From Pachysolen tannophilus NRRL Y-2460 (taxonomy: Eukaryota): DNA of 64,000 nt. This document shows positions 1-64,000 of this stretch, piece after piece. The position numbers were made by a program, and so were the translations under genes. Below the pieces are notes generated by a model, which made no database searches, was not told the origin of the DNA, and worked only from the letters and a program-made list of their open reading frames with translations. Location of the stretch: contig KV454014.1 in the NCBI GenBank assembly GCA_001661245.1, positions 1,084,892-1,148,891 on the forward strand, read 5' to 3'. Every line of letters starts with the position of its first letter. Positions within the stretch are counted from its first letter, which is position 1.

Positions 1-870
1 ATCCTTAACCTTTTCTCTAATGATTTTACAAAAAAAAAAAAATTTTTTTATTTATTGTTAAAGATGAACAAAATTGTGGTATTATATATTTTTAGTGAAA
101 AATTTATAGTTTTATACAAAGAAAAGAAAAAAAAAAATTTAAAAAAAAAAAAAAAATTTTTTTTCGTGCGCATGCGCAGAAAAAGAGTCATAATAAATAC
201 CGATCAAAACTATGAAAATGAATATGTCCTCTTGTCCTGTCTTTCACCGGTCTTTTAATTGTTTCAATTGTTTATTGACTATTCATTTTTCTTTACAAGT
301 GGAAAGTTTTATTTTACGGTTTATGAAACAATTGGTAGATTTGTGTTGTAGTAAAAGTACTTATTAATTGTAAATTAACTCTTGTAAAACGAAAAAAGAA
401 AAAAAATTTATTTTGAGTTTATATTTATTTATATTCTTAATGGCCGGTAAGCGGTAAGCGGTGAGCGGTACGGTGTGAATTGCGAATTGTGGGGCGGTAA
501 ATAGTGAGTGTTTTGGGCGGTAATGTTTTTGGGCAGTGACATAAACTTTTGATCTCTTTTAAAGGGCTTAATTTTTTTTTCGATTACTTTCGATTACACG
601 ACTTTTTTTCACTTTTCTTTTTTTTTTTTTTTTTTTTTTACAGTGCGGGGGAGAAAACGGAAAAAAAGAAACGGAGCGGAAAAGGGACCTTCCCCATTTG
701 GGCTTATTTCGAAGTTTTGTGCTTGTCGGTGCACTACCTAATGATAATGTACTTGTTTTGATATTAAGTGCACGATTTTATGTGTTTTCCTCTTTTAGCG
801 CTTTGTATTTCAAACCACTACTTTTTATTTTTCTTTTGAAAAAAAATTTTTTGGTCGTGCGATTTGGAGC

Positions 871-936
871 GAAAAAATTTTTCAGCCCATAAAGAAAAAA
901 AAAAGAGAAGAAGAAGAAGAAGAAGAAGTTGATGAG
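871..936. promoter_or_regulatory. RRPE-like element (TGAAAAATTTT on minus, 871-884) and PAC core (GATGAG, 931-936) upstream of ERB1
   Basis: Motifs read directly, 90-150 nt upstream of the ERB1 ATG; typical of ribosome-biogenesis promoters. Confidence 0.6.
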
Positions 937-1024
937 TTTAGTTAGTTTTATACGTTAAAGGTATAGGCGCTAAGTTCTAAGTTCTAAGTTCTAAGTTCTA
1001 GGATTTAGGTTATTAAGGCTGATA

Positions 1025-3487
1025 ATGGTTAAAAAAAGTTTTCCTTTTAGGAAAAGAAAAGTAGAGGAAGAGGCGGAAGTTGTGGATCAAAATGTTTCTG
1101 CGGCTAGTGATGATGATATCAATTTCCATAGTATAATTAATGATGAGAGTGATAGTGATAGTGAAGGTGAAACTGAAAGTGATGATGATGCGGGGCTGGA
1201 GCTGGACGAGACTGTGTATGAGAGTGCTCAGGAGTTTGAATCTCTGTCTGAAAATGAAGGTGAAGGTGAAACTAAAGTTCAAAGTGATGATGTTCAAAGT
1301 GATGATTCCGATGCGGAATTTAATTCTCTTTTAGGTCAAGAACCTTCAAGTAATAGCGATTTAAGTGACAACGATTTCGATAGTGAAGATGAAAAACCAC
1401 AAGTTGGGTTCTATGCTGATGGAGTTCCAAGGATTATCAAGCCAGAAATTGATCCAACATATGACTCGGATGATAGTGATGTTGAACCTCAAAATACTAT
1501 TGGTAATATACCAATCTCTGCTTATGATGAATTCCCTCACATTGGATATAATATTAACGGTAAACGTATCATGAGACCAGCAAAAGGTTCTGCATTGGAT
1601 CAATTATTAGAAAGTATTGATTTACCAGAAGGTTGGACAGGTTTATTGGATCGTAATACTGGTTCTTCTTTAAATTTAACTCAAGAAGAATTGGAATTAA
1701 TAAAGAAAATTCAACAAAATGAACAAACTGATGATTCTATAAACCCATATGAACCAACTATCGAATGGTTTACAAGTGAAAAAGAATTAATGCCATTAAC
1801 TGCAGTTCCTGAACCAAAAAGAAGATTTGTTCCTTCAAAACATGAAGCAAAAAGAATCATGAAAATAGTTAAAGCTATAAGAGAAGGTAGAATTATTCCA
1901 CCAGATCAATTGAAACTGGAACAAGAAAATCAAGAAGATGAAAGCTTAAATTTCGATTTATGGGAAACTGAAGGAGATGTAAATGAACATATCATGAATT
2001 TAAGAGCACCAAAATTACCACCACCAACAAATGAAGAAAGTTATAACCCTCCAGAAGAATACTTATTAACAGAAAAGGAAAAAGAAGAATTCCTTTCAAA
2101 AGATTTTTCTGATAGAGATAAAAATTTTATTCCACAAAAATATTCATCTTTAAGAAAAGTTCCAGGTTATAATGAAAGTATAAGAGAAAGATTTGAAAGA
2201 TGTTTAGATTTATATTTAGCTCCAAGAGTTAGACATAATAAGTTAAATATAGACCCAGATTCATTGATTCCAGAACTTCCATCTCCAAAAGATTTAAGAC
2301 CTTTCCCTATTCGTTGCTCAACAATATACGAAGGTCATACTTCAAAAATTAGAACTTTATCGATTGATCCAAATGGATTGTGGTTAGCAACAGGCTCAGA
2401 TGATGGAACAGTTAGAATATGGGAAATTTTAACTGGTAGAGAAGTTTACAAGTTGAACCTTGAATCTTCTGTATCGGCCACCACGGACGGTTCTTCTCAA
2501 GACCATGTAGAAAGTATTGAATGGAATCCATTACCAGAATTGGGATTATTGGCCATTGCATACGGTGAAACAATTTATTTGGTTGTTCCTCCTATTTTTG
2601 GCTATGATATTGAAAATGATAGTAGATTGAAGATAGAACATGGTTGGGGTTATGATACTCATGGACAAAGTAATAATAATAATAAAAATAATAATATTAA
2701 AGTTGGAGAAGATGATGAAGATGAAAACGAAGGTGAACGTGATGACAAAGATACACTGACAATTGCTAAAAAAGTAACTAAATGGATTAAACCAACCCCT
2801 GAGCAATCACAAAATGGTATTGCATGTTTAATAGTATGTAAGAAAACAGTTAAAAAACTTTCATGGCATAGAAGAGGTGATTATTTTTTAACAGTTTCAC
2901 CTGATTCAGCAAATACTTCTGTCTTAATTCATCAACTTTCAAAACATATGTCACAATCTCCTTTTAAGAAATCAAAAGGAATAATAATGGATGCAAAATT
3001 CCATCCTTTCAAACCACAATTATTTGTTTGTTCTCAAAGATATGTTAGAATATATGATTTGTCCCAACAAACATTATTGAAAAAACTTATGCCAGGTGCA
3101 AGATGGTTATCCAGTATTGATATTCATCCACGTGGTGATAACTTATTGGCAGCATCATTTGATAAGAGGGTCTTATGGCATGATTTAGATTTGTCTAATA
3201 CTCCATACAAGACATTGAGATATCATGACAAAGCAGTAAGGTCAATTAAATTCCATAAAGGTGGTTTGCCCTTATTCTCATCAGCAGCAGATGACGGAAC
3301 CATCCACGTTTTCCACGGAATGGTTTATGACGATTTGATGAGTAACCCATTGTTGGTTCCTTTGAAAAAATTGACAGGACATAAAATCGTTAATAATTTA
3401 GGTGTCTTAGATTTGATTTGGCATCCAAAAGAAGCATGGTTGTTCAGTGCTGGTTCAGATGGTACTGCTAGATTATGGACTACATGA
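1025..3487 (+). CDS. ERB1: Ribosome biogenesis protein Erb1/BOP1 (WD40)
   Basis: Acidic N-terminus, BOP1NT motifs ([47 protein letters not shown]), WD40 repeats ending ARLWTT. Confidence 0.97.
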
Positions 3488-3861
3488 AATACTGTTGTAT
3501 TCAACTTGTTTGTTAAAACCTTCTTTTTATTTTGTGTTTTTTTTTTTCTTAATTGCTCAAACTTGAGATTGATAGAATCATCGCTATAATAAAAAGGCAA
3601 ATGAATATATTGTTATAAAAGAAAAATCAATTAATAAATAAAGAAACTGTATTTGTAAAATCAAAAGAATGCAATACGTAATAAAAAAAAATAATCATCT
3701 CTCCTCCTCAAAATATAAAATAGATAATATTAAAATAATAATAAAAAAAAAAAAAAAAAAAAAAATGGTTCTCAATGGCAAGCTCTCAATGGCAAGCTAG
3801 CTAGATAACTCGATCGAGCTATGTTAAGTGGGGTGTACTGAATCAGGGTGCACTGAATCAT

Positions 3862-5559
3862 TTAAGTACGAACATCAGGTTCTTCTCTTCCTAAAAACTC
3901 TTTAAATTTCAACAAAGATAAAGTTAATTTGATTTCATCTTTTAAGAATTCAGAAGCACCTAATGAATATTTAGATTTATCATTTGAATGTTTTTCCAAA
4001 TATAATCTAACAGTTGCACCTGAAGAACCTGTACCTGATAATCTAACAATAAATCTCAATCCATCGGATAATTTTACAAATAATCCTTGATTTTTAGAAA
4101 TTGAACCATCCAAATCTTTATAACTAAAATCATCTGCTTCTTTTACAAAAATTCCTTTTGCAACTTCAGAACCTTTAAAATTTGAATCATTTATTAAATT
4201 TCTCAAATTATTAATTAAATTTGTTGCAGCATCTGAATCAACACCTTCATAATCATATCTCGTAAAAAAAGTTCTACCATATGTAGCCCAAAAATCGTTT
4301 TGAACAATTTCTATACTAGCACCTCCTTTAATTTGATGTTGTTGATCATAAAAAGCCAAGATATTCAACCAAGCTACAATTGCCCAAACACCATCTTTTT
4401 CTCTAATATGATCAGAACCTGTACCAAAACTTTCTTCACCACAAATTGATAATTTCTTTGCATCAAATAATGCACAAAAAAATTTCCATCCAGTTGGAAC
4501 TTCATAACAATTTAAATTTTTTGCCTTTGCAACCAAGTCCAATGCACCACTTGTTGGCATTGATCTTGCTAAACCGTAAATTCCAGTTTGTTTAAAATAA
4601 GGGATGGCTTTATCTGCATGATGAGCAATAATGGCTACAGAATCACCTGGAGATACAAAAGTACCTGCACCATAAATCATGTTTCTATCACCATCACCAT
4701 CAGAAGCAGCACCAAAGGGGATTTTTTCATCATCAACTTTTTCTACTAAATCATGAGCATAAGTTAAATTTGGATCTGGATGTAATCCACCAAAATCAGG
4801 TTTTGGTATATAATTTTGAATTGAAGATAATGGTAAACCTAATTCATCAATAAAAATTGCCTTTCCATAAGGTCCAGTAACACCATTCATAGCATCAAAT
4901 AAAACTTTAAAACCTTCTGGTGATCTTTTAATAATAAAATTTTTAATCATTTCAAAATCAAAAATTTTTTTCAACATTTCAACATAATCTTTTGTTGGAT
5001 CAATAATATCAACATCTAAATCACCATATTTTGTTAATCCAATTTTAGAAAGATCAATTTGTGGGAAATTTTTAATAATTTTATAATTTTTAAGTTTTGA
5101 AGCATTTTCAAAAATTTTATTTGTTACTGATTCAGGAGCTGGACCACCATTACTTAAATTATATTTGATACCAAAATCATTTTTTGGACCACCAGGATTA
5201 TGAGATGCAGTTAAAATGATACCACCAGTAACTTTACCCTTACCATAAGTTCTAATAACATTAGATGCAGCAGGTGTTGACAAAATCCCATCTTTACCAA
5301 CAATTAATTTTCTAACCCCATTTGCCGCACCAATCTGAGCAATCAATTGTACAACGTTATCATTATAAAATCTACCATCACCACCAATAACTAAAGTCGA
5401 ACCTTCCGAACCTTCAGGTATAGACTCAAAAACAGCTTGTAAAAAATTCTCAGTATAATTCTTAGATTGAAAAACTGCAGTTTTTTTCCTCAATCCTGAA
5501 GTCCCTGGCTTTTGATCCTTAAAAGGAGTCGTAGGGATTGAAATAACTTCAAATGGCAT
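3862..5559 (-). CDS. PGM2: Phosphoglucomutase (PGM1/PGM2 family)
   Basis: DQKPGTSGLRKK, catalytic TASHNP, metal-binding DGDGDR, GEESFG, C-terminal PDVRT. Confidence 0.95.
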   Translation of the reverse strand: MPFEVISIPTTPFKDQKPGTSGLRKKTAVFQSKNYTENFLQAVFESIPEGSEGSTLVIGGDGRFYNDNVVQLIAQIGAANGVRKLIVGKDGILSTPAASNVIRTYGKGKVTGGIILTASHNPGGPKNDFGIKYNLSNGGPAPESVTNKIFENASKLKNYKIIKNFPQIDLSKIGLTKYGDLDVDIIDPTKDYVEMLKKIFDFEMIKNFIIKRSPEGFKVLFDAMNGVTGPYGKAIFIDELGLPLSSIQNYIPKPDFGGLHPDPNLTYAHDLVEKVDDEKIPFGAASDGDGDRNMIYGAGTFVSPGDSVAIIAHHADKAIPYFKQTGIYGLARSMPTSGALDLVAKAKNLNCYEVPTGWKFFCALFDAKKLSICGEESFGTGSDHIREKDGVWAIVAWLNILAFYDQQHQIKGGASIEIVQNDFWATYGRTFFTRYDYEGVDSDAATNLINNLRNLINDSNFKGSEVAKGIFVKEADDFSYKDLDGSISKNQGLFVKLSDGLRFIVRLSGTGSSGATVRLYLEKHSNDKSKYSLGASEFLKDEIKLTLSLLKFKEFLGREEPDVRT

Positions 5560-6504
5560 GATTTAAAAATAATATTTTGTGAAAAAATAATAAAATTAAT
5601 TAAAAGGCTTCTTAATACAAAATCAAGAAAAAAAAATTATTAATTTCTTCAAATTCTCTGTATTTATTCTTCAATCAATATACTTGCCTCGATTCTATCG
5701 ATGCCAATAATGATCACAAGTCCTCTTTAAACTATATTTAAATAAATGAATAATGAATAATTATATTTAATATATATATATAAAAAAAAAGATCGGTTTT
5801 TTTTTCACTGTTTACTTTTTCCAATGAAGATCTTCAAAAAAAAAAGAAAAAAAAAATTTTTGGGCAAAAAGAAGCGATGAGCTCCGACAACGACAAAACA
5901 ATTTAAATATAAGTTAAAAAATAGGATTAGCTTGGTTTGTTTTTGGAAGTTAATAGAGTAAAGAGTTAGATATATTTTGTAATCTTAATTTTTTAGTGTA
6001 GATTTGTTTGCTCTTGGTAGTAGTTGTACTCCTTAAATAATTATTTGCTGTGATGGAATCTGATGAAATATTACATATGCATAACGTACAACATATAACA
6101 TACAATGTACAACATACAATATTACAATGAATGTACAATGCTACAGCGTATTTTAGAGTGGAATAAGCTAATTGGGATTATCTTAAATGCCAGAAAAATT
6201 GGGGGCAGGAAAACTTATGTTTTTTGGTGTGTTGATGATGGTGGTGTTTTTAAAATGATTTGCAATGTTTGGAATAATAAAAAAACCTTTCTTTTCGAAA
6301 ACAAGTTTGAAGTATAAACAGTTTGGATAAAAACTTTTTTTTTCTGAATCTATTTGTCTGACACTAACAGTTGGAATTTGGAGTTGATAGTGGGGAATAC
6401 TCTAAAGAAGATATATCTTTATAGTAAACTTACAAATGATCAACTTTTGTTGTTGTTTGAGTTTTTACTTTCTGTCTCGTTATATGCATGATTATGCACC
6501 ATTT

Positions 6505-7791
6505 TTAAACCTTGGTTGAATTTATACAATTTTGTTCAATTTTCCATCTCACCACTTTATCGATGGCTTCAGCAACGTATTTAACATTTTGTTCGTTTAA
6601 ACCTGAAATAGACATTCTACCGTTTCTAAGCATATATATGGCATAATTAGTTTCTAATTTTTCAACTTCATCTGAAGATAATCCAGTAAATGAAAACATA
6701 CCTTTTTGGTTTGTTATATGATCCCAATTTCCTGGAGTTTTCAAATGAATTAATTCTTTCTTTAATAAGAATCTCATTTTAGAGATTCTCTTGGACATGA
6801 TAGATAAATCGGATTCCCATTGTTTTAATAAATTATTATTGGTTAATATTGTTGCAATTATTTTTGCTCCATAACCTGGAGGATTTGAATATTCTGTTCT
6901 TATAATTCTTTCCAATTGAGATTGTATTGCTTGATTTAATAAATGATTAGAATCTTTATGAATAATATGTAAACATCCAATTCTTTCTGAATATAATCCA
7001 AAATTTTTAGCAAATGATTGACAAACTAAAAATGACATTTGAGGGAAAAATTCACAAATAATTTTGAAAACTATTGAATCCATTTTAAATGAACCTGAAC
7101 AAAAACCTTGATATGCTGTATCAAATATAGGTAAATGATTTTTTTCATATAATTCTTTTAATATTTGAATCCATTGTTCATATGTTGGATCTACTCCAGT
7201 TGGATTATGTCCACATGTATGTAATAAAAAAATTGAAGGAGATGGTGCAGATTTAATACAATTGATAAATCCATTAATATCTAAATTTTTTTCTTTATTA
7301 TTCCAATAAGGATAATTTAATATTTTAAAATCTTGGAAAATTTGTTTATGATTCCCCCAACTTGGTGATGAAATATAAATATTATTACCATTAAAAAATT
7401 TTTTTAAAAAAATATTTGCAATATGAAGTGATCCAGTACCAGATAATGTTTGAATTGAAACTAATTTCCCCAAAATTTCTTTATAATTTTTATAATTTTC
7501 ATCTAATAGGATTTTAAATGATGATTTTAATAAATTTAAATCTCCTCTTATAGGTAAATATTCATGATCAAAATCTATCATCTTAAATAATTGAGTACTT
7601 GCGAGTTTAACACTTGGTAATATAAATGGTTTACCATATTCATCTCTATATGCACCAATACCAAGATCAACTTTTAATTTTCTAGTATCTTTTAAATACC
7701 TTTGCTTTAAATCAAATACCAGATCAGGTGCAAGTTTAGGAATACTCTTGAATAATGTACCAGTAGATATAAACCTCTTCTTCATAACCAT
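6505..7791 (-). CDS. Aspartate aminotransferase, cytosolic (Aat2-like) type with a short basic N-terminal extension
   Basis: VDLGIGAYRD, QTLSGTG, HNPTGVDP, DTAYQGF, PLP-lysine SFAKNFGLYSER, GMFSFTGL. Start moved to the first ATG at 7791; the upstream part of the listed ORF begins at GTG and is low-complexity. Confidence 0.9.
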   Translation of the reverse strand: MVMKKRFISTGTLFKSIPKLAPDLVFDLKQRYLKDTRKLKVDLGIGAYRDEYGKPFILPSVKLASTQLFKMIDFDHEYLPIRGDLNLLKSSFKILLDENYKNYKEILGKLVSIQTLSGTGSLHIANIFLKKFFNGNNIYISSPSWGNHKQIFQDFKILNYPYWNNKEKNLDINGFINCIKSAPSPSIFLLHTCGHNPTGVDPTYEQWIQILKELYEKNHLPIFDTAYQGFCSGSFKMDSIVFKIICEFFPQMSFLVCQSFAKNFGLYSERIGCLHIIHKDSNHLLNQAIQSQLERIIRTEYSNPPGYGAKIIATILTNNNLLKQWESDLSIMSKRISKMRFLLKKELIHLKTPGNWDHITNQKGMFSFTGLSSDEVEKLETNYAIYMLRNGRMSISGLNEQNVKYVAEAIDKVVRWKIEQNCINSTKV

Positions 7792-8607
7792 TTTTAACAA
7801 CAACAACAAAAAAGAAAAAGAAAAAGAAAAAAAGATTATCACAAACTGATAAATCTTATCTTTTGTACCTCTCCACTTATTCACTAAGTCACTTATTCGC
7901 TAAGTCACTTATTCACTAACTAATTCAAATCTAATAGTCCATCTGGTAATTATCACATCAATAATAGTGGAGTTGTTGCTGGTTTCGATGTTCGATCAAT
8001 CTTTTTGTCAAAAGATTTAAAGCAACCTTTTCCCCTCAATTGCTCTTTTTGGAGTCTAAACATAAGTTGAACTAGAAATCATCTAACTTACAAAGAAAAG
8101 AAAAGCTAAAAAGAAGCTCATTAACATCCAATTCTCCAATACCAAGACAAAACAAGATCAGAAGATCAAAAGAATAGTCTATAGACAGATAAGCATTTGT
8201 TAAAATTCTACAAAGAAATTGAAAACGTGAAGAAAATCTTACTTTTTTTAAAAGACTTTTTTTATTTTATTACCAATTCCCAAAACTTTACAATTTACAC
8301 AATTTAATTTCACTCTATTAATACCAAATAACTTATAACTGACCAACAATAGAGTGCTTCCAATTAAACCAGATTCTTTTTCTTTTACTCTTTTTTTAGC
8401 AATATTAATAATTCAGATGATGATCATCGTTTAAATTGAAGAAAATAGTGGTAAACTCCGAAAAGGTGCAAAAAATGCAATGAAAAATGAAAAAACCAAA
8501 AAAAAAAAATTTCAATGAAAAGTTAACTTTTAAAAAATTTTTCATCAACCGAACCCGAGTATTTATGATTCTGATTATAGGTAGGTAAGACCTCTTATTG
8601 TTAGGAC

Positions 8608-9561
8608 ATGTCAGGAATTAAAGTGTTCAGGAGTGTTAAAGATGTTCGGGAGTATAGGTTGCAATGTACTTTGAGAGGTGAAAGTGTGGGATTTGTGCCC
8701 ACTATGGGAGCTTTACATGAGGGACATTGTTCATTGATCAAAGAGTCATTAAATAATAATGATGTGACAATAGTATCGATTTTTGTTAACCCTTCACAGT
8801 TTTCACCTACTGAAGATTTGGATGCTTATCCAAGGACTTTGGACTGTGACTTGGAGTTACTTTCAGTTTTGAAAAATGATCGTGATGAAGAAGAGAATTC
8901 TTCTAGAAAGGTTAATGCGGTCTTTGTACCAACTGTTAGTGAGATGTATCCCTCTGGTATTTCTTTAGATGTTAATGAACAGAAAGGTGCGTTTGTATCT
9001 GTGTTAGGGGTAAGTGGTCAGTTGGAAGGTAGAATGAGACCTCAATTTTTCAGAGGTGTAGCTACTGTTGTTACAAAATTATTCAACGTTATAACTCCAA
9101 CAAAAGCTTATTTTGGACAAAAAGATATTCAACAAACGGTAGTGGTTAAAAATTTGGTTAAAGATTTGTTGTTACCAATTGAAATTGTTGTTCTACCAAC
9201 TATTAGAGAAAAATCTGGCTTGGCATTATCTTCAAGAAATTCTTACTTGTCTGAAAATGCAAGAGATGATGCTGCAATAATATATAAAGCTTTACACTTA
9301 CTGGAATTGGAATACTATAATAATAATGAAGTAACCGATTCTTTAGAATTATTGAAAATTATAGATAACGTGTTGAAAGATTATACAGATGGTACCAAGG
9401 GTAACTATGATATTGATTACGTATCCATAAATCACCCAAAGACCTTAGATACCTTGGACAAAATTACTCCAGGTGTTGGTGCTATCATAAGCACAGCCAT
9501 TAAAGTTCCAAATGGTCATGGTGACTTTACAAGGTTGATTGATAACGTCGTTTTGAAATAA
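8608..9561 (+). CDS. PAN6: Pantoate--beta-alanine ligase (pantothenate synthetase)
   Basis: GFVPTMGALHEGH, SIFVNPSQF, FGQKD, GLALSSRN, RLIDN motifs. Confidence 0.97.
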   Translation: MSGIKVFRSVKDVREYRLQCTLRGESVGFVPTMGALHEGHCSLIKESLNNNDVTIVSIFVNPSQFSPTEDLDAYPRTLDCDLELLSVLKNDRDEEENSSRKVNAVFVPTVSEMYPSGISLDVNEQKGAFVSVLGVSGQLEGRMRPQFFRGVATVVTKLFNVITPTKAYFGQKDIQQTVVVKNLVKDLLLPIEIVVLPTIREKSGLALSSRNSYLSENARDDAAIIYKALHLLELEYYNNNEVTDSLELLKIIDNVLKDYTDGTKGNYDIDYVSINHPKTLDTLDKITPGVGAIISTAIKVPNGHGDFTRLIDNVVLK

Positions 9562-9644
9562 ATAAATCAATATATATATATATATATATATATATACTAT
9601 GTACATAGATAGATAAAACTAAAAAAATTTCCCTTTCTTTTTTT

Positions 9645-12600
9645 TCAAAATCCTCTCTTATTTCGAAATCCTCCCGTTTTAACAACCAACCCATTATTAT
9701 TATTATTATTATTATTATAATTATTTCTCCTAATTTTCTTTTTCTCTCTTTCATCTTTTTCATATTTTTCATATAAAACTCTATCTCTTTCTAAATTTTT
9801 AATAAATTCCAATTTTTTTTGAGTGAAAACATCAAGTTCTTCATTTCCATCATCTACAACACCAGTAACATTGGTATCAGTATTTTGTAATTTATAAAAA
9901 ACTTGTCCAAATTCTAATAGCCACATAGGATCAACTGCAGTGACACAATTCATATATTCTTTTGAAGTTAATAACAATTCATGATAAACGATATATTTTG
10001 GTAAATCACCTAATCCGTATAATGACGATGTTGGGTGCAACATCATAGTCAATCCATTGCGTAAATTCAAATATTCACCAAATTTCTTAAACTTTGCAGT
10101 ATGCTGGTAAAAACTGGAACAAATACATCTCATTATCAAAGTATCATTGTTATAACCACAACTCCTTATCTCTAATTTTAAATTCCTCATAATAACCAAC
10201 AATTGCTGTCTGATATCTCTTGCTCTTTTCAAAGATTTGGAATGTAAAAAATTTTTATGGCACCATAATTCAGAACATCTGTTCTTGAGAAATTGATTAT
10301 ATACATTTAATAACGTAAGATGATCACTTCCTGGTACCAAAAACTTTTCTCTGGATAAATCATTTTCCTTTTGCCTTTCTTTTGTCCTAATAAATACTTG
10401 AGGTACAGATAACATTGAAACTACAGTGATGATTTCCTCAGAACATCCATACTCAGAAGATAATATTAATGATTTGGATAAAGAAGGTTCCATGGGGAAA
10501 ATTGCCATTTTTGATCCTAAACTAGTTAAATTACCAAAATTATCTAATGCACCAATTGACCACAATTCATATAAAGAAGCAGATATTAAATCCTGTGGTG
10601 GTGGATCAATGAATGGAAATTCCAACAAATTATTTATTTTTAAATCTTTTAAAATCAATAAAGTTCTTGATAAATTTGTTCTTTGGATCTCTGGAATAGG
10701 TTGCGGATACATCTCCTCATTTTGTGCCGTCAAAGTATACAATCTAAATGTAACACCGGGACCAGTTCTTCCAGCTCTTCCAGAACGCTGGTTTGCTTGT
10801 GCTACAGAAACAGGACAAACTTGCAATGTATCCATCCCCAACTTAGGATTGAAAACGTTCAACTTACTAAACCCTGAATCTATAACATACTTAACACCAT
10901 CAACTGTCAATGAAGTTTCTGCTATATTAGTGGCAACGATGCATTTTCTAATTTTGGATTTTTTAAAAATTTTGGATTGCAAATCCGATGGCAAGGTTGA
11001 GTAAATAGGTAAGATACTCAATGGAGCCACATCTGGTAGTTCTGAAATTTGCTGCAGTAAGTTTTCGCAAGTAATATCAATATCTTCTTTACCAGTAAGA
11101 AAAATTAAAATGTCACCAGACTTGTTGACACTGTTGATATGAATTTTCAACAGTTGCCTTATTGCCTCATCAACGTAATCTTTTGTAGGATATGCTGTAT
11201 GCAAAATTTCAACAGGATAAGTTCTACCAGGGATTCTATACTGTGGAGCATTCCCAAAAAAATTAGAGAATTGGTCAGCATTTATAGTGGCAGATGTAAT
11301 GATTAATTTCAAATCCAATCTTCTTGGCAAAATTGTCTTGAATAGACCTAGCAATAAATCTGTGTTTAAAGATCTTTCATGGGCTTCATCAATAATAATT
11401 GCTGAATATTTGTCCAAATTATCATCCATCATTAATTCTCTTAGCAAGGTACCATCACTCAAAAATTTTATTTTTGTTTTGTCTGATGTTACATTTTCAA
11501 ATCTGATTGAGTACCCAACTTCTTCACCAAGTTTAACTTTTCTTTCATCAGCTATTCTTTTTGCAAGACTCACTGCAGCAACACGTCTTGGTTGTGTTAC
11601 ACCTATCATTTTACCCCTATTTGCGTAACCGGCTTCATACAAATATTGTGGTATTTGCGTGGTTTTACCACTTCCAGTTTCACCAATAATAACAATTATT
11701 TGGTTCTCATTAATTACTTGCATTAATTCGTTTTTTACTTCATAAATTGGTAAACGTTTTCTAACCAGATTTATCTCTTCATCATGCAAATCATCAGAAG
11801 GTTTTTGATTTTCCTCATCTATCTCCTCTTCATCTTCTTCATCATTTTCTTCTTCTTTTATCCCCATAACATTACCCAACATCGTACCAGCAATATTGGC
11901 AGCATCCTTTGCTTGTTTTTCCTTTTCAATTTTTTGTCTACTTTCTCTAACCATTAACGAGCCATTTTTCGCTGCAAAGGCCAATTCCCCATCAGGTTCC
12001 CTAAAGACATTTATAGGGTCCTTCTGCCTACTTAATACTATATCTGCATTCAGATTGTCCAAAAAGGGTGGAATTAGGTGCTGAACCGATATTTGAAATT
12101 TCAAAGAATCATCTTCTTCAATTAGGTCTTTATCCTTAGTAGGGTCATAGAGTTTACCACCACCTAAAGATGTCCGTAATTGATTCTCGATCCACAAATC
12201 ATTTTCTCTGTTTCGTTCTCGATTCCTTAAATTTTGTTGTGTATTACCATGTTGTTTTCTTTTTTCAAATTGATTCTTGGGTGTATAATTATAATCATCA
12301 TAATCATTATAAAAACTGGATAAGTTGTTCCTGTCATATATTTCGTCTTGCATATACCACAATCTTTCTTCTTCTATATCAGAAGGATTTTCAGTATATG
12401 TATTAGATGTCACCTCATTGGTATCCAGGTCAAAAATTTTAGAAGACATGGAGTTAGTTGAAGCAATAGTTGAAAGAGAAGGTTTATGTTCTTTTTCTTT
12501 TTCTTTTTCTTTTATACCTGTACCAACAATATTTTCATGAATATTTAATGAATTTTCATTTTCTTCAAATTTGCTACGATTACCATTCAATTTTAATGCC

Positions 12601-12986
12601 TGAGTCTTTTTAAATTTCTTAAATTTTATTCCACTCTCTTGTTGTTGATTTTGCTTTCGTACAATTGGTGCCTCATCTTTTTCATCCTCATCTTCCATCA
12701 AGTCCAACACTATTCTCTTTTTTTTCAAATTTTTATTACTATTACTATTTCCGTTGGCCTTCCTTCTTTCAATTTTGAAAACTTCCTCAGCATTTTTTGT
12801 AAGAAATTCGAAAACCTCATCTAATTCATCATCTCTTTCAAATTTTTTCAATATTTTACAACTCTTAATAAATGAAGATTTATCGCTGTTCTCTTTCAGA
12901 AACAAGTTCAAAACAACTTTAGCAAACTGATGGTTCGAATTCAACAATGACGATATACCATCTAAGAGCTTCTCTTCATTCACCAT
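9645..12986 (-). CDS. PRP16: DEAH-box pre-mRNA splicing helicase Prp16
   Basis: GETGSGKTTQ, TQPRRVAA, DEAHERS, SAT, QRSGRAGR; Prp16-type N-terminal region (PPFLD, NGSLMVRE, AGTMLGNVMG). Confidence 0.92.
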   Translation of the reverse strand: MVNEEKLLDGISSLLNSNHQFAKVVLNLFLKENSDKSSFIKSCKILKKFERDDELDEVFEFLTKNAEEVFKIERRKANGNSNSNKNLKKKRIVLDLMEDEDEKDEAPIVRKQNQQQESGIKFKKFKKTQALKLNGNRSKFEENENSLNIHENIVGTGIKEKEKEKEHKPSLSTIASTNSMSSKIFDLDTNEVTSNTYTENPSDIEEERLWYMQDEIYDRNNLSSFYNDYDDYNYTPKNQFEKRKQHGNTQQNLRNRERNRENDLWIENQLRTSLGGGKLYDPTKDKDLIEEDDSLKFQISVQHLIPPFLDNLNADIVLSRQKDPINVFREPDGELAFAAKNGSLMVRESRQKIEKEKQAKDAANIAGTMLGNVMGIKEEENDEEDEEEIDEENQKPSDDLHDEEINLVRKRLPIYEVKNELMQVINENQIIVIIGETGSGKTTQIPQYLYEAGYANRGKMIGVTQPRRVAAVSLAKRIADERKVKLGEEVGYSIRFENVTSDKTKIKFLSDGTLLRELMMDDNLDKYSAIIIDEAHERSLNTDLLLGLFKTILPRRLDLKLIITSATINADQFSNFFGNAPQYRIPGRTYPVEILHTAYPTKDYVDEAIRQLLKIHINSVNKSGDILIFLTGKEDIDITCENLLQQISELPDVAPLSILPIYSTLPSDLQSKIFKKSKIRKCIVATNIAETSLTVDGVKYVIDSGFSKLNVFNPKLGMDTLQVCPVSVAQANQRSGRAGRTGPGVTFRLYTLTAQNEEMYPQPIPEIQRTNLSRTLLILKDLKINNLLEFPFIDPPPQDLISASLYELWSIGALDNFGNLTSLGSKMAIFPMEPSLSKSLILSSEYGCSEEIITVVSMLSVPQVFIRTKERQKENDLSREKFLVPGSDHLTLLNVYNQFLKNRCSELWCHKNFLHSKSLKRARDIRQQLLVIMRNLKLEIRSCGYNNDTLIMRCICSSFYQHTAKFKKFGEYLNLRNGLTMMLHPTSSLYGLGDLPKYIVYHELLLTSKEYMNCVTAVDPMWLLEFGQVFYKLQNTDTNVTGVVDDGNEELDVFTQKKLEFIKNLERDRVLYEKYEKDEREKKKIRRNNYNNNNNNNNGLVVKTGGFRNKRGF

Positions 12987-13242
12987 TTACGTATAGTATA
13001 GTAAATAATTATACTTCTCTAATATATATAGATATATATATATATATATATTTATATTTTAACTATATTTATTACTATTACTTAAGAGCTAAAAAAAAAA
13101 ATTTGAATAGCAGTGAAAACATCCTACACCATCAAACTACACCCCGCACCACAACGCTCGAGGAGTTCTAAAACCGACGAGAGAATAGGATGAAGAATGA
13201 ATCTCAAGAAGGTGGAATGAGTTGCTTTTTTTCTTTGTTGAG

Positions 13243-15048
13243 TTATCTGAGATGAGCACTGGCGTTTTTGTATAAGCTTTGCCAGATGTATGCTTCGCTC
13301 AATATCATCTCCACGTCCTTCTCTTTCCAAAAATTTGTCTTGTCTTGATTTTGCAAATACATGATTATATCCTGGAATTCCATATCTTTGATCTCTTCGC
13401 TGAACTTCATCAAGAAGGCACAGCATACGTAGACATGGAATTCATTAAAACCGCTTGGATATTCCAGGATGTATGTATCCCACATTCTTATGATTAAATG
13501 TATATTCAGGAATTCTCTCATTAATAGACAGTTCATCCACCTAAATGAAAACTGTATGAATTGAAGTCCTTGTTCTTCTATATGTTTAGTCAATGATTGA
13601 TCTATTCTACTTGTTAAATTTTTTAAATCGCTAACTTGTCTAAGAATTCCTGGTTGTTCATGTATATAATTATCTTGGATTGTATCTAAAATTTTTGTTA
13701 AACACCAAAAAGTATCTGCTTCAATTGCGTTAGTTATATCTTTTGATAAATTTATTGGATCAAAATTTTCAACATTAATTTTTTTATTATTTAAATATAA
13801 TGATAAGAATACTTGATAAATAGGAGTTGATAAATCATTAATTCCCTGAACATATCCAGATGCAGGGTGCCTTATTGCCCAAAGATACAAGACTCTTTCT
13901 AATGATCTTTGTGTTTGTTCAAAACTATATAATTTAATATGAGGATTAGTTCTTGGAATATCAATTTCAATTTGATGCCATATAGTTTGATCTTTTTCAG
14001 TACCACCATTAAATACTTGCAGTACATTATCCACATATTCTTTTCTTTTCCTAATTAATGTTGAACTTCTTCTTGATATATTTGAAGGTAAATATCCTAA
14101 TAATAATTGCCATACTATGGGACGTAATTCATTTGGTATTCCATTCCATGATAATTCTTTTAACAGATTAAGGTCAATACTATCGGCCTTAATTAATTTA
14201 ACAAATTTATTAAATTTTGAATTTGGATCTTTAGCATTTATTGGATCTGGATCTTTTACATAATGTACAATCATAGAAGGATCATTTAAGATATCATCTA
14301 AATTTGGTTTTAAATCATTTTGAGTTTCTTCAAATTCTTCTTCATCAACAATACTTTCAACTTCACTTTCTTCTTCCAAATTTCTATTTATCAATACAGG
14401 TTTATCCAAATCTCCAATATTTGGATATTTTATTTCATCATTATTTTTTTTAGTATTATTTTGATTATCATTATTATGGAAACTTCTTAAAGTTTCATCA
14501 ATATCAATTTTATCATCCCAATCTGCATCATCATCTATACTTGAAAAATCTTTATTTATATTTCTCTTGGATTTAGAACTACCATTAGAAGAATTAATAA
14601 TATTATTATTATTATTACTTATCCTTGGACTTGAACTATTCAAATACCTAAAAGTTGATGAAGTAACAGAACTTGTAGATTTTCTTCCAGGAGAAACATC
14701 AGAATTACGTGGACTATAAACCACATCACTTGATCTTGGTTTCCTATGCAAGCTAAGACTACTCCCATTATTAGTAGTGGTATTACCTATATCGAACAAA
14801 GAATAAGAAGCTCCAATAACTTTATCCGAAGTCTCAAATTGATCTGAAGTTGTCATACTATTATTACCACCACTATTACTTCCAAGATGATGATGATGAT
14901 GATGATGATTATTACTACTATTACCACCATGACTCCCACTATGAGACGAAGAAGTAAGCGACCTCAAAAACGAAGGCATCGATGAAGACAGATATGAACT
15001 GGTGGAATGATTCTCAGAACCAAAAATATACTCAGAAGTTTGTGACAT
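13243..15048 (-). CDS. GYP1: Rab GTPase-activating protein (TBC domain) Gyp1
   Basis: LSWNGIP, QIEIDIPRTNP, HPASGYVQGINDL, FRWMNCLLMRE, C-terminal LSEAYIWQSLY; Ser/Asn/His-rich N-terminus. Confidence 0.93.
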   Translation of the reverse strand: MSQTSEYIFGSENHSTSSYLSSSMPSFLRSLTSSSHSGSHGGNSSNNHHHHHHHLGSNSGGNNSMTTSDQFETSDKVIGASYSLFDIGNTTTNNGSSLSLHRKPRSSDVVYSPRNSDVSPGRKSTSSVTSSTFRYLNSSSPRISNNNNNIINSSNGSSKSKRNINKDFSSIDDDADWDDKIDIDETLRSFHNNDNQNNTKKNNDEIKYPNIGDLDKPVLINRNLEEESEVESIVDEEEFEETQNDLKPNLDDILNDPSMIVHYVKDPDPINAKDPNSKFNKFVKLIKADSIDLNLLKELSWNGIPNELRPIVWQLLLGYLPSNISRRSSTLIRKRKEYVDNVLQVFNGGTEKDQTIWHQIEIDIPRTNPHIKLYSFEQTQRSLERVLYLWAIRHPASGYVQGINDLSTPIYQVFLSLYLNNKKINVENFDPINLSKDITNAIEADTFWCLTKILDTIQDNYIHEQPGILRQVSDLKNLTSRIDQSLTKHIEEQGLQFIQFSFRWMNCLLMREFLNIHLIIRMWDTYILEYPSGFNEFHVYVCCAFLMKFSEEIKDMEFQDIIMYLQNQDKTNFWKEKDVEMILSEAYIWQSLYKNASAHLR

Positions 15049-15802
15049 TTCCTAAATATAAACCATTTCAATTTTATAATAATTATAAATAAAAAAAACT
15101 TCGTTAGTATCTACCTCTTTAATATCTAATTTAATAGACAAAAAAAAAATCACATACAGTAATTGGCTGTTGATAACCTTTCTTCTTCCCCATCTTGATT
15201 AAAATATTCAATCTATCACACAAAATTATCTATCTATCAATCAATCTATTATATTAATCTTGTTTTAAATATTTAATTCTCTTTAGCCAACTTGTTTTTT
15301 TGCCTTTTTTAACTAATTTTTTTTTTCACACAGTCTTTTGAACAACAAAACAACAAAACGACGAGATAATAAGATATACAAAAGAGAAGAAGAGTATTAG
15401 TTGTTAGATGTTGGTAATTTGAATTAAAAGAATAATTGACCTTTATATATATATATATATAGATATAGATATATAGTTGACCACTGTAGAAATAAAGAAG
15501 AAGTTGTAGGTTTTCTGCTTCGTGTTATCAACATCTTGTACAAGAGTTCAATTAGAATTATAAAGATGGATGTAATACTATTGTTTTTTACATAGGCAAC
15601 CTTACCTACCTAGACTGATAATTAGAATAAACGTAGTTAGAAAGAGAGTTCATGATATTGAATATCTGACTATTGGTATTGACTTCCCGTTGTACTCAAT
15701 CGATTAATTGAGTTTAATTTGTGAATTATTGCAGAAAATGAAATTTTTCACCAATTTTTCATTTTGACTCTGGTAAATGGTTAAAATTGTTATCTCATCT
15801 CA

Positions 15803-15834
<32 letters not shown>

Positions 15835-15926
15835 TATTAATATTATTAATATTTTAGCTATTGCTCTTTGATTGGGAACAGTTTGTGTGTGTTTGATTTT
15901 GATTTTGATATTTGTTTAAAAAAAAA

Positions 15927-16880
15927 ATGTCTAGTCCTGCTGGTAAGACTATATTAGCTTCTAAGATAGCTAAACAATATACCGATGAGTTAATTTCTAT
16001 TACTTCGAAATTATCGAAAAAGCCAAGATTGGTTGGTTTTTTAGCTAATCAAGATCCTTCAGCTAAGATGTATGCTGAATGGACTGGGAAAACTTCTAGG
16101 TCATTAGGATTTGAATATGAACTTGTTGAAGTTGAAAAGGAAAATTTAGAAGAAGAAATTTATAAGGCAAATGCTAATGATGATATTAATGGTATTATTG
16201 TTTATTTCCCAGTTTATAATAATAGACAAGATCAATATTTACAACAATGTGTTTCTATTGAAAAAGATGTTGAAGGTTTAAATTTCACCTATATTTCAAA
16301 TATGTATCATAATATTAGATTTTTAGATGATGATTTAAAACAGAAAAAATCTATTTTACCATGTACTCCATTAGCAATTGTTAAAATTTTAGAATATTTA
16401 GGGGTCTATAATAATTTATTAAGTTATGGTAATAAATTATATGGGAAGACAGTAACTATTGTTAATAGATCTGAAATTGTTGGAAGACCATTGGCTGCTT
16501 TATTAGCTAATGATGGTGCAACTGTTTATTCCGTAGATATTAATGATATTCAAAAATTTGAAAGAGGTGATGGGCTTCATTTAAAACATCATAGAGTCAT
16601 TGATAATATAAAAGAATCTTTACAAGATGTGGCACTGAAATCAGATGTTATAATAACAGGTGTTCCATCTCCACTTTATAAATTTCCAACAGAATTTATA
16701 AAAGATGGTGCTATTTGTATAAATTTTGCAAGTGAAAAAAATTTTAATGAAGATGATGTAAAACAAAGAGCAAGTTTATACGTTCCAATGATTGGTAAAG
16801 TAACCATTGCAATGTTACTTAGAAACTTATTAAGGCTAATGGCAAATAACAATAAATTAGAAGAAAATATAATTATATAA
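15927..16880 (+). CDS. MTD1: NAD-dependent methylenetetrahydrofolate dehydrogenase
   Basis: KDVEGL, KSILPCTPLAIVKILE, NRSEIVGRPLAALLANDGA, GKVTIAMLLRN. First ATG is at 15927. Confidence 0.95.
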   Translation: MSSPAGKTILASKIAKQYTDELISITSKLSKKPRLVGFLANQDPSAKMYAEWTGKTSRSLGFEYELVEVEKENLEEEIYKANANDDINGIIVYFPVYNNRQDQYLQQCVSIEKDVEGLNFTYISNMYHNIRFLDDDLKQKKSILPCTPLAIVKILEYLGVYNNLLSYGNKLYGKTVTIVNRSEIVGRPLAALLANDGATVYSVDINDIQKFERGDGLHLKHHRVIDNIKESLQDVALKSDVIITGVPSPLYKFPTEFIKDGAICINFASEKNFNEDDVKQRASLYVPMIGKVTIAMLLRNLLRLMANNNKLEENIII

Positions 16881-17179
16881 TTATTTAAATAAAATATTTA
16901 AAAAGTAATTTTGGAAAAATTTTTCACTTTGTAATAATAATATATTTAAAAATACTACTACAAATAATACTAATATTAATAATACTAATATTATTTTTGC
17001 TTAATATTATATATTTATGTCCATACTTTGATAGGGTTCTATTTGCTTCGAAAATATCATCAACTATAATCCGTAATATTGATATTATCCCTAGGGTAAT
17101 CATCAATGCCAATATTGTGCGATCATATAGTGTATTACTGAATAACATCAATATTAAAAATACTGAAGTTACTAATAGT

Positions 17180-19960
17180 ATGTACGTTATTCAACCTTTA
17201 GCACATCCTACTTATGATACAAAGAAACCAGTGTTGGTGTTGACTTCTGTTAGGGATGGTAAGAAGTTTTTGATTGGTTCAGTTTCTGAAGGAACTCAAA
17301 GATTGTTTAATGAAGCAAAGATTAAAGCTGGGAAAGTTGAAAATATTTTCTTGACAGGAAATTTAAATTGGGATTCAATTAGTGGATTGCCTGGTTTGAT
17401 CTTGACTATATCTGATCAAGGTAAAAAAAATTTGAATATAGTTAGTGGGTTAAGAGATGGTGTGATACATTATGTTATGGCAACGTGGAGATATTTTATT
17501 TTCAGATTTGGTATTGATATTTGTACAAAAAGTTTAAAAGATGGTGAGATTTATAAAGAAAAAGATTTCATTATCAAGGCATTAAATGTCGGAGTTGAAG
17601 AAAATTCACAACAAGTTGAAGTTGATGATGCAATTTCTGGAGATTTTATGAATAATTTGAAAAAAATAGTTGATAAAATTTTCCCCTTGGATATAAATTT
17701 AAATGATTATTTCATTTCTAAAAAACATTATGATAAATTATTACATTTAAAATTACCATATTTCAGTAAGAAAAAAAATCAACAAGTACATTCAACTTCA
17801 ACGAATTATTTGATAAAATTTAATCAATGTAGAGGAAAGTTTTTACCAAAAAAAGCAATTGAATTGGGAGTTCCTACTGGAAGATTATTTGCTCAATTAA
17901 CTAGTGGTATCCCTGTAGAATTACCTAGCGGTATTGTGGTTAAACCAGAACAAGTCATGGAACCACCAAGAAATTTCCCAAAGGTCTTAATATTGGATAT
18001 CCCAAACTTGGATATTTTAAATCAAACTATAAATTGTGATAAATTGTTTCGCCCCGTTGACGAAAATGATGAAGATAAAATTGGTATAGTTTATCATTTC
18101 ATTGGTGATTCAGTACCTGACAATTTCTTAGATTTGCATGGATATTTGAAATTTATTACAGAGAAATTTGATCAAGATTGCAAGCACTATATATCACATA
18201 AATCTTGTTCACCAAATTCATTAAGCTTTGAAAAATCTGCATTAGTAACTTTAAAATTGAAAAGCATTAATAATGAAATGTTTAGGCTACCTACTGGATC
18301 TTTACGAGCTCTGGAATTTAGCCAGGATAATTTAGCACCATTAATAGCTAATCAGAAGGTATCAATTAAGTCAGACGGTATTTTCAATCCAGATGAATTG
18401 AAAAACTCAAAAAGGACAATTCAAGATTACTGGGAAGAATTATTTGAGTCAAAAATTAAACCTTTAGAGTTGAATATATATTCAAAGAAAGAGATTTTAA
18501 ATACCAAAATTGAAAATGATAAGAATCTTCAAGAATCTTTGGAAGTTTCCACTGCTACTGATTTAAGAGAAGAGGTTGAAATTATTACTTTAGGTACTGG
18601 TAGTGCTATCCCATCAAAGTATAGAAACGTAGTATCTACCATCGTTAGAGTACCCTATATTGACGATAAAACAGGAAAAATCCAATTTAATTCTGTGGTT
18701 TTAGATGCAGGTGAAAATACTATTGGATCTATAAAGAGAATATATGGTAGTCAATTACCTATTTTTTTCAAAGAGTTGAAATTAATTTATTTATCTCATT
18801 TACATGCTGATCATCATCTTGGAATAATATCATTAATTCAAGAATTCAATAAATTCCAAGAAAAAAATAATAATAAAGAAAATTACATCTATATAATATG
18901 TCCATGGCAGTATGATTTATTTTTGAAAGAGTGGGATAGAATTGATGATTTAGAAAATCTAAAATATTGTAAATATATAAGTTGTGAAGATTTCTTGGTT
19001 CCTAATTTCAATGATGAAAGGAGGAAACCTTTAAAGCAAAATCTGACATTAGATTTTGAAGAAGAAGATACAGTGGAATATGAACCTTCATATGAAGGAG
19101 ACTATAAAGCTGAGGACGAACTTATGCTTGAATTATACCGAGATTTGAAAATTCGTAAAATCGAAACTTGCAGAGCAATACATTGTGATTGGGCATATTC
19201 TGTATCTTTGATTTTTGAAATTGATAATGATAAATTGCCTAATAATAATGATAATTTTATTACAAATTTCAAAATATCTTATTCAGGAGATACTAGGCCT
19301 AATATTTCATTTGCTAAGAAGACTGGATATGGAAGTGATTTATTAATCCATGAAGCCACGTTAGATGATCAATTAATTGACGATGCAATTTCAAAGTGTC
19401 ATTCTACTATATCAGAAGCTATTTTTGTCGGTAGATTAATGGATTGTAAAAAGACAATATTAACTCATTTTAGTCAACGTTATCCTAAACTTCCAGACTT
19501 AAATTATGTTAACTCTATTGAAAATTTTGAAAAATTGAACAAACACATGATAGAGATCAACAAAGATAAAATTAAAAAGAAATTTAATATTTTCGAAAAA
19601 TTGAACAATGTTTCTTTTGATGGTGACGGGCTGCAAGCCCAAAACTTATTATATGCGTTTGATAATATGATTATTAAATATAATAGTATCCATAAGCAAA
19701 TGGAAAATTTTAGCAAAGTGGGAAATGAAAAATTATATAAAATCTTTGGAGATGAAGCTGTTGAAGAAGAACAAGAAGATGCAGAAGCAAAGGATGAGAA
19801 TAATATCAATGGCACCGGGAAAAATGATACCAATAGTAACAAAAGGAAAAACAATACTAAATCTGATCAAAAGAACAAGATTGAAGCTGGAAGAAATGTT
19901 TCAGAACTGTTGTTTCAAAATGTAAATAATAATATTAAGCAAAGAAAGATTCTGGACTGA
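17180..19960 (+). CDS. TRZ1: tRNase Z, long form (tRNA 3' processing)
   Basis: EGTQR, LGTGSAIPSKYRNV, HLHADHHLG metal motif, YSGDTRP, HEAT, THFSQRY. First in-frame ATG is at 17180; the frame stays open further upstream (see findings). Confidence 0.95.
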   Translation: MYVIQPLAHPTYDTKKPVLVLTSVRDGKKFLIGSVSEGTQRLFNEAKIKAGKVENIFLTGNLNWDSISGLPGLILTISDQGKKNLNIVSGLRDGVIHYVMATWRYFIFRFGIDICTKSLKDGEIYKEKDFIIKALNVGVEENSQQVEVDDAISGDFMNNLKKIVDKIFPLDINLNDYFISKKHYDKLLHLKLPYFSKKKNQQVHSTSTNYLIKFNQCRGKFLPKKAIELGVPTGRLFAQLTSGIPVELPSGIVVKPEQVMEPPRNFPKVLILDIPNLDILNQTINCDKLFRPVDENDEDKIGIVYHFIGDSVPDNFLDLHGYLKFITEKFDQDCKHYISHKSCSPNSLSFEKSALVTLKLKSINNEMFRLPTGSLRALEFSQDNLAPLIANQKVSIKSDGIFNPDELKNSKRTIQDYWEELFESKIKPLELNIYSKKEILNTKIENDKNLQESLEVSTATDLREEVEIITLGTGSAIPSKYRNVVSTIVRVPYIDDKTGKIQFNSVVLDAGENTIGSIKRIYGSQLPIFFKELKLIYLSHLHADHHLGIISLIQEFNKFQEKNNNKENYIYIICPWQYDLFLKEWDRIDDLENLKYCKYISCEDFLVPNFNDERRKPLKQNLTLDFEEEDTVEYEPSYEGDYKAEDELMLELYRDLKIRKIETCRAIHCDWAYSVSLIFEIDNDKLPNNNDNFITNFKISYSGDTRPNISFAKKTGYGSDLLIHEATLDDQLIDDAISKCHSTISEAIFVGRLMDCKKTILTHFSQRYPKLPDLNYVNSIENFEKLNKHMIEINKDKIKKKFNIFEKLNNVSFDGDGLQAQNLLYAFDNMIIKYNSIHKQMENFSKVGNEKLYKIFGDEAVEEEQEDAEAKDENNINGTGKNDTNSNKRKNNTKSDQKNKIEAGRNVSELLFQNVNNNIKQRKILD

Positions 19961-20266
19961 ATAATATAAAAAATGCATACATATATATATATATATATAT
20001 ATATACAAATACCTGTGTTTATAATGTACATATAAAAAGAGAAAATTCAAATTCATAGCTTAAAAGTATCTTTATGATTATATCGTATATAGATGGTTAT
20101 CATGCCATCTTTTCCCCCCAGACTCACCACATATATATATGAACCAGTAATCTCCCAATAAAAAAAAAAATAAATAAAAAAAATAAAAACTCCTAATAAA
20201 TACTGTATTTTGTTTCCATTATATATAATTTTTTGTACCCCTTTTTCCAACCATATAAGAATTAAA

Positions 20267-21328
20267 TTATGACCAGTTGTTTGTTATATCAGCAACAACT
20301 TCATTTATGAAGAATTTGAAATGGCTCAACCTAGCCTTTGTGCAATAAGGACACATTACATGCTGACACCTTGAACAATCTGATCTCAAATAGGCATTAT
20401 TAAATTTTTTCAATTTTTGATTTATCATCTCGTTATCGCTACTATTGAGATTATAATCTTCGCAACATCCAATCCGATTTTCATTCTCGTTGACAACAAC
20501 GTCGACATCATTTTGGCGCAAAGAGTATGCGGAATAGTTGGAATTGGAATCGTAGGAGTCATTTCTACTACTCCCGCTTCCACTCCTGCTTCTACTTCTG
20601 CTTCTAGAACTACTACTATTTCCGTTTCTAGGCATTTGATGATCATTGTCTATTCTAAATAACTGATCAATGTACTCATTGCCATGTGCTTGCCCACACT
20701 GACAGCAATACCATTGTACTATTTTGTTCCAATCTACGTTTTGAATCCTTCCAGCCCTGGAATGAGGAAGCGGTGAATGCGTATGTGTATGTGTATGCGT
20801 ATGATTGATATTTGTGGTATAATGACTATTCGAGTTGTTGTTAGCAATGGAAGTGGATGATGTTGCTGAGCAAGGGCTTCTGCCGCGATTAAGTATAAAA
20901 GTGCCACCGGGGCCACCGTCACTACTACCGCCAATGTGACCGCTGGGGCAGCTTGGGCCGCTAGGGCCACTTGAGCCACTGGAGCCATTGGAGCCATTAG
21001 AGCCGTTGCCGCCAACCATGCAACTACTACCACCAATACTACCAATACTACCGCCACTGATGCCGCCAATTCCTCTGCTATTACTACCGCTTCTACTGCC
21101 ACCTCTTACACTTCTCACACCTCTGCCACCTCTGCCACCGCCCGTATGATTCTTGGGTACGCTACCACCAATGCTACTACTACTACCATGTTTATCGTAA
21201 TCATCCATTGATCGAGGCGAAATTATACTACAACTCGACGATATGGCACTGCCATCGGTACGTTCATGAGACATTTTGCTCCTTTTGCGCAGCTGCTGTT
21301 TTTCCTCGAATAAAGCTATACTATCCAT
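20267..21328 (-). CDS. Hypothetical Gly/Ser-rich protein with a split Cys/His cluster (putative zinc-binding)
   Basis: 353-codon ATG ORF; WYCCQCG and CSRCQHVMCPYC separated by low-complexity sequence. Confidence 0.7.
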   Translation of the reverse strand: MDSIALFEEKQQLRKRSKMSHERTDGSAISSSCSIISPRSMDDYDKHGSSSSIGGSVPKNHTGGGRGGRGVRSVRGGSRSGSNSRGIGGISGGSIGSIGGSSCMVGGNGSNGSNGSSGSSGPSGPSCPSGHIGGSSDGGPGGTFILNRGRSPCSATSSTSIANNNSNSHYTTNINHTHTHTHTHSPLPHSRAGRIQNVDWNKIVQWYCCQCGQAHGNEYIDQLFRIDNDHQMPRNGNSSSSRSRSRSRSGSGSSRNDSYDSNSNYSAYSLRQNDVDVVVNENENRIGCCEDYNLNSSDNEMINQKLKKFNNAYLRSDCSRCQHVMCPYCTKARLSHFKFFINEVVADITNNWS

Positions 21329-22761
21329 TCTAATTTGCCAAACAAACAGAAAAAAAAAAAAAAGAAGCGCTCTTAATGGGATAACATATAGGAATAAAAA
21401 AGTTACAAATTACAAATTAAAAAAAAATAGTTGATAGATAGAATATCAGAAGTATATATGTAACCAACAGCAATATAAGAAAGAATCCGAATACAAAGTT
21501 CTTTTCCTGCTGTCTTAAAGGTACCAAAGGTATTGCGGAAGCTAAAAAAGAAAAAAAAAAATAATACATGTATGTTATGTATGTATGCAATGTATGTAGT
21601 CTGGATTAAGTCCTAAAAAAAGAACCTTTTCGTTCCCTTTTTAACTGACAATACCTCAAAGAACAGCTAGTAATAGATCAACCGCCCGTTGAGAAGAATC
21701 GATTAACTTTAAAGATACTTTATGTTTGATTTCCAATAGTATACCTTAAGAAAAAGACTCAAATATTAAGATATTAATTTCACGGAAATTACAAACTAGA
21801 AATTGAAATGAATTATGTCAAGTTTGATCAGTCAATGCTTATCGCAAAGCTCAAGTAAAATAAAATAAAATAAAAAATAAAAAAGGGGTTCTGGATTCTG
21901 GATTTTGTATTCTCAGTTTTCTGCGCTGAAAATAATTAATTATTTTAAATGAAAGCATTCTTTGGGAGAAAAGGGCTAGAATCAAATTATCTCGATTTAG
22001 AAGTTCAATTCAAATACGTTAAATGTTTCCAAATTTTTGAAAAAAATTAGCAAAAAAAATGTTAAAGCTATGTACATTACAACACGTAATTAGGACAAAG
22101 AAGACCTCGAACATAAAGCATATAGCACAGTGCTAAGTAAATTTTAAGAAAGAATAGGAAATTTTAATCACATTTACGTCTTCTTTTCGGTATTGGTACT
22201 ATATAGCCCGCAAGCTGAGAGTTAGAAGATGATCTGGCCAGGCTAGGTGAAAGGAAAGCCCAGCCGAAAGCCCAAAGCCGAAAGCCCAAATCCCAAAGCC
22301 AAGAAGCCAAAAAAGCCCAGGCCCTGGCCCAGCACGTGATATTTCTTCTTTTGGGACAAGTCTCGGCGGTTCCAGCCAAAAAGAGAAAAAGAAAAAAAGC
22401 CCCCGCGCCGCCTTTCCCCAAAGGAGCAAGAGGGCCAGAGGACCAGAGGACCAGGAAACTGGGCGGGCATGAAAAGAGAAAAGAGAAAAGAGAAAAGAGC
22501 GGCAACAGAAGCAGTTAGTGGGAAGCTAAGCTCAAAAGACCAGGAAGATATAGATATACATGTATACTACAAGATAAGTATTGATACTTATAAAACATTA
22601 AAACTAATAAACTCTAAATGCTATTAAAAAAAACCCCAAGCAAAGCTAAAAAATAAAAAAAAATTAAATTAAATTAAAATAAAATGCATACCCCCCACCC
22701 CTCGGAACATATATATATATATATATGTAACGAAGTTAATCAAATCTCTCTTTTAGAGATT

Positions 22762-23919
22762 TTAAATTTCAGATTTTAAACCTTCTTCAATTAATTTTAA
22801 CAAATAACAGTTGTTAATGATGAAGCTATCAAATTGCATGTAATAATTAGTTAAACAATCATAATCATAAGGACTTCTTGGAGGTACTTCACCGCCTTTG
22901 AATAGTTTGAAGCAAATGTTGAATTCACCATTCTTAGATATTAAAAATTGTTCTCCTTCGTCATTAAAAGTTGTTGCCCATTCGGTATCGAAAAATTCCT
23001 GTTTTTCTAATATCTTCATGTTGCAATTATTCTGGTCACCACTAAGCGATAACTTGATACTAAATTTAATAGTATTTGAATCTTCATCAACCAATAAATT
23101 TATTAAACCATCTTTATCTGTATTCTTGGTGACAATTTTTTTAGTTAAAGGATTCTTTGATGATTTTAATGAGCCTAGCTGGAATATACTGTACATCAGA
23201 TCTTGATTCTGGTTAAATTTATTAGCAGAGTAAGTATCATTATTATTGTTATCATTATTATTATTATTATCATCATCATAATTTTCCCTTTCTGCTTCAA
23301 ATTTTTTTAAATCACAATCTATTTTTTTAAAATCCAAACTATTGATTGATTGTAATGATGTAACCGAATTATTTTTTGAGCCTAATCTAGTGCTGATATT
23401 ACTATTTCCATTACTAGTATTGTTTAAAATTTTTGTCTCATATTCTGAAATATAATTATCAACAGTTTGTGCCGAATAAAGACTTATTGATAAACTATTT
23501 TTACCAACATCAAAATAATTGAAATTATGTAAACTTGAATCATGGTCATGGTCATGGTCATGGTCATTATCATTATCAAGTGATTGCAATAACGGTAACT
23601 TCTTTCGTATTGATTTCATATTACCACTTTTCGTTCCAGGAAATGTTTCTTTTTCTTTCAAATCTGTAATAAACGATAACCCTAATAATGCTTGAGATAA
23701 TTTCTTTGAATCTTGAAATTCTTGTATTTCTCCATATTCCGCCAAATCAAAATTTGGTTCTGATCCTGTTAAAGAACATAACTTTTGATTTAAAGTATAT
23801 AATGATAATTCTCTAATATAATGATTTGTCTTTAATAATTGTGTTAAACTAGTTGAATCCAGTTTTGATATTACCAATAACTGTATCTCCGTAGGTAATG
23901 AATTAAACGTCAACCCCAT
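22762..23919 (-). CDS. F-box domain protein
   Basis: N-terminal FNSLPTEIQLLVISKLDSTSLTQLLKTNHYIR fits the F-box pattern; first ATG at 23919. Confidence 0.75.
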   Translation of the reverse strand: MGLTFNSLPTEIQLLVISKLDSTSLTQLLKTNHYIRELSLYTLNQKLCSLTGSEPNFDLAEYGEIQEFQDSKKLSQALLGLSFITDLKEKETFPGTKSGNMKSIRKKLPLLQSLDNDNDHDHDHDHDSSLHNFNYFDVGKNSLSISLYSAQTVDNYISEYETKILNNTSNGNSNISTRLGSKNNSVTSLQSINSLDFKKIDCDLKKFEAERENYDDDNNNNNDNNNNDTYSANKFNQNQDLMYSIFQLGSLKSSKNPLTKKIVTKNTDKDGLINLLVDEDSNTIKFSIKLSLSGDQNNCNMKILEKQEFFDTEWATTFNDEGEQFLISKNGEFNICFKLFKGGEVPPRSPYDYDCLTNYYMQFDSFIINNCYLLKLIEEGLKSEI

Positions 23920-24647
23920 CTTAAAACTTAAAGTAACTATTAACAACTTATTTCATCCATATTACTATATAATAAATACTCAAAAGAAAAAAAACATAAA
24001 AAGGACATTCCCACTCAATATATATGGCCCGATTCACTTTCTTCCATTATTCCTATACCGTTAGAATATCTTAACCTTATGTGAACTTTGTATTGTTTGA
24101 TCTCATCGCGCGACAAAAAGAAACGTCAAATCCCGGGACAACTTTTCCAGCTTACTTTTAACCAGCGCATTTCTCCGAAAGAGTATTAAAAAAAGAAAAA
24201 AAAAATTTTTTTTTCTCTATTCAATCTTATTCCAGTTCACAAATCTAATAGAGATAAACTTGAACCATAACCAAACAATTCAAGTCCCATATCGATATAT
24301 CCTGTTGAAAGTAAATCGATATCGGTGATGAATATTGGAATTTTTTTTTTTTTTTTTGGTAGTTTTGTTTATTCGGTATCTTTTGCTTCTCGGTTATTCA
24401 GTTGTTTTCTACTTCTGTAGAGGAAGAGTCATCTGATGAAATTTAACTTTGTGCATTTTTCACCCGGTTTTTTCCTTTTAGGAAATTTTTTTTTTTTTTT
24501 TTATTTCGTACTCGGGTTAATGCAAAGAAAATAAAAAAAATAAAAAAAATATTCTAAAACTTTCTAGGAGAGGGATCGAACCTAGGACTAGGCGGTGACT
24601 TACCGCCGTTGACTTGAGACTTGAGACTTAAGATTTGGAACATTTTC

Positions 24648-25928
24648 TTAAATCAAGGGAATCGGTTCTCTATGTGACCCATTATCATTTTGGGTTGGTT
24701 CATTTTGCGACACTACTTTCCCGATGGCGTTATCATGGACGGCTTTTTCCCAATCTTTCCAATCTTTCCAATTTTTCCAATCGGTATAATGATAACTAGT
24801 ATGTGTTGCAAAAGTTGATGGATCGTAAGGAGTAAGTTGCCAACCATTTCTTAACCTTTCAGGTAAATCTGGGTTTGAAGTAAAATATTTACCAAAGCCT
24901 ATTAACGTTTTATCGTTTAAATTAACATCGTTTTCAATAATCTTACTATTACCTTTTTTGTAATCTCTTAGGTACCCACCAGTTCTAATCACTGGACCTT
25001 TCCATATTTCTGAAATCCATTGATTGGGTTGTAACAATATAGCCTCATCTACTGAATGTTTAGGCTCAACTACAGAGACATAAGCTAATGGGAACCCTTT
25101 ATTAGCCCTTTGTTGCAATTCTGAAACTAAATATCCAATTCCAGCTATAGGATGTATGATTTCATTTTCACCTTTCATACCATCAAAAATACCCCAAGGT
25201 GAAATTCTAATAGCTAATTTTTTGGAATCTCCAATTTCTTTTATTAAAAGATCAATTATTTCCAAGATTAGTCTAGAACGATTTTCAATAGAACCTCCAT
25301 ATTTGTCAATTCTTTTATTACTTGAAGGTTGCAAAAATTGATCTAATAAATAACCATGAGCAGCATTTAACTCTATATAATCAAATTTTGCAACATTAAG
25401 GGCAATTTTAGCTGCTTCAACATACTGATTTTTAAAAATTTCAATTTGATCTAAAGTTAAAGATTTTAATTCATTTCCAGCTTCTTGTGCCAGTTTTTCT
25501 TGATCTTTACTGTGATAAACTACTGAAGGAGCAATTAAGGGTAATCCTAATCTTTTCAATTCTTGAAGATCGGCTAATCTTCCCATATTCCATAACTGAC
25601 ATGATACAAATGATCCATTTTGGTGAATCCTATCAGTAATTAATTTCCAAGCATTAGCCTGTTCAGTATTATATATACCAGCAACATACTTCAAGCCTGA
25701 AGCTTCTCTTGATATAAATGCACCTTCTCCAACAATTAGTCCACCATATTGTTGACTTCTTTGATGGTAATATTCTAACATTAAATCCGTTGGTATCCCA
25801 TCAATAGAGGCACGAAGTCTTGTAACTGGCGCATGTACAATTCTATTTTGTAAAAAATTACTACCAACTTGAATCGGCTTAAATAGATTCGTATTACGTA
25901 AAGTGTACTTACTATCTACCAATGTCAT
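24648..25928 (-). CDS. Old yellow enzyme family flavin oxidoreductase, divergent copy
   Basis: NLFKPIQVG, APVTR, AHGYLLDQF, YGGSIENR, RISP, SNPDL; tandem paralog of the next gene. Confidence 0.92.
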   Translation of the reverse strand: MTLVDSKYTLRNTNLFKPIQVGSNFLQNRIVHAPVTRLRASIDGIPTDLMLEYYHQRSQQYGGLIVGEGAFISREASGLKYVAGIYNTEQANAWKLITDRIHQNGSFVSCQLWNMGRLADLQELKRLGLPLIAPSVVYHSKDQEKLAQEAGNELKSLTLDQIEIFKNQYVEAAKIALNVAKFDYIELNAAHGYLLDQFLQPSSNKRIDKYGGSIENRSRLILEIIDLLIKEIGDSKKLAIRISPWGIFDGMKGENEIIHPIAGIGYLVSELQQRANKGFPLAYVSVVEPKHSVDEAILLQPNQWISEIWKGPVIRTGGYLRDYKKGNSKIIENDVNLNDKTLIGFGKYFTSNPDLPERLRNGWQLTPYDPSTFATHTSYHYTDWKNWKDWKDWEKAVHDNAIGKVVSQNEPTQNDNGSHREPIPLI

Positions 25929-26155
25929 TTTTTAATATCTATCAAATTGCTGAACTATAGATTGAATATATAAATTATTTGAATTAAATATTTAAATATT
26001 TATAAATATATATATATTTTTATGTATGTATGTATATAAGTATGTATGTATATATGTATAAAAGAATGGCTTCATATGCACCTCAGAGAAAAACAGTACC
26101 ATTAAACTTAAATATAAGAAAACCTAGAGTTGCCAGAGAGATTCCTAAAGTTTTT

Positions 26156-27409
26156 TTAAGCAGAAACCAATGCAACTGGCAACTTTTTTGATTCTTCATC
26201 TTCTGGTTTGGATTTATTTTCTTGACCATAAAATGTCCAATCACCATAATGATAATTAGTATGGGTATAAAATGTTGGTCTATCATATGGAGTCAATTCT
26301 AAACCATATTTCAATCTTTTAACCAAATCTGGGTTAGAAGTATAATATCTTGAAAATGCAATTAAAGTTCTATTATTCAGATTAACATCATTTCTAATCA
26401 ATTGATAATTATCTTCACGATCGGTTAAATATGCTCCGGCTCTAATGATATTACCTCTCCATATTTGATAAATCCATAAATTTGATTTCAATTGCTTATA
26501 ATCTTTTAAATTTTCAAGCGGAATTGTAAAACCGGCATTAACTCTTGGTTCTACAATAGAAATGTAAGCAAGTTCATTACCCTTATTTGCTCTTTGTTGT
26601 AATTCAGAAAGTAAATATCCAATTCCAACTATAGGATGAATAGATTCGTTTTCACCTTTCATTCCACCAAATTCTGCCCAAGGTGAAACTCTAATTCCTA
26701 TCTTATCAGCACCAATTTCTTTAATTAAAGAATCAATTATTTCTAAGACTAATCTTGCTCTATTTTCAATTGATCCACCATATTTATCAGTTCTATGATT
26801 AGTTGAAGGTTCCAAGAATTGATCCAAGAAATAACCATGAGCAGAATGAATTTCCACATAATCAAAATTTGATACATTAATAGCATATTTTGCAGCTTCA
26901 ATATACAGTTTTTTAAACTCTTCAATTTGCTTTAAAGTTAAAGCTTGTAATTCAACACCAGATTTACGAGCCAGGATCTCAGCATCTTCATTTGGATAAA
27001 CCACTGATGGTGCAACGTATGGAACTCCTCTTTCCTTCAATTCAAAAGGATCAGCAGCTCTACCCAAATTCCATAACTGACAAGAAACAAAAGTACCATG
27101 TTTATGAATCTTATCAGTTATTAACTTCCAAGCCTTTGCCTGTTGTAAAGTATAAATCCCAGGTGCACCAGAATAACCAGAAGCCTCTTTAGAAACAAAA
27201 GTTCCCTCAGTAATAATTAATCCACCATTATCCTTACTTCTATCCTCATAATACTTTAACATCAAATCAGAAGGAACATCGCCAGGTGCAGACCTACTTC
27301 TAGTACTTGGTGCAAACACAGCTCTATTTTTCAATTCCTTAGTCCCAAGTCTAATTGACTTGAACAAGTTTGTATCTTCAAGTGAGTATTTGGTCTTAAC
27401 AATTGACAT
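26156..27409 (-). CDS. Old yellow enzyme family NADPH dehydrogenase / ene-reductase
   Basis: APSTR, EIHSAHGYFLDQF, RTDKYGGSIENRAR, EPRV, SRYYTSNPDL, YDRPTFY; first ATG at 27409. Confidence 0.94.
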   Translation of the reverse strand: MSIVKTKYSLEDTNLFKSIRLGTKELKNRAVFAPSTRSRSAPGDVPSDLMLKYYEDRSKDNGGLIITEGTFVSKEASGYSGAPGIYTLQQAKAWKLITDKIHKHGTFVSCQLWNLGRAADPFELKERGVPYVAPSVVYPNEDAEILARKSGVELQALTLKQIEEFKKLYIEAAKYAINVSNFDYVEIHSAHGYFLDQFLEPSTNHRTDKYGGSIENRARLVLEIIDSLIKEIGADKIGIRVSPWAEFGGMKGENESIHPIVGIGYLLSELQQRANKGNELAYISIVEPRVNAGFTIPLENLKDYKQLKSNLWIYQIWRGNIIRAGAYLTDREDNYQLIRNDVNLNNRTLIAFSRYYTSNPDLVKRLKYGLELTPYDRPTFYTHTNYHYGDWTFYGQENKSKPEDEESKKLPVALVSA

Positions 27410-27634
27410 TTTCAATAGTAATAATAACTTCAATTTTTGATTACTAATTACTAATTTGAAAAAAAAAAAAAAATTATAGTTACAATTATATATTTATATA
27501 TGTCTCTTTTATAATTATGCATAAATTGGCTTCTGAAACGAGTTTTTCCAGAAAATGTAGTTTTTGTCCTAGAAAAACCCCTTCAAAATCCGAACAAAAA
27601 ATTTATAAAAAATTATAAAAAAACAATTTTAAAT

Positions 27635-27726
27635 AGCCCGACGCGGGGGTCGAACCCGCAACCTTTTGATATCCAATTTTAGAAATTCATAAGAGTCAAA
27701 CGCTCTACCGATTGAGCTAGCCAGGC
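27635..27726 (-). tRNA. tRNA-Lys(CUU) with a 19-nt intron (27671-27689)
   Basis: Minus strand reads GCCTGGCTAGCTCAATCGGTAGAGCG-TTTGA-CT-CTT-A-[intron]-A-TCAAA-AGGTT-GCGGG-TTCGACC-CCCGC-GTCGGGCT. All stems pair, mature length is 73 nt, and a T-run follows. Confidence 0.96.
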
Positions 27727-28506
27727 TAATTTCAACGTAACCAGGAACCCTAAATTTTGTATGATGCTACCACGTACAACATTAAAGATTTTATTTATAA
27801 AAAAAAAAATTGTAATTAACAAAAAGTTAGTAGAGAATTTAATTTAATTTTTATGTTTTAAATGACCAAACCCAACCCAAAAAAAAATGTACCAAAGTTT
27901 TACCTATGTTATGTATTTTATTTGTTAGTATTTAAAATCTTGTTTATTCTATTAAACCTTCTTCATCACATCACTACTGATAACCTGATTTTTTCTTTTT
28001 TCCTTTTTTTTTTTTCTTTTGCATTTTTTCGCTGCTAGGTTAATGCACTATTAAAGGTAGCCAGATTTATAGATAACGAAAAAATTAGAAAAATCACCAG
28101 ACTAAAAGATTATTACTTGAGGAAATATGAAGAGTGATTTGGAGAAAATATAGAAGAAGGGTTTATGGGCTGTTTGATTTTGTTGCAAGAATTAGAAGAG
28201 TATTGGATGACTTTTAATTAATTAATACTAGGTTGGTTGTGTATTTTTTTTTGGGTGCCGCCGACAAATATTCTTATGGAGGAGGCCAATATTTTTTGTG
28301 GTACTATTTATCATCCAGGGTGTGAGGTGATTTTTAGTAATACTTTCTTTTGTATTTGTAGACTGTAGACTTTGAACAATATAAATAGATCTTAATTCAC
28401 CTTTTGTAAAATTGTAATTTCATTATTGTAAAACATCAATTATAATTTCTAAAGAAATAAAATAAAAAAAATCAACTATTTTTCAATTACTACTAAAATT
28501 TCAATC

Positions 28507-28692
28507 ATGGCCGGTCTTATTAACGTACAAACCATTAAGAACGTTGCAATTTTCACTGCTGCTGTTGCTCCTCTTGCTGTAAGTGGTTTTATTGTAAGAC
28601 CAACATTTAAAGGTGTTATTACTTTAAAGACAAAGGAAGATGATACTTTAGACAAACAATTCTTGGAAGGTTACAGTAAAGGTGGTCTTTAA
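28507..28692 (+). CDS. 61-aa small hydrophobic protein, member 1 of the local family
   Basis: TATAAATA at 28380, A-rich leader, biased codons (GCT, GGT, GTT, TTC), one hydrophobic segment; aligns without gaps to the 29.0-29.5 kb gene. Confidence 0.8.
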   Translation: MAGLINVQTIKNVAIFTAAVAPLAVSGFIVRPTFKGVITLKTKEDDTLDKQFLEGYSKGGL

Positions 28693-29006
28693 AAGTAATA
28701 TACCAAAAATGGTAAAGCATATGATGATGATGATGATGATGATTTTTTGATGATGATGATTTTTTTTAACGAAGTTATGGATTTAATATTTATTTGTGTC
28801 TAGAGTTTTCGTTTATATATTTATTTAATAATAAAAATAATAATGTTAATTTTATTTATGTAAAAGTTATGATGATATGGATGCCATATTTAAATAAATA
28901 AAAAATAAATTAAAAGAAAAAAGAAACCCCTATCCGCTTTTTACCCCTAAATTACCAGCATTTGAGGTTTCAATATTTGAGGTTTTTTTTTTCTTTTTTT
29001 TCGAAA

Positions 29007-29453
29007 TTACCACTCATCAACTCTTTCAAAACAATTTCTTTCAATTTGTTCAACTCTTTGTTGGTTTTCAAGGGCACTTAACTTGGAAATATCTTCTTTG
29101 CCGCTATTGGCACCAATACCGAATAAAGGTTGAAGAGCTTTACCATTAGCATAATCATCTAGAAATTTTAAATGCCAATTCAATAAACTAAGACTATGCT
29201 TGATATCGTGTAAATCGTTTTGGTCTTGTTCTAATTTACCATTAACCACTCTTTCAAATCTAGGTCTTACTACAAAACTTGTAATAAGAAGTGGGGCCAT
29301 TAAGCCTCCAACAAAACCAAATGTTCTTAAGCTTTGGATTAAAAAATGTTAGTGGAAAGAAAACATGGTTAATATAGCTGATAAAAGCTAAATGTTGTTA
29401 AAATATACTCACTTTGGGTGACTAGCAAAATATTTTTGTAATACAAACAGCAT
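29007..29453 (-). CDS. 121-aa small membrane protein, member 2; exons 29453-29413 and 29331-29007
   Basis: ATG at 29453; removing the intron gives an in-frame join to the listed 97-aa ORF: M(A)FVLQKYFASHPNLRTFGFVGGLMAPLLITSFVVRPRF... Confidence 0.8.
29332..29412 (-). other. Spliceosomal intron, 81 nt, phase 2
   Basis: GTGAGT donor, CACTAAC branch point (29354-29348), AAG acceptor; splicing restores the reading frame. Confidence 0.75.
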
Positions 29454-30007
29454 ACTTATTTTCGTATCTTAAAATTAATTATTAATGATAATAATATTAA
29501 TAATAAATCAGATTTGCGATTCTATTTAAATAGTCAATTATAGTTCTTCTCCCCTTTTACTATTTGAATAAATTTAGTCTAAGGTCAGGTCAGGTTTTAA
29601 AAATTAAGCAACCAAATATTACAATCCTCAAAATTTATTGGACCTATTATGTTTCCAATGTTGTTTATCTTGCTAACTTACATAGTCATCGCTGATCTGC
29701 AAAAATGTATAGAAAATAAAAGAAAATGCATCTTTTCTTTTTCCCCACATTTTTCTTTAGTACCCAATTTTTATTTTTCAGCGGTATTACTCTCGCCGTA
29801 CGTTCAAATATTCATTCAAAACTTGATATTGATTCATAATATCAAAATTACTTTTTAATTCAATCAATGACAAATTGTCGTTACTCATTACTATAAATTA
29901 ATATATGACTCTATTAAAGAAAAGAAAATAAAAAGAAAATAATAAAAAAAAAGTGAAGTAAAGTAAAGTAAAGTAAAGCATATGGTTGCAAATTGTACAA
30001 TTTATTT

Positions 30008-32434
30008 TTATTTTTTTTTACCTAATCCAAACAATCTTAAAAACAGATTTGGCTCCTTTTTCTCTTTAGAACCATAACATTGACTTGAAGCACTTTTTGC
30101 AATGCTTTTGTCTCCACTGTTATTCTGAGACAATTTTCTCTTTAATTCTGCATTACTGTAACTCTTAGACTTGTACAAATTACTTGAATTCTCTGTGTTA
30201 CCAGAAATGGATGATCCAGTTGTAATATTTGAAATTGAGGGCCCCAACAAGGATTTGACTTTATAACAAGAAGTTCCATTGCCAAAATCATCAACATCTC
30301 CAAACGTTACTTTAGTAGACGTTGGATAAAACGATTGTGGTGTCTGTACACCTGAAGATATAGATGAACGAGTCGAAGCTTGATTATTTCTCTTAATGTC
30401 CTTAATTGAACTTTTGCGAGACCTATCTGATATGGAAATTAAAATCAGCGCAAATTGATCGTTTTTTATATGAAACTTGGTTTTATCATTTTCTTCTTGA
30501 TCTTCGTCTTCTGCCACAATTTTGGTAGCACTTGTTGATAAAGTACTATTTGTATACCTCTTTAAACCTAACAGTAAATCATCCTCTTCTAACAAGTCAT
30601 CATCATCACCATCATTATCGCTACTATCGTAATCATTATCATTATCATCATCATCATCATCAACAACAACATTATAACCATCAGAGACTCCATTTTCGTT
30701 TTGTTTTGACAGCTTTAAATAATCTTTATTCTTTCCACCTTCGTCATTTTGCTTAATGATTACCGGGATGTTTTGCTCAGGTAAGTTTTTTTGCAGCTGA
30801 ATCAGATTATCTTTTAACTCAAAATCTTTTCCGGTTGCTCTGATGTCTAATTTGAATTTATTTAATTCATTCAAATCAGCCGCTTCATTTGCTTCATTTG
30901 TCACTACAATGACAGGAACATGACTTTTTGACAAAATATAACTAGTTAATTTTACACATTTAACTCCATCAAGCTTATAAGAACCATTGTAACCTAATCC
31001 TAATGAAGAAACGGTTCTCGTCATACTTGAAGTACTACTTTTCCTCATATTTGGGAATGGATAAGCATTCAAAGTTTCACCTCCATAACTTGAACCTGAT
31101 GATTGACTAAACAACCTATTCATTTTATTTTCATAAATTTTACTGCCAATTACAATTAAACAAGGTTGGTATAGTTTGTAACAGCTTTTGAAAACCTGTT
31201 TTGAAGATTCACAATTAATAATCTCAGCGCTTATACGAATCTTCTTATCAGGATTATATCTAGAAAGTAAGGTAGTTGTATAATCCAAGATATTTTGACA
31301 TTTTTCATAAATTAATGTAGATGAAACATTATAAGTTTTGGAAGATTCAAAACCTTCAATATCGTACTCAATTTTCTTATGATGAATTATGTTTGTTTCA
31401 GATGGGTCTAGTTCCATTTCTTCGACCGGGATATGTGATGTAATAACTATGTGGTCACCATCTTGTACTAGATATCTAGTGATATAATCGATTGAATTCC
31501 AAGTGTGCTTCCTCCCTGTAATAACTGTTAGTATGGTTCTATATCCATTTTGCAGTTCGAGATCACTGTCATCCTGTAAATCACCCTTCTTTGTATAATT
31601 TTTGTGTTTTATAGTTAAGCAACAAGCTCCATAAGTTATTACTGGAGTTGTTGGATACATCTTGCTTGTTAAACTTTTAATTACCGTGCTTCTATCTCTA
31701 ATGGCTCCATTGCTACTATTATTAATATTATTAATATTATTGATATCATTGCTGTTATTAATATTGTGATTGCTACCACCACCATAATTACCCGCTATGC
31801 TGGGAACGGTCAGTGCTGATAATTGAGCACTTTCAGTCTTGAAATCAAAGCTATTCATATCTAATTTTGACTTTGAATGAGATTCGTAAAATTTTTCTAA
31901 TGCTAATAATTCTTCTATAGTCATATCTGCAAACGATTTTCTATGACGAGTTGGTTGTGATTGTTGTAGCAGCAGCAGCAGCAGCTGCTGCTGTTCCCCC
32001 AGAGAAGAAACAGGAGAGAACGATTCATCTGCAGTTCCGCTACCTAGCACCTGCTCCTGAGCCGGATCCACAGATTGATCCTGGTTCTGGTTCTGCTCCT
32101 GAACCTGAGCTAAATCCAGATCCAGATCCAGAGGTAACGACATTGAATACCTAATTTCATTATAATGGGGTTTTTTCAAAATCGATTTTTCCGGTGGTGG
32201 GGGCAACCTCCTAATTTTCCCTGAACCCTGATTAAACCAATGCGAATCTGACGATGAATAATGCTGTTCAATATTATTAATGTTACCGCCACCAAATCCA
32301 AAATTTAAATCTAGTTTTTTCTTCTTGCTAAAATTTGAATTATCCTTAAACTGCGGAGGCACATGTAACGGATTTGATGGATCGATATAAGTTGGTGATA
32401 TGTTATTAAAAGAAACCTGATGTGAATACGGCAT
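30008..32434 (-). CDS. Large low-complexity protein with a universal stress protein (Usp)-like domain
   Basis: Usp-like segments: TILTVITG...DYITRYLVQDGDHIVI, LYQPCLIVIGS, KLTSYILSKSHVPVIVV. First ATG at 32434. Confidence 0.7.
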   Translation of the reverse strand: MPYSHQVSFNNISPTYIDPSNPLHVPPQFKDNSNFSKKKKLDLNFGFGGGNINNIEQHYSSSDSHWFNQGSGKIRRLPPPPEKSILKKPHYNEIRYSMSLPLDLDLDLAQVQEQNQNQDQSVDPAQEQVLGSGTADESFSPVSSLGEQQQLLLLLLQQSQPTRHRKSFADMTIEELLALEKFYESHSKSKLDMNSFDFKTESAQLSALTVPSIAGNYGGGSNHNINNSNDINNINNINNSSNGAIRDRSTVIKSLTSKMYPTTPVITYGACCLTIKHKNYTKKGDLQDDSDLELQNGYRTILTVITGRKHTWNSIDYITRYLVQDGDHIVITSHIPVEEMELDPSETNIIHHKKIEYDIEGFESSKTYNVSSTLIYEKCQNILDYTTTLLSRYNPDKKIRISAEIINCESSKQVFKSCYKLYQPCLIVIGSKIYENKMNRLFSQSSGSSYGGETLNAYPFPNMRKSSTSSMTRTVSSLGLGYNGSYKLDGVKCVKLTSYILSKSHVPVIVVTNEANEAADLNELNKFKLDIRATGKDFELKDNLIQLQKNLPEQNIPVIIKQNDEGGKNKDYLKLSKQNENGVSDGYNVVVDDDDDDNDNDYDSSDNDGDDDDLLEEDDLLLGLKRYTNSTLSTSATKIVAEDEDQEENDKTKFHIKNDQFALILISISDRSRKSSIKDIKRNNQASTRSSISSGVQTPQSFYPTSTKVTFGDVDDFGNGTSCYKVKSLLGPSISNITTGSSISGNTENSSNLYKSKSYSNAELKRKLSQNNSGDKSIAKSASSQCYGSKEKKEPNLFLRLFGLGKKK

Positions 32435-33567
32435 ATCAATCTTTACCAAGTCAAGTTCTTTCTAAACCAGTGATGGATCAATATCAATAAACAAAATTGA
32501 AAAATATAAAAAAAATATCTTGTACCAAATATTGGGGTATTATTTATTTATCTCTTTATACGGAATGCACCTTAGTCAGATGACTTTCTTTGCTCTGCAT
32601 GAAACTAATAAAAAAGACAAAATATATATATAAAATTATAAAATTAACAACAATTCAATTCAATAAATTATAGCTCTTTAATATCACTTTCTTTTATTTC
32701 ATCTACTTTATCAATTAATTTGGGGAAAGTTATTTATAATTATAGATAAATTAATTTATAAAAAAATTGATGTTGTGGTATTAATTATCTGCAACTAATT
32801 TAGCGCCAAGCAATCTCATCGCTCTAATGAAAACTACATTTAAAACTCGTGGCTATAGCATCTTTTTGTCTTTTCATTTTAACAATTTTCTCAGTAATTA
32901 TAAAGATTGGAATCGGGATATACTTCACAAGATGAACACAAGGTTGTCCCCCACTTATTGATCGAGGTCCAGAGGTTCTAGGTATATCTTGAAATCAAGT
33001 TTCTTGTGTTTGGTAGTGTTCCGGTGGTGTATTGGGATTGATGCATGATCAACGTTTTGATCATTTCACATTTAATTATTTGATTTGTTTAAAAAGTACC
33101 ACGTTATTTCCTAGTTACAATTACTACAAAAGACACCATTACGAGAATATATAAAAAAAAATTAAGTTTTTTCATTTCAATAATACTTTATCTGAAAATA
33201 TATATATATATTAAATATATATATATATATCGGTTTTTACTTGCTAAGTTATAAGTTGGCACTTCTTGTTTCCGGAATGTACGTAGACGTGCACATTTTA
33301 ATTGCTGTAAAATTCTTTTATTGTTATAGGTTTTTGGTTTATAATTGCTGATTGGATACAAGGTCCGCTACGGTAATTTTCCTAGAAAAGATCTTCTTCT
33401 TTCTTTTCCCTTCCTCGACCGAGACATGGATTTTGCTTTCAGACATGGCAAGTAAAAAACCTTACACTCATTAAGTGATTTTGTAAAGTTATAAATATGT
33501 TATTGTAGAATTTAACAAGTGATTGGATAAAGTAGAATTAAAGAGCAAAAAAAAAAAGAAAAAGAAA

Positions 33568-34410
33568 ATGTCTTCTTTTGTACGTTATCTCAATTCGCAT
33601 CTTGGGTAAGTTTGAAATTGAAAAGAAGTAAAGTATACTGAAAATAAGTTAATGTTCTTTTTTTAGTTTTTTTTTTGTTCTTTTCTTTGCTAACAATATC
33701 TTAGAGTTAAAGTGTTTGTCTACCTTGGAGCAGCTAGTTTACCAATTTATTGGGCTAGTAGAAATATCAGTCCAAACTATGGTAAATTGATTGATTTCAA
33801 ATTACGAGAAGAAGCAGTGCATAACGCAGAGGAGAAAGTTCAAACTTCTGAAGGATTTCGTCAGAGGTTATTGAGAAATTTTCAAGGTGATAATGCAAAA
33901 GTAATTGGTAGAGATGAATTGGAAAAGGCAAAAACTTCTCTGAAAGATTCAGAGCCAAAACCAGCAGAGTCACTGGAGCCTGCTGAGGCCAAGTCTGCCG
34001 AGGAGAAGCCTGCAGAGGACAAATCTTTCGCCGCCGAATCCAAGCAGGAGACACCACTGAAAGAGGCGGAAGACTCTGCTGAAGCACCAGCTGAAAAGGC
34101 AACGGAATCCAAAGAATCAGCTGTGCAACCAACTAAAGAGGATTCAACTCAACAGGTTTCTGAGAAAAGTTCAGAACAAGGTGATTCCTCTTCAGCTGCT
34201 GATACTGAAAAGGAGACGGCTCCTTCACAGAGAGGAGAAATAGATGCAGATAAGGACGGTGCTCCAATTCCTAAATACAACGAGGAAGCTGATGCCCATG
34301 TAGGAAGTTCTGGAAGTGAAAGAACTAATGTCGTAAAAGGCTCTTCTGAAGATGAATACGATACAGACTCTACAAAAGTTGTTAAAGAACCAGTCAAGGC
34401 AAACTCATAA
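33568..34410 (+). CDS. 247-aa protein, member 3, with N-terminal membrane segment and acidic A/E/K/P/S tail; exons 33568-33605 and 33705-34410
   Basis: ATG at 33568 after TATAAATA (33490); splicing joins in frame to the listed GTG-start ORF: MSSFVRYLNSHLGVKVFVYLGAASLPIYWAS... Confidence 0.85.
33606..33704 (+). other. Spliceosomal intron, 99 nt, phase 2
   Basis: GTAAGT donor, T-rich tract, GCTAAC branch point (33689-33694), TAG acceptor; splicing restores the frame. Confidence 0.85.
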
Positions 34411-34800
34411 GAAGCTAAAACTGTTCTAATAAATTAAAAGGTTTTTTTTTTTATTATTAATTCTATTTTTTTTTTTAACTCTTACTTTTAGCTAACCAAG
34501 TAAATATATATATAGAAACTATGTATATACTACCAAGAAAAATGGAGGTTTCAATTTGAGATCTTTTAAATAAAAAGATGTTAATTACTTCTTAAAAAGT
34601 AAGTCTAGCAAGTTCAATATATTAAAAGTAAGGATCTAAAAAGGGTTCAACCTTGTTGTATTAATCTCTATCTGCAAGCAAGATGTACAAATTTGCTGCT
34701 TTTTTTTTTGGTATGCCGAACAATATTTTGACTAGGTTATTAAATCATATTATTATTATTTTTTTTTCCAATTTAAATAAAGAATAAAAAGAATAAAAAG

Positions 34801-36615
34801 ATGGTATTAAAGAAGAATTTTTCCGAAGATGTTGAGCAACAGAAACTTTGTATGAGCAGGAGATTTCCATTGAAAAATTATAATGGCAACAATTGGTTTA
34901 AAGTACTTAGTATATTGTTATTTGGAGCTTCAATAATATACATGATAGATGAGTATTGGATGCATTGGGTACCATGTAGTCATATGAATAATTCAGGGTT
35001 TAATTTTGTGGGTACTATTGGATATGATAATCCGGATTCATTATGTCCAGTTCCTGATTATTTTGTACCAAGCAGTTCTTTCTATAAAAACGATACTATT
35101 GATTTGATTTTACATGATGAAAATTTCAGAAACAATTCGGTAACGAAATTATCAGGTTCAATTCAAATCCCAACAGAAGTTTATGATGAATGGGGGTTAA
35201 TTGATGAAAACCCTGAGAAATGGGCTAATTTTGAGAAATTACATGTTTACTTGGAACAGACATTCCCACTATTCCACAAGAATTTGAAAAAAGAAAAAAT
35301 TTATTCTGGTTTAATCTATACTTGGGAAGGTTCTGACTCGAATTTAAAACCATTATTGTTAATGGCTCATCAGGATGTGGTTCCGGTTCAAATTGAGACC
35401 ATTAAAGATTGGACTCATGAACCATTTTCGGGATATTATGATGGTGAATTTGTATGGGGCAGAGGAACTTCAGATTGTAAAAATTTATTGATTGCATTGA
35501 TGGAGACAATTGAAGAATTAATTAAAGTTGATTTTGCTCCCAAGAGAACAATAATATTATCTTTTGGTGCCGATGAAGAATCTGCTGGCAGATCTGCATT
35601 TTTATTAGCTAAAAAATTAGAAGAACGATATGGACAAAACTCAATGTACGCCATTATTGATGAAGGTACTGGGTTTACTGAATCTAATGGTAAAATATTT
35701 GCAATGCCCGCAGTTGCAGAAAAGGGGTACTTGGATGCTGTTATTAGCTTAACAACTCCAGGTGGTCACTCATCAATCCCTCCTGATCACACTTCTATTG
35801 GAATCGTCTCCGAATTAATCCAGTTAGCTGAATCAAACCCTTTTGCACCTTTGTTAACAAATGTTAACCCAATATTGGGGTTCTTACAATGTGTTGCTGA
35901 ACATTGTCCATCAATTGATAAATCTTTAAAAAAAAACATTTTAAAAGCTCATTTGGATATAGATGCTAATCAAAAAGTTATTGAGTATTTGGAAAAAAAA
36001 TCTTTAGCTTCAAAATATTTGATTACAACTTCTCAAGCTGTTGATGTCATTCAAGGAGGAGCTAAGTCAAATGCTTTACCTGAACATGTTTCAGTTTTGA
36101 TCAATTATAGAATTGCTGTTGAATCAACATATTTGGAAGTTGCTGAAAACGTTACTGGTCATTTGAAACAAGTTGCAGATAAGTATAATTTAGGAATCGT
36201 ACGTGAAGGTGAGGAATTACTTAAACCTTCTGGAAATGGTTATTTCAATTTCACTTATAATGATCCTTTAGAAGCCGCTCCAATTACCCCCACTAATGAT
36301 AAAGCATGGGAAGTGCTTTCAGGAACTTTAAGACACTTTTATGAGAAAATGGTTTATCCCACAAGATTTGAAAATGATGATTACTTGATTGTTGCTCCAG
36401 CAATGAGTACAGGAAATACAGACACAAAATCTTATTGGAAGTTAAGTGACAATATTTACAGGTTCACACCGGAAAGTTGGAAAGAGTACGATTCACATGC
36501 TCATTCAGTCGATGAAAAAATTGATTTCGAATCACATTTACAAATAATCGCTTTCTTTTATGAATATATTTTGAATGTGGATGGTATTAAGGATGAAGTT
36601 AACGTTGTTATATAA
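34801..36615 (+). CDS. CPS1: Vacuolar Gly-Xaa carboxypeptidase (M20 family)
   Basis: Type II membrane anchor, LLMAHQDVVPV, WGRGTSDCK, GADEE, DEG, PGGHSSIPP, HSVDE. Confidence 0.9.
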   Translation: MVLKKNFSEDVEQQKLCMSRRFPLKNYNGNNWFKVLSILLFGASIIYMIDEYWMHWVPCSHMNNSGFNFVGTIGYDNPDSLCPVPDYFVPSSSFYKNDTIDLILHDENFRNNSVTKLSGSIQIPTEVYDEWGLIDENPEKWANFEKLHVYLEQTFPLFHKNLKKEKIYSGLIYTWEGSDSNLKPLLLMAHQDVVPVQIETIKDWTHEPFSGYYDGEFVWGRGTSDCKNLLIALMETIEELIKVDFAPKRTIILSFGADEESAGRSAFLLAKKLEERYGQNSMYAIIDEGTGFTESNGKIFAMPAVAEKGYLDAVISLTTPGGHSSIPPDHTSIGIVSELIQLAESNPFAPLLTNVNPILGFLQCVAEHCPSIDKSLKKNILKAHLDIDANQKVIEYLEKKSLASKYLITTSQAVDVIQGGAKSNALPEHVSVLINYRIAVESTYLEVAENVTGHLKQVADKYNLGIVREGEELLKPSGNGYFNFTYNDPLEAAPITPTNDKAWEVLSGTLRHFYEKMVYPTRFENDDYLIVAPAMSTGNTDTKSYWKLSDNIYRFTPESWKEYDSHAHSVDEKIDFESHLQIIAFFYEYILNVDGIKDEVNVVI

Positions 36616-36977
36616 TTTAATTAATCATGCCAACATTCTTAGAAACCTACTAATTTTCTTTTTTTTAGAAAAACGTCTTCGAAATATTTATTTAAATGTT
36701 AACAAGTGTGTAGAATAGTAGCTGAATAATCAAAATGAGCGACCTGAGAAAAATACAATAATATATATCTAACAAACTATATAAATGTCATTAAATGTTT
36801 TTTTTTTTTTTTTTGCTTTGTAAGGGATAAAGCTTCATAAACAAATAGAATATTGTGTCACATTTATAATCCGAGATAGCAGAACAATTCAAACAAATAT
36901 CATTTCATTAGTCATAAAAAAAAAGGTTAACAGGAGGAACGGATATTATGAACAACTGCGACATCAATTTTAGATGC

Positions 36978-38825
36978 TTAATGAGTTTCGATACCGCTTA
37001 ACCAACCTTTGGCCTTTTCGACTGCTCTTTCCCATAAGACCCAAGCGACTCTTCTTTGGTCATCGGATAAGGTAGCATGGAAATCATTGTCGACTTGGCT
37101 ACCATCTTTCTTTGTAACTAATAATTTGTTACCTTTAGAAATCTGAGTAACTGCATCATCCAATGATGTCCAAAGACCAGAACAAATACCAGCAGCAATG
37201 GCAGCACCTAAAGCTGTACATTCTGCATTTGGTGATCTTCTAACGGTGACACATGGACCCAAAATATCAGACTGGATTTGCATGACCTCATCAGATTTAG
37301 ACATACCACCATCAACAGCCAAGATAGATAATGGAGTCTGGCCTGTAATCTTTGATGATTCATCTAAGAAATCAGCTGAAGCACCAGCATCGTTAATCAT
37401 AGCCTTTAAAATGGCTCTAGTTTGGAAACAGACACCTTCTAAAGCAGCTCTGGCGATATGAGAAGCTGAGGTGTATTGTGTCAAACCTAAAATAGTACCT
37501 CTGGATTCAGAATCCCAGTATGGGGCAAATAATCCACTGAAGGCTGGAACAAAGACAACACCACCAGAGTTATCAACTTCTGAAGCTAAAGGACCAACAT
37601 CTTGTGCCTTACTGATTAATCTCAAGTTATCTCTTAACCATTGGACACATGAACCGGCAACAGCAATGGAACCTTCCAAGGCAAATTGAGGTTTAGAAGA
37701 ATTCTTACCATCAACTTTTTCATCTAATTCTGGGAACCAATAACCAAAAGTGGTAACAGCACCATGACGAGAGATCAATTTTTGATCACCGGTATTATAC
37801 AACAAGAAAGCACCAGTACCGTAAGTACATTTAGCAGAACCTTTTCTAACTGCCAATTGACCAACCAAAGAAGCAGATTGATCACCTAAACAACCACAAA
37901 TTGGAAGGCCTTTAACAGATTCCAATTTTTCTGCAGCTTCTTTACTTAAACCTAAATCAGTGTAACCCAAGGAAGTTAAATCTGGAAGAGCAAAATGACC
38001 ATAAACTTCTGATGAAGAAAGAATCTTTGGCAATTGGATCTTCTTTCTGTCAATATTCCAGAATTTTAACAATTCGTCATCGTAATCAATGGTTTCCAAG
38101 TTCATATAAGCAGTTCTAGATGCATTTGTAACATCAGTAACAAAAGCTTTTGAAGAAGTAATGTTGTAGATCAACCATGTGTCAAGAGTACCAAACATCA
38201 AATCACCATTACCATTTTCATAAGCATCTTTAACTTCTGGAACATTTTCAAGCAACCATTGGAATTTAGTTGCAGAGAAATATGTAGAGATTGGTAAACC
38301 GTTTATTTGTCTTAAAGATTCCAATTTTTCAGCAGGGTACTGCAGATTAATTCTCTTAACGATAGCTGATGTTCTAGTATCACTCCAGACAATACCGTTA
38401 TATAAAGCCTTACCAGTTTTTTGAGACCAAACAATTGTAGTTTCTCTCATATTAGCAACACCAATAGAAGTAACCTTATATGGAACATCACGAGTAATGT
38501 TAATTTTTTCTAAAGAGATTAAACAAGCAGCAAAACATTGAATTGCATTAGCCAAAATACTTTCAACACGACATTCTACCCAACCGGCTTTTGGAAAATT
38601 TAAAGTAGGTTCTTCCGAAACTTCCACTTGTAAATCATCAGAGACTGTAATTGCAATACCTTCACTAGATATAATTTGAGGTGAATCTTTTCTCGACCCA
38701 ACTTGAGCAGAAGTTGAATATTCAACTTGATGTTTGGCAACTTCTTGGCCTAATTTGTTAAAAAGAATGGCTCTTGTAGAAGTAGTACCAAGATCTATTG
38801 AAGCAACTAAAGGTTCAAACGACAT
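36978..38825 (-). CDS. GUT1: Glycerol kinase
   Basis: IDLGTTSTR, ANMRETT, TDVTNASRT, LGDQSA, KCTYGTGAF, VPAFSGLFAPYW, VDGGM. Confidence 0.96.
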   Translation of the reverse strand: MSFEPLVASIDLGTTSTRAILFNKLGQEVAKHQVEYSTSAQVGSRKDSPQIISSEGIAITVSDDLQVEVSEEPTLNFPKAGWVECRVESILANAIQCFAACLISLEKINITRDVPYKVTSIGVANMRETTIVWSQKTGKALYNGIVWSDTRTSAIVKRINLQYPAEKLESLRQINGLPISTYFSATKFQWLLENVPEVKDAYENGNGDLMFGTLDTWLIYNITSSKAFVTDVTNASRTAYMNLETIDYDDELLKFWNIDRKKIQLPKILSSSEVYGHFALPDLTSLGYTDLGLSKEAAEKLESVKGLPICGCLGDQSASLVGQLAVRKGSAKCTYGTGAFLLYNTGDQKLISRHGAVTTFGYWFPELDEKVDGKNSSKPQFALEGSIAVAGSCVQWLRDNLRLISKAQDVGPLASEVDNSGGVVFVPAFSGLFAPYWDSESRGTILGLTQYTSASHIARAALEGVCFQTRAILKAMINDAGASADFLDESSKITGQTPLSILAVDGGMSKSDEVMQIQSDILGPCVTVRRSPNAECTALGAAIAAGICSGLWTSLDDAVTQISKGNKLLVTKKDGSQVDNDFHATLSDDQRRVAWVLWERAVEKAKGWLSGIETH

Positions 38826-41800
38826 AATTGAATAAATATATATATAGATAAGTAAAATTTAGTGATTTAATACTTGAGTACTATTTAATAGCTAGTAAGT
38901 GAAAAAAATAGCAATTAAATTAGACGTAAATGAAAAACTAAAATTTATAATATGGATGGAAAAAAAATAGCAAAAAAAAAGATAATTGGATTTATAAAAG
39001 AAACGGAATAACTTTTGGAAAAATTTATTATAAAAGAAACTGGATTCCTTTTATAATTTTTTTCATACTTCTGGCGTAAATCCCCCCAATAAAAATTGTT
39101 GTTGAATTGAAAGTTTCATCATTTATAATACCCCAGTAAAAAATACCTTTACGCGGGGAAAATTTTTCTTTTCTTTTTTAGGAACAGCAATAATGGAATA
39201 ATATTTTCCCGGGGAAACTTCGGAATGCACATTCTGAATCCAAAAAATAAACAAAAATAATGATAATAATAATAATAATAAGCTTAGACAAAAAAAAAAA
39301 AGAAAAAAATCTTTGTGGTTAAAAGATTAATACCGATAAAATTTTTTCCGTAATTTCCACAAGAATCGATGGCCGGAAGATTGTAAATACTTTTATGATT
39401 TGGTCATAAGCCTTTCTAGACGTTGTTGGTACAAGCAGATACAATTGTTCCGACAATACTGAATGAATGCTTTGAGACCTGTGTTTATTTGATCTTATAA
39501 AATTGTTCCATATTCGGTTTTCAAGTTTTATTATCCATTTATTTTCGAATTTCGCCCTAAATTATTCCGAAAGTGAAATAAGTAATAACTTTTGTTCAGC
39601 CTTCTAAATTTCAGATTACTGAAATTTTAAAAAAATTTTTGCTGGAAATTTTTGGGGATTCTGAAAAACCGATCACGAAAATCAAAGGCATTTCCGGTTA
39701 ATAAAACCTTAAATTTATACAAAACTACGTAATTTTAACTTTTGAACCCCATAAAAATTAATTGAACTTACATAAAAATTTTAAGATCGAATTAGAATTT
39801 TTTTTCTAAGTTTTTTTGTAAATAAACTATAAATTGGAATGCGGGAAAAAGGTTGAGTTGAGGGTTGAAAGTTGGATTGTTTTGTTGTCCTTTATGTGTC
39901 ATTTATTCTTTTACCATATTCAGTGTTTCTACTATAGAGAGAGAGAGAGAGAGAGAACAAGATAGGAAAAATAAAAAAAGCAGAATATGTTTATTCTGGT
40001 TTGCCGGAAGAATTAACCCACAAATTAAAGTAAACCGCAAAAAGGTAAATCCTGATCTCAACTATTATAGTTGTGTAATGACGTTTCACTACCCCATTTT
40101 ATGATTCTTTTAACCTTCATATCTGATTGAGTTTCGAGGCTCGGTTTTAGATTTTTAAATTGTCCATAAGTCCATAACCACTTAATATCATTTACACTAT
40201 AAGTAAAGTAATATATATTAATATTTACTTGAAAGATTGAACGTTCGGAATTATTCATTTTCGATCTCGGACATTGACAAGAAAATTATAATGTAATAAA
40301 GACACAGTTGTCTAAAATTACTGATGAAAAATAACTTTTATATTTTTTTTTTTTTTTTTTTAAAGAAAATCTTTTTTCATAGAATCTCTGCGCTTGAAAA
40401 AAAAAACTCCGAAGAAGCCTTACTGTAAACGCAACTTGGGGATAATAAAGTATCGAAAATTTGGATCATGTTCTTTATTGTTTAGATACTTAACCGTATA
40501 TGTAGGATGATTTAAGGAAAAATAGCTTTTCCATCCTGAGATAATTGTTGACAAAACCGTTGAAGAGTTATTCCGTGGTAAGAACTTCGCAAATACAAAA
40601 AATTCTTGTGATGGGCAAGAACGAAAAAGAAAAAAAAAAAAAAAAGAAATTGACCGTTTAAATTTTTATAGTTATTAATTTCGTATATAACGGACTTGAA
40701 AATGATATTACAGAGAAGTATTTGCCAAAGCCAATTGAAAAGTGTTAAAATAAAACAAAGCTAAGAATGCCTCCACCTGAACCCACTCGTAAGATATTGA
40801 CAACTGCAATGTTTTCAAATGGCGAATTAATTAATATTCTTATTCTGTTGGGACTAATAACAAAAGGGAAATAAAAACTTTTTATCTCTGTTCGCCTAAA
40901 ATTATTACTTGAGCATAGTATTACATCTTATAATTATAATAGCTCCGCGAGCCCGCCGATAGTGTGAATTTTATTAGATTTTTAAATGAAAAAATTAAAT
41001 CATTTTTGTAAATACAACAACAAACAGACAAAAGAAAAAAAAAAAAAAGGGGCAACACGGCAGACCTCGCGCGTATTAACTATTTGGCCCCATTCCTGTA
41101 GGATCAATTAATTTGCGGAGATGTTGTAGTATCCATCCAGGAATAAAGTAAAAATTATTGTTTACATGCTAACTTTACGGGGTATATTATTACATTCCTT
41201 AAATTAATCAATTAATTAGTTATTATTAAGGGAACTTTAAATCTCCAATCTCCTTAAGTTTTATTAATAAGAATAAATTATTAAAATTCCAAATCGTATT
41301 TGTTGTTGAGAAAACCTATTATTCTGAAATTTTCTGTTGCCTTTTCATGTTCAATCTCCAAGCTTATCAACTCCTGGAATAACTTAAAAGATAAACGGAG
41401 TTTTAGTAAAATTGGTCCGAACAATATCAATGCATTTTAACTTTGCAAATCCTTGAGCCGGGATAATTGTTTCCCCGCAAATTACAATCTTGGTTTTTGT
41501 AAATTTTATAGTCACAAGTCGGAATAATTTGTTTTTCCTTTCAAATGAATCCATGTTTCCAGAAAAAGGGTTTATTAGTTACTGTCTACTTAGATAACTT
41601 GCCCAATCATTGCATAATAACAATAATAAGATGCTATTCTTCACCAAGTCATTAGTTAATTATAATACAAAAAATGACTCTAAACTTTTCTGTTTGTTTT
41701 TTTTTTTTTTTTTTTTATTTTGTTTTTTGTATGGTTAATTTTGTAGTGATAAAAAAAAGCAGCAATTTTTTTTTCTTTTTCTTTTTGTTTTCTCTTTTTC

Positions 41801-41891
41801 TTAACTTTGGCGTAATAAAATGCATTAATTTCAAAAAAATGAAAAAAAGGACAAGAATTTCTTTCCCCGTACGCTTCTCACAGAAAAAGAG

Positions 41892-41927
<36 letters not shown>

Positions 41928-41937
41928 AAAATTTTTT

Positions 41938-42362
41938 NNNNNNNNNNNNNNNNNNNNNNNNNNNNNNNNNNNNNNNNNNNNNNNNNNNNNNNNNNNNNNN
42001 NNNNNNNNNNNNNNNNNNNNNNNNNNNNNNNNNNNNNNNNNNNNNNNNNNNNNNNNNNNNNNNNNNNNNNNNNNNNNNNNNNNNNNNNNNNNNNNNNNNN
42101 NNNNNNNNNNNNNNNNNNNNNNNNNNNNNNNNNNNNNNNNNNNNNNNNNNNNNNNNNNNNNNNNNNNNNNNNNNNNNNNNNNNNNNNNNNNNNNNNNNNN
42201 NNNNNNNNNNNNNNNNNNNNNNNNNNNNNNNNNNNNNNNNNNNNNNNNNNNNNNNNNNNNNNNNNNNNNNNNNNNNNNNNNNNNNNNNNNNNNNNNNNNN
42301 NNNNNNNNNNNNNNNNNNNNNNNNNNNNNNNNNNNNNNNNNNNNNNNNNNNNNNNNNNNNNN
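41938..42362. other. Assembly gap (425 N) flanked by poly-A/T runs
   Basis: Run of N characters. Confidence 1.
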
Positions 42363-42400
<38 letters not shown>

Positions 42401-42838
42401 AAAACAAACTTTAAAATTTCTTCAGAACAATAAAACTGGTTATTGTATAGTGAAAATCGACCACGCTTTTTTGCAAATACTTTGTTTTTTCTGCATAAAA
42501 TTGCATGAAAATGAAAGAAAAAAAATTTTCTTTTTCGTTTTCACTTAGAAGTTCTTTCGGGGTTCGAAATTTCATACCATAATGTGCCTCTTCCCCCAGT
42601 TTTCAGAGGATTATCTTCGGATCTTCCATTCTGACTCTTGATCTAAGTGTCCGAAAAATAATTTATCTATTTAAGGAGGAGAAAATCCGTTTGAGTAGTT
42701 TTCAAATTTATTTTAGTCAATCATACAATTCAATCAAGATTAACATTAATAAACATAAAAAACATATTTATATATATATATTTATATAAACAAGACAGAT
42801 CATATTTTCAAATATAAGTTAACGCATTTGCTGTTATC

Positions 42839-43828
42839 ATGAGCAAGTCAGAAACGATGCAAATAGAGAATGTTCAAGGATCGAGTACTTCTTCCAATGA
42901 GTTATTGGCGCCTGATAAAATTATTATAGAAGAAGATGAGATTATTGATGTACCACAATTCAACAATGTTTGGGAAAGGATTCGTCATGAATATAGAGCA
43001 TATTTTGCTGAATTTTTAGGGACTTTAATCCTTGTTGCCTTTGGTGATGGTGTTGTTGCACAAAAGAAATTATCCGGTGGGGCAGCAGGTTCATATACAA
43101 ATGTGTCTATGAGTTGGGGTTTTGCTGTTATGATGGGTTTTTTAGTTTCTGGTGGTATTAGTGGTGGACACATGAACCCGGCAGTTACTCTTGTTGCTGC
43201 TGCATTTAGAGGCTTTTCATGGAGGAAAGTTCCTGGTTATATTTTTTCTCAATTATTGGGTGGTCTTATTGGTGCTTATGTTGTTTATGGTACTTATTAT
43301 CAATCATTTGATGATTATGAAGGTGTTGGAATTAGAACTGTCACTGGTGACACTGCCACCGCCGGTATTTTTTGTACTTTCCCAGCAGGTGACTACTTGA
43401 CTACAAGAGGTCAAGTTTTATCTGAATTTGTTTCTTCTGTATTATTGGAAATTGGTATATTTGCATTATCAGATGCATGTAATGTTGAATCTGCAAAACA
43501 TTGGTTTCCAATTGGTTTATTTTTTTTAATTTACGGAATTGGTGCATGTTTTGGTTATCAAACAGGATATGCTATAAATATGGCAAGAGATTTTGCTCCA
43601 AGAGTTGCTGCAACATCGGTTGGTTATGGTAGAGAAATGTGGACTGCAGGTAATGGATACGCATGGGTTCCAGTGGTAATGCCTATAATAGGTTGTTTTA
43701 CAGGAGCCATTATTTATGATCTGTTCATCTACCAGGGCCAAGACTCTCCATTAAACAAGCCTTACTTTGGATTCGGTAGATTCTTTGGAAAAGGGAGACA
43801 AACAAAAGACGTAGAAAATCAATACTAA
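42839..43828 (+). CDS. Aquaglyceroporin / glycerol facilitator (MIP family)
   Basis: AEFLGT, SGGHMNPAVT, TAGIFCTFP, TGYAINMARDFAPR. Alternative start ATG at 42857. Confidence 0.93.
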   Translation: MSKSETMQIENVQGSSTSSNELLAPDKIIIEEDEIIDVPQFNNVWERIRHEYRAYFAEFLGTLILVAFGDGVVAQKKLSGGAAGSYTNVSMSWGFAVMMGFLVSGGISGGHMNPAVTLVAAAFRGFSWRKVPGYIFSQLLGGLIGAYVVYGTYYQSFDDYEGVGIRTVTGDTATAGIFCTFPAGDYLTTRGQVLSEFVSSVLLEIGIFALSDACNVESAKHWFPIGLFFLIYGIGACFGYQTGYAINMARDFAPRVAATSVGYGREMWTAGNGYAWVPVVMPIIGCFTGAIIYDLFIYQGQDSPLNKPYFGFGRFFGKGRQTKDVENQY

Positions 43829-44316
43829 TAATAATAATAATAATAATAATAATATTGATAATAAAAAAAAAAAAAAATTTCCAATTTTTTTTTATGTTTT
43901 TTTTTTTGCTGTTTCATTTTTTACTTGTTACGATAGCGCTTTTATATTTTGGCATATTTATTTTTTTATTTTATTTTATTTTTTTTGCGGGCTTTTTTTA
44001 TTTTAAAAAATTTATTTTATTTTTATTTTTATTTTTTATTTTGTAATCTTTTTTTTTTTCACTTTGATCTTGATTGATCCAGATGTATATTCTTAAGTTT
44101 CAATAATGTACAGTTATGACTATTATATTTAAAAAAAAAAAATTATTATTATTGTAACTAAAAAAAAACATTTCGCTATATTTAATTTTAATTTTTAGCG
44201 CCGAAGTGACCTGATGTTTCTTTGATCGCCGCTGATGAGAAGGTGGTGTCACAAAAGAAAGAAAATAGAAAAAAGACAAAAGAAAAAAGACAAAAGACGA
44301 AAAGAAAAGAGAAAAA

Positions 44317-44726
44317 GATAAAAGAGTCATCTGTCATCTATCACTCTGTCACTCCGTAACTTGTGCTAGCTCTAGATGAATGAACACTGAACATTGGTAG
44401 TGTCACTGGTAGTGGCACCAACAGTGACACAAACAGTGACAAGACACAGACACAAACATTAGCTTTAGCATAGGCACTGTCACCAGCCCCTTTTTCCTTT
44501 TCTGTTGCTTTTTGACTCTATTAATTAATACCGCTAATCCATTAATTCTTCTGCCTTTTCCTTTTTTTTCTTTTTTTTTTTCTCTCAAAGACAAAAAGGG
44601 CACAATTATGCATTCTTCTCTATTGTGAAAAACGCCCACAAACCAAAAACACAAATAAATGTACTAAATGCATGCTTACATAAGTGCTTAATAACTACAA
44701 TCAAGAATTGCTGATTGGACGATAAC
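44317..44726. promoter_or_regulatory. Gcn4-type (TGACTC) and GATA-type (GATAA) sites upstream of GLN1
   Basis: GAGTCA 44324-44329, TGACTC 44513-44518, GATAA at 44317 and 44721; consistent with known GLN1 regulation in yeasts. Confidence 0.45.
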
Positions 44727-44915
44727 CAATCTTTTACACCTGTTAAAGCAGTACATTAAAAATGACCCGTTCCCAAAGGACATAAAGGCTAAAAAGAAAT
44801 AAAAAATGTCAAACATTTTTTTTTTTTTTGGACTTTTTGACTTTTTAACTCATCATTCATTTATTTATTATTTTTACTCTTTTATTCACTCACTAAGTCA
44901 AAAAAGTCGCTTTTA

Positions 44916-44947
<32 letters not shown>

Positions 44948-45166
44948 ATATTTTTTTATCAGCACTTTTTTGCTTCAACATTATATATATATAAATTTTT
45001 TATTTTTTTCTTTTTTCTTTTTTTGTTTTAATCTTTTTTCTTTTTTTTCCTTTCTTTCTTCAAATTATTAACGTCCCATAATTATCTCTTCCAAGAAAAG
45101 AGTTAGTTATAGTTATTAGTTGTTGGTTTTTTTTTTTTTTTTTTATTGTAATTTGTTGAAAAAAAA

Positions 45167-46273
45167 ATGTCTGTTATTGAAAATACAGCTGTGTTATCTA
45201 AATATTTGGACCTTGACCAAAGAGGTAAGGTGATTGCCGAATATGTTTGGATTGATGCTTCGGGTAATACCAGATCGAAAGGTAAGACTTTAAATAAGAG
45301 ACCTACTTCTGTTGAAGAATTACCAGAATGGAATTTTGATGGTTCTTCTACTGGTCAAGCTCCTGGTTATGATTCTGATGTTTATTTAAGACCAGTCAAT
45401 TTTTATCCAGATCCATTTAGAAAAGGTGATAATATCATTGTATTGGCTGAATGTTGGAATAATGATGGTACTCCAAATAAATTTAACCATAGACATGAAT
45501 GTGCCAAATTGATGGAGGCTCATAAAGATCAAGAAGTTTGGTTTGGTTTGGAACAAGAATATACTTTATTTGATCATGATGATAATGTTTATGCTTGGCC
45601 AAAAGGTGGGTTCCCTGCTCCACAAGGTCCATACTACTGTGGTGTTGGTTGTGGTAAAGTTAATGCTAGAGATTTGATTGAAGCACACTATAGAGCATGT
45701 CTTTATAGTGGTATTAATATTTCTGGTATTAATGCTGAGGTTATGCCTTCACAATGGGAATTCCAAGTTGGTCCATGTGAAGGAATCGAAATGGGTGATC
45801 AATTATGGATGGCTCGTTACTTGTTGCAACGTGTTGCAGAAGAGTTTGGAGTCAAGATTTCTCTTCATCCAAAACCATTGCAAGGAGATTGGAATGGTGC
45901 TGGTTGTCATACAAATGTTTCTACAAAATCAATGAGAGTTCCAGGTGGTATGAAATATATTGATGATGCTATAGAAAAATTAGCCAAGAGACATAAGGAA
46001 CATATCGCATTGTACGGTACTGATAACGATATGCGTTTGACTGGTCGTCATGAAACTGCTTCAATGTCAACTTTTTCTTCAGGTGTTGCCAACAGAGGTG
46101 CATCAGTTAGAATCCCAAGATCTGTCGCTAAAGAAGGTTATGGATATTTCGAAGATAGAAGACCAGCTTCAAACATTGATCCTTACTTGGTCACCGGTAT
46201 CATGGTAGAGACAATTTGTGGTCCAGTCGAGAATGCTAACATGACCAAAGAATTTGAAAGAGAATCTTCATAG
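45167..46273 (+). CDS. GLN1: Glutamine synthetase
   Basis: [57 protein letters not shown]. Confidence 0.98.
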
Positions 46274-46770
46274 AGTAATTTTTACTTAAATCTTAAGTTT
46301 GTTTTCGTTTTTAATACAAAAGAGAAAAAAAAAAAATAATTGAATTTTTTTTTAATCGTTATTTCTTTCTTTCCTATACTAAAAAATATACCCATCAAAA
46401 CCTCCACCTACTAACTTATAACTTAATATCTATCTATTATTATCTTTAAAAACTAATATAATAGCGAATAGTAATCGGCCAAATATTATTATTCTTATCT
46501 ATAACTTGCCCATATCAGCTCAGATTTTAACTCCCTACTTGATTTTAAACTTTTTTGGCCTAGAGCTTCAAGTCTGCGGGGTTAGATGGTCAAGTATCAG
46601 CAGTTTCGGCAAAAGTTGGCCGGCTGTATATTAAAAAATAAAATTTAAAGAATATGTCCATGTCCATGTCCATGTCTATGTCCTTATCTACATTTTAGAT
46701 CTTAGCTTATAGAGAGTATTAAACATTCAACTATATTTTATTATATATATATATATACATTTATTATATG

Positions 46771-48180
46771 CTAGTAATCATAGGGCAAAACTTCTTCATC
46801 ACCGTAATCTTCAAAATCACTTGTGTCTTCATCAGATTCAGAATCGTTATATTTAACATTTACTGGGGTTCTATTACTCGTTTGATGAATCAGCTTTACA
46901 AGATTGTCATTTGTACTTGCGATTGCAATTTTCTTGGCTAATTCTTGAAGATTTTCGTTTTCTTCTTCAAAATTTGTAGGTTTATAACTATTATTAAAAT
47001 TTGATTGAATATTATTGAAAATATTTTTACCTTTACTGAAAAATTCATTTTGAAATTTTTTACCATCGGAAATTAAATTGTTAGATATATCGTTTAAATC
47101 TTGTCTAATTTTTAAAATTGAAGGTTGTTTCTTAATAGTAGAATTGGATTGTTTAAAATCATTTATTTCAAATTTTTTAAAAGGTCCTTTATTGTTTGAT
47201 TTTTGAATATCAATGTTATCTTTAACTATTTCTGAATCACATGTTTCTCGCTTATCAACTCCAGATTCAAAAACATCATTATACTGATTGTAATTATTTG
47301 CTAAATTTGCTGATAAATTTAATATACTTTCTCTAGCTTTCAAAGCATGTGTCTTAATTGGAGAAGTAAAATTATGTTCTAAAGTAGCAGGCTTATTATC
47401 ATTTAACATTTCTTCGTCAATTGGTTGTAATTTTTTTTTAAATTCCGAGAGAGTGTGGTTTAACCCATTAGATAATAATGAGTTCATACCATTTTTATTA
47501 TTATGCAATCCTTGATGAAAATTTGATGGGTTTATCAAACAACATTTCTTAGTCAATAGAGACAATTCTTTTTCAGCAGCCGATAATTTATTCCTTAACT
47601 CCAAAACTTCTCTTTGCTTTGTGGCTAATTCAAAAAGTAAGTCTTCATCAGGGATTTCTTTAATGCATTTTTCATTCATTTCATTGTCAAAACCGAGACT
47701 AGGAATCTGGTCAATATGCTGTGTAGTTTCAGAAACAAAAGTTTCTATATTTCTTTCTGGACTACTATGAACTTCTTTTCTCTGTTCTCCAGAGGATCTC
47801 GTATCAACAGGAATATGGATAGGTAAACCTTTTCTTCTTGGAGATTCTTGAATTTGAACATCTTGTACCGGTTCAAAATTCTCATCTGTTGCTGTTGTCA
47901 ATATAGCAGTGTCGCTATTTGTCGCAGTGGCCCTTAAAGAAAACTTTACTAAACCTGTTGACTCACTAATGACTCGTTGTCTTATAGGTTTAATTGTCTC
48001 AATTGACTGTTTGACTCCAGAGCCATCCTGATTGTTGGATAAATTATTAACTGATAAAATGGATACAGATTTCTTGGTTTTCAATTTATTCGGAAATTTG
48101 GTCAGGTCCAGTGTTTGTATTACGTTTTCCTTGTCATTTGAAACAAAACCACTCCCTAAAGAGGACTCAGCAGAACTCAT
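46771..48180 (-). CDS. Hypothetical coiled-coil protein, possibly Tda11-like
   Basis: 469-codon ATG ORF, mostly disordered, with one coiled-coil segment LLFELATKQREVLELRNKLSAAEKEL. The family guess is from memory only. Confidence 0.55.
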   Translation of the reverse strand: MSSAESSLGSGFVSNDKENVIQTLDLTKFPNKLKTKKSVSILSVNNLSNNQDGSGVKQSIETIKPIRQRVISESTGLVKFSLRATATNSDTAILTTATDENFEPVQDVQIQESPRRKGLPIHIPVDTRSSGEQRKEVHSSPERNIETFVSETTQHIDQIPSLGFDNEMNEKCIKEIPDEDLLFELATKQREVLELRNKLSAAEKELSLLTKKCCLINPSNFHQGLHNNKNGMNSLLSNGLNHTLSEFKKKLQPIDEEMLNDNKPATLEHNFTSPIKTHALKARESILNLSANLANNYNQYNDVFESGVDKRETCDSEIVKDNIDIQKSNNKGPFKKFEINDFKQSNSTIKKQPSILKIRQDLNDISNNLISDGKKFQNEFFSKGKNIFNNIQSNFNNSYKPTNFEEENENLQELAKKIAIASTNDNLVKLIHQTSNRTPVNVKYNDSESDEDTSDFEDYGDEEVLPYDY

Positions 48181-49056
48181 TTCAATCTAAAATATGCAAT
48201 TAGAGAAAACAATAGATAATCTGCTGGATTTCTCCATTTAATATTGGTTGGCATATATATATATATACATGTCTTCTTATTGCAACTAATTACTTATCCT
48301 AAAAAGGAAATATAAAAACAAAAATTTTTCATTCTACATATTGCTTTATGCGACTATTTCCGTGTAGCTGAACCAATTTTTATTCTATTTACAAATATAT
48401 ATATTCGTCTATAAGTAAAGGGTAGATTGAAATTAAAAGAATTGACAAACTCATTGGCTGGAAGAAGTAACTCAGCCCTTTTAGTTTGGGGATGTAGATT
48501 GGATCTGGATTTGAAGAAGGGATTCAAAGGCTTATTATATGTGAATTATTTTTTTTTTTTTTTTTTTTTTTTAACTTACCTATCCTACGATCAATCAATT
48601 AATGGAAAGAGTCTCTTTAAATCAAAGATTCCCATTGAAGCTCATAACGGGTATCTTTTTCTTGGAAAATCAATATTTGATTATTTAGGAAAAAGTTAAT
48701 CGACTTTCGGTTTCAAAAGTGCCTACTATAAACTCTATTTATAGGAAAGAAGCCTTTGCAAGAGTATGAGCCACATATTGCTGGTTGTTCCTGTTGATTA
48801 ACTGGATGATGAAGTAAACTGGGAATAAGATTATTGGAATCCAAATAGATGCCCGGAAATACAGCAGATGCCATTGACAACTGCCATTTCATGTTGTGGG
48901 CCTATTTATCACCTTTGAGATGGTTAAAGCCACAGATTATCATATCTTCTGCTTTTCTGACACCACACTTTAAAAGTAGTTGTTTACCTATATATAAATA
49001 TAACTTTCAATAATTCAGCAAAGTTTTATGAAAATGTTGAAGGAATAATTTGAAAT

Positions 49057-50154
49057 ATGACGGTAGCAGACGTAGTTGTTGGTCCGAAGAAATGGGTTTC
49101 ACCAAAAGAAACAACGGAGAAACTAGATTGGGCAGATCTTACAGTGATTGATCTCAATGAATTTGATACACCAGAAGGAAAACAAAAATTGGCAAATGAA
49201 TTGAAAGTTGCTGGCAGCACTGAAGGTTTCTGGGCTGTTGTAAATAGTGGGTTTTCTGAAGAAGATATTTTTGAAATCTTCTCCTACGGTAGAAGTTTTT
49301 TTGAAGATTATTCAGACGAAGAAAAAAGTGCTGTAGAGGTAGATTTCACCACTGGAAACTATTTTGGTTTTAAAAAAAGAGGAAATAAAACTATGTTTGA
49401 TACCAAAATACCAGACAATTCAGAAATTGTTAACATTGCCAAGTTTACTAAGGATAATCGTTTCCTGGAATATCATAAGTTTAAATTTGTTGCAGAAAAT
49501 CAGGCGAAGTTGGAAGAAATTTCAAGAAAAAGCTTTGAAGTGATTAGAAAGTTGTTAATTTTACTTGCTATAGGGTTAGAGTTAGATGAAAATTATTTTG
49601 TTGACAGACATCTTTATGAAGATGCGAGTGATGATCTGCTTCGCTTTATGAGATACCATCCTCGTGCTGCTTCTGAAGACGCTAGAATTGAAAATACTTG
49701 GGCAAGAGCACATACGGATTTTGGAACGTTGACTTTACTTTTCAATCAAGTTGTGGCAGGACTCCAAATAAAGACCCCGGATGGATCTTGGAAATATGTA
49801 AAGCCAATTTCTGGGGGTGGTATCATTTGCAATGTAGGTGACACACTTAATTTCTGGTCAGGTGGATTTTTTAAGTCAACCATCCACAGAGTTGTCAGAC
49901 CACCAGATGATCAGGTTGGTGCTCCACGAATTGGTGCCTTTTATTTTCTTCGTCCTGGTGACAAGGCAAATGTTGAGATAGCACCTTCGCCCTTATTGAA
50001 GGAATTGGGTCTCTATAAAAAAGTATCGCCAGTTATTGGTACAGATTATGTCCGAAAGAGAGTCACAGATTATCATAATAGGAAAACTTATGCAAAGCAA
50101 AGTAATGTGAAATTCAAAGTAGGTGAATTTGAAATTGTTGACGGTTTTGATTGA
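49057..50154 (+). CDS. 2-oxoglutarate/Fe(II) dioxygenase (IPNS/DIOX-like)
   Basis: LTVIDL...GFWAVVN N-terminal motif, HTD, GLQI, NVGDTL, STIHRVV, distal Arg; TATA at 48991. Confidence 0.88.
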   Translation: MTVADVVVGPKKWVSPKETTEKLDWADLTVIDLNEFDTPEGKQKLANELKVAGSTEGFWAVVNSGFSEEDIFEIFSYGRSFFEDYSDEEKSAVEVDFTTGNYFGFKKRGNKTMFDTKIPDNSEIVNIAKFTKDNRFLEYHKFKFVAENQAKLEEISRKSFEVIRKLLILLAIGLELDENYFVDRHLYEDASDDLLRFMRYHPRAASEDARIENTWARAHTDFGTLTLLFNQVVAGLQIKTPDGSWKYVKPISGGGIICNVGDTLNFWSGGFFKSTIHRVVRPPDDQVGAPRIGAFYFLRPGDKANVEIAPSPLLKELGLYKKVSPVIGTDYVRKRVTDYHNRKTYAKQSNVKFKVGEFEIVDGFD

Positions 50155-50453
50155 AAATAAGAAGCTTTCTTCTAGTAAATTGTTTTTAAAACAATGTCAT
50201 TATATAGCGACTTCAACAAAAATAGTTCTTTACGTAAAAAAAAAACCCTTGGTTTTATGAAATATTAAAATTTAGATCTTGAAAAAAGGTTGATTATCTT
50301 TTAATAGATGGGAAACATCAGGCTATTAGGATGTAAGTTCGAATACATGGTGAAGTACTATAAGGTCAAATTTCTATAAATAAATTTAAGGAATATTGTA
50401 GTAAAGAAGTTTCATCAAAAAAGGTAAAAATATAAATAGAGATAAAATAAATA

Positions 50454-52890
50454 TTAAGCATAGTCAGGAATAGTTGACATGAAACTACTAACATCTGAAA
50501 ATGCACCCACAGAATCTATTTGGTCTATAACAACCAAAGCTTCATCAATAGAGTCAAAATAAGGACAAGGTTGTGAATAGATTGCAGGTGTCAAAGTATG
50601 CTCCTGAGAGTCATCGTTAAGTTGCGTTTTGCAGTCTTTATGTACTAAATATTCCAACACTCCAGAACTAGACAATCTTCCCCGTAATTTTTCATTATTA
50701 GGAACGCACAGAAAGAAAATTTTCAAACCCCTTTTAGAATAATTTCTTAAAACGTCGGTCAAGATTTGAATAGCTGAAGAGTCAATGCTCGTCATACCTT
50801 TTAGATGGAACACCACATATTTTGTGTCAGTCTTAATTTGGGTAGATGCTGGATGAATTTTGGTTGATCCGTATTTTAAAATCCTTCTTAACCTGGATCT
50901 TAAATCTTCTGCATTAGAAAATGTAAGAGGTTCAGGGATCTTGATGATAACACATCCTTCAACTCCTGCCAATGTCTGTTGGTGCAGATTTTTAACGGCA
51001 CTCAATAGTAACGAAGATTCTGTAACATTTTTCTTTCCTGTGTTTATCAAACGGCCTTCGTCAGCATTGATATAGTTATTAGTATTTGGAATTCTTCCTA
51101 ATATTTGAATCCTGGATTTTGTAGAATGTTTTATAACTCTGAAAAGTGAGTAACAAGTACCCAAGAGTATACCACAATCCATAGAGTAGAAAAAAGCAGC
51201 TAATAAAGTTACGAAAAAAGTTATGATTTCGTTATACCCCTTTGTCCTCAAGTGAAATTTCAAGTCACCAGGAGCTTCTTCCAATAGACTTAAACCAACA
51301 ACAGTGGTTATAATAGAGAGCACACAATTTGGAAGGTATTTCAAATTTTTCAAAAGAAAAAATATTGTGAATATGGTGAAGAGCGACATGAAACAACCTG
51401 AAGCACAAGTTTTGGCTCCTGACATGCCATTTATCTTAGATCTTCCATATCCACCAAATGCTGGTAAAGCACCAAACGCAGAACCAAAAAAATTTATGAC
51501 ACCTAAAGCAACCAATTCTCTATTGGATGAAATAGGAAGATCATATGCAGAGCCTAATGATTTTGAAGCTGTTGTTGATTCAAAAAAACCCAATACCGAA
51601 GACATAATACCGGCATTAACTAGAGTTTTAAAATATGGAAATTTAAATTCCTTATATGGAAATCTAAAATGGAAATCACCAGTATGGATTGAGCCAACCA
51701 CATCTATACCAAGACTTGACCAATCGTATTTATAAGAGCAAAATGTAGTTATAACAACAATAGTTAATATTTCAGGGAAAAATATGATTTTTTTAAAATT
51801 ACGAGCAAGCATTTGTCTTTTCATGAATCTAAGTAATAAAAGACTTACCAAACTGACAATACTTACAATTGTTGTGGGTTTATGTAATCGAGTCATATTT
51901 TCCATAAGAAACCATATTTTCTCGTAGGGTGTATGTGCATGTTGATCTGGTGGTAGATGTTCTAAAATTTTCTCTAAACCAAATTCACTAATTGATGAGT
52001 TTACAACCATTATAATACCTACTGCCGTGATAAATCCTCTTAAAAATGCTCCTGATAAGACATTATCTAAAAAGCCTAATCTTGCCAATCCAAAACCGAG
52101 CAAAGCTGCACCAGATACAAAACTGATTAATACCACTAAATCGATTGGATCCAATTCAGAATTATGAGTGATGATAGGTTCAACAGCTTGGCCAACCACC
52201 AAAGCAATAGCTGCCTCTGGGCCAACAATCATTTGTGGTACTGAGCCAAAAATTCCATAAATTAAAGGAGGAACTGCAATACTGTATAATCCACAAATTG
52301 GAGGGATATGAGCTATAGCTTTTGCATAAGACATAGATAACGGGATTTGAAATGATGCTAATGTTAACCCTGCAATCATATCACCTAACAAGATATTAAA
52401 GTTATAAGTTGGAAGCCAAGACATACATGGTAAATAGTATGGCACTTTCTGTCTCCATGAGAGTTTCGATGGGGGTAAAAAAGTATCATCTTGATTATCA
52501 GTCATATCTAACGTAACGAATGACCTAGCAGATTCTCCTTTAATAGTGGCATCATTATGAGTTGCCGATGAACTATAAAGACTTTGATTTTCATTTGAAA
52601 ACAAGGAAGAAGTTTCATTATTTGTTTGAGCAGTTGGTGAAAACAAGTTATTATTATGGCTACCATTACTACAACATTGACAATTGTTGCTTGAACATGT
52701 GGCACATCTATTATTTTTATTCAACGAACTTCTAAGAATTGGTACAGTTTTTGGCCGAGTGGGACTTAAATCACCAATTACAGTACCATTGTTCTTACTT
52801 ATACCGGCACTAGCATTAGTTGCTGGTCTCGTAAATGAAATAGTCGACAAAGTTGATCTTATTTTAGTTGTATTATTATTATTATTGTTA

Positions 52891-52936
<46 letters not shown>

Positions 52937-52946
52937 TCCTAGACAT
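50454..52946 (-). CDS. SulP/SLC26 anion (sulfate-type) transporter with STAS domain, YPR003C-like
   Basis: GDMIAGLTLASFQIPLSMSYA, GPEA, SNRELVALG, FGGYGRS, STAS segment KIPEPLTFSNA...MTSIDSSA. Confidence 0.88.
52872..52934 (-). repeat. (AAT/AAC)n microsatellite encoding a 21-residue poly-Asn tract
   Basis: Trinucleotide run at the start of the SulP ORF. Confidence 0.9.
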
Positions 52947-53285
52947 TCTTTATTGTTATTTTTCTTCTTCGCAAGTTCAGCATTCGGCTCTCCTATCCTC
53001 TCTTAGCCAAAACTTGAATCCCTACTTGATTTATAAATATATATATTGTTTAACTTTTCCCAAATTAATTTGTAGGTGTTCTTTATGAAAATACCGTTTG
53101 TTATTATTAAAAGAAAATGAGGTACGAAAATTGTGCTGCAAACCTACATAGTGTAGAGTTATCAAATTAAAATATTACAAATTGTCATATACATTATACA
53201 AAGATTAGGCTCAAATTGTAGAAGGAAAGGAATTTTCAATATTATCTATCTTTGAAGGTTCAACTTGAATCCAATTTCTTTATGT

Positions 53286-54311
53286 TTACCAGCCGCCTAG
53301 TTGAAATCCTCTTCCATCTCCATCATTACTATAGCTTTCATCAAAATCTTTTAGTTCAATTTCGTTATTGAAATGTTTTGCAGATGAGGGCAATTCAATT
53401 ATATCTTTTTTAAATTGATTGTCATTAGTGTTTATATATTTCTGGATATTGAATTTTTCAAAAGTTTCTTTATTCTTTGTATAAGGTAAGTAAGAGATCA
53501 ATTTTTCAGGTGTGGGTCCCAATACGATAAAATCATCATCAAATTGTGTTTTATTTTTATTATTATGTTTTATATTTTCTTCTTCTTGCAATTTTTGCAG
53601 TTCCAGTTGTAATTGAAGTTGATCTTGAGAATGAGAATGAGAATCATCTTCCAGTTCTGAATCTGAATATAATTCAGTATCTAGTACCGATGATTTTATC
53701 TTTAACCTTTTATGTTTTTCTGTATTACTAATTAGATATTTCACATAATCTTCAGGTACTTTAATAATTTTTGGATCAAAGTTTGTACTTGTTAATTTTT
53801 CTAATTCTAATTCATCTTGATCTTTTTTAATAAATGAAGAATCAAAAGTAGTAGTATCATTTGGAGCAGTTACAACATTAGCATTTGTTGAAGAGTTATT
53901 TATTTTCATTTTCAAACTTTCAATTTTTTTATTTCTGATATATGTGGCATTAGGTTTGGCAACAATCCTGGCTCTAGCAGGAATAGGTCCAAATACCCAA
54001 TCATCCAATTTTTCACAAAATTTATAATTATCAAGATGAATATCATAAACGTCCAATTTATTTGTAGGTCTTATTAATTTCAAATCATCCACCGCCTGTG
54101 AAATATCCTGTATTGTTATATTATCATCATCATCTCTAACTTTCGCTAAGCTTAAGCTTCTTGTTAATAATAACCCAAAGTGTCTTATGTATAAATCGGT
54201 TATTATATCAATTATAGAATTATTTGTCTTGGTGAAACCGACGGATCTAAGAATTTGAATAATTGATATTCTTAATAAACCCCTAAAAAAATTTTCCTTC
54301 GACGAAACCAT
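53286..54311 (-). CDS. TAF3: TFIID subunit Taf3 (histone fold)
   Basis: N-terminal FFRGLLRISIIQILRSVGF...DIITDLY...ITIQDISQA; adjacent to RET3 as in S. cerevisiae. Confidence 0.82.
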   Translation of the reverse strand: MVSSKENFFRGLLRISIIQILRSVGFTKTNNSIIDIITDLYIRHFGLLLTRSLSLAKVRDDDDNITIQDISQAVDDLKLIRPTNKLDVYDIHLDNYKFCEKLDDWVFGPIPARARIVAKPNATYIRNKKIESLKMKINNSSTNANVVTAPNDTTTFDSSFIKKDQDELELEKLTSTNFDPKIIKVPEDYVKYLISNTEKHKRLKIKSSVLDTELYSDSELEDDSHSHSQDQLQLQLELQKLQEEENIKHNNKNKTQFDDDFIVLGPTPEKLISYLPYTKNKETFEKFNIQKYINTNDNQFKKDIIELPSSAKHFNNEIELKDFDESYSNDGDGRGFQLGGW

Positions 54312-54729
54312 TTCAAGGCAAAATATCAGATAAAAATTGAAAAGCTATCAATCAATCAATAAATCTATCAATCTCTTTCTTTCGTTAAATATATATATAT
54401 ATATTTGTCATTGAAACCTTTTATTTATTTTGAGATGAAAACTAATTGATTGATGATAGAAGCCAAAAAAAAAAATGCGCACGTAATTGCCCAAAATGCG
54501 GTACGCACTTTAGTTTATACTTTCTTTGAACCGACAAGACTACAAGACTAAAAGACTACAAGAAGAAAAGTAAACGATGTGGTGCTATAGGTTGATAGAA
54601 AAACTAGTAGATATGGTGTTCCTATTATTTACAATTTTAATTTCTTTAAATGAAAGGTTTTATAAAAGCTTAAAAGATTTTTATTTTTTTTTTTTTTTTT
54701 TTTCAATAATTTTTAGAAAAATACTACAA

Positions 54730-55311
54730 CTATAAACCTTGTTGTAATTTCTCATTAATCTTAGATCTTGCAAATTGGAAAGCATTCAACAAACCCTTTT
54801 CGGATAAGTCAATTGTTTTCAATGAAGGAATATCTTGAGATGGAGCATTGGTAACTCTACTTGCAATAACAGCTGGGTCATATTCCAAGATAATTCCATC
54901 ATCCACTGTTTCATCAATTGCCAATGCCACAAGATCATAATTTTCTTGAACAGATTTTTGATCTATATTATTTTGCAAAACGATTTCTAAAGCAGCAGTT
55001 AACCCACTTAAAGTAGTTGATAATAATGATTCATTTTCTTCTAAACCTCCAATCATATATATGATAATATCCGAATATTGTTTATAAACAACAACTTGGT
55101 TTTCAAACAATATAATGTCACCACCAACTTTATAAGTCTTGGCAAATAAATTTTTCTCAAATGTCTTTTGATTCTTATCATTATTATACAATTTACTATT
55201 ATCTTCTAAAACCCCATGAGGTGGTTTAAAATATTTAGCATAAATCCTCTTACCCTCATTATCTAGTATCAAGGTCGAATTAATCGAATAAAGTGAAACC
55301 TGAGAGCTCAT
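54730..55311 (-). CDS. RET3: Coatomer zeta subunit
   Basis: MSSQVSLYSINSTLILDNEGKRIYAKYF, ENE, LAIDETVDDGIILE. The true start is the ATG at 55311. Confidence 0.93.
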   Translation of the reverse strand: MSSQVSLYSINSTLILDNEGKRIYAKYFKPPHGVLEDNSKLYNNDKNQKTFEKNLFAKTYKVGGDIILFENQVVVYKQYSDIIIYMIGGLEENESLLSTTLSGLTAALEIVLQNNIDQKSVQENYDLVALAIDETVDDGIILEYDPAVIASRVTNAPSQDIPSLKTIDLSEKGLLNAFQFARSKINEKLQQGL

Positions 55312-56112
55312 ACCGCCAACAAAAAAAAAAAAAAACAATTAAAACAATAGATGGCAAAACTATTTGATTAACCAATACCTACTACACAATTATTTATATA
55401 TATATACAATGAAATTATTCAACTTTTTGTACGTGTTGATTCAAAATTATGGACAAAAACATACGCAAAAAATTTAATGTTTTGCGCACTACTTTTTAAT
55501 TTTCTTTTCTCTTAACAAACAGCCATTAAAAATGGGTATTAAAAAGAAATAAATATGATGTTTAAAATTACAATTATATTGAGTATTAAATAAATTTATT
55601 GGTATGAATTTTAAAGAATATAAAGAGTAAGATATACTGAGAAACCAATTGATCTAAGAGAAAAAAAATAAAATAAATAGAACCTATATTTTTTGTACCT
55701 TTTTTTTTTTTCTTTCTTTTTGTCCTGCAAACTTTATGGGTCATTTTACTTAGCCGCACAGGTTGCCGAGAATGCAGACTAGGACCGGTGGAGTTGAAAA
55801 AAGACTTTTACTTGTTTTTTTTATTGATTGAATAGATGGATTGAATTGAGATTTTGAAAGTAAGATTGATTAGATCAGATTGAGTTTGTTGGAGTCCATT
55901 TTGAAATATTTAAAAGTCTTTTCATACTGTAATAATTAATAAATTTATTCCAATACATATATATCCACATATAAGTATATAAATATTATTTTAAATCAAT
56001 TAGTTGGTCTTTTTCTTTTTTTTCTTTTTTTTTTTTTTTTTTTTTTTGCTTCTTATTTTCTTATTTTTCTTATTTTTTCTTTTAATTTTGGATCAGTAAT
56101 TCTTGATTGAAA

Positions 56113-58017
56113 ATGGATTCGAATATAGATGATACAGCTATTCCTCCAAGCGGGTACTTGGTTGGTAAGCCATTATTATATTTTACTTCAGTTTTTGTTA
56201 GTCTAGGAGTTTTCCTTTTTGGTTATGATCAAGGTGTAATGTCAGGTATTATTACAGGTCCTTATTTTAAATATTATTTTAATGATCCTTCAAGTACAAC
56301 TATAGGTACTATGGTTGCAATATTAGAAATTGGTGCTCTTATATCTTCATTATTAGTTGGTAGAATGGGAGATATTATTGGTCGTAGGCGTACTATTAGG
56401 TATGGTGCATTTATATTTGTTGTTGGTGGAAGTATACAAACATTTGCTACAGATATGCATCATTTAATCTTGGGAAGAATTGTTAGTGGTGTTGCTGTTG
56501 GTTTATTAAGTGCTACAGTTCCTGTTTATCAATCTGAAATTAGTCAACCTCATAATAGAGGTCAATTATCTTGTGTTCAATTTACAGGTAATATTTTTGG
56601 TTATGCAACTTCTGTTTGGACAGATTATGGATGTTCATTTTTTGAAAGTAATCTTTCATGGAGATTCCCATTATTTGTACAATGTGTTATTGGTCTCTTG
56701 TTATTTTTAGGTACATTTGTCATTGTTGAAACTCCAAGATGGTTATTAAATAATGATCATGATGCTGAAGGTATTGTTGTATTAGCTGATTTATATTCAA
56801 ATGGTGATGTTCATGATATAAGAGCAAGAAATGAATTTAGAAATATTAAAGAAGATGTATTGATGTCAAGATTGGAAGATACTGGTACATCTTATTCTTA
56901 TATGTGGAAACGTTATAAGACAAGAATTTTAATTGCAATGTCTTCACAAATGTTTGCACAGTTTAATGGTATTAACGTTATCTCTTATTATGCTCCTCTA
57001 GTGTTTGAACAAGCAGGTTGGTTTGGTAGAGATGCAATTTTGATGACTGGAATAAATTCAATTATTTATTTCCTGAGTTCTATCCCACCATGGTATTTAG
57101 TTGATAGATGGGGTAGAAAACCTATCTTAATAATTGGGGGTATTATTATGGCAATCTCTTTATTCTCAATATCATTTGTCTTGTTCATAAATGTACCGAA
57201 AACACCTGTTTATGTTGTTATTCTTGTTATTATCTATAATGCATTATTTGGATTTTCTTGGGGTCCAATCCCTTGGTTATTACCCCCTGAAATATTACCA
57301 CTTTCAATAAGATCTAAAGGTGCATCGTTATCAACTGCTACAAACTGGTTTTGTAATTTCCTAGTTGGTGAATTGACCCCTGTTTTACAAGAAACAATAA
57401 AATGGCGTTTATATCTTATTCATGGAACTTCTTGTGTATTGTCATTCTTGGTGGTACATTACATTTATCCAGAAACAAAAGGTTTAACTTTAGAAGATAT
57501 GGATAGTGTATTTGATGATAGGTCTTCTACATTCAGTTTCCAAAGTTCAAATTCTGTCACTGGCTTGAATCAACAACAACAACAACAACATCCAGGAGCA
57601 GGTACTGGAGGTTTTGGTACGAATTACGGTTCAATCACAAATGAAGATGGATTACCAGTTCAGTATCAATCTCCAGCAGTCTTGGCAAGACATCCAATTG
57701 TTGCTGCTCAACAACTGCAAAATTTGAAATCATCAACACCTTCATTACGTTCTACTTCAAATTATATGAACAATGTATCACCTCTAATTCAACCGCATGA
57801 ATTAGAGCCACCTAACATTGAAGAAATTAGAGCTTATAAGTTAAGTGATAATAACAGTATAAAAGGTAACATTAGGAGAAGTAGTGAAAACATTGGGTCT
57901 ATGTTTCATAAAGTATTCAATAATAATAGTCTTAAAAGATCAGACTCGACTAGTGAATTTACAAATGATTCAGAAGATGAAGAAGCAAATTTAACTAGCA
58001 ATAGCGGTCGTCATTAG
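56113..58017 (+). CDS. MFS sugar porter, YDL199C-like
   Basis: LFGYDQG, GRR, VPVYQSE, ETPRWL, QFNGINVISYYAP, VDRWGRKP, SWGPIPW, PETKG; long hydrophilic C-tail; next to TRM8 and MRPL11. Confidence 0.9.
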   Translation: MDSNIDDTAIPPSGYLVGKPLLYFTSVFVSLGVFLFGYDQGVMSGIITGPYFKYYFNDPSSTTIGTMVAILEIGALISSLLVGRMGDIIGRRRTIRYGAFIFVVGGSIQTFATDMHHLILGRIVSGVAVGLLSATVPVYQSEISQPHNRGQLSCVQFTGNIFGYATSVWTDYGCSFFESNLSWRFPLFVQCVIGLLLFLGTFVIVETPRWLLNNDHDAEGIVVLADLYSNGDVHDIRARNEFRNIKEDVLMSRLEDTGTSYSYMWKRYKTRILIAMSSQMFAQFNGINVISYYAPLVFEQAGWFGRDAILMTGINSIIYFLSSIPPWYLVDRWGRKPILIIGGIIMAISLFSISFVLFINVPKTPVYVVILVIIYNALFGFSWGPIPWLLPPEILPLSIRSKGASLSTATNWFCNFLVGELTPVLQETIKWRLYLIHGTSCVLSFLVVHYIYPETKGLTLEDMDSVFDDRSSTFSFQSSNSVTGLNQQQQQQHPGAGTGGFGTNYGSITNEDGLPVQYQSPAVLARHPIVAAQQLQNLKSSTPSLRSTSNYMNNVSPLIQPHELEPPNIEEIRAYKLSDNNSIKGNIRRSSENIGSMFHKVFNNNSLKRSDSTSEFTNDSEDEEANLTSNSGRH

Positions 58018-58113
58018 TCAAATTTAAATTATATTTTAGAGATTTATATATGTAAATATTGGTATCTATTTTTTTTTTTTTTTTTGTTTTTGAGTTTTTG
58101 AGTTTTTGCGTTT

Positions 58114-59175
<1,062 letters not shown>

Positions 59176-59296
59176 TCAGCAATTAAATGCACTACCAAAA
59201 GAAATTAAATGAACAAAATTTTTTTTATTAAGAAACGACAACGACAACGACAACTATGAAGGTGAAGGTGACGACTATATACAAGAACTTTATTTA

Positions 59297-60067
59297 TCAG
59301 TTTGATTCTTTTTCTTTTTCTTTTTCTTTTTCTTCTAGCAGGTGCTTATGAGAGTCTAGTGACAAGTACAACATACTTGAATTTGTTTGCAAAGTTTTTA
59401 CTATTCCGTAACCACTTAACATGGTTAATATACCTGTTAATTGTGCTTGTAATTGTTCCTTTGTTGGTAATTCTTTAAATTGATCCACTTCAGAAATATC
59501 AAATACTTTTTGTTCTACTTTTGCTCCAACCAAAAACAATTTTTCATTTGCAGATTTAATAACTTTTAAAACTTGTTTAACAACTTGTGGATTACATTGT
59601 TTTATTGTTACCAATGCAGTTGGTCCTCTAAGTAAAGATGATAATTGATGTCTTGTCTTATTTTTTTTAATAAACAGTTGTGCTTCTTTTGAAGCTGGAT
59701 CTTCCACATTTGACTCTGAAGCAGATAAATAAACATTAAATAAACTATTTCTAATAATAGTTAATTTCCCACCAGCTTCATCTATAACTGAACGTAATCT
59801 TGTAATATCTTGTTTAACCAAATTATTCCTATGTAAAAACAAAACTATCTCATTGTTTTCATACAAGTTCTTATAATAATCAATTAAAAAAGTCTTTCTA
59901 GAATTTTCAGGTTTAACTGTATTACGTGAAACTGTCTCTAATGTTGATGCAAAACGAATACAACTAATACAAGGAAAATTTAACAATTTCCCATTCCCTA
60001 AAACAAAATTTTTCGTAATTGTAAATCTCGGTAAAACAGAACCGCTCAAATGAAAAATACCCCTCAT
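59297..60067 (-). CDS. MRPL11: Mitochondrial ribosomal protein uL10m
   Basis: Basic presequence, SRKTFLIDYYK, LLRGPTA, LPTKEQLQAQL, LYLSLDSH; next to TRM8. Confidence 0.85.
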   Translation of the reverse strand: MRGIFHLSGSVLPRFTITKNFVLGNGKLLNFPCISCIRFASTLETVSRNTVKPENSRKTFLIDYYKNLYENNEIVLFLHRNNLVKQDITRLRSVIDEAGGKLTIIRNSLFNVYLSASESNVEDPASKEAQLFIKKNKTRHQLSSLLRGPTALVTIKQCNPQVVKQVLKVIKSANEKLFLVGAKVEQKVFDISEVDQFKELPTKEQLQAQLTGILTMLSGYGIVKTLQTNSSMLYLSLDSHKHLLEEKEKEKEKESN

Positions 60068-60278
60068 ATCAACTCGTTCTATAACTATTATTTTCTCTTT
60101 CTCTTTATATATAATAGAAATATAGAATTATATATTTCTTAACAAATTTGTCCAAACCTTTTTTTTTTTGGACATTTTTTTTTCTTTTAAAAGAAAAAAC
60201 TAGTCGTGTGCGCGCTAACCAAAAAAAAACAAAAAAAAACAAAAACAAAACAAAAAAAATTGCGTTGCCTTTTTAAAC

Positions 60279-60311
<33 letters not shown>

Positions 60312-60579
60312 CAAATTATAGAGTAAAATAATAAATTATTAATAGCGCTATTGGTTTTTGAGATTGTGTATCAATTCCTTTAGATGTATCAATAGGGTTA
60401 AAATTTTTTTTTAAATTGTGGTTGTGTGAGTGAGTGAGTTTTTTTTTTCTTTTTTTTTTTGTTGTTGTTTTTTGGTTTTTTTGGTTTTGTTAATAAAAAA
60501 AAAGATTTTTTTTTTGTTCTTTTCTTGTATTTTTTACATTGTATTTTGAATTTTGTTTTTGGGTGGTTAGTGATAAGTT

Positions 60580-62418
60580 ATGCCGTCGAATAATAATACC
60601 GATAATATAAATAATAATAATAATAACAATAGCAATATTCCTCCACATTTGTCTGAATTTTATTCATTTTTCGGCAATGAAGCTAGTGGTGGTCTGGTTA
60701 GGAATGTTGGGAATATTGGGAATATTGGGAATGATGGAGGAAAAGGTGGACATACGGCCGAACAATTATCTCAAATTGAGCAACCGCAAGAGATATTTGA
60801 AGAATTAACTCCTCCAGGAGAAATTAAAAATGGATATTTTTATTCTTCACCAAAATCGAAAAAATATAGTAGAAGACCTTCAATGTCAACAATGAATTCT
60901 AAAATTTCTATGAATTCAATTTCACCTTCAACACTTGATTTACAAACTTTAATTACTTCTAATGATATACAAACAAATATTGAAAATTTTAATAAATTAG
61001 TGGAAACTGCAAAAAATTATAGAAATGCTTTATGTTTAATTTCAGATGCAGCAAGTGAATTTGGTTCTGCATTAGAAGAAGTTGCAAAGACAAAAGGTTC
61101 TCATAATTCTGGTGAAGGTTTAATGAATGCTGCTGGTTTACAATTTTTAATTGCTAATCATGATCAAATATTATCTAAATCAATAAAGCAAAATTTTGAA
61201 ATACCAATAAGAGAAAAAATAAATGATTTTAAAAAAGATGCAATTTTAAATGATTTAAAATTTAAACAATTAATTAGAGAAAAATTAATTAATTTGAAAA
61301 AAAGAGAAAAAGAAATTAATAAATTTTCAAAATTAAAAACTAAAAATTTAATGACTTATAAAACAAATTTATTATCTTTAACTTCACAATTAGATGAAAT
61401 TGATAAATTAAAACATGATTTTTATCTTTCATCTTTTGAATTAGTACAAGATTTTAGTCAAGAAATTTTAAATCATTCAGGACTTGTTGTTAGATCTCAA
61501 TTGGAAATATCTGAAGCAATTGCTAAAAAAGGTTGGTCAGGTGGTGGATTGGAAAACTTGATTGCAAATTATGGTGATCCTTTTAGTGGATTATTAGATG
61601 ATCATGAAGAATCAATGGGGATGTTATTAAACCATAAAAAAAATGGAAATTCTAATTCAAATTCAAATTCTACTTTACTTAAAGAAAGTCATAATTATTC
61701 CAATTCAACCTCATTACCTATATTACAACCACCACAGCTGCATTTACAAATATCAACGCCTAAAAATAACTCATTACTAGTCTTGAATGAACATAGTCCT
61801 TTAGCTGATAATAACAACATTACTGATGATACATTATTAATTTCAAAACCAGTGATAAATAAAACACAAGATTACCAACAATTTGAATCTGATTCAAAAG
61901 TAGTGAAAGATGAGCAAGACAATCATAATGGTAAAAAGTTACAATCAAATTCAAATTTAAATTTAAATATGGATGTCGGTGATATGGAATCTACAAATAA
62001 TTCTCAAATAAATGGGAACAAAAGTAATAGTTTTGTTTCTTACAAGTCAACTCCGCCACTTCGAAGTGGTGATGCCGACAATATAGGTAACATTTCCAGT
62101 GATGAACATATTCGACAGGAAGAGAAACAAGACGGGGAGAATAAGAATAAAAATAAGAATGAGGATGAGGATGAGGATGAGGACAAGGATGAAGACAAGG
62201 ACAAGGACAAGGATGAGGATGAGGATGAGGATGAGGATGAGGACGAGGACGAGGGAGGTTCAAAGGAAGAGGACGAATCATTTTCATTACCCATTCCAAC
62301 GAGTGCTAATTTAGATCAAGATTCTTACCATAGTAGCGTGAAAAAAAAAGAAATCAAAAACAGGACGAGGAGGATCAAGAAGATAACCAGAATAATCAAA
62401 ATAATTTTGAAGGGATAA
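60580..62418 (+). CDS. IVY1: Ivy1-like phospholipid-binding I-BAR protein (true end may be 62498)
   Basis: LITSNDI...AASEFGSALE...GLQFLIANH helical bundle, IAKKGWSGGGLE motif. Confidence 0.8.
   Translation: MPSNNNTDNINNNNNNNSNIPPHLSEFYSFFGNEASGGLVRNVGNIGNIGNDGGKGGHTAEQLSQIEQPQEIFEELTPPGEIKNGYFYSSPKSKKYSRRPSMSTMNSKISMNSISPSTLDLQTLITSNDIQTNIENFNKLVETAKNYRNALCLISDAASEFGSALEEVAKTKGSHNSGEGLMNAAGLQFLIANHDQILSKSIKQNFEIPIREKINDFKKDAILNDLKFKQLIREKLINLKKREKEINKFSKLKTKNLMTYKTNLLSLTSQLDEIDKLKHDFYLSSFELVQDFSQEILNHSGLVVRSQLEISEAIAKKGWSGGGLENLIANYGDPFSGLLDDHEESMGMLLNHKKNGNSNSNSNSTLLKESHNYSNSTSLPILQPPQLHLQISTPKNNSLLVLNEHSPLADNNNITDDTLLISKPVINKTQDYQQFESDSKVVKDEQDNHNGKKLQSNSNLNLNMDVGDMESTNNSQINGNKSNSFVSYKSTPPLRSGDADNIGNISSDEHIRQEEKQDGENKNKNKNEDEDEDEDKDEDKDKDKDEDEDEDEDEDEDEGGSKEEDESFSLPIPTSANLDQDSYHSSVKKKEIKNRTRRIKKITRIIKIILKG
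62161..62253 (+). repeat. (GAGGAT)/(GACAAG) hexamer repeat encoding an (ED)n/(DK)n tract
   Basis: Tandem hexamers inside IVY1. Confidence 0.85.
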
Positions 62419-64000
62419 ATGTTCTTGGTAGGGATAACGATAATAGTAATAATAATAATGATAAGAATAATAATAATAATAATAATGAAATATGGTAGTA
62501 AGATGATTTAATTTAATTTTTTTTTTTTTTCTTTCTTTTTGAATTGTACACGTTATGTATATTATAGTACCTTTATATTAGTCCCGCCTCTTTTTTTATT
62601 TTTTCAGTCTTTTTTGATGCTTCGGGCTTTGGGCCGTCAAGTTTATGCGATTGTTGGTTCCTAAATTATTTATGATCCTCAGTATTTAACTTATATTATA
62701 TGTAAATTCCTGTTTCATAGTATAACGGTTTTAGTTCGACCTGGTGTGAGGAAGTAAATTACAGATCAGGATCTACTGATTTATTATTAATCTAAAAAGA
62801 ATTAATTTTTTTTTTATTTTTTTTTTGTTACAAAAACAACCTAAAATTAAAACTTTTGAGTGATTCTATTTCTAGGCTATCGTATAATTGAACGATCTAC
62901 AACTATTCTTTCAGATAATGCTTAAACTAGTTTCATGATATATCATTTAATTCGAGATGATCAGTTGAATCATTTTTATATGGGAAGCGACACTAAAATC
63001 TCCAGACTAGTTGAAAAACACTTATCATCTGAGGGAAAACAAAAAAAAAAAAAACACTGCTTTAATCTTGGGTTTTTATTATATACCTAATATATTTTTG
63101 CCAAAAAAAAAAAAAAAAAAATAAAACTACTTGAGTCTGGGATAGATCTAAATCTAATGGGGTATTCCTTTTGGACACCATGTAATTTACTAACTTCAGC
63201 TAGTTTGTATTATGTTTCTAATAAGTGTCAGCAATTAAGCGCATTCTGAAATGTGAATCAAAACCGTTGATCTGTTCCGAAATTCCGAAAACGAAAAGTC
63301 TTCTTTAAAACTATAATTTGCAGGCGTTTCCCTCATAATAAGATCCATGTAGGCGCCTAGATGTGCACGAACCCCTTTTAGTCACTGAAACGAAAACATG
63401 TCAAGTAATGACCTGTTGGCTATGACTTATAAGCTATAGTTCATATAAAGAGTTTTCCATCACAAATCAGTTCAAAATATTTTTTATTTTTATTTTAATA
63501 ATTTCGTGAAGTAAATGCAACTAATAACAGATGTAGTTTTTAATTTTTTTTTTTTTCACTTTCCTTTCAAATCGGTTTCAACCTTTAACTTTTTCTTTTC
63601 TTTTTTCAGATCAATGTTGAGACACTAGTCGATTTTTGTTTCACACCTTTGAATCTTGATTCCTATGCAAGCACTTAGCATGAAAAAAATTAAATTTAAA
63701 AAAATAAGATGAAAAAAAAAAAAAAAAAAAAGAAAATTGTTTACATCTTAGTCCTGCAGATCGACCTAGTGAATTGACAGTGGTCACTAGCATTAATATA
63801 TTACACTACAGTAGTAATTTTTAGTTCTATACTGTGCGGAAAATACCAACTTTGCCTCGATCAGCAGCCTTGGATGTGCCGACGGCAGGCGTAAATATTC
63901 GACGTGCATATATTAGGCAGGCGGTCTTAATAGAAGATTTTCCCTAAAAGTACCAAGTTTATTTGCCATCATGACTTGAACATGAACATAAAAAAAAAAA

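What the first reader, a model, noticed from the sequence alone, without database searches (positions are those of the whole stretch)
28507..34410. Clustered three-member family of small membrane proteins sharing an intron position
Seen: after splicing, the three products align without internal gaps. A (28507+): TIKNVAIFTAAVAPLAVSGFIVRPTFKGVITLK. B (29453-): KYFASHPNLRTFGFVGGLMAPLLITSFVVRPRFERVVNGKLEQD. C (33568+): RYLNSHLGVKVFVYLGAASLPIYWASRNISPNYGKLIDFKLREE. They share one hydrophobic segment, then P-x9-P-x-[FY]-x2-[VL][VI]-x2-K. A and B also share a later motif (QFLEGYSKG / KFLDDYANG; RLLRNFQG in C). B and C have a phase-2 intron in the same codon (SHP-N / SHL-G), which independently supports common ancestry; A is intronless. 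Lengths are 61, 121 and 247 aa, and each has a TATA-like element. Inference: an old, locally expanded family of organellar (perhaps mitochondrial) single-pass proteins with different C-terminal tails. I do not recognise the family, and the ORF track hides it.
Basis: partly seen in the sequence, partly recalled or inferred. Interest (0 to 1): 0.8.

Follow-up and report, generated by a model that had tools for sequence, protein, structure and literature searches.

The report
Three-gene yeast membrane microprotein family
Three neighbouring genes of the yeast Pachysolen tannophilus, one of them apparently never annotated, encode related small membrane-anchored proteins that match no named family and most likely sit in mitochondria, but their job is inferred from sequence features only.

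Summary
The observation largely holds. The window is Pachysolen tannophilus (CUG = Ala). NCBI holds spliced C letter for letter (ODV95575.1). A is also in NCBI; B was not found. No RNA run was available, so splicing is not shown by reads.

A and B are firmly related. C is more distant: A-C is not significant pairwise, but hhalign gives P = 1.9e-4 and 14 of 14 cross-type scores beat 24,387 background windows.

A search of 1.84 billion proteins found only three outside relatives, one per type, so the triplication is older than this species. Pfam, NCBIfam, PDB and the ESM Atlas name nothing. ATP19, Qcr10 and Tom5 have their own genes elsewhere and do not match significantly.

Best reading: a lineage-restricted family of N-anchored single-pass proteins, probably mitochondrial accessory or adaptor subunits, with one shared anchor module and different tails. 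Location and function are inferred. It is an unnamed family of a known kind: interest 0.35, not 0.8.

The parts
28507..28692 (+). Gene A, intronless CDS, 61 aa (stop included)
   Evidence: Exact protein in NCBI/UniRef. Relative P0003 is 62% identical.
28540..28596 (+). A: predicted transmembrane segment, residues 12-30
   Evidence: Best 19-residue Kyte-Doolittle mean 1.96; C-terminal flank net +3. AlphaFold2 gives one helix 7-57, mean pLDDT 66.
29413..29453 (-). Gene B exon 1 (41 nt; codon 2 is CTG, Ala in table 26)
   Evidence: Needed because the conserved codons upstream of the first exon-2 ATG have no in-frame start. Raises the B-C score from 43 to 59.
29332..29412 (-). Gene B intron, 81 nt, phase 2, GTGAGT...ACTAAC...AAG
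   Evidence: First AG after the branch point; a second AAG 6 nt further on is also in frame (119 aa). Not shown by RNA.
29007..29331 (-). Gene B exon 2 (to the stop); apparently unannotated gene
   Evidence: Relative P0005: 21 of 62 identical, E 2e-16. B was not returned by profile searches that contained it; exon-2 and internal-ATG forms are not in the collection.
29268..29324 (-). B: predicted transmembrane segment, residues 17-35
   Evidence: Kyte-Doolittle mean 1.87; C-terminal flank net +3.
33568..33605 (+). Gene C exon 1 (38 nt)
   Evidence: matches the N-terminus of ODV95575.1.
33606..33704 (+). Gene C intron, 99 nt, phase 2, GTAAGT...GCTAAC...TAG
   Evidence: The public gene model has the same junction. 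Not shown by RNA here.
33705..34410 (+). Gene C exon 2 (to the stop); PACTADRAFT_34138, 247 aa in all
   Evidence: Relative P0004, E 2e-19, 20 of 36 identical in the core.
33706..33756 (+). C: weakly hydrophobic segment, residues 14-30, aligned with the segments of A and B
   Evidence: Best Kyte-Doolittle mean 1.37 (residues 12-30), the lowest of the six members.
33922..34407 (+). C: acidic low-complexity tail (E/A/S/K-rich, net -19), predicted disordered
   Evidence: No secondary structure after residue 72, low pLDDT. Similar tail in P0004 (net -17).
28380..28387 (+). TATA-like element of A
   Evidence: Seen in the sequence; not above chance.
29525..29532 (-). TATA-like element of B
   Evidence: not above chance.
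33490..33497 (+). TATA-like element of C
   Evidence: not above chance.
28256..28264 (-). URS1-like site upstream of A (one base off the recalled Ume6 consensus); function not supported
   Evidence: Genome-wide 32 sites against 42 for the reversed control.
30008..32434 (-). Unrelated 808-aa ORF lying between B and C (context, not a member)
   Evidence: No Pfam or NCBIfam family at cut-off; no family core in it.

Best explanation
A, B and C are three expressed paralogues of a lineage-restricted family that arose by local duplication and inversion before Pachysolen split from at least one other yeast.

All share a module of about 45 residues: a short N-terminus without acidic residues, one moderately hydrophobic helix with an invariant proline, a second invariant proline at the membrane exit, and a basic amphipathic helix ending in K-x-x-[ED]-[DE].

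The module most likely works as an uncleaved signal anchor that targets the proteins after translation to a mitochondrial membrane, N-terminus out and the basic flank and tail towards cytosol or matrix. There the proline-bent helix and the P-x-F...K stretch pack against a partner membrane protein, as accessory subunits of respiratory or import complexes do. The tails give each paralogue its own role: almost none in A, an extra helix in B, a long acidic disordered arm in C.

Shown: gene structures, homology, presence of all three types outside this genome. Inferred: expression of B, membrane insertion, mitochondrial location (about 0.5), accessory or adaptor role.
For: Homology: searches (A finds B in the 12.6-Mb genome, E 0.012; hhalign P 1.9e-4), 53, and 99 (14 of 14 cross-type scores above 24,387 background windows; the reciprocal HMMs rank family members above all 1,274 window segments).

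Conservation: one relative per type. P0004 and P0005 have the same longest contig, 13,953 nt, which suggests they are linked too.

Targeting features: hydrophobicity 1.37-1.96 in six members, against 1.44 and 1.56 for this genome's ATP19 and Qcr10 and 2.33-2.67 for two multi-pass transporters; C-flank net +2 to +4 in 6 of 6. No acidic residue before the segment and a small residue 2 in 5 of 5 members with a credible start.

Literature: moderate hydrophobicity directs signal-anchored proteins to mitochondria (PMC4010795, passages); secretory N-termini are biased against processing (PMC3104963, abstract); prolines are a sorting determinant in inner-membrane segments (PMC2171449, abstract); 40% of de novo and 20% of divergent novel yeast proteins are predicted mitochondrial (bioRxiv 10.64898/2026.08.29.748005, passages).
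Against: No localisation, expression or interaction data were obtained. The hydrophobicity test does not separate well: the secretory-pathway anchor of the neighbouring CPS1-like protein scores 1.65, inside the family's range, and the cited review itself calls 'moderate hydrophobicity' too ambiguous. The same preprint finds 30% of shuffled de novo proteins predicted mitochondrial. Codon bias does not mark the genes as abundant subunits (0.56, 0.51, 0.46 against 0.71 for ATP19, though Qcr10 scores 0.46). A-C is not significant as a pair, and the A+B HMM finds C only at E 0.24. The relatives were found with a profile holding all three window proteins, which favours family-like hits.
Confidence: 0.42

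Rival explanations
1. Same family, but anchored in the ER, peroxisomal or lipid-droplet membrane (N-out, C-cytosol), acting there as small adaptors or regulators.
For: The same topology signals (N-terminal anchor, basic C-flank) occur in such proteins (own knowledge). The family's hydrophobicity overlaps that of a secretory-pathway anchor in the window.
Against: Small residue 2 in 5 of 5 credible starts goes against signal-sequence-like N-termini (weak, as many proteins have this). The hydrophobic stretch of about 19 residues is short for a lipid-droplet hairpin (own knowledge).
Confidence: 0.22
2. The cluster is a set of sporulation- or ascus-specific membrane proteins, which would explain clustering, fast divergence and narrow distribution.
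For: A has a URS1-like site at -250 (0.06 expected per 600 nt) and an MSE-like site at -213; B has an MSE-like site at -65. Codon bias is modest.
Against: Sixteen motifs were scanned in three promoters, so some hits are expected. The URS1-like 9-mer is not enriched in the genome (32 against 42 control). Of 30 loci fetched, 20 were coding, and by eye none of the other nine intergenic sites precedes a recognisable meiotic gene. C has neither site.
Confidence: 0.12
3. The family is an offshoot of a known small mitochondrial protein (Qcr10 the best lead; ATP19, Tom5, Spg1 others), duplicated and diverged beyond recognition.
For: hhalign places this genome's Qcr10 in the same P-x-F-x6-K register, 5 of 11 identical to A. 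Most short orphan families could be old genes that have diverged.
Against: P = 0.12-0.15 for Qcr10, 0.19-0.27 for ATP19, 0.15 for a 26-residue Tom5 piece. True ATP19 (two genes), Qcr10 and Tom5 matches lie elsewhere in the genome. No Pfam model at cut-off for any of six members. Spg1 could not be tested.
Confidence: 0.14
4. A and B are a duplicated pair; C is unrelated and resembles them only through generic helix-proline-basic composition, with the intron match a coincidence.
For: BLASTP finds nothing between C types and A/B types. A-C shuffle test 590 of 5000. The branch to the C pair is 2.05 changes per column. hhalign probability only 38-48%.
Against: Cross-type scores exceed all 2,291 hydrophobic background windows by a wide margin. 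Two prolines, the lysine and a later leucine are invariant in 6 of 6. The intron has the same phase in the same codon, with the register set by exon 2 alone. The genes lie within 6 kb.
Confidence: 0.07

Closest known systems
Lineage-restricted single-pass mitochondrial microproteins as a class (e.g. Cox26, Mco6 in yeast; BRAWNIN, PIGBOS1, mitoregulin in mammals, as named in bioRxiv 10.64898/2026.08.29.748005)
   Same: Size, one membrane helix near the N-terminus, narrow distribution, no known domain.
   Different: No sequence match (PIGBOS1 model finds nothing in this genome). Here three old paralogues are clustered and carry very different tails, one of 160 acidic residues.
Qcr10, subunit 10 of cytochrome bc1 (Pfam PF09796)
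   Same: Single helix followed by P-x-F-x6-K in the same register.
   Different: Match not significant (P 0.12-0.15). The C-terminal part seen in this genome's Qcr10 (KIP...G...P-D-P-E-D) is absent, and the family's mid-helix proline has no counterpart. The true gene is on contig C3.
ATP19 / subunit k of ATP synthase (Pfam PF11022)
   Same: Small single-pass protein, early intron, acidic-then-aromatic motif near the C-terminus.
   Different: hhalign P 0.19-0.27. The intron is phase 0 in both genomic ATP19-family genes against phase 2 here.
Signal-anchored mitochondrial outer-membrane proteins (Tom20 type)
   Same: Uncleaved N-terminal anchor of moderate hydrophobicity with a basic C-terminal flank.
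   Different: No folded receptor domain; no sequence or fold match.

Membership tests
One family (A, B, C homologous) | Significant sequence similarity between A and B types | tested here: met
   BLASTP E 1e-7 and 3e-10; genome-wide E 0.012-0.013; 0 of 5000 shuffles.
One family (A, B, C homologous) | Significant similarity of the C type to the A/B types | tested here: met
   hhalign P 1.9e-4; 8 of 8 or more cross scores involving C types above background, one only narrowly, 20.0 against 19.0. Single-pair BLASTP fails.
One family (A, B, C homologous) | Shared intron actually spliced | tested here: inconclusive
   Same codon and phase in B and C; public model agrees for C; no RNA run held.
Qcr10 (PF09796) | Match to the family model at its cut-off | tested here: not met
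   The model finds only the gene on C3; no Pfam hit for six members.
Qcr10 (PF09796) | Remote profile similarity | tested here: inconclusive
   Right register but P 0.12-0.15 against a single sequence.
ATP19 (PF11022) | Match to the model; shared intron phase | tested here: not met
   Four matches, all on C2 and C3; phase-0 introns; P 0.19-0.27.
Tom5 (PF10642) | Match to the model; C-terminal (tail) anchor | tested here: not met
   Matches only on C1; P 0.15; the anchor here is N-terminal.
NDUFA4/B12D (PF06522) and PIGBOS1 (PF23670) | Match to the model | tested here: not met
   No candidate in the genome's first look and no hit in member scans. These filters drop weak matches, so remote kinship is not excluded.
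Spg1 (S. cerevisiae YGR236C; resemblance recalled) | Sequence similarity or shared gene order | not testable with these tools
   No tool returned an Spg1 sequence; the paper search and one passage gave no usable detail.
Mitochondrial signal-anchored or inner-membrane microprotein | One N-terminal moderately hydrophobic segment with a basic C-flank | tested here: met
   6 of 6 members; the feature is not specific to mitochondria.
Mitochondrial signal-anchored or inner-membrane microprotein | Mitochondrial location and binding to a complex | not testable with these tools
   Needs fractionation, microscopy or complexome profiling.
Any solved fold | Structural match above generic helices | tested here: inconclusive
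   Single-helix, low-confidence models; best Z 5.8 among many tied helices.

The most novel reading that the evidence does not exclude
A membrane microprotein born de novo in an ancestor of the CUG-Ala yeasts triplicated in place, and the three products now form or regulate a mitochondrial membrane complex that exists only in this lineage: A as minimal anchor, B as helical connector, C supplying a long acidic arm. It would be a natural case of one new microprotein growing into a multi-subunit module.
Probability: 0.1. Interest if true: 0.7.

Novelty: new member of a known kind. Interest (0 to 1): 0.35.

Why it matters
If confirmed, it adds one unannotated gene (B) and one unnamed protein family to a xylose- and glycerol-fermenting yeast. 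It also offers a compact test case for an open question: what the many lineage-restricted, predicted-mitochondrial small proteins of yeasts do, and how they gain new tails after duplication. All three types were kept in at least one other assembly, which argues for separate functions. It does not change any general view unless the proteins prove to build a lineage-specific complex.

Tried and rejected
Expression: no RNA holder listed. Four runs of one sample were laid; they cover introns and intergenic DNA as genomic contigs and show no joint at either intron. This is no evidence on splicing.

Complex prediction of A, C(1-82) and B exon 2(1-70): no verdict, score 0.00 in two runs, alignments not used.

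Homologue searches: A alone, 1 of 1 candidates, itself. Six-sequence profile: 3 of 238 candidates at 33-142 aa and 2 of the 8,000 scored at 143-2,000 aa, all already known. Metagenome contigs: 0 of 59 and 0 of 598 pattern matches confirmed. ESM Atlas: best feature score 0.80 for A, below its bar; nothing for C 1-82.

Libraries: Pfam and NCBIfam, nothing near a cut-off; PDB sequences, best E 0.055 and 0.04, unrelated soluble proteins; Foldseek, no match at E 0.001; wide structural search, only generic helices; Rfam, only the tRNA.

More members: none in 380,982 frame positions of the window and 43 held loci; single-protein searches of the genome return only A, B or C. These searches score few candidates, so a distant fourth copy elsewhere is not excluded.

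Gene order: in Komagataella phaffii the genes next to GUT1 on this side are a PRP38-family gene, SMD1 and TSC13, and CPS1, OYE and TRZ1 lie elsewhere, so there is no synteny lead.

Promoter motifs: TATA not above chance; URS1 not supported. A bacterial promoter scan and a repeat search were of no use.

Earlier findings of this scan: nothing by sequence, place or relatives; eight word hits, all unrelated.

Peptide tables of the Pachysolen proteome paper and the lists of Alaninales-specific orthogroups could not be read.
Full report
VERDICT. The three genes are real and related, form a family that no library searched here names, and each has a counterpart outside this genome. Their location and function are inferred only. 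The best reading is a lineage-restricted family of N-anchored single-pass proteins, probably mitochondrial accessory or adaptor subunits.

ORGANISM AND CONTEXT. The window is G000:C4:1084892-1148891 of a 12.6-Mb genome in 197 contigs. The database entry identical to spliced C is named Pachysolen tannophilus NRRL Y-2460 and has Ala at all three CTG codons, so table 26 applies. The order is: two old-yellow-enzyme genes, tRNA-Arg, A (+), B (-), an unrelated 808-aa ORF (-), C (+), an M20 peptidase (CPS1-like), glycerol kinase. Four DNA runs of one sample reproduce the coding regions; the few letter differences lie inside C's intron.

GENE MODELS. A is 28507-28692, intronless, 61 aa, and is in NCBI/UniRef. 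B is 29453-29413 plus 29331-29007 on the minus strand, 121 aa. C is 33568-33605 plus 33705-34410, 247 aa. Both introns have donor, branch and acceptor signals and in-frame stops. These signals alone prove nothing: a loose pattern gives 10 hits in the window and 14.7 on average in 50 shuffles. Better evidence exists. The public model of C uses the same junction; whether it rests on transcripts is unknown. For B, the codons upstream of the first exon-2 ATG are conserved in the relative P0005 and have no in-frame start, so an upstream exon is needed. Exon 1 also raises the B-C score from 43 to 59. B was returned by neither profile search that contained it, and two partial forms are absent from the collection, so it seems unannotated. 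No RNA run was held.

ARE THEY ONE FAMILY? A-B is firm: BLASTP E 1e-7, 0 of 5000 shuffles, and A finds B as its only other match in the genome, E 0.012. C is distant. Against it: A-C scores 30, reached by 590 of 5000 shuffles; BLASTP finds nothing useful in four cross comparisons; the two-sequence A+B profile ranks C third among the other window segments, E 2.8. For it: spliced B-C scores 59, 0 of 5000. With relatives added, hhalign gives P 1.9e-4 over 60 columns, probability 48%. The four-sequence A/B HMM ranks P0004 (E 0.0025) and C (E 0.24) above all unrelated segments, and the C-type HMM ranks P0003 (E 0.0077), A and B likewise, in a library of 1,278. Ungapped 36-column scores trained on other types put 14 of 14 test sequences above 24,387 background windows, one only narrowly. 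I put C's membership at about 0.9.

THE INTRON ARGUMENT. Both introns are phase 2 in the codon before the first aligned exon-2 residue, and exon 2 alone sets that register. P0004's first 38 residues look like a read-through intron: Met-Cys at the start would fit the ATG inside a GTATGT donor, Thr-Asn a branch site, and Thr-Ser an acceptor in the same phase. This is inference, as its DNA could not be fetched, and BLAST offers a gapped coding alignment of the same stretch. P0005 has Met at that codon, so it probably lacks the intron there. The simplest history is an ancestral intron lost in the A type and in one B lineage.

DISTRIBUTION. HMMER over 1,835,955,588 representatives returned 5 proteins at E up to 0.001: A, C and three unnamed Logan proteins. 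P0003 is A-like (62%), P0005 B-like (21 of 62) and P0004 C-like, with its own acidic tail; each finds its type first in this genome. P0004 and P0005 share a longest contig of 13,953 nt (14 and 13 contigs); P0003 has 7 contigs, longest 15,710, and may come from another source. Within-type core identity is 22, 13 and 20 of 36 and between-type 6-12, so the duplications predate the split; the tree supports only C against the rest. A six-sequence profile found nothing further among 5.8 billion proteins. I assume the sources are related yeasts; the order Alaninales holds Pachysolen, Peterozyma and Nakazawaea (PMC11182611, passages; PMC5951914, passages). The range is a lower bound: short intron-bearing genes are often missing from such collections, as B is.

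ANATOMY. Four columns are invariant in 6 of 6: a proline inside the hydrophobic stretch, a proline ten residues later, a lysine nine after that, and a later leucine. The best 19-residue hydropathy is 1.37-1.96 and the next 12 residues carry net +2 to +4. The 11 residues after the second proline are amphipathic in 5 of 6 (moment 0.98-1.61; 0.22 in P0005). N-termini are 11-16 residues, free of acidic residues, with Ala, Ser or Thr at position 2 in the five members with a credible start; B fits only under table 26 or 12. The later motif needs a 13-residue gap in the A type. AlphaFold2 gives A one long helix (pLDDT 66, pTM 0.28) and C three helices to residue 72 followed by disorder (pLDDT 50); both models are weak.

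HOW IT PROBABLY WORKS. Step 1, inferred: the hydrophobic stretch crosses a membrane once, with the basic flank inside (positive-inside rule, own knowledge). Step 2, inferred at about 0.5: the membrane is mitochondrial. Moderate hydrophobicity sends signal-anchored proteins to mitochondria rather than the ER (PMC4010795, passages), secretory N-termini avoid processing (PMC3104963, abstract), and novel yeast proteins are often predicted mitochondrial, 40% of de novo and 20% of divergent ones (bioRxiv 10.64898/2026.08.29.748005, passages). None of this is specific: the CPS1-like anchor scores 1.65 and 30% of shuffled de novo proteins get the same prediction. Outer versus inner membrane is open; prolines in inner-membrane segments favour transfer to the matrix (PMC2171449, abstract). 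Step 3, inferred: with no catalytic domain and conservation confined to the helix and its exit, the module binds another membrane protein, and the tails tune each paralogue. Codon bias neither supports nor excludes high abundance.

RIVALS. ER, peroxisome or lipid-droplet anchor (0.22). Diverged offshoot of a known small subunit (0.14): Qcr10 aligns in the P-x-F-x6-K register but at P 0.12-0.15, ATP19 and Tom5 do not match, and all three have their own loci. Sporulation genes (0.12): A has URS1-like and MSE-like sites (consensi recalled), but the URS1-like word is not enriched, 32 against 42, and does not precede recognisable meiotic genes in the 30 of 32 loci fetched (judged by eye). C unrelated (0.07).

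WHAT IS KNOWN. No Pfam, NCBIfam, PDB, Foldseek or ESM Atlas match. I found no paper on these genes: 'PACTADRAFT' occurs in one paper, on cytochromes P450 (listing only), and searches showed none (listings only). The library lacks most subscription journals. Unseen supplements may bear on this: the peptide tables of PMC4937558 (passages read; supplement not held) and the 23 Alaninales-specific orthogroups of PMC11182611. For PMC4580311 I saw supplement rows, for PMC3737163 one passage, for PMC5951914 also the supplement list.

SCORE. An unnamed family of a familiar kind; the same preprint counts more than 11,000 novel genes across 332 yeasts. The less usual points are the old three-way cluster, the retention of all three types elsewhere, and the unannotated member. 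Interest 0.35.

Noticed in passing
window 30008-32434 (-): 808-aa ORF between B and C with 17 CTG codons and no Pfam, NCBIfam or PDB match. Its middle looks by eye like a degenerate universal-stress-protein domain (recalled, not confirmed). The exact sequence is not in the protein collection.
   Followed up: partly
L042:1352-1575 (G000:C1, about 257,290-257,510): The Tom5 match is in two halves on opposite strands facing each other across a long A/T run: the N-half on minus, the membrane half on plus followed by a GTAAGT donor. Misassembly or a local inversion.
   Followed up: partly
L005 (G000:C2, about 1,186,500-1,186,850) and L006 (G000:C3, about 47,580-47,910): Two ATP19-family genes, both with a phase-0 intron at the same place; the second seems to have a further intron and may be a subunit-l-like paralogue (label recalled).
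   Followed up: partly
window 24648-27409 (-): Two tandem old-yellow-enzyme (Oxidored_FMN) genes directly beside the cluster, so local duplication has happened twice in this region.
   Followed up: no
window 28245-28272 and 34700-34727: A 28-nt element, 71% identical, lies upstream of A and upstream of the CPS1-like gene; it includes the GCCGA core of the URS1-like site.
   Followed up: no
window 29320-29332 (-): B has a second in-frame AAG acceptor 6 nt downstream of the first, which would give a 119-aa isoform.
   Followed up: no
window 36978-46273: Glycerol kinase, an aquaglyceroporin-like gene (by eye) and glutamine synthetase (by eye) lie in a row, with a 425-nt N gap at 41938-42362 that creates a false 246-aa ORF.
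   Followed up: no
window 20267-21328 (-): 353-aa low-complexity ORF with four C-x2-C pairs, probably a zinc-binding domain, without a Pfam match at cut-off.
   Followed up: no
G000, whole genome: The NDUFA4/B12D and PIGBOS1 models found no candidate in this genome; this may reflect introns or the loose first look rather than absence.
   Followed up: no
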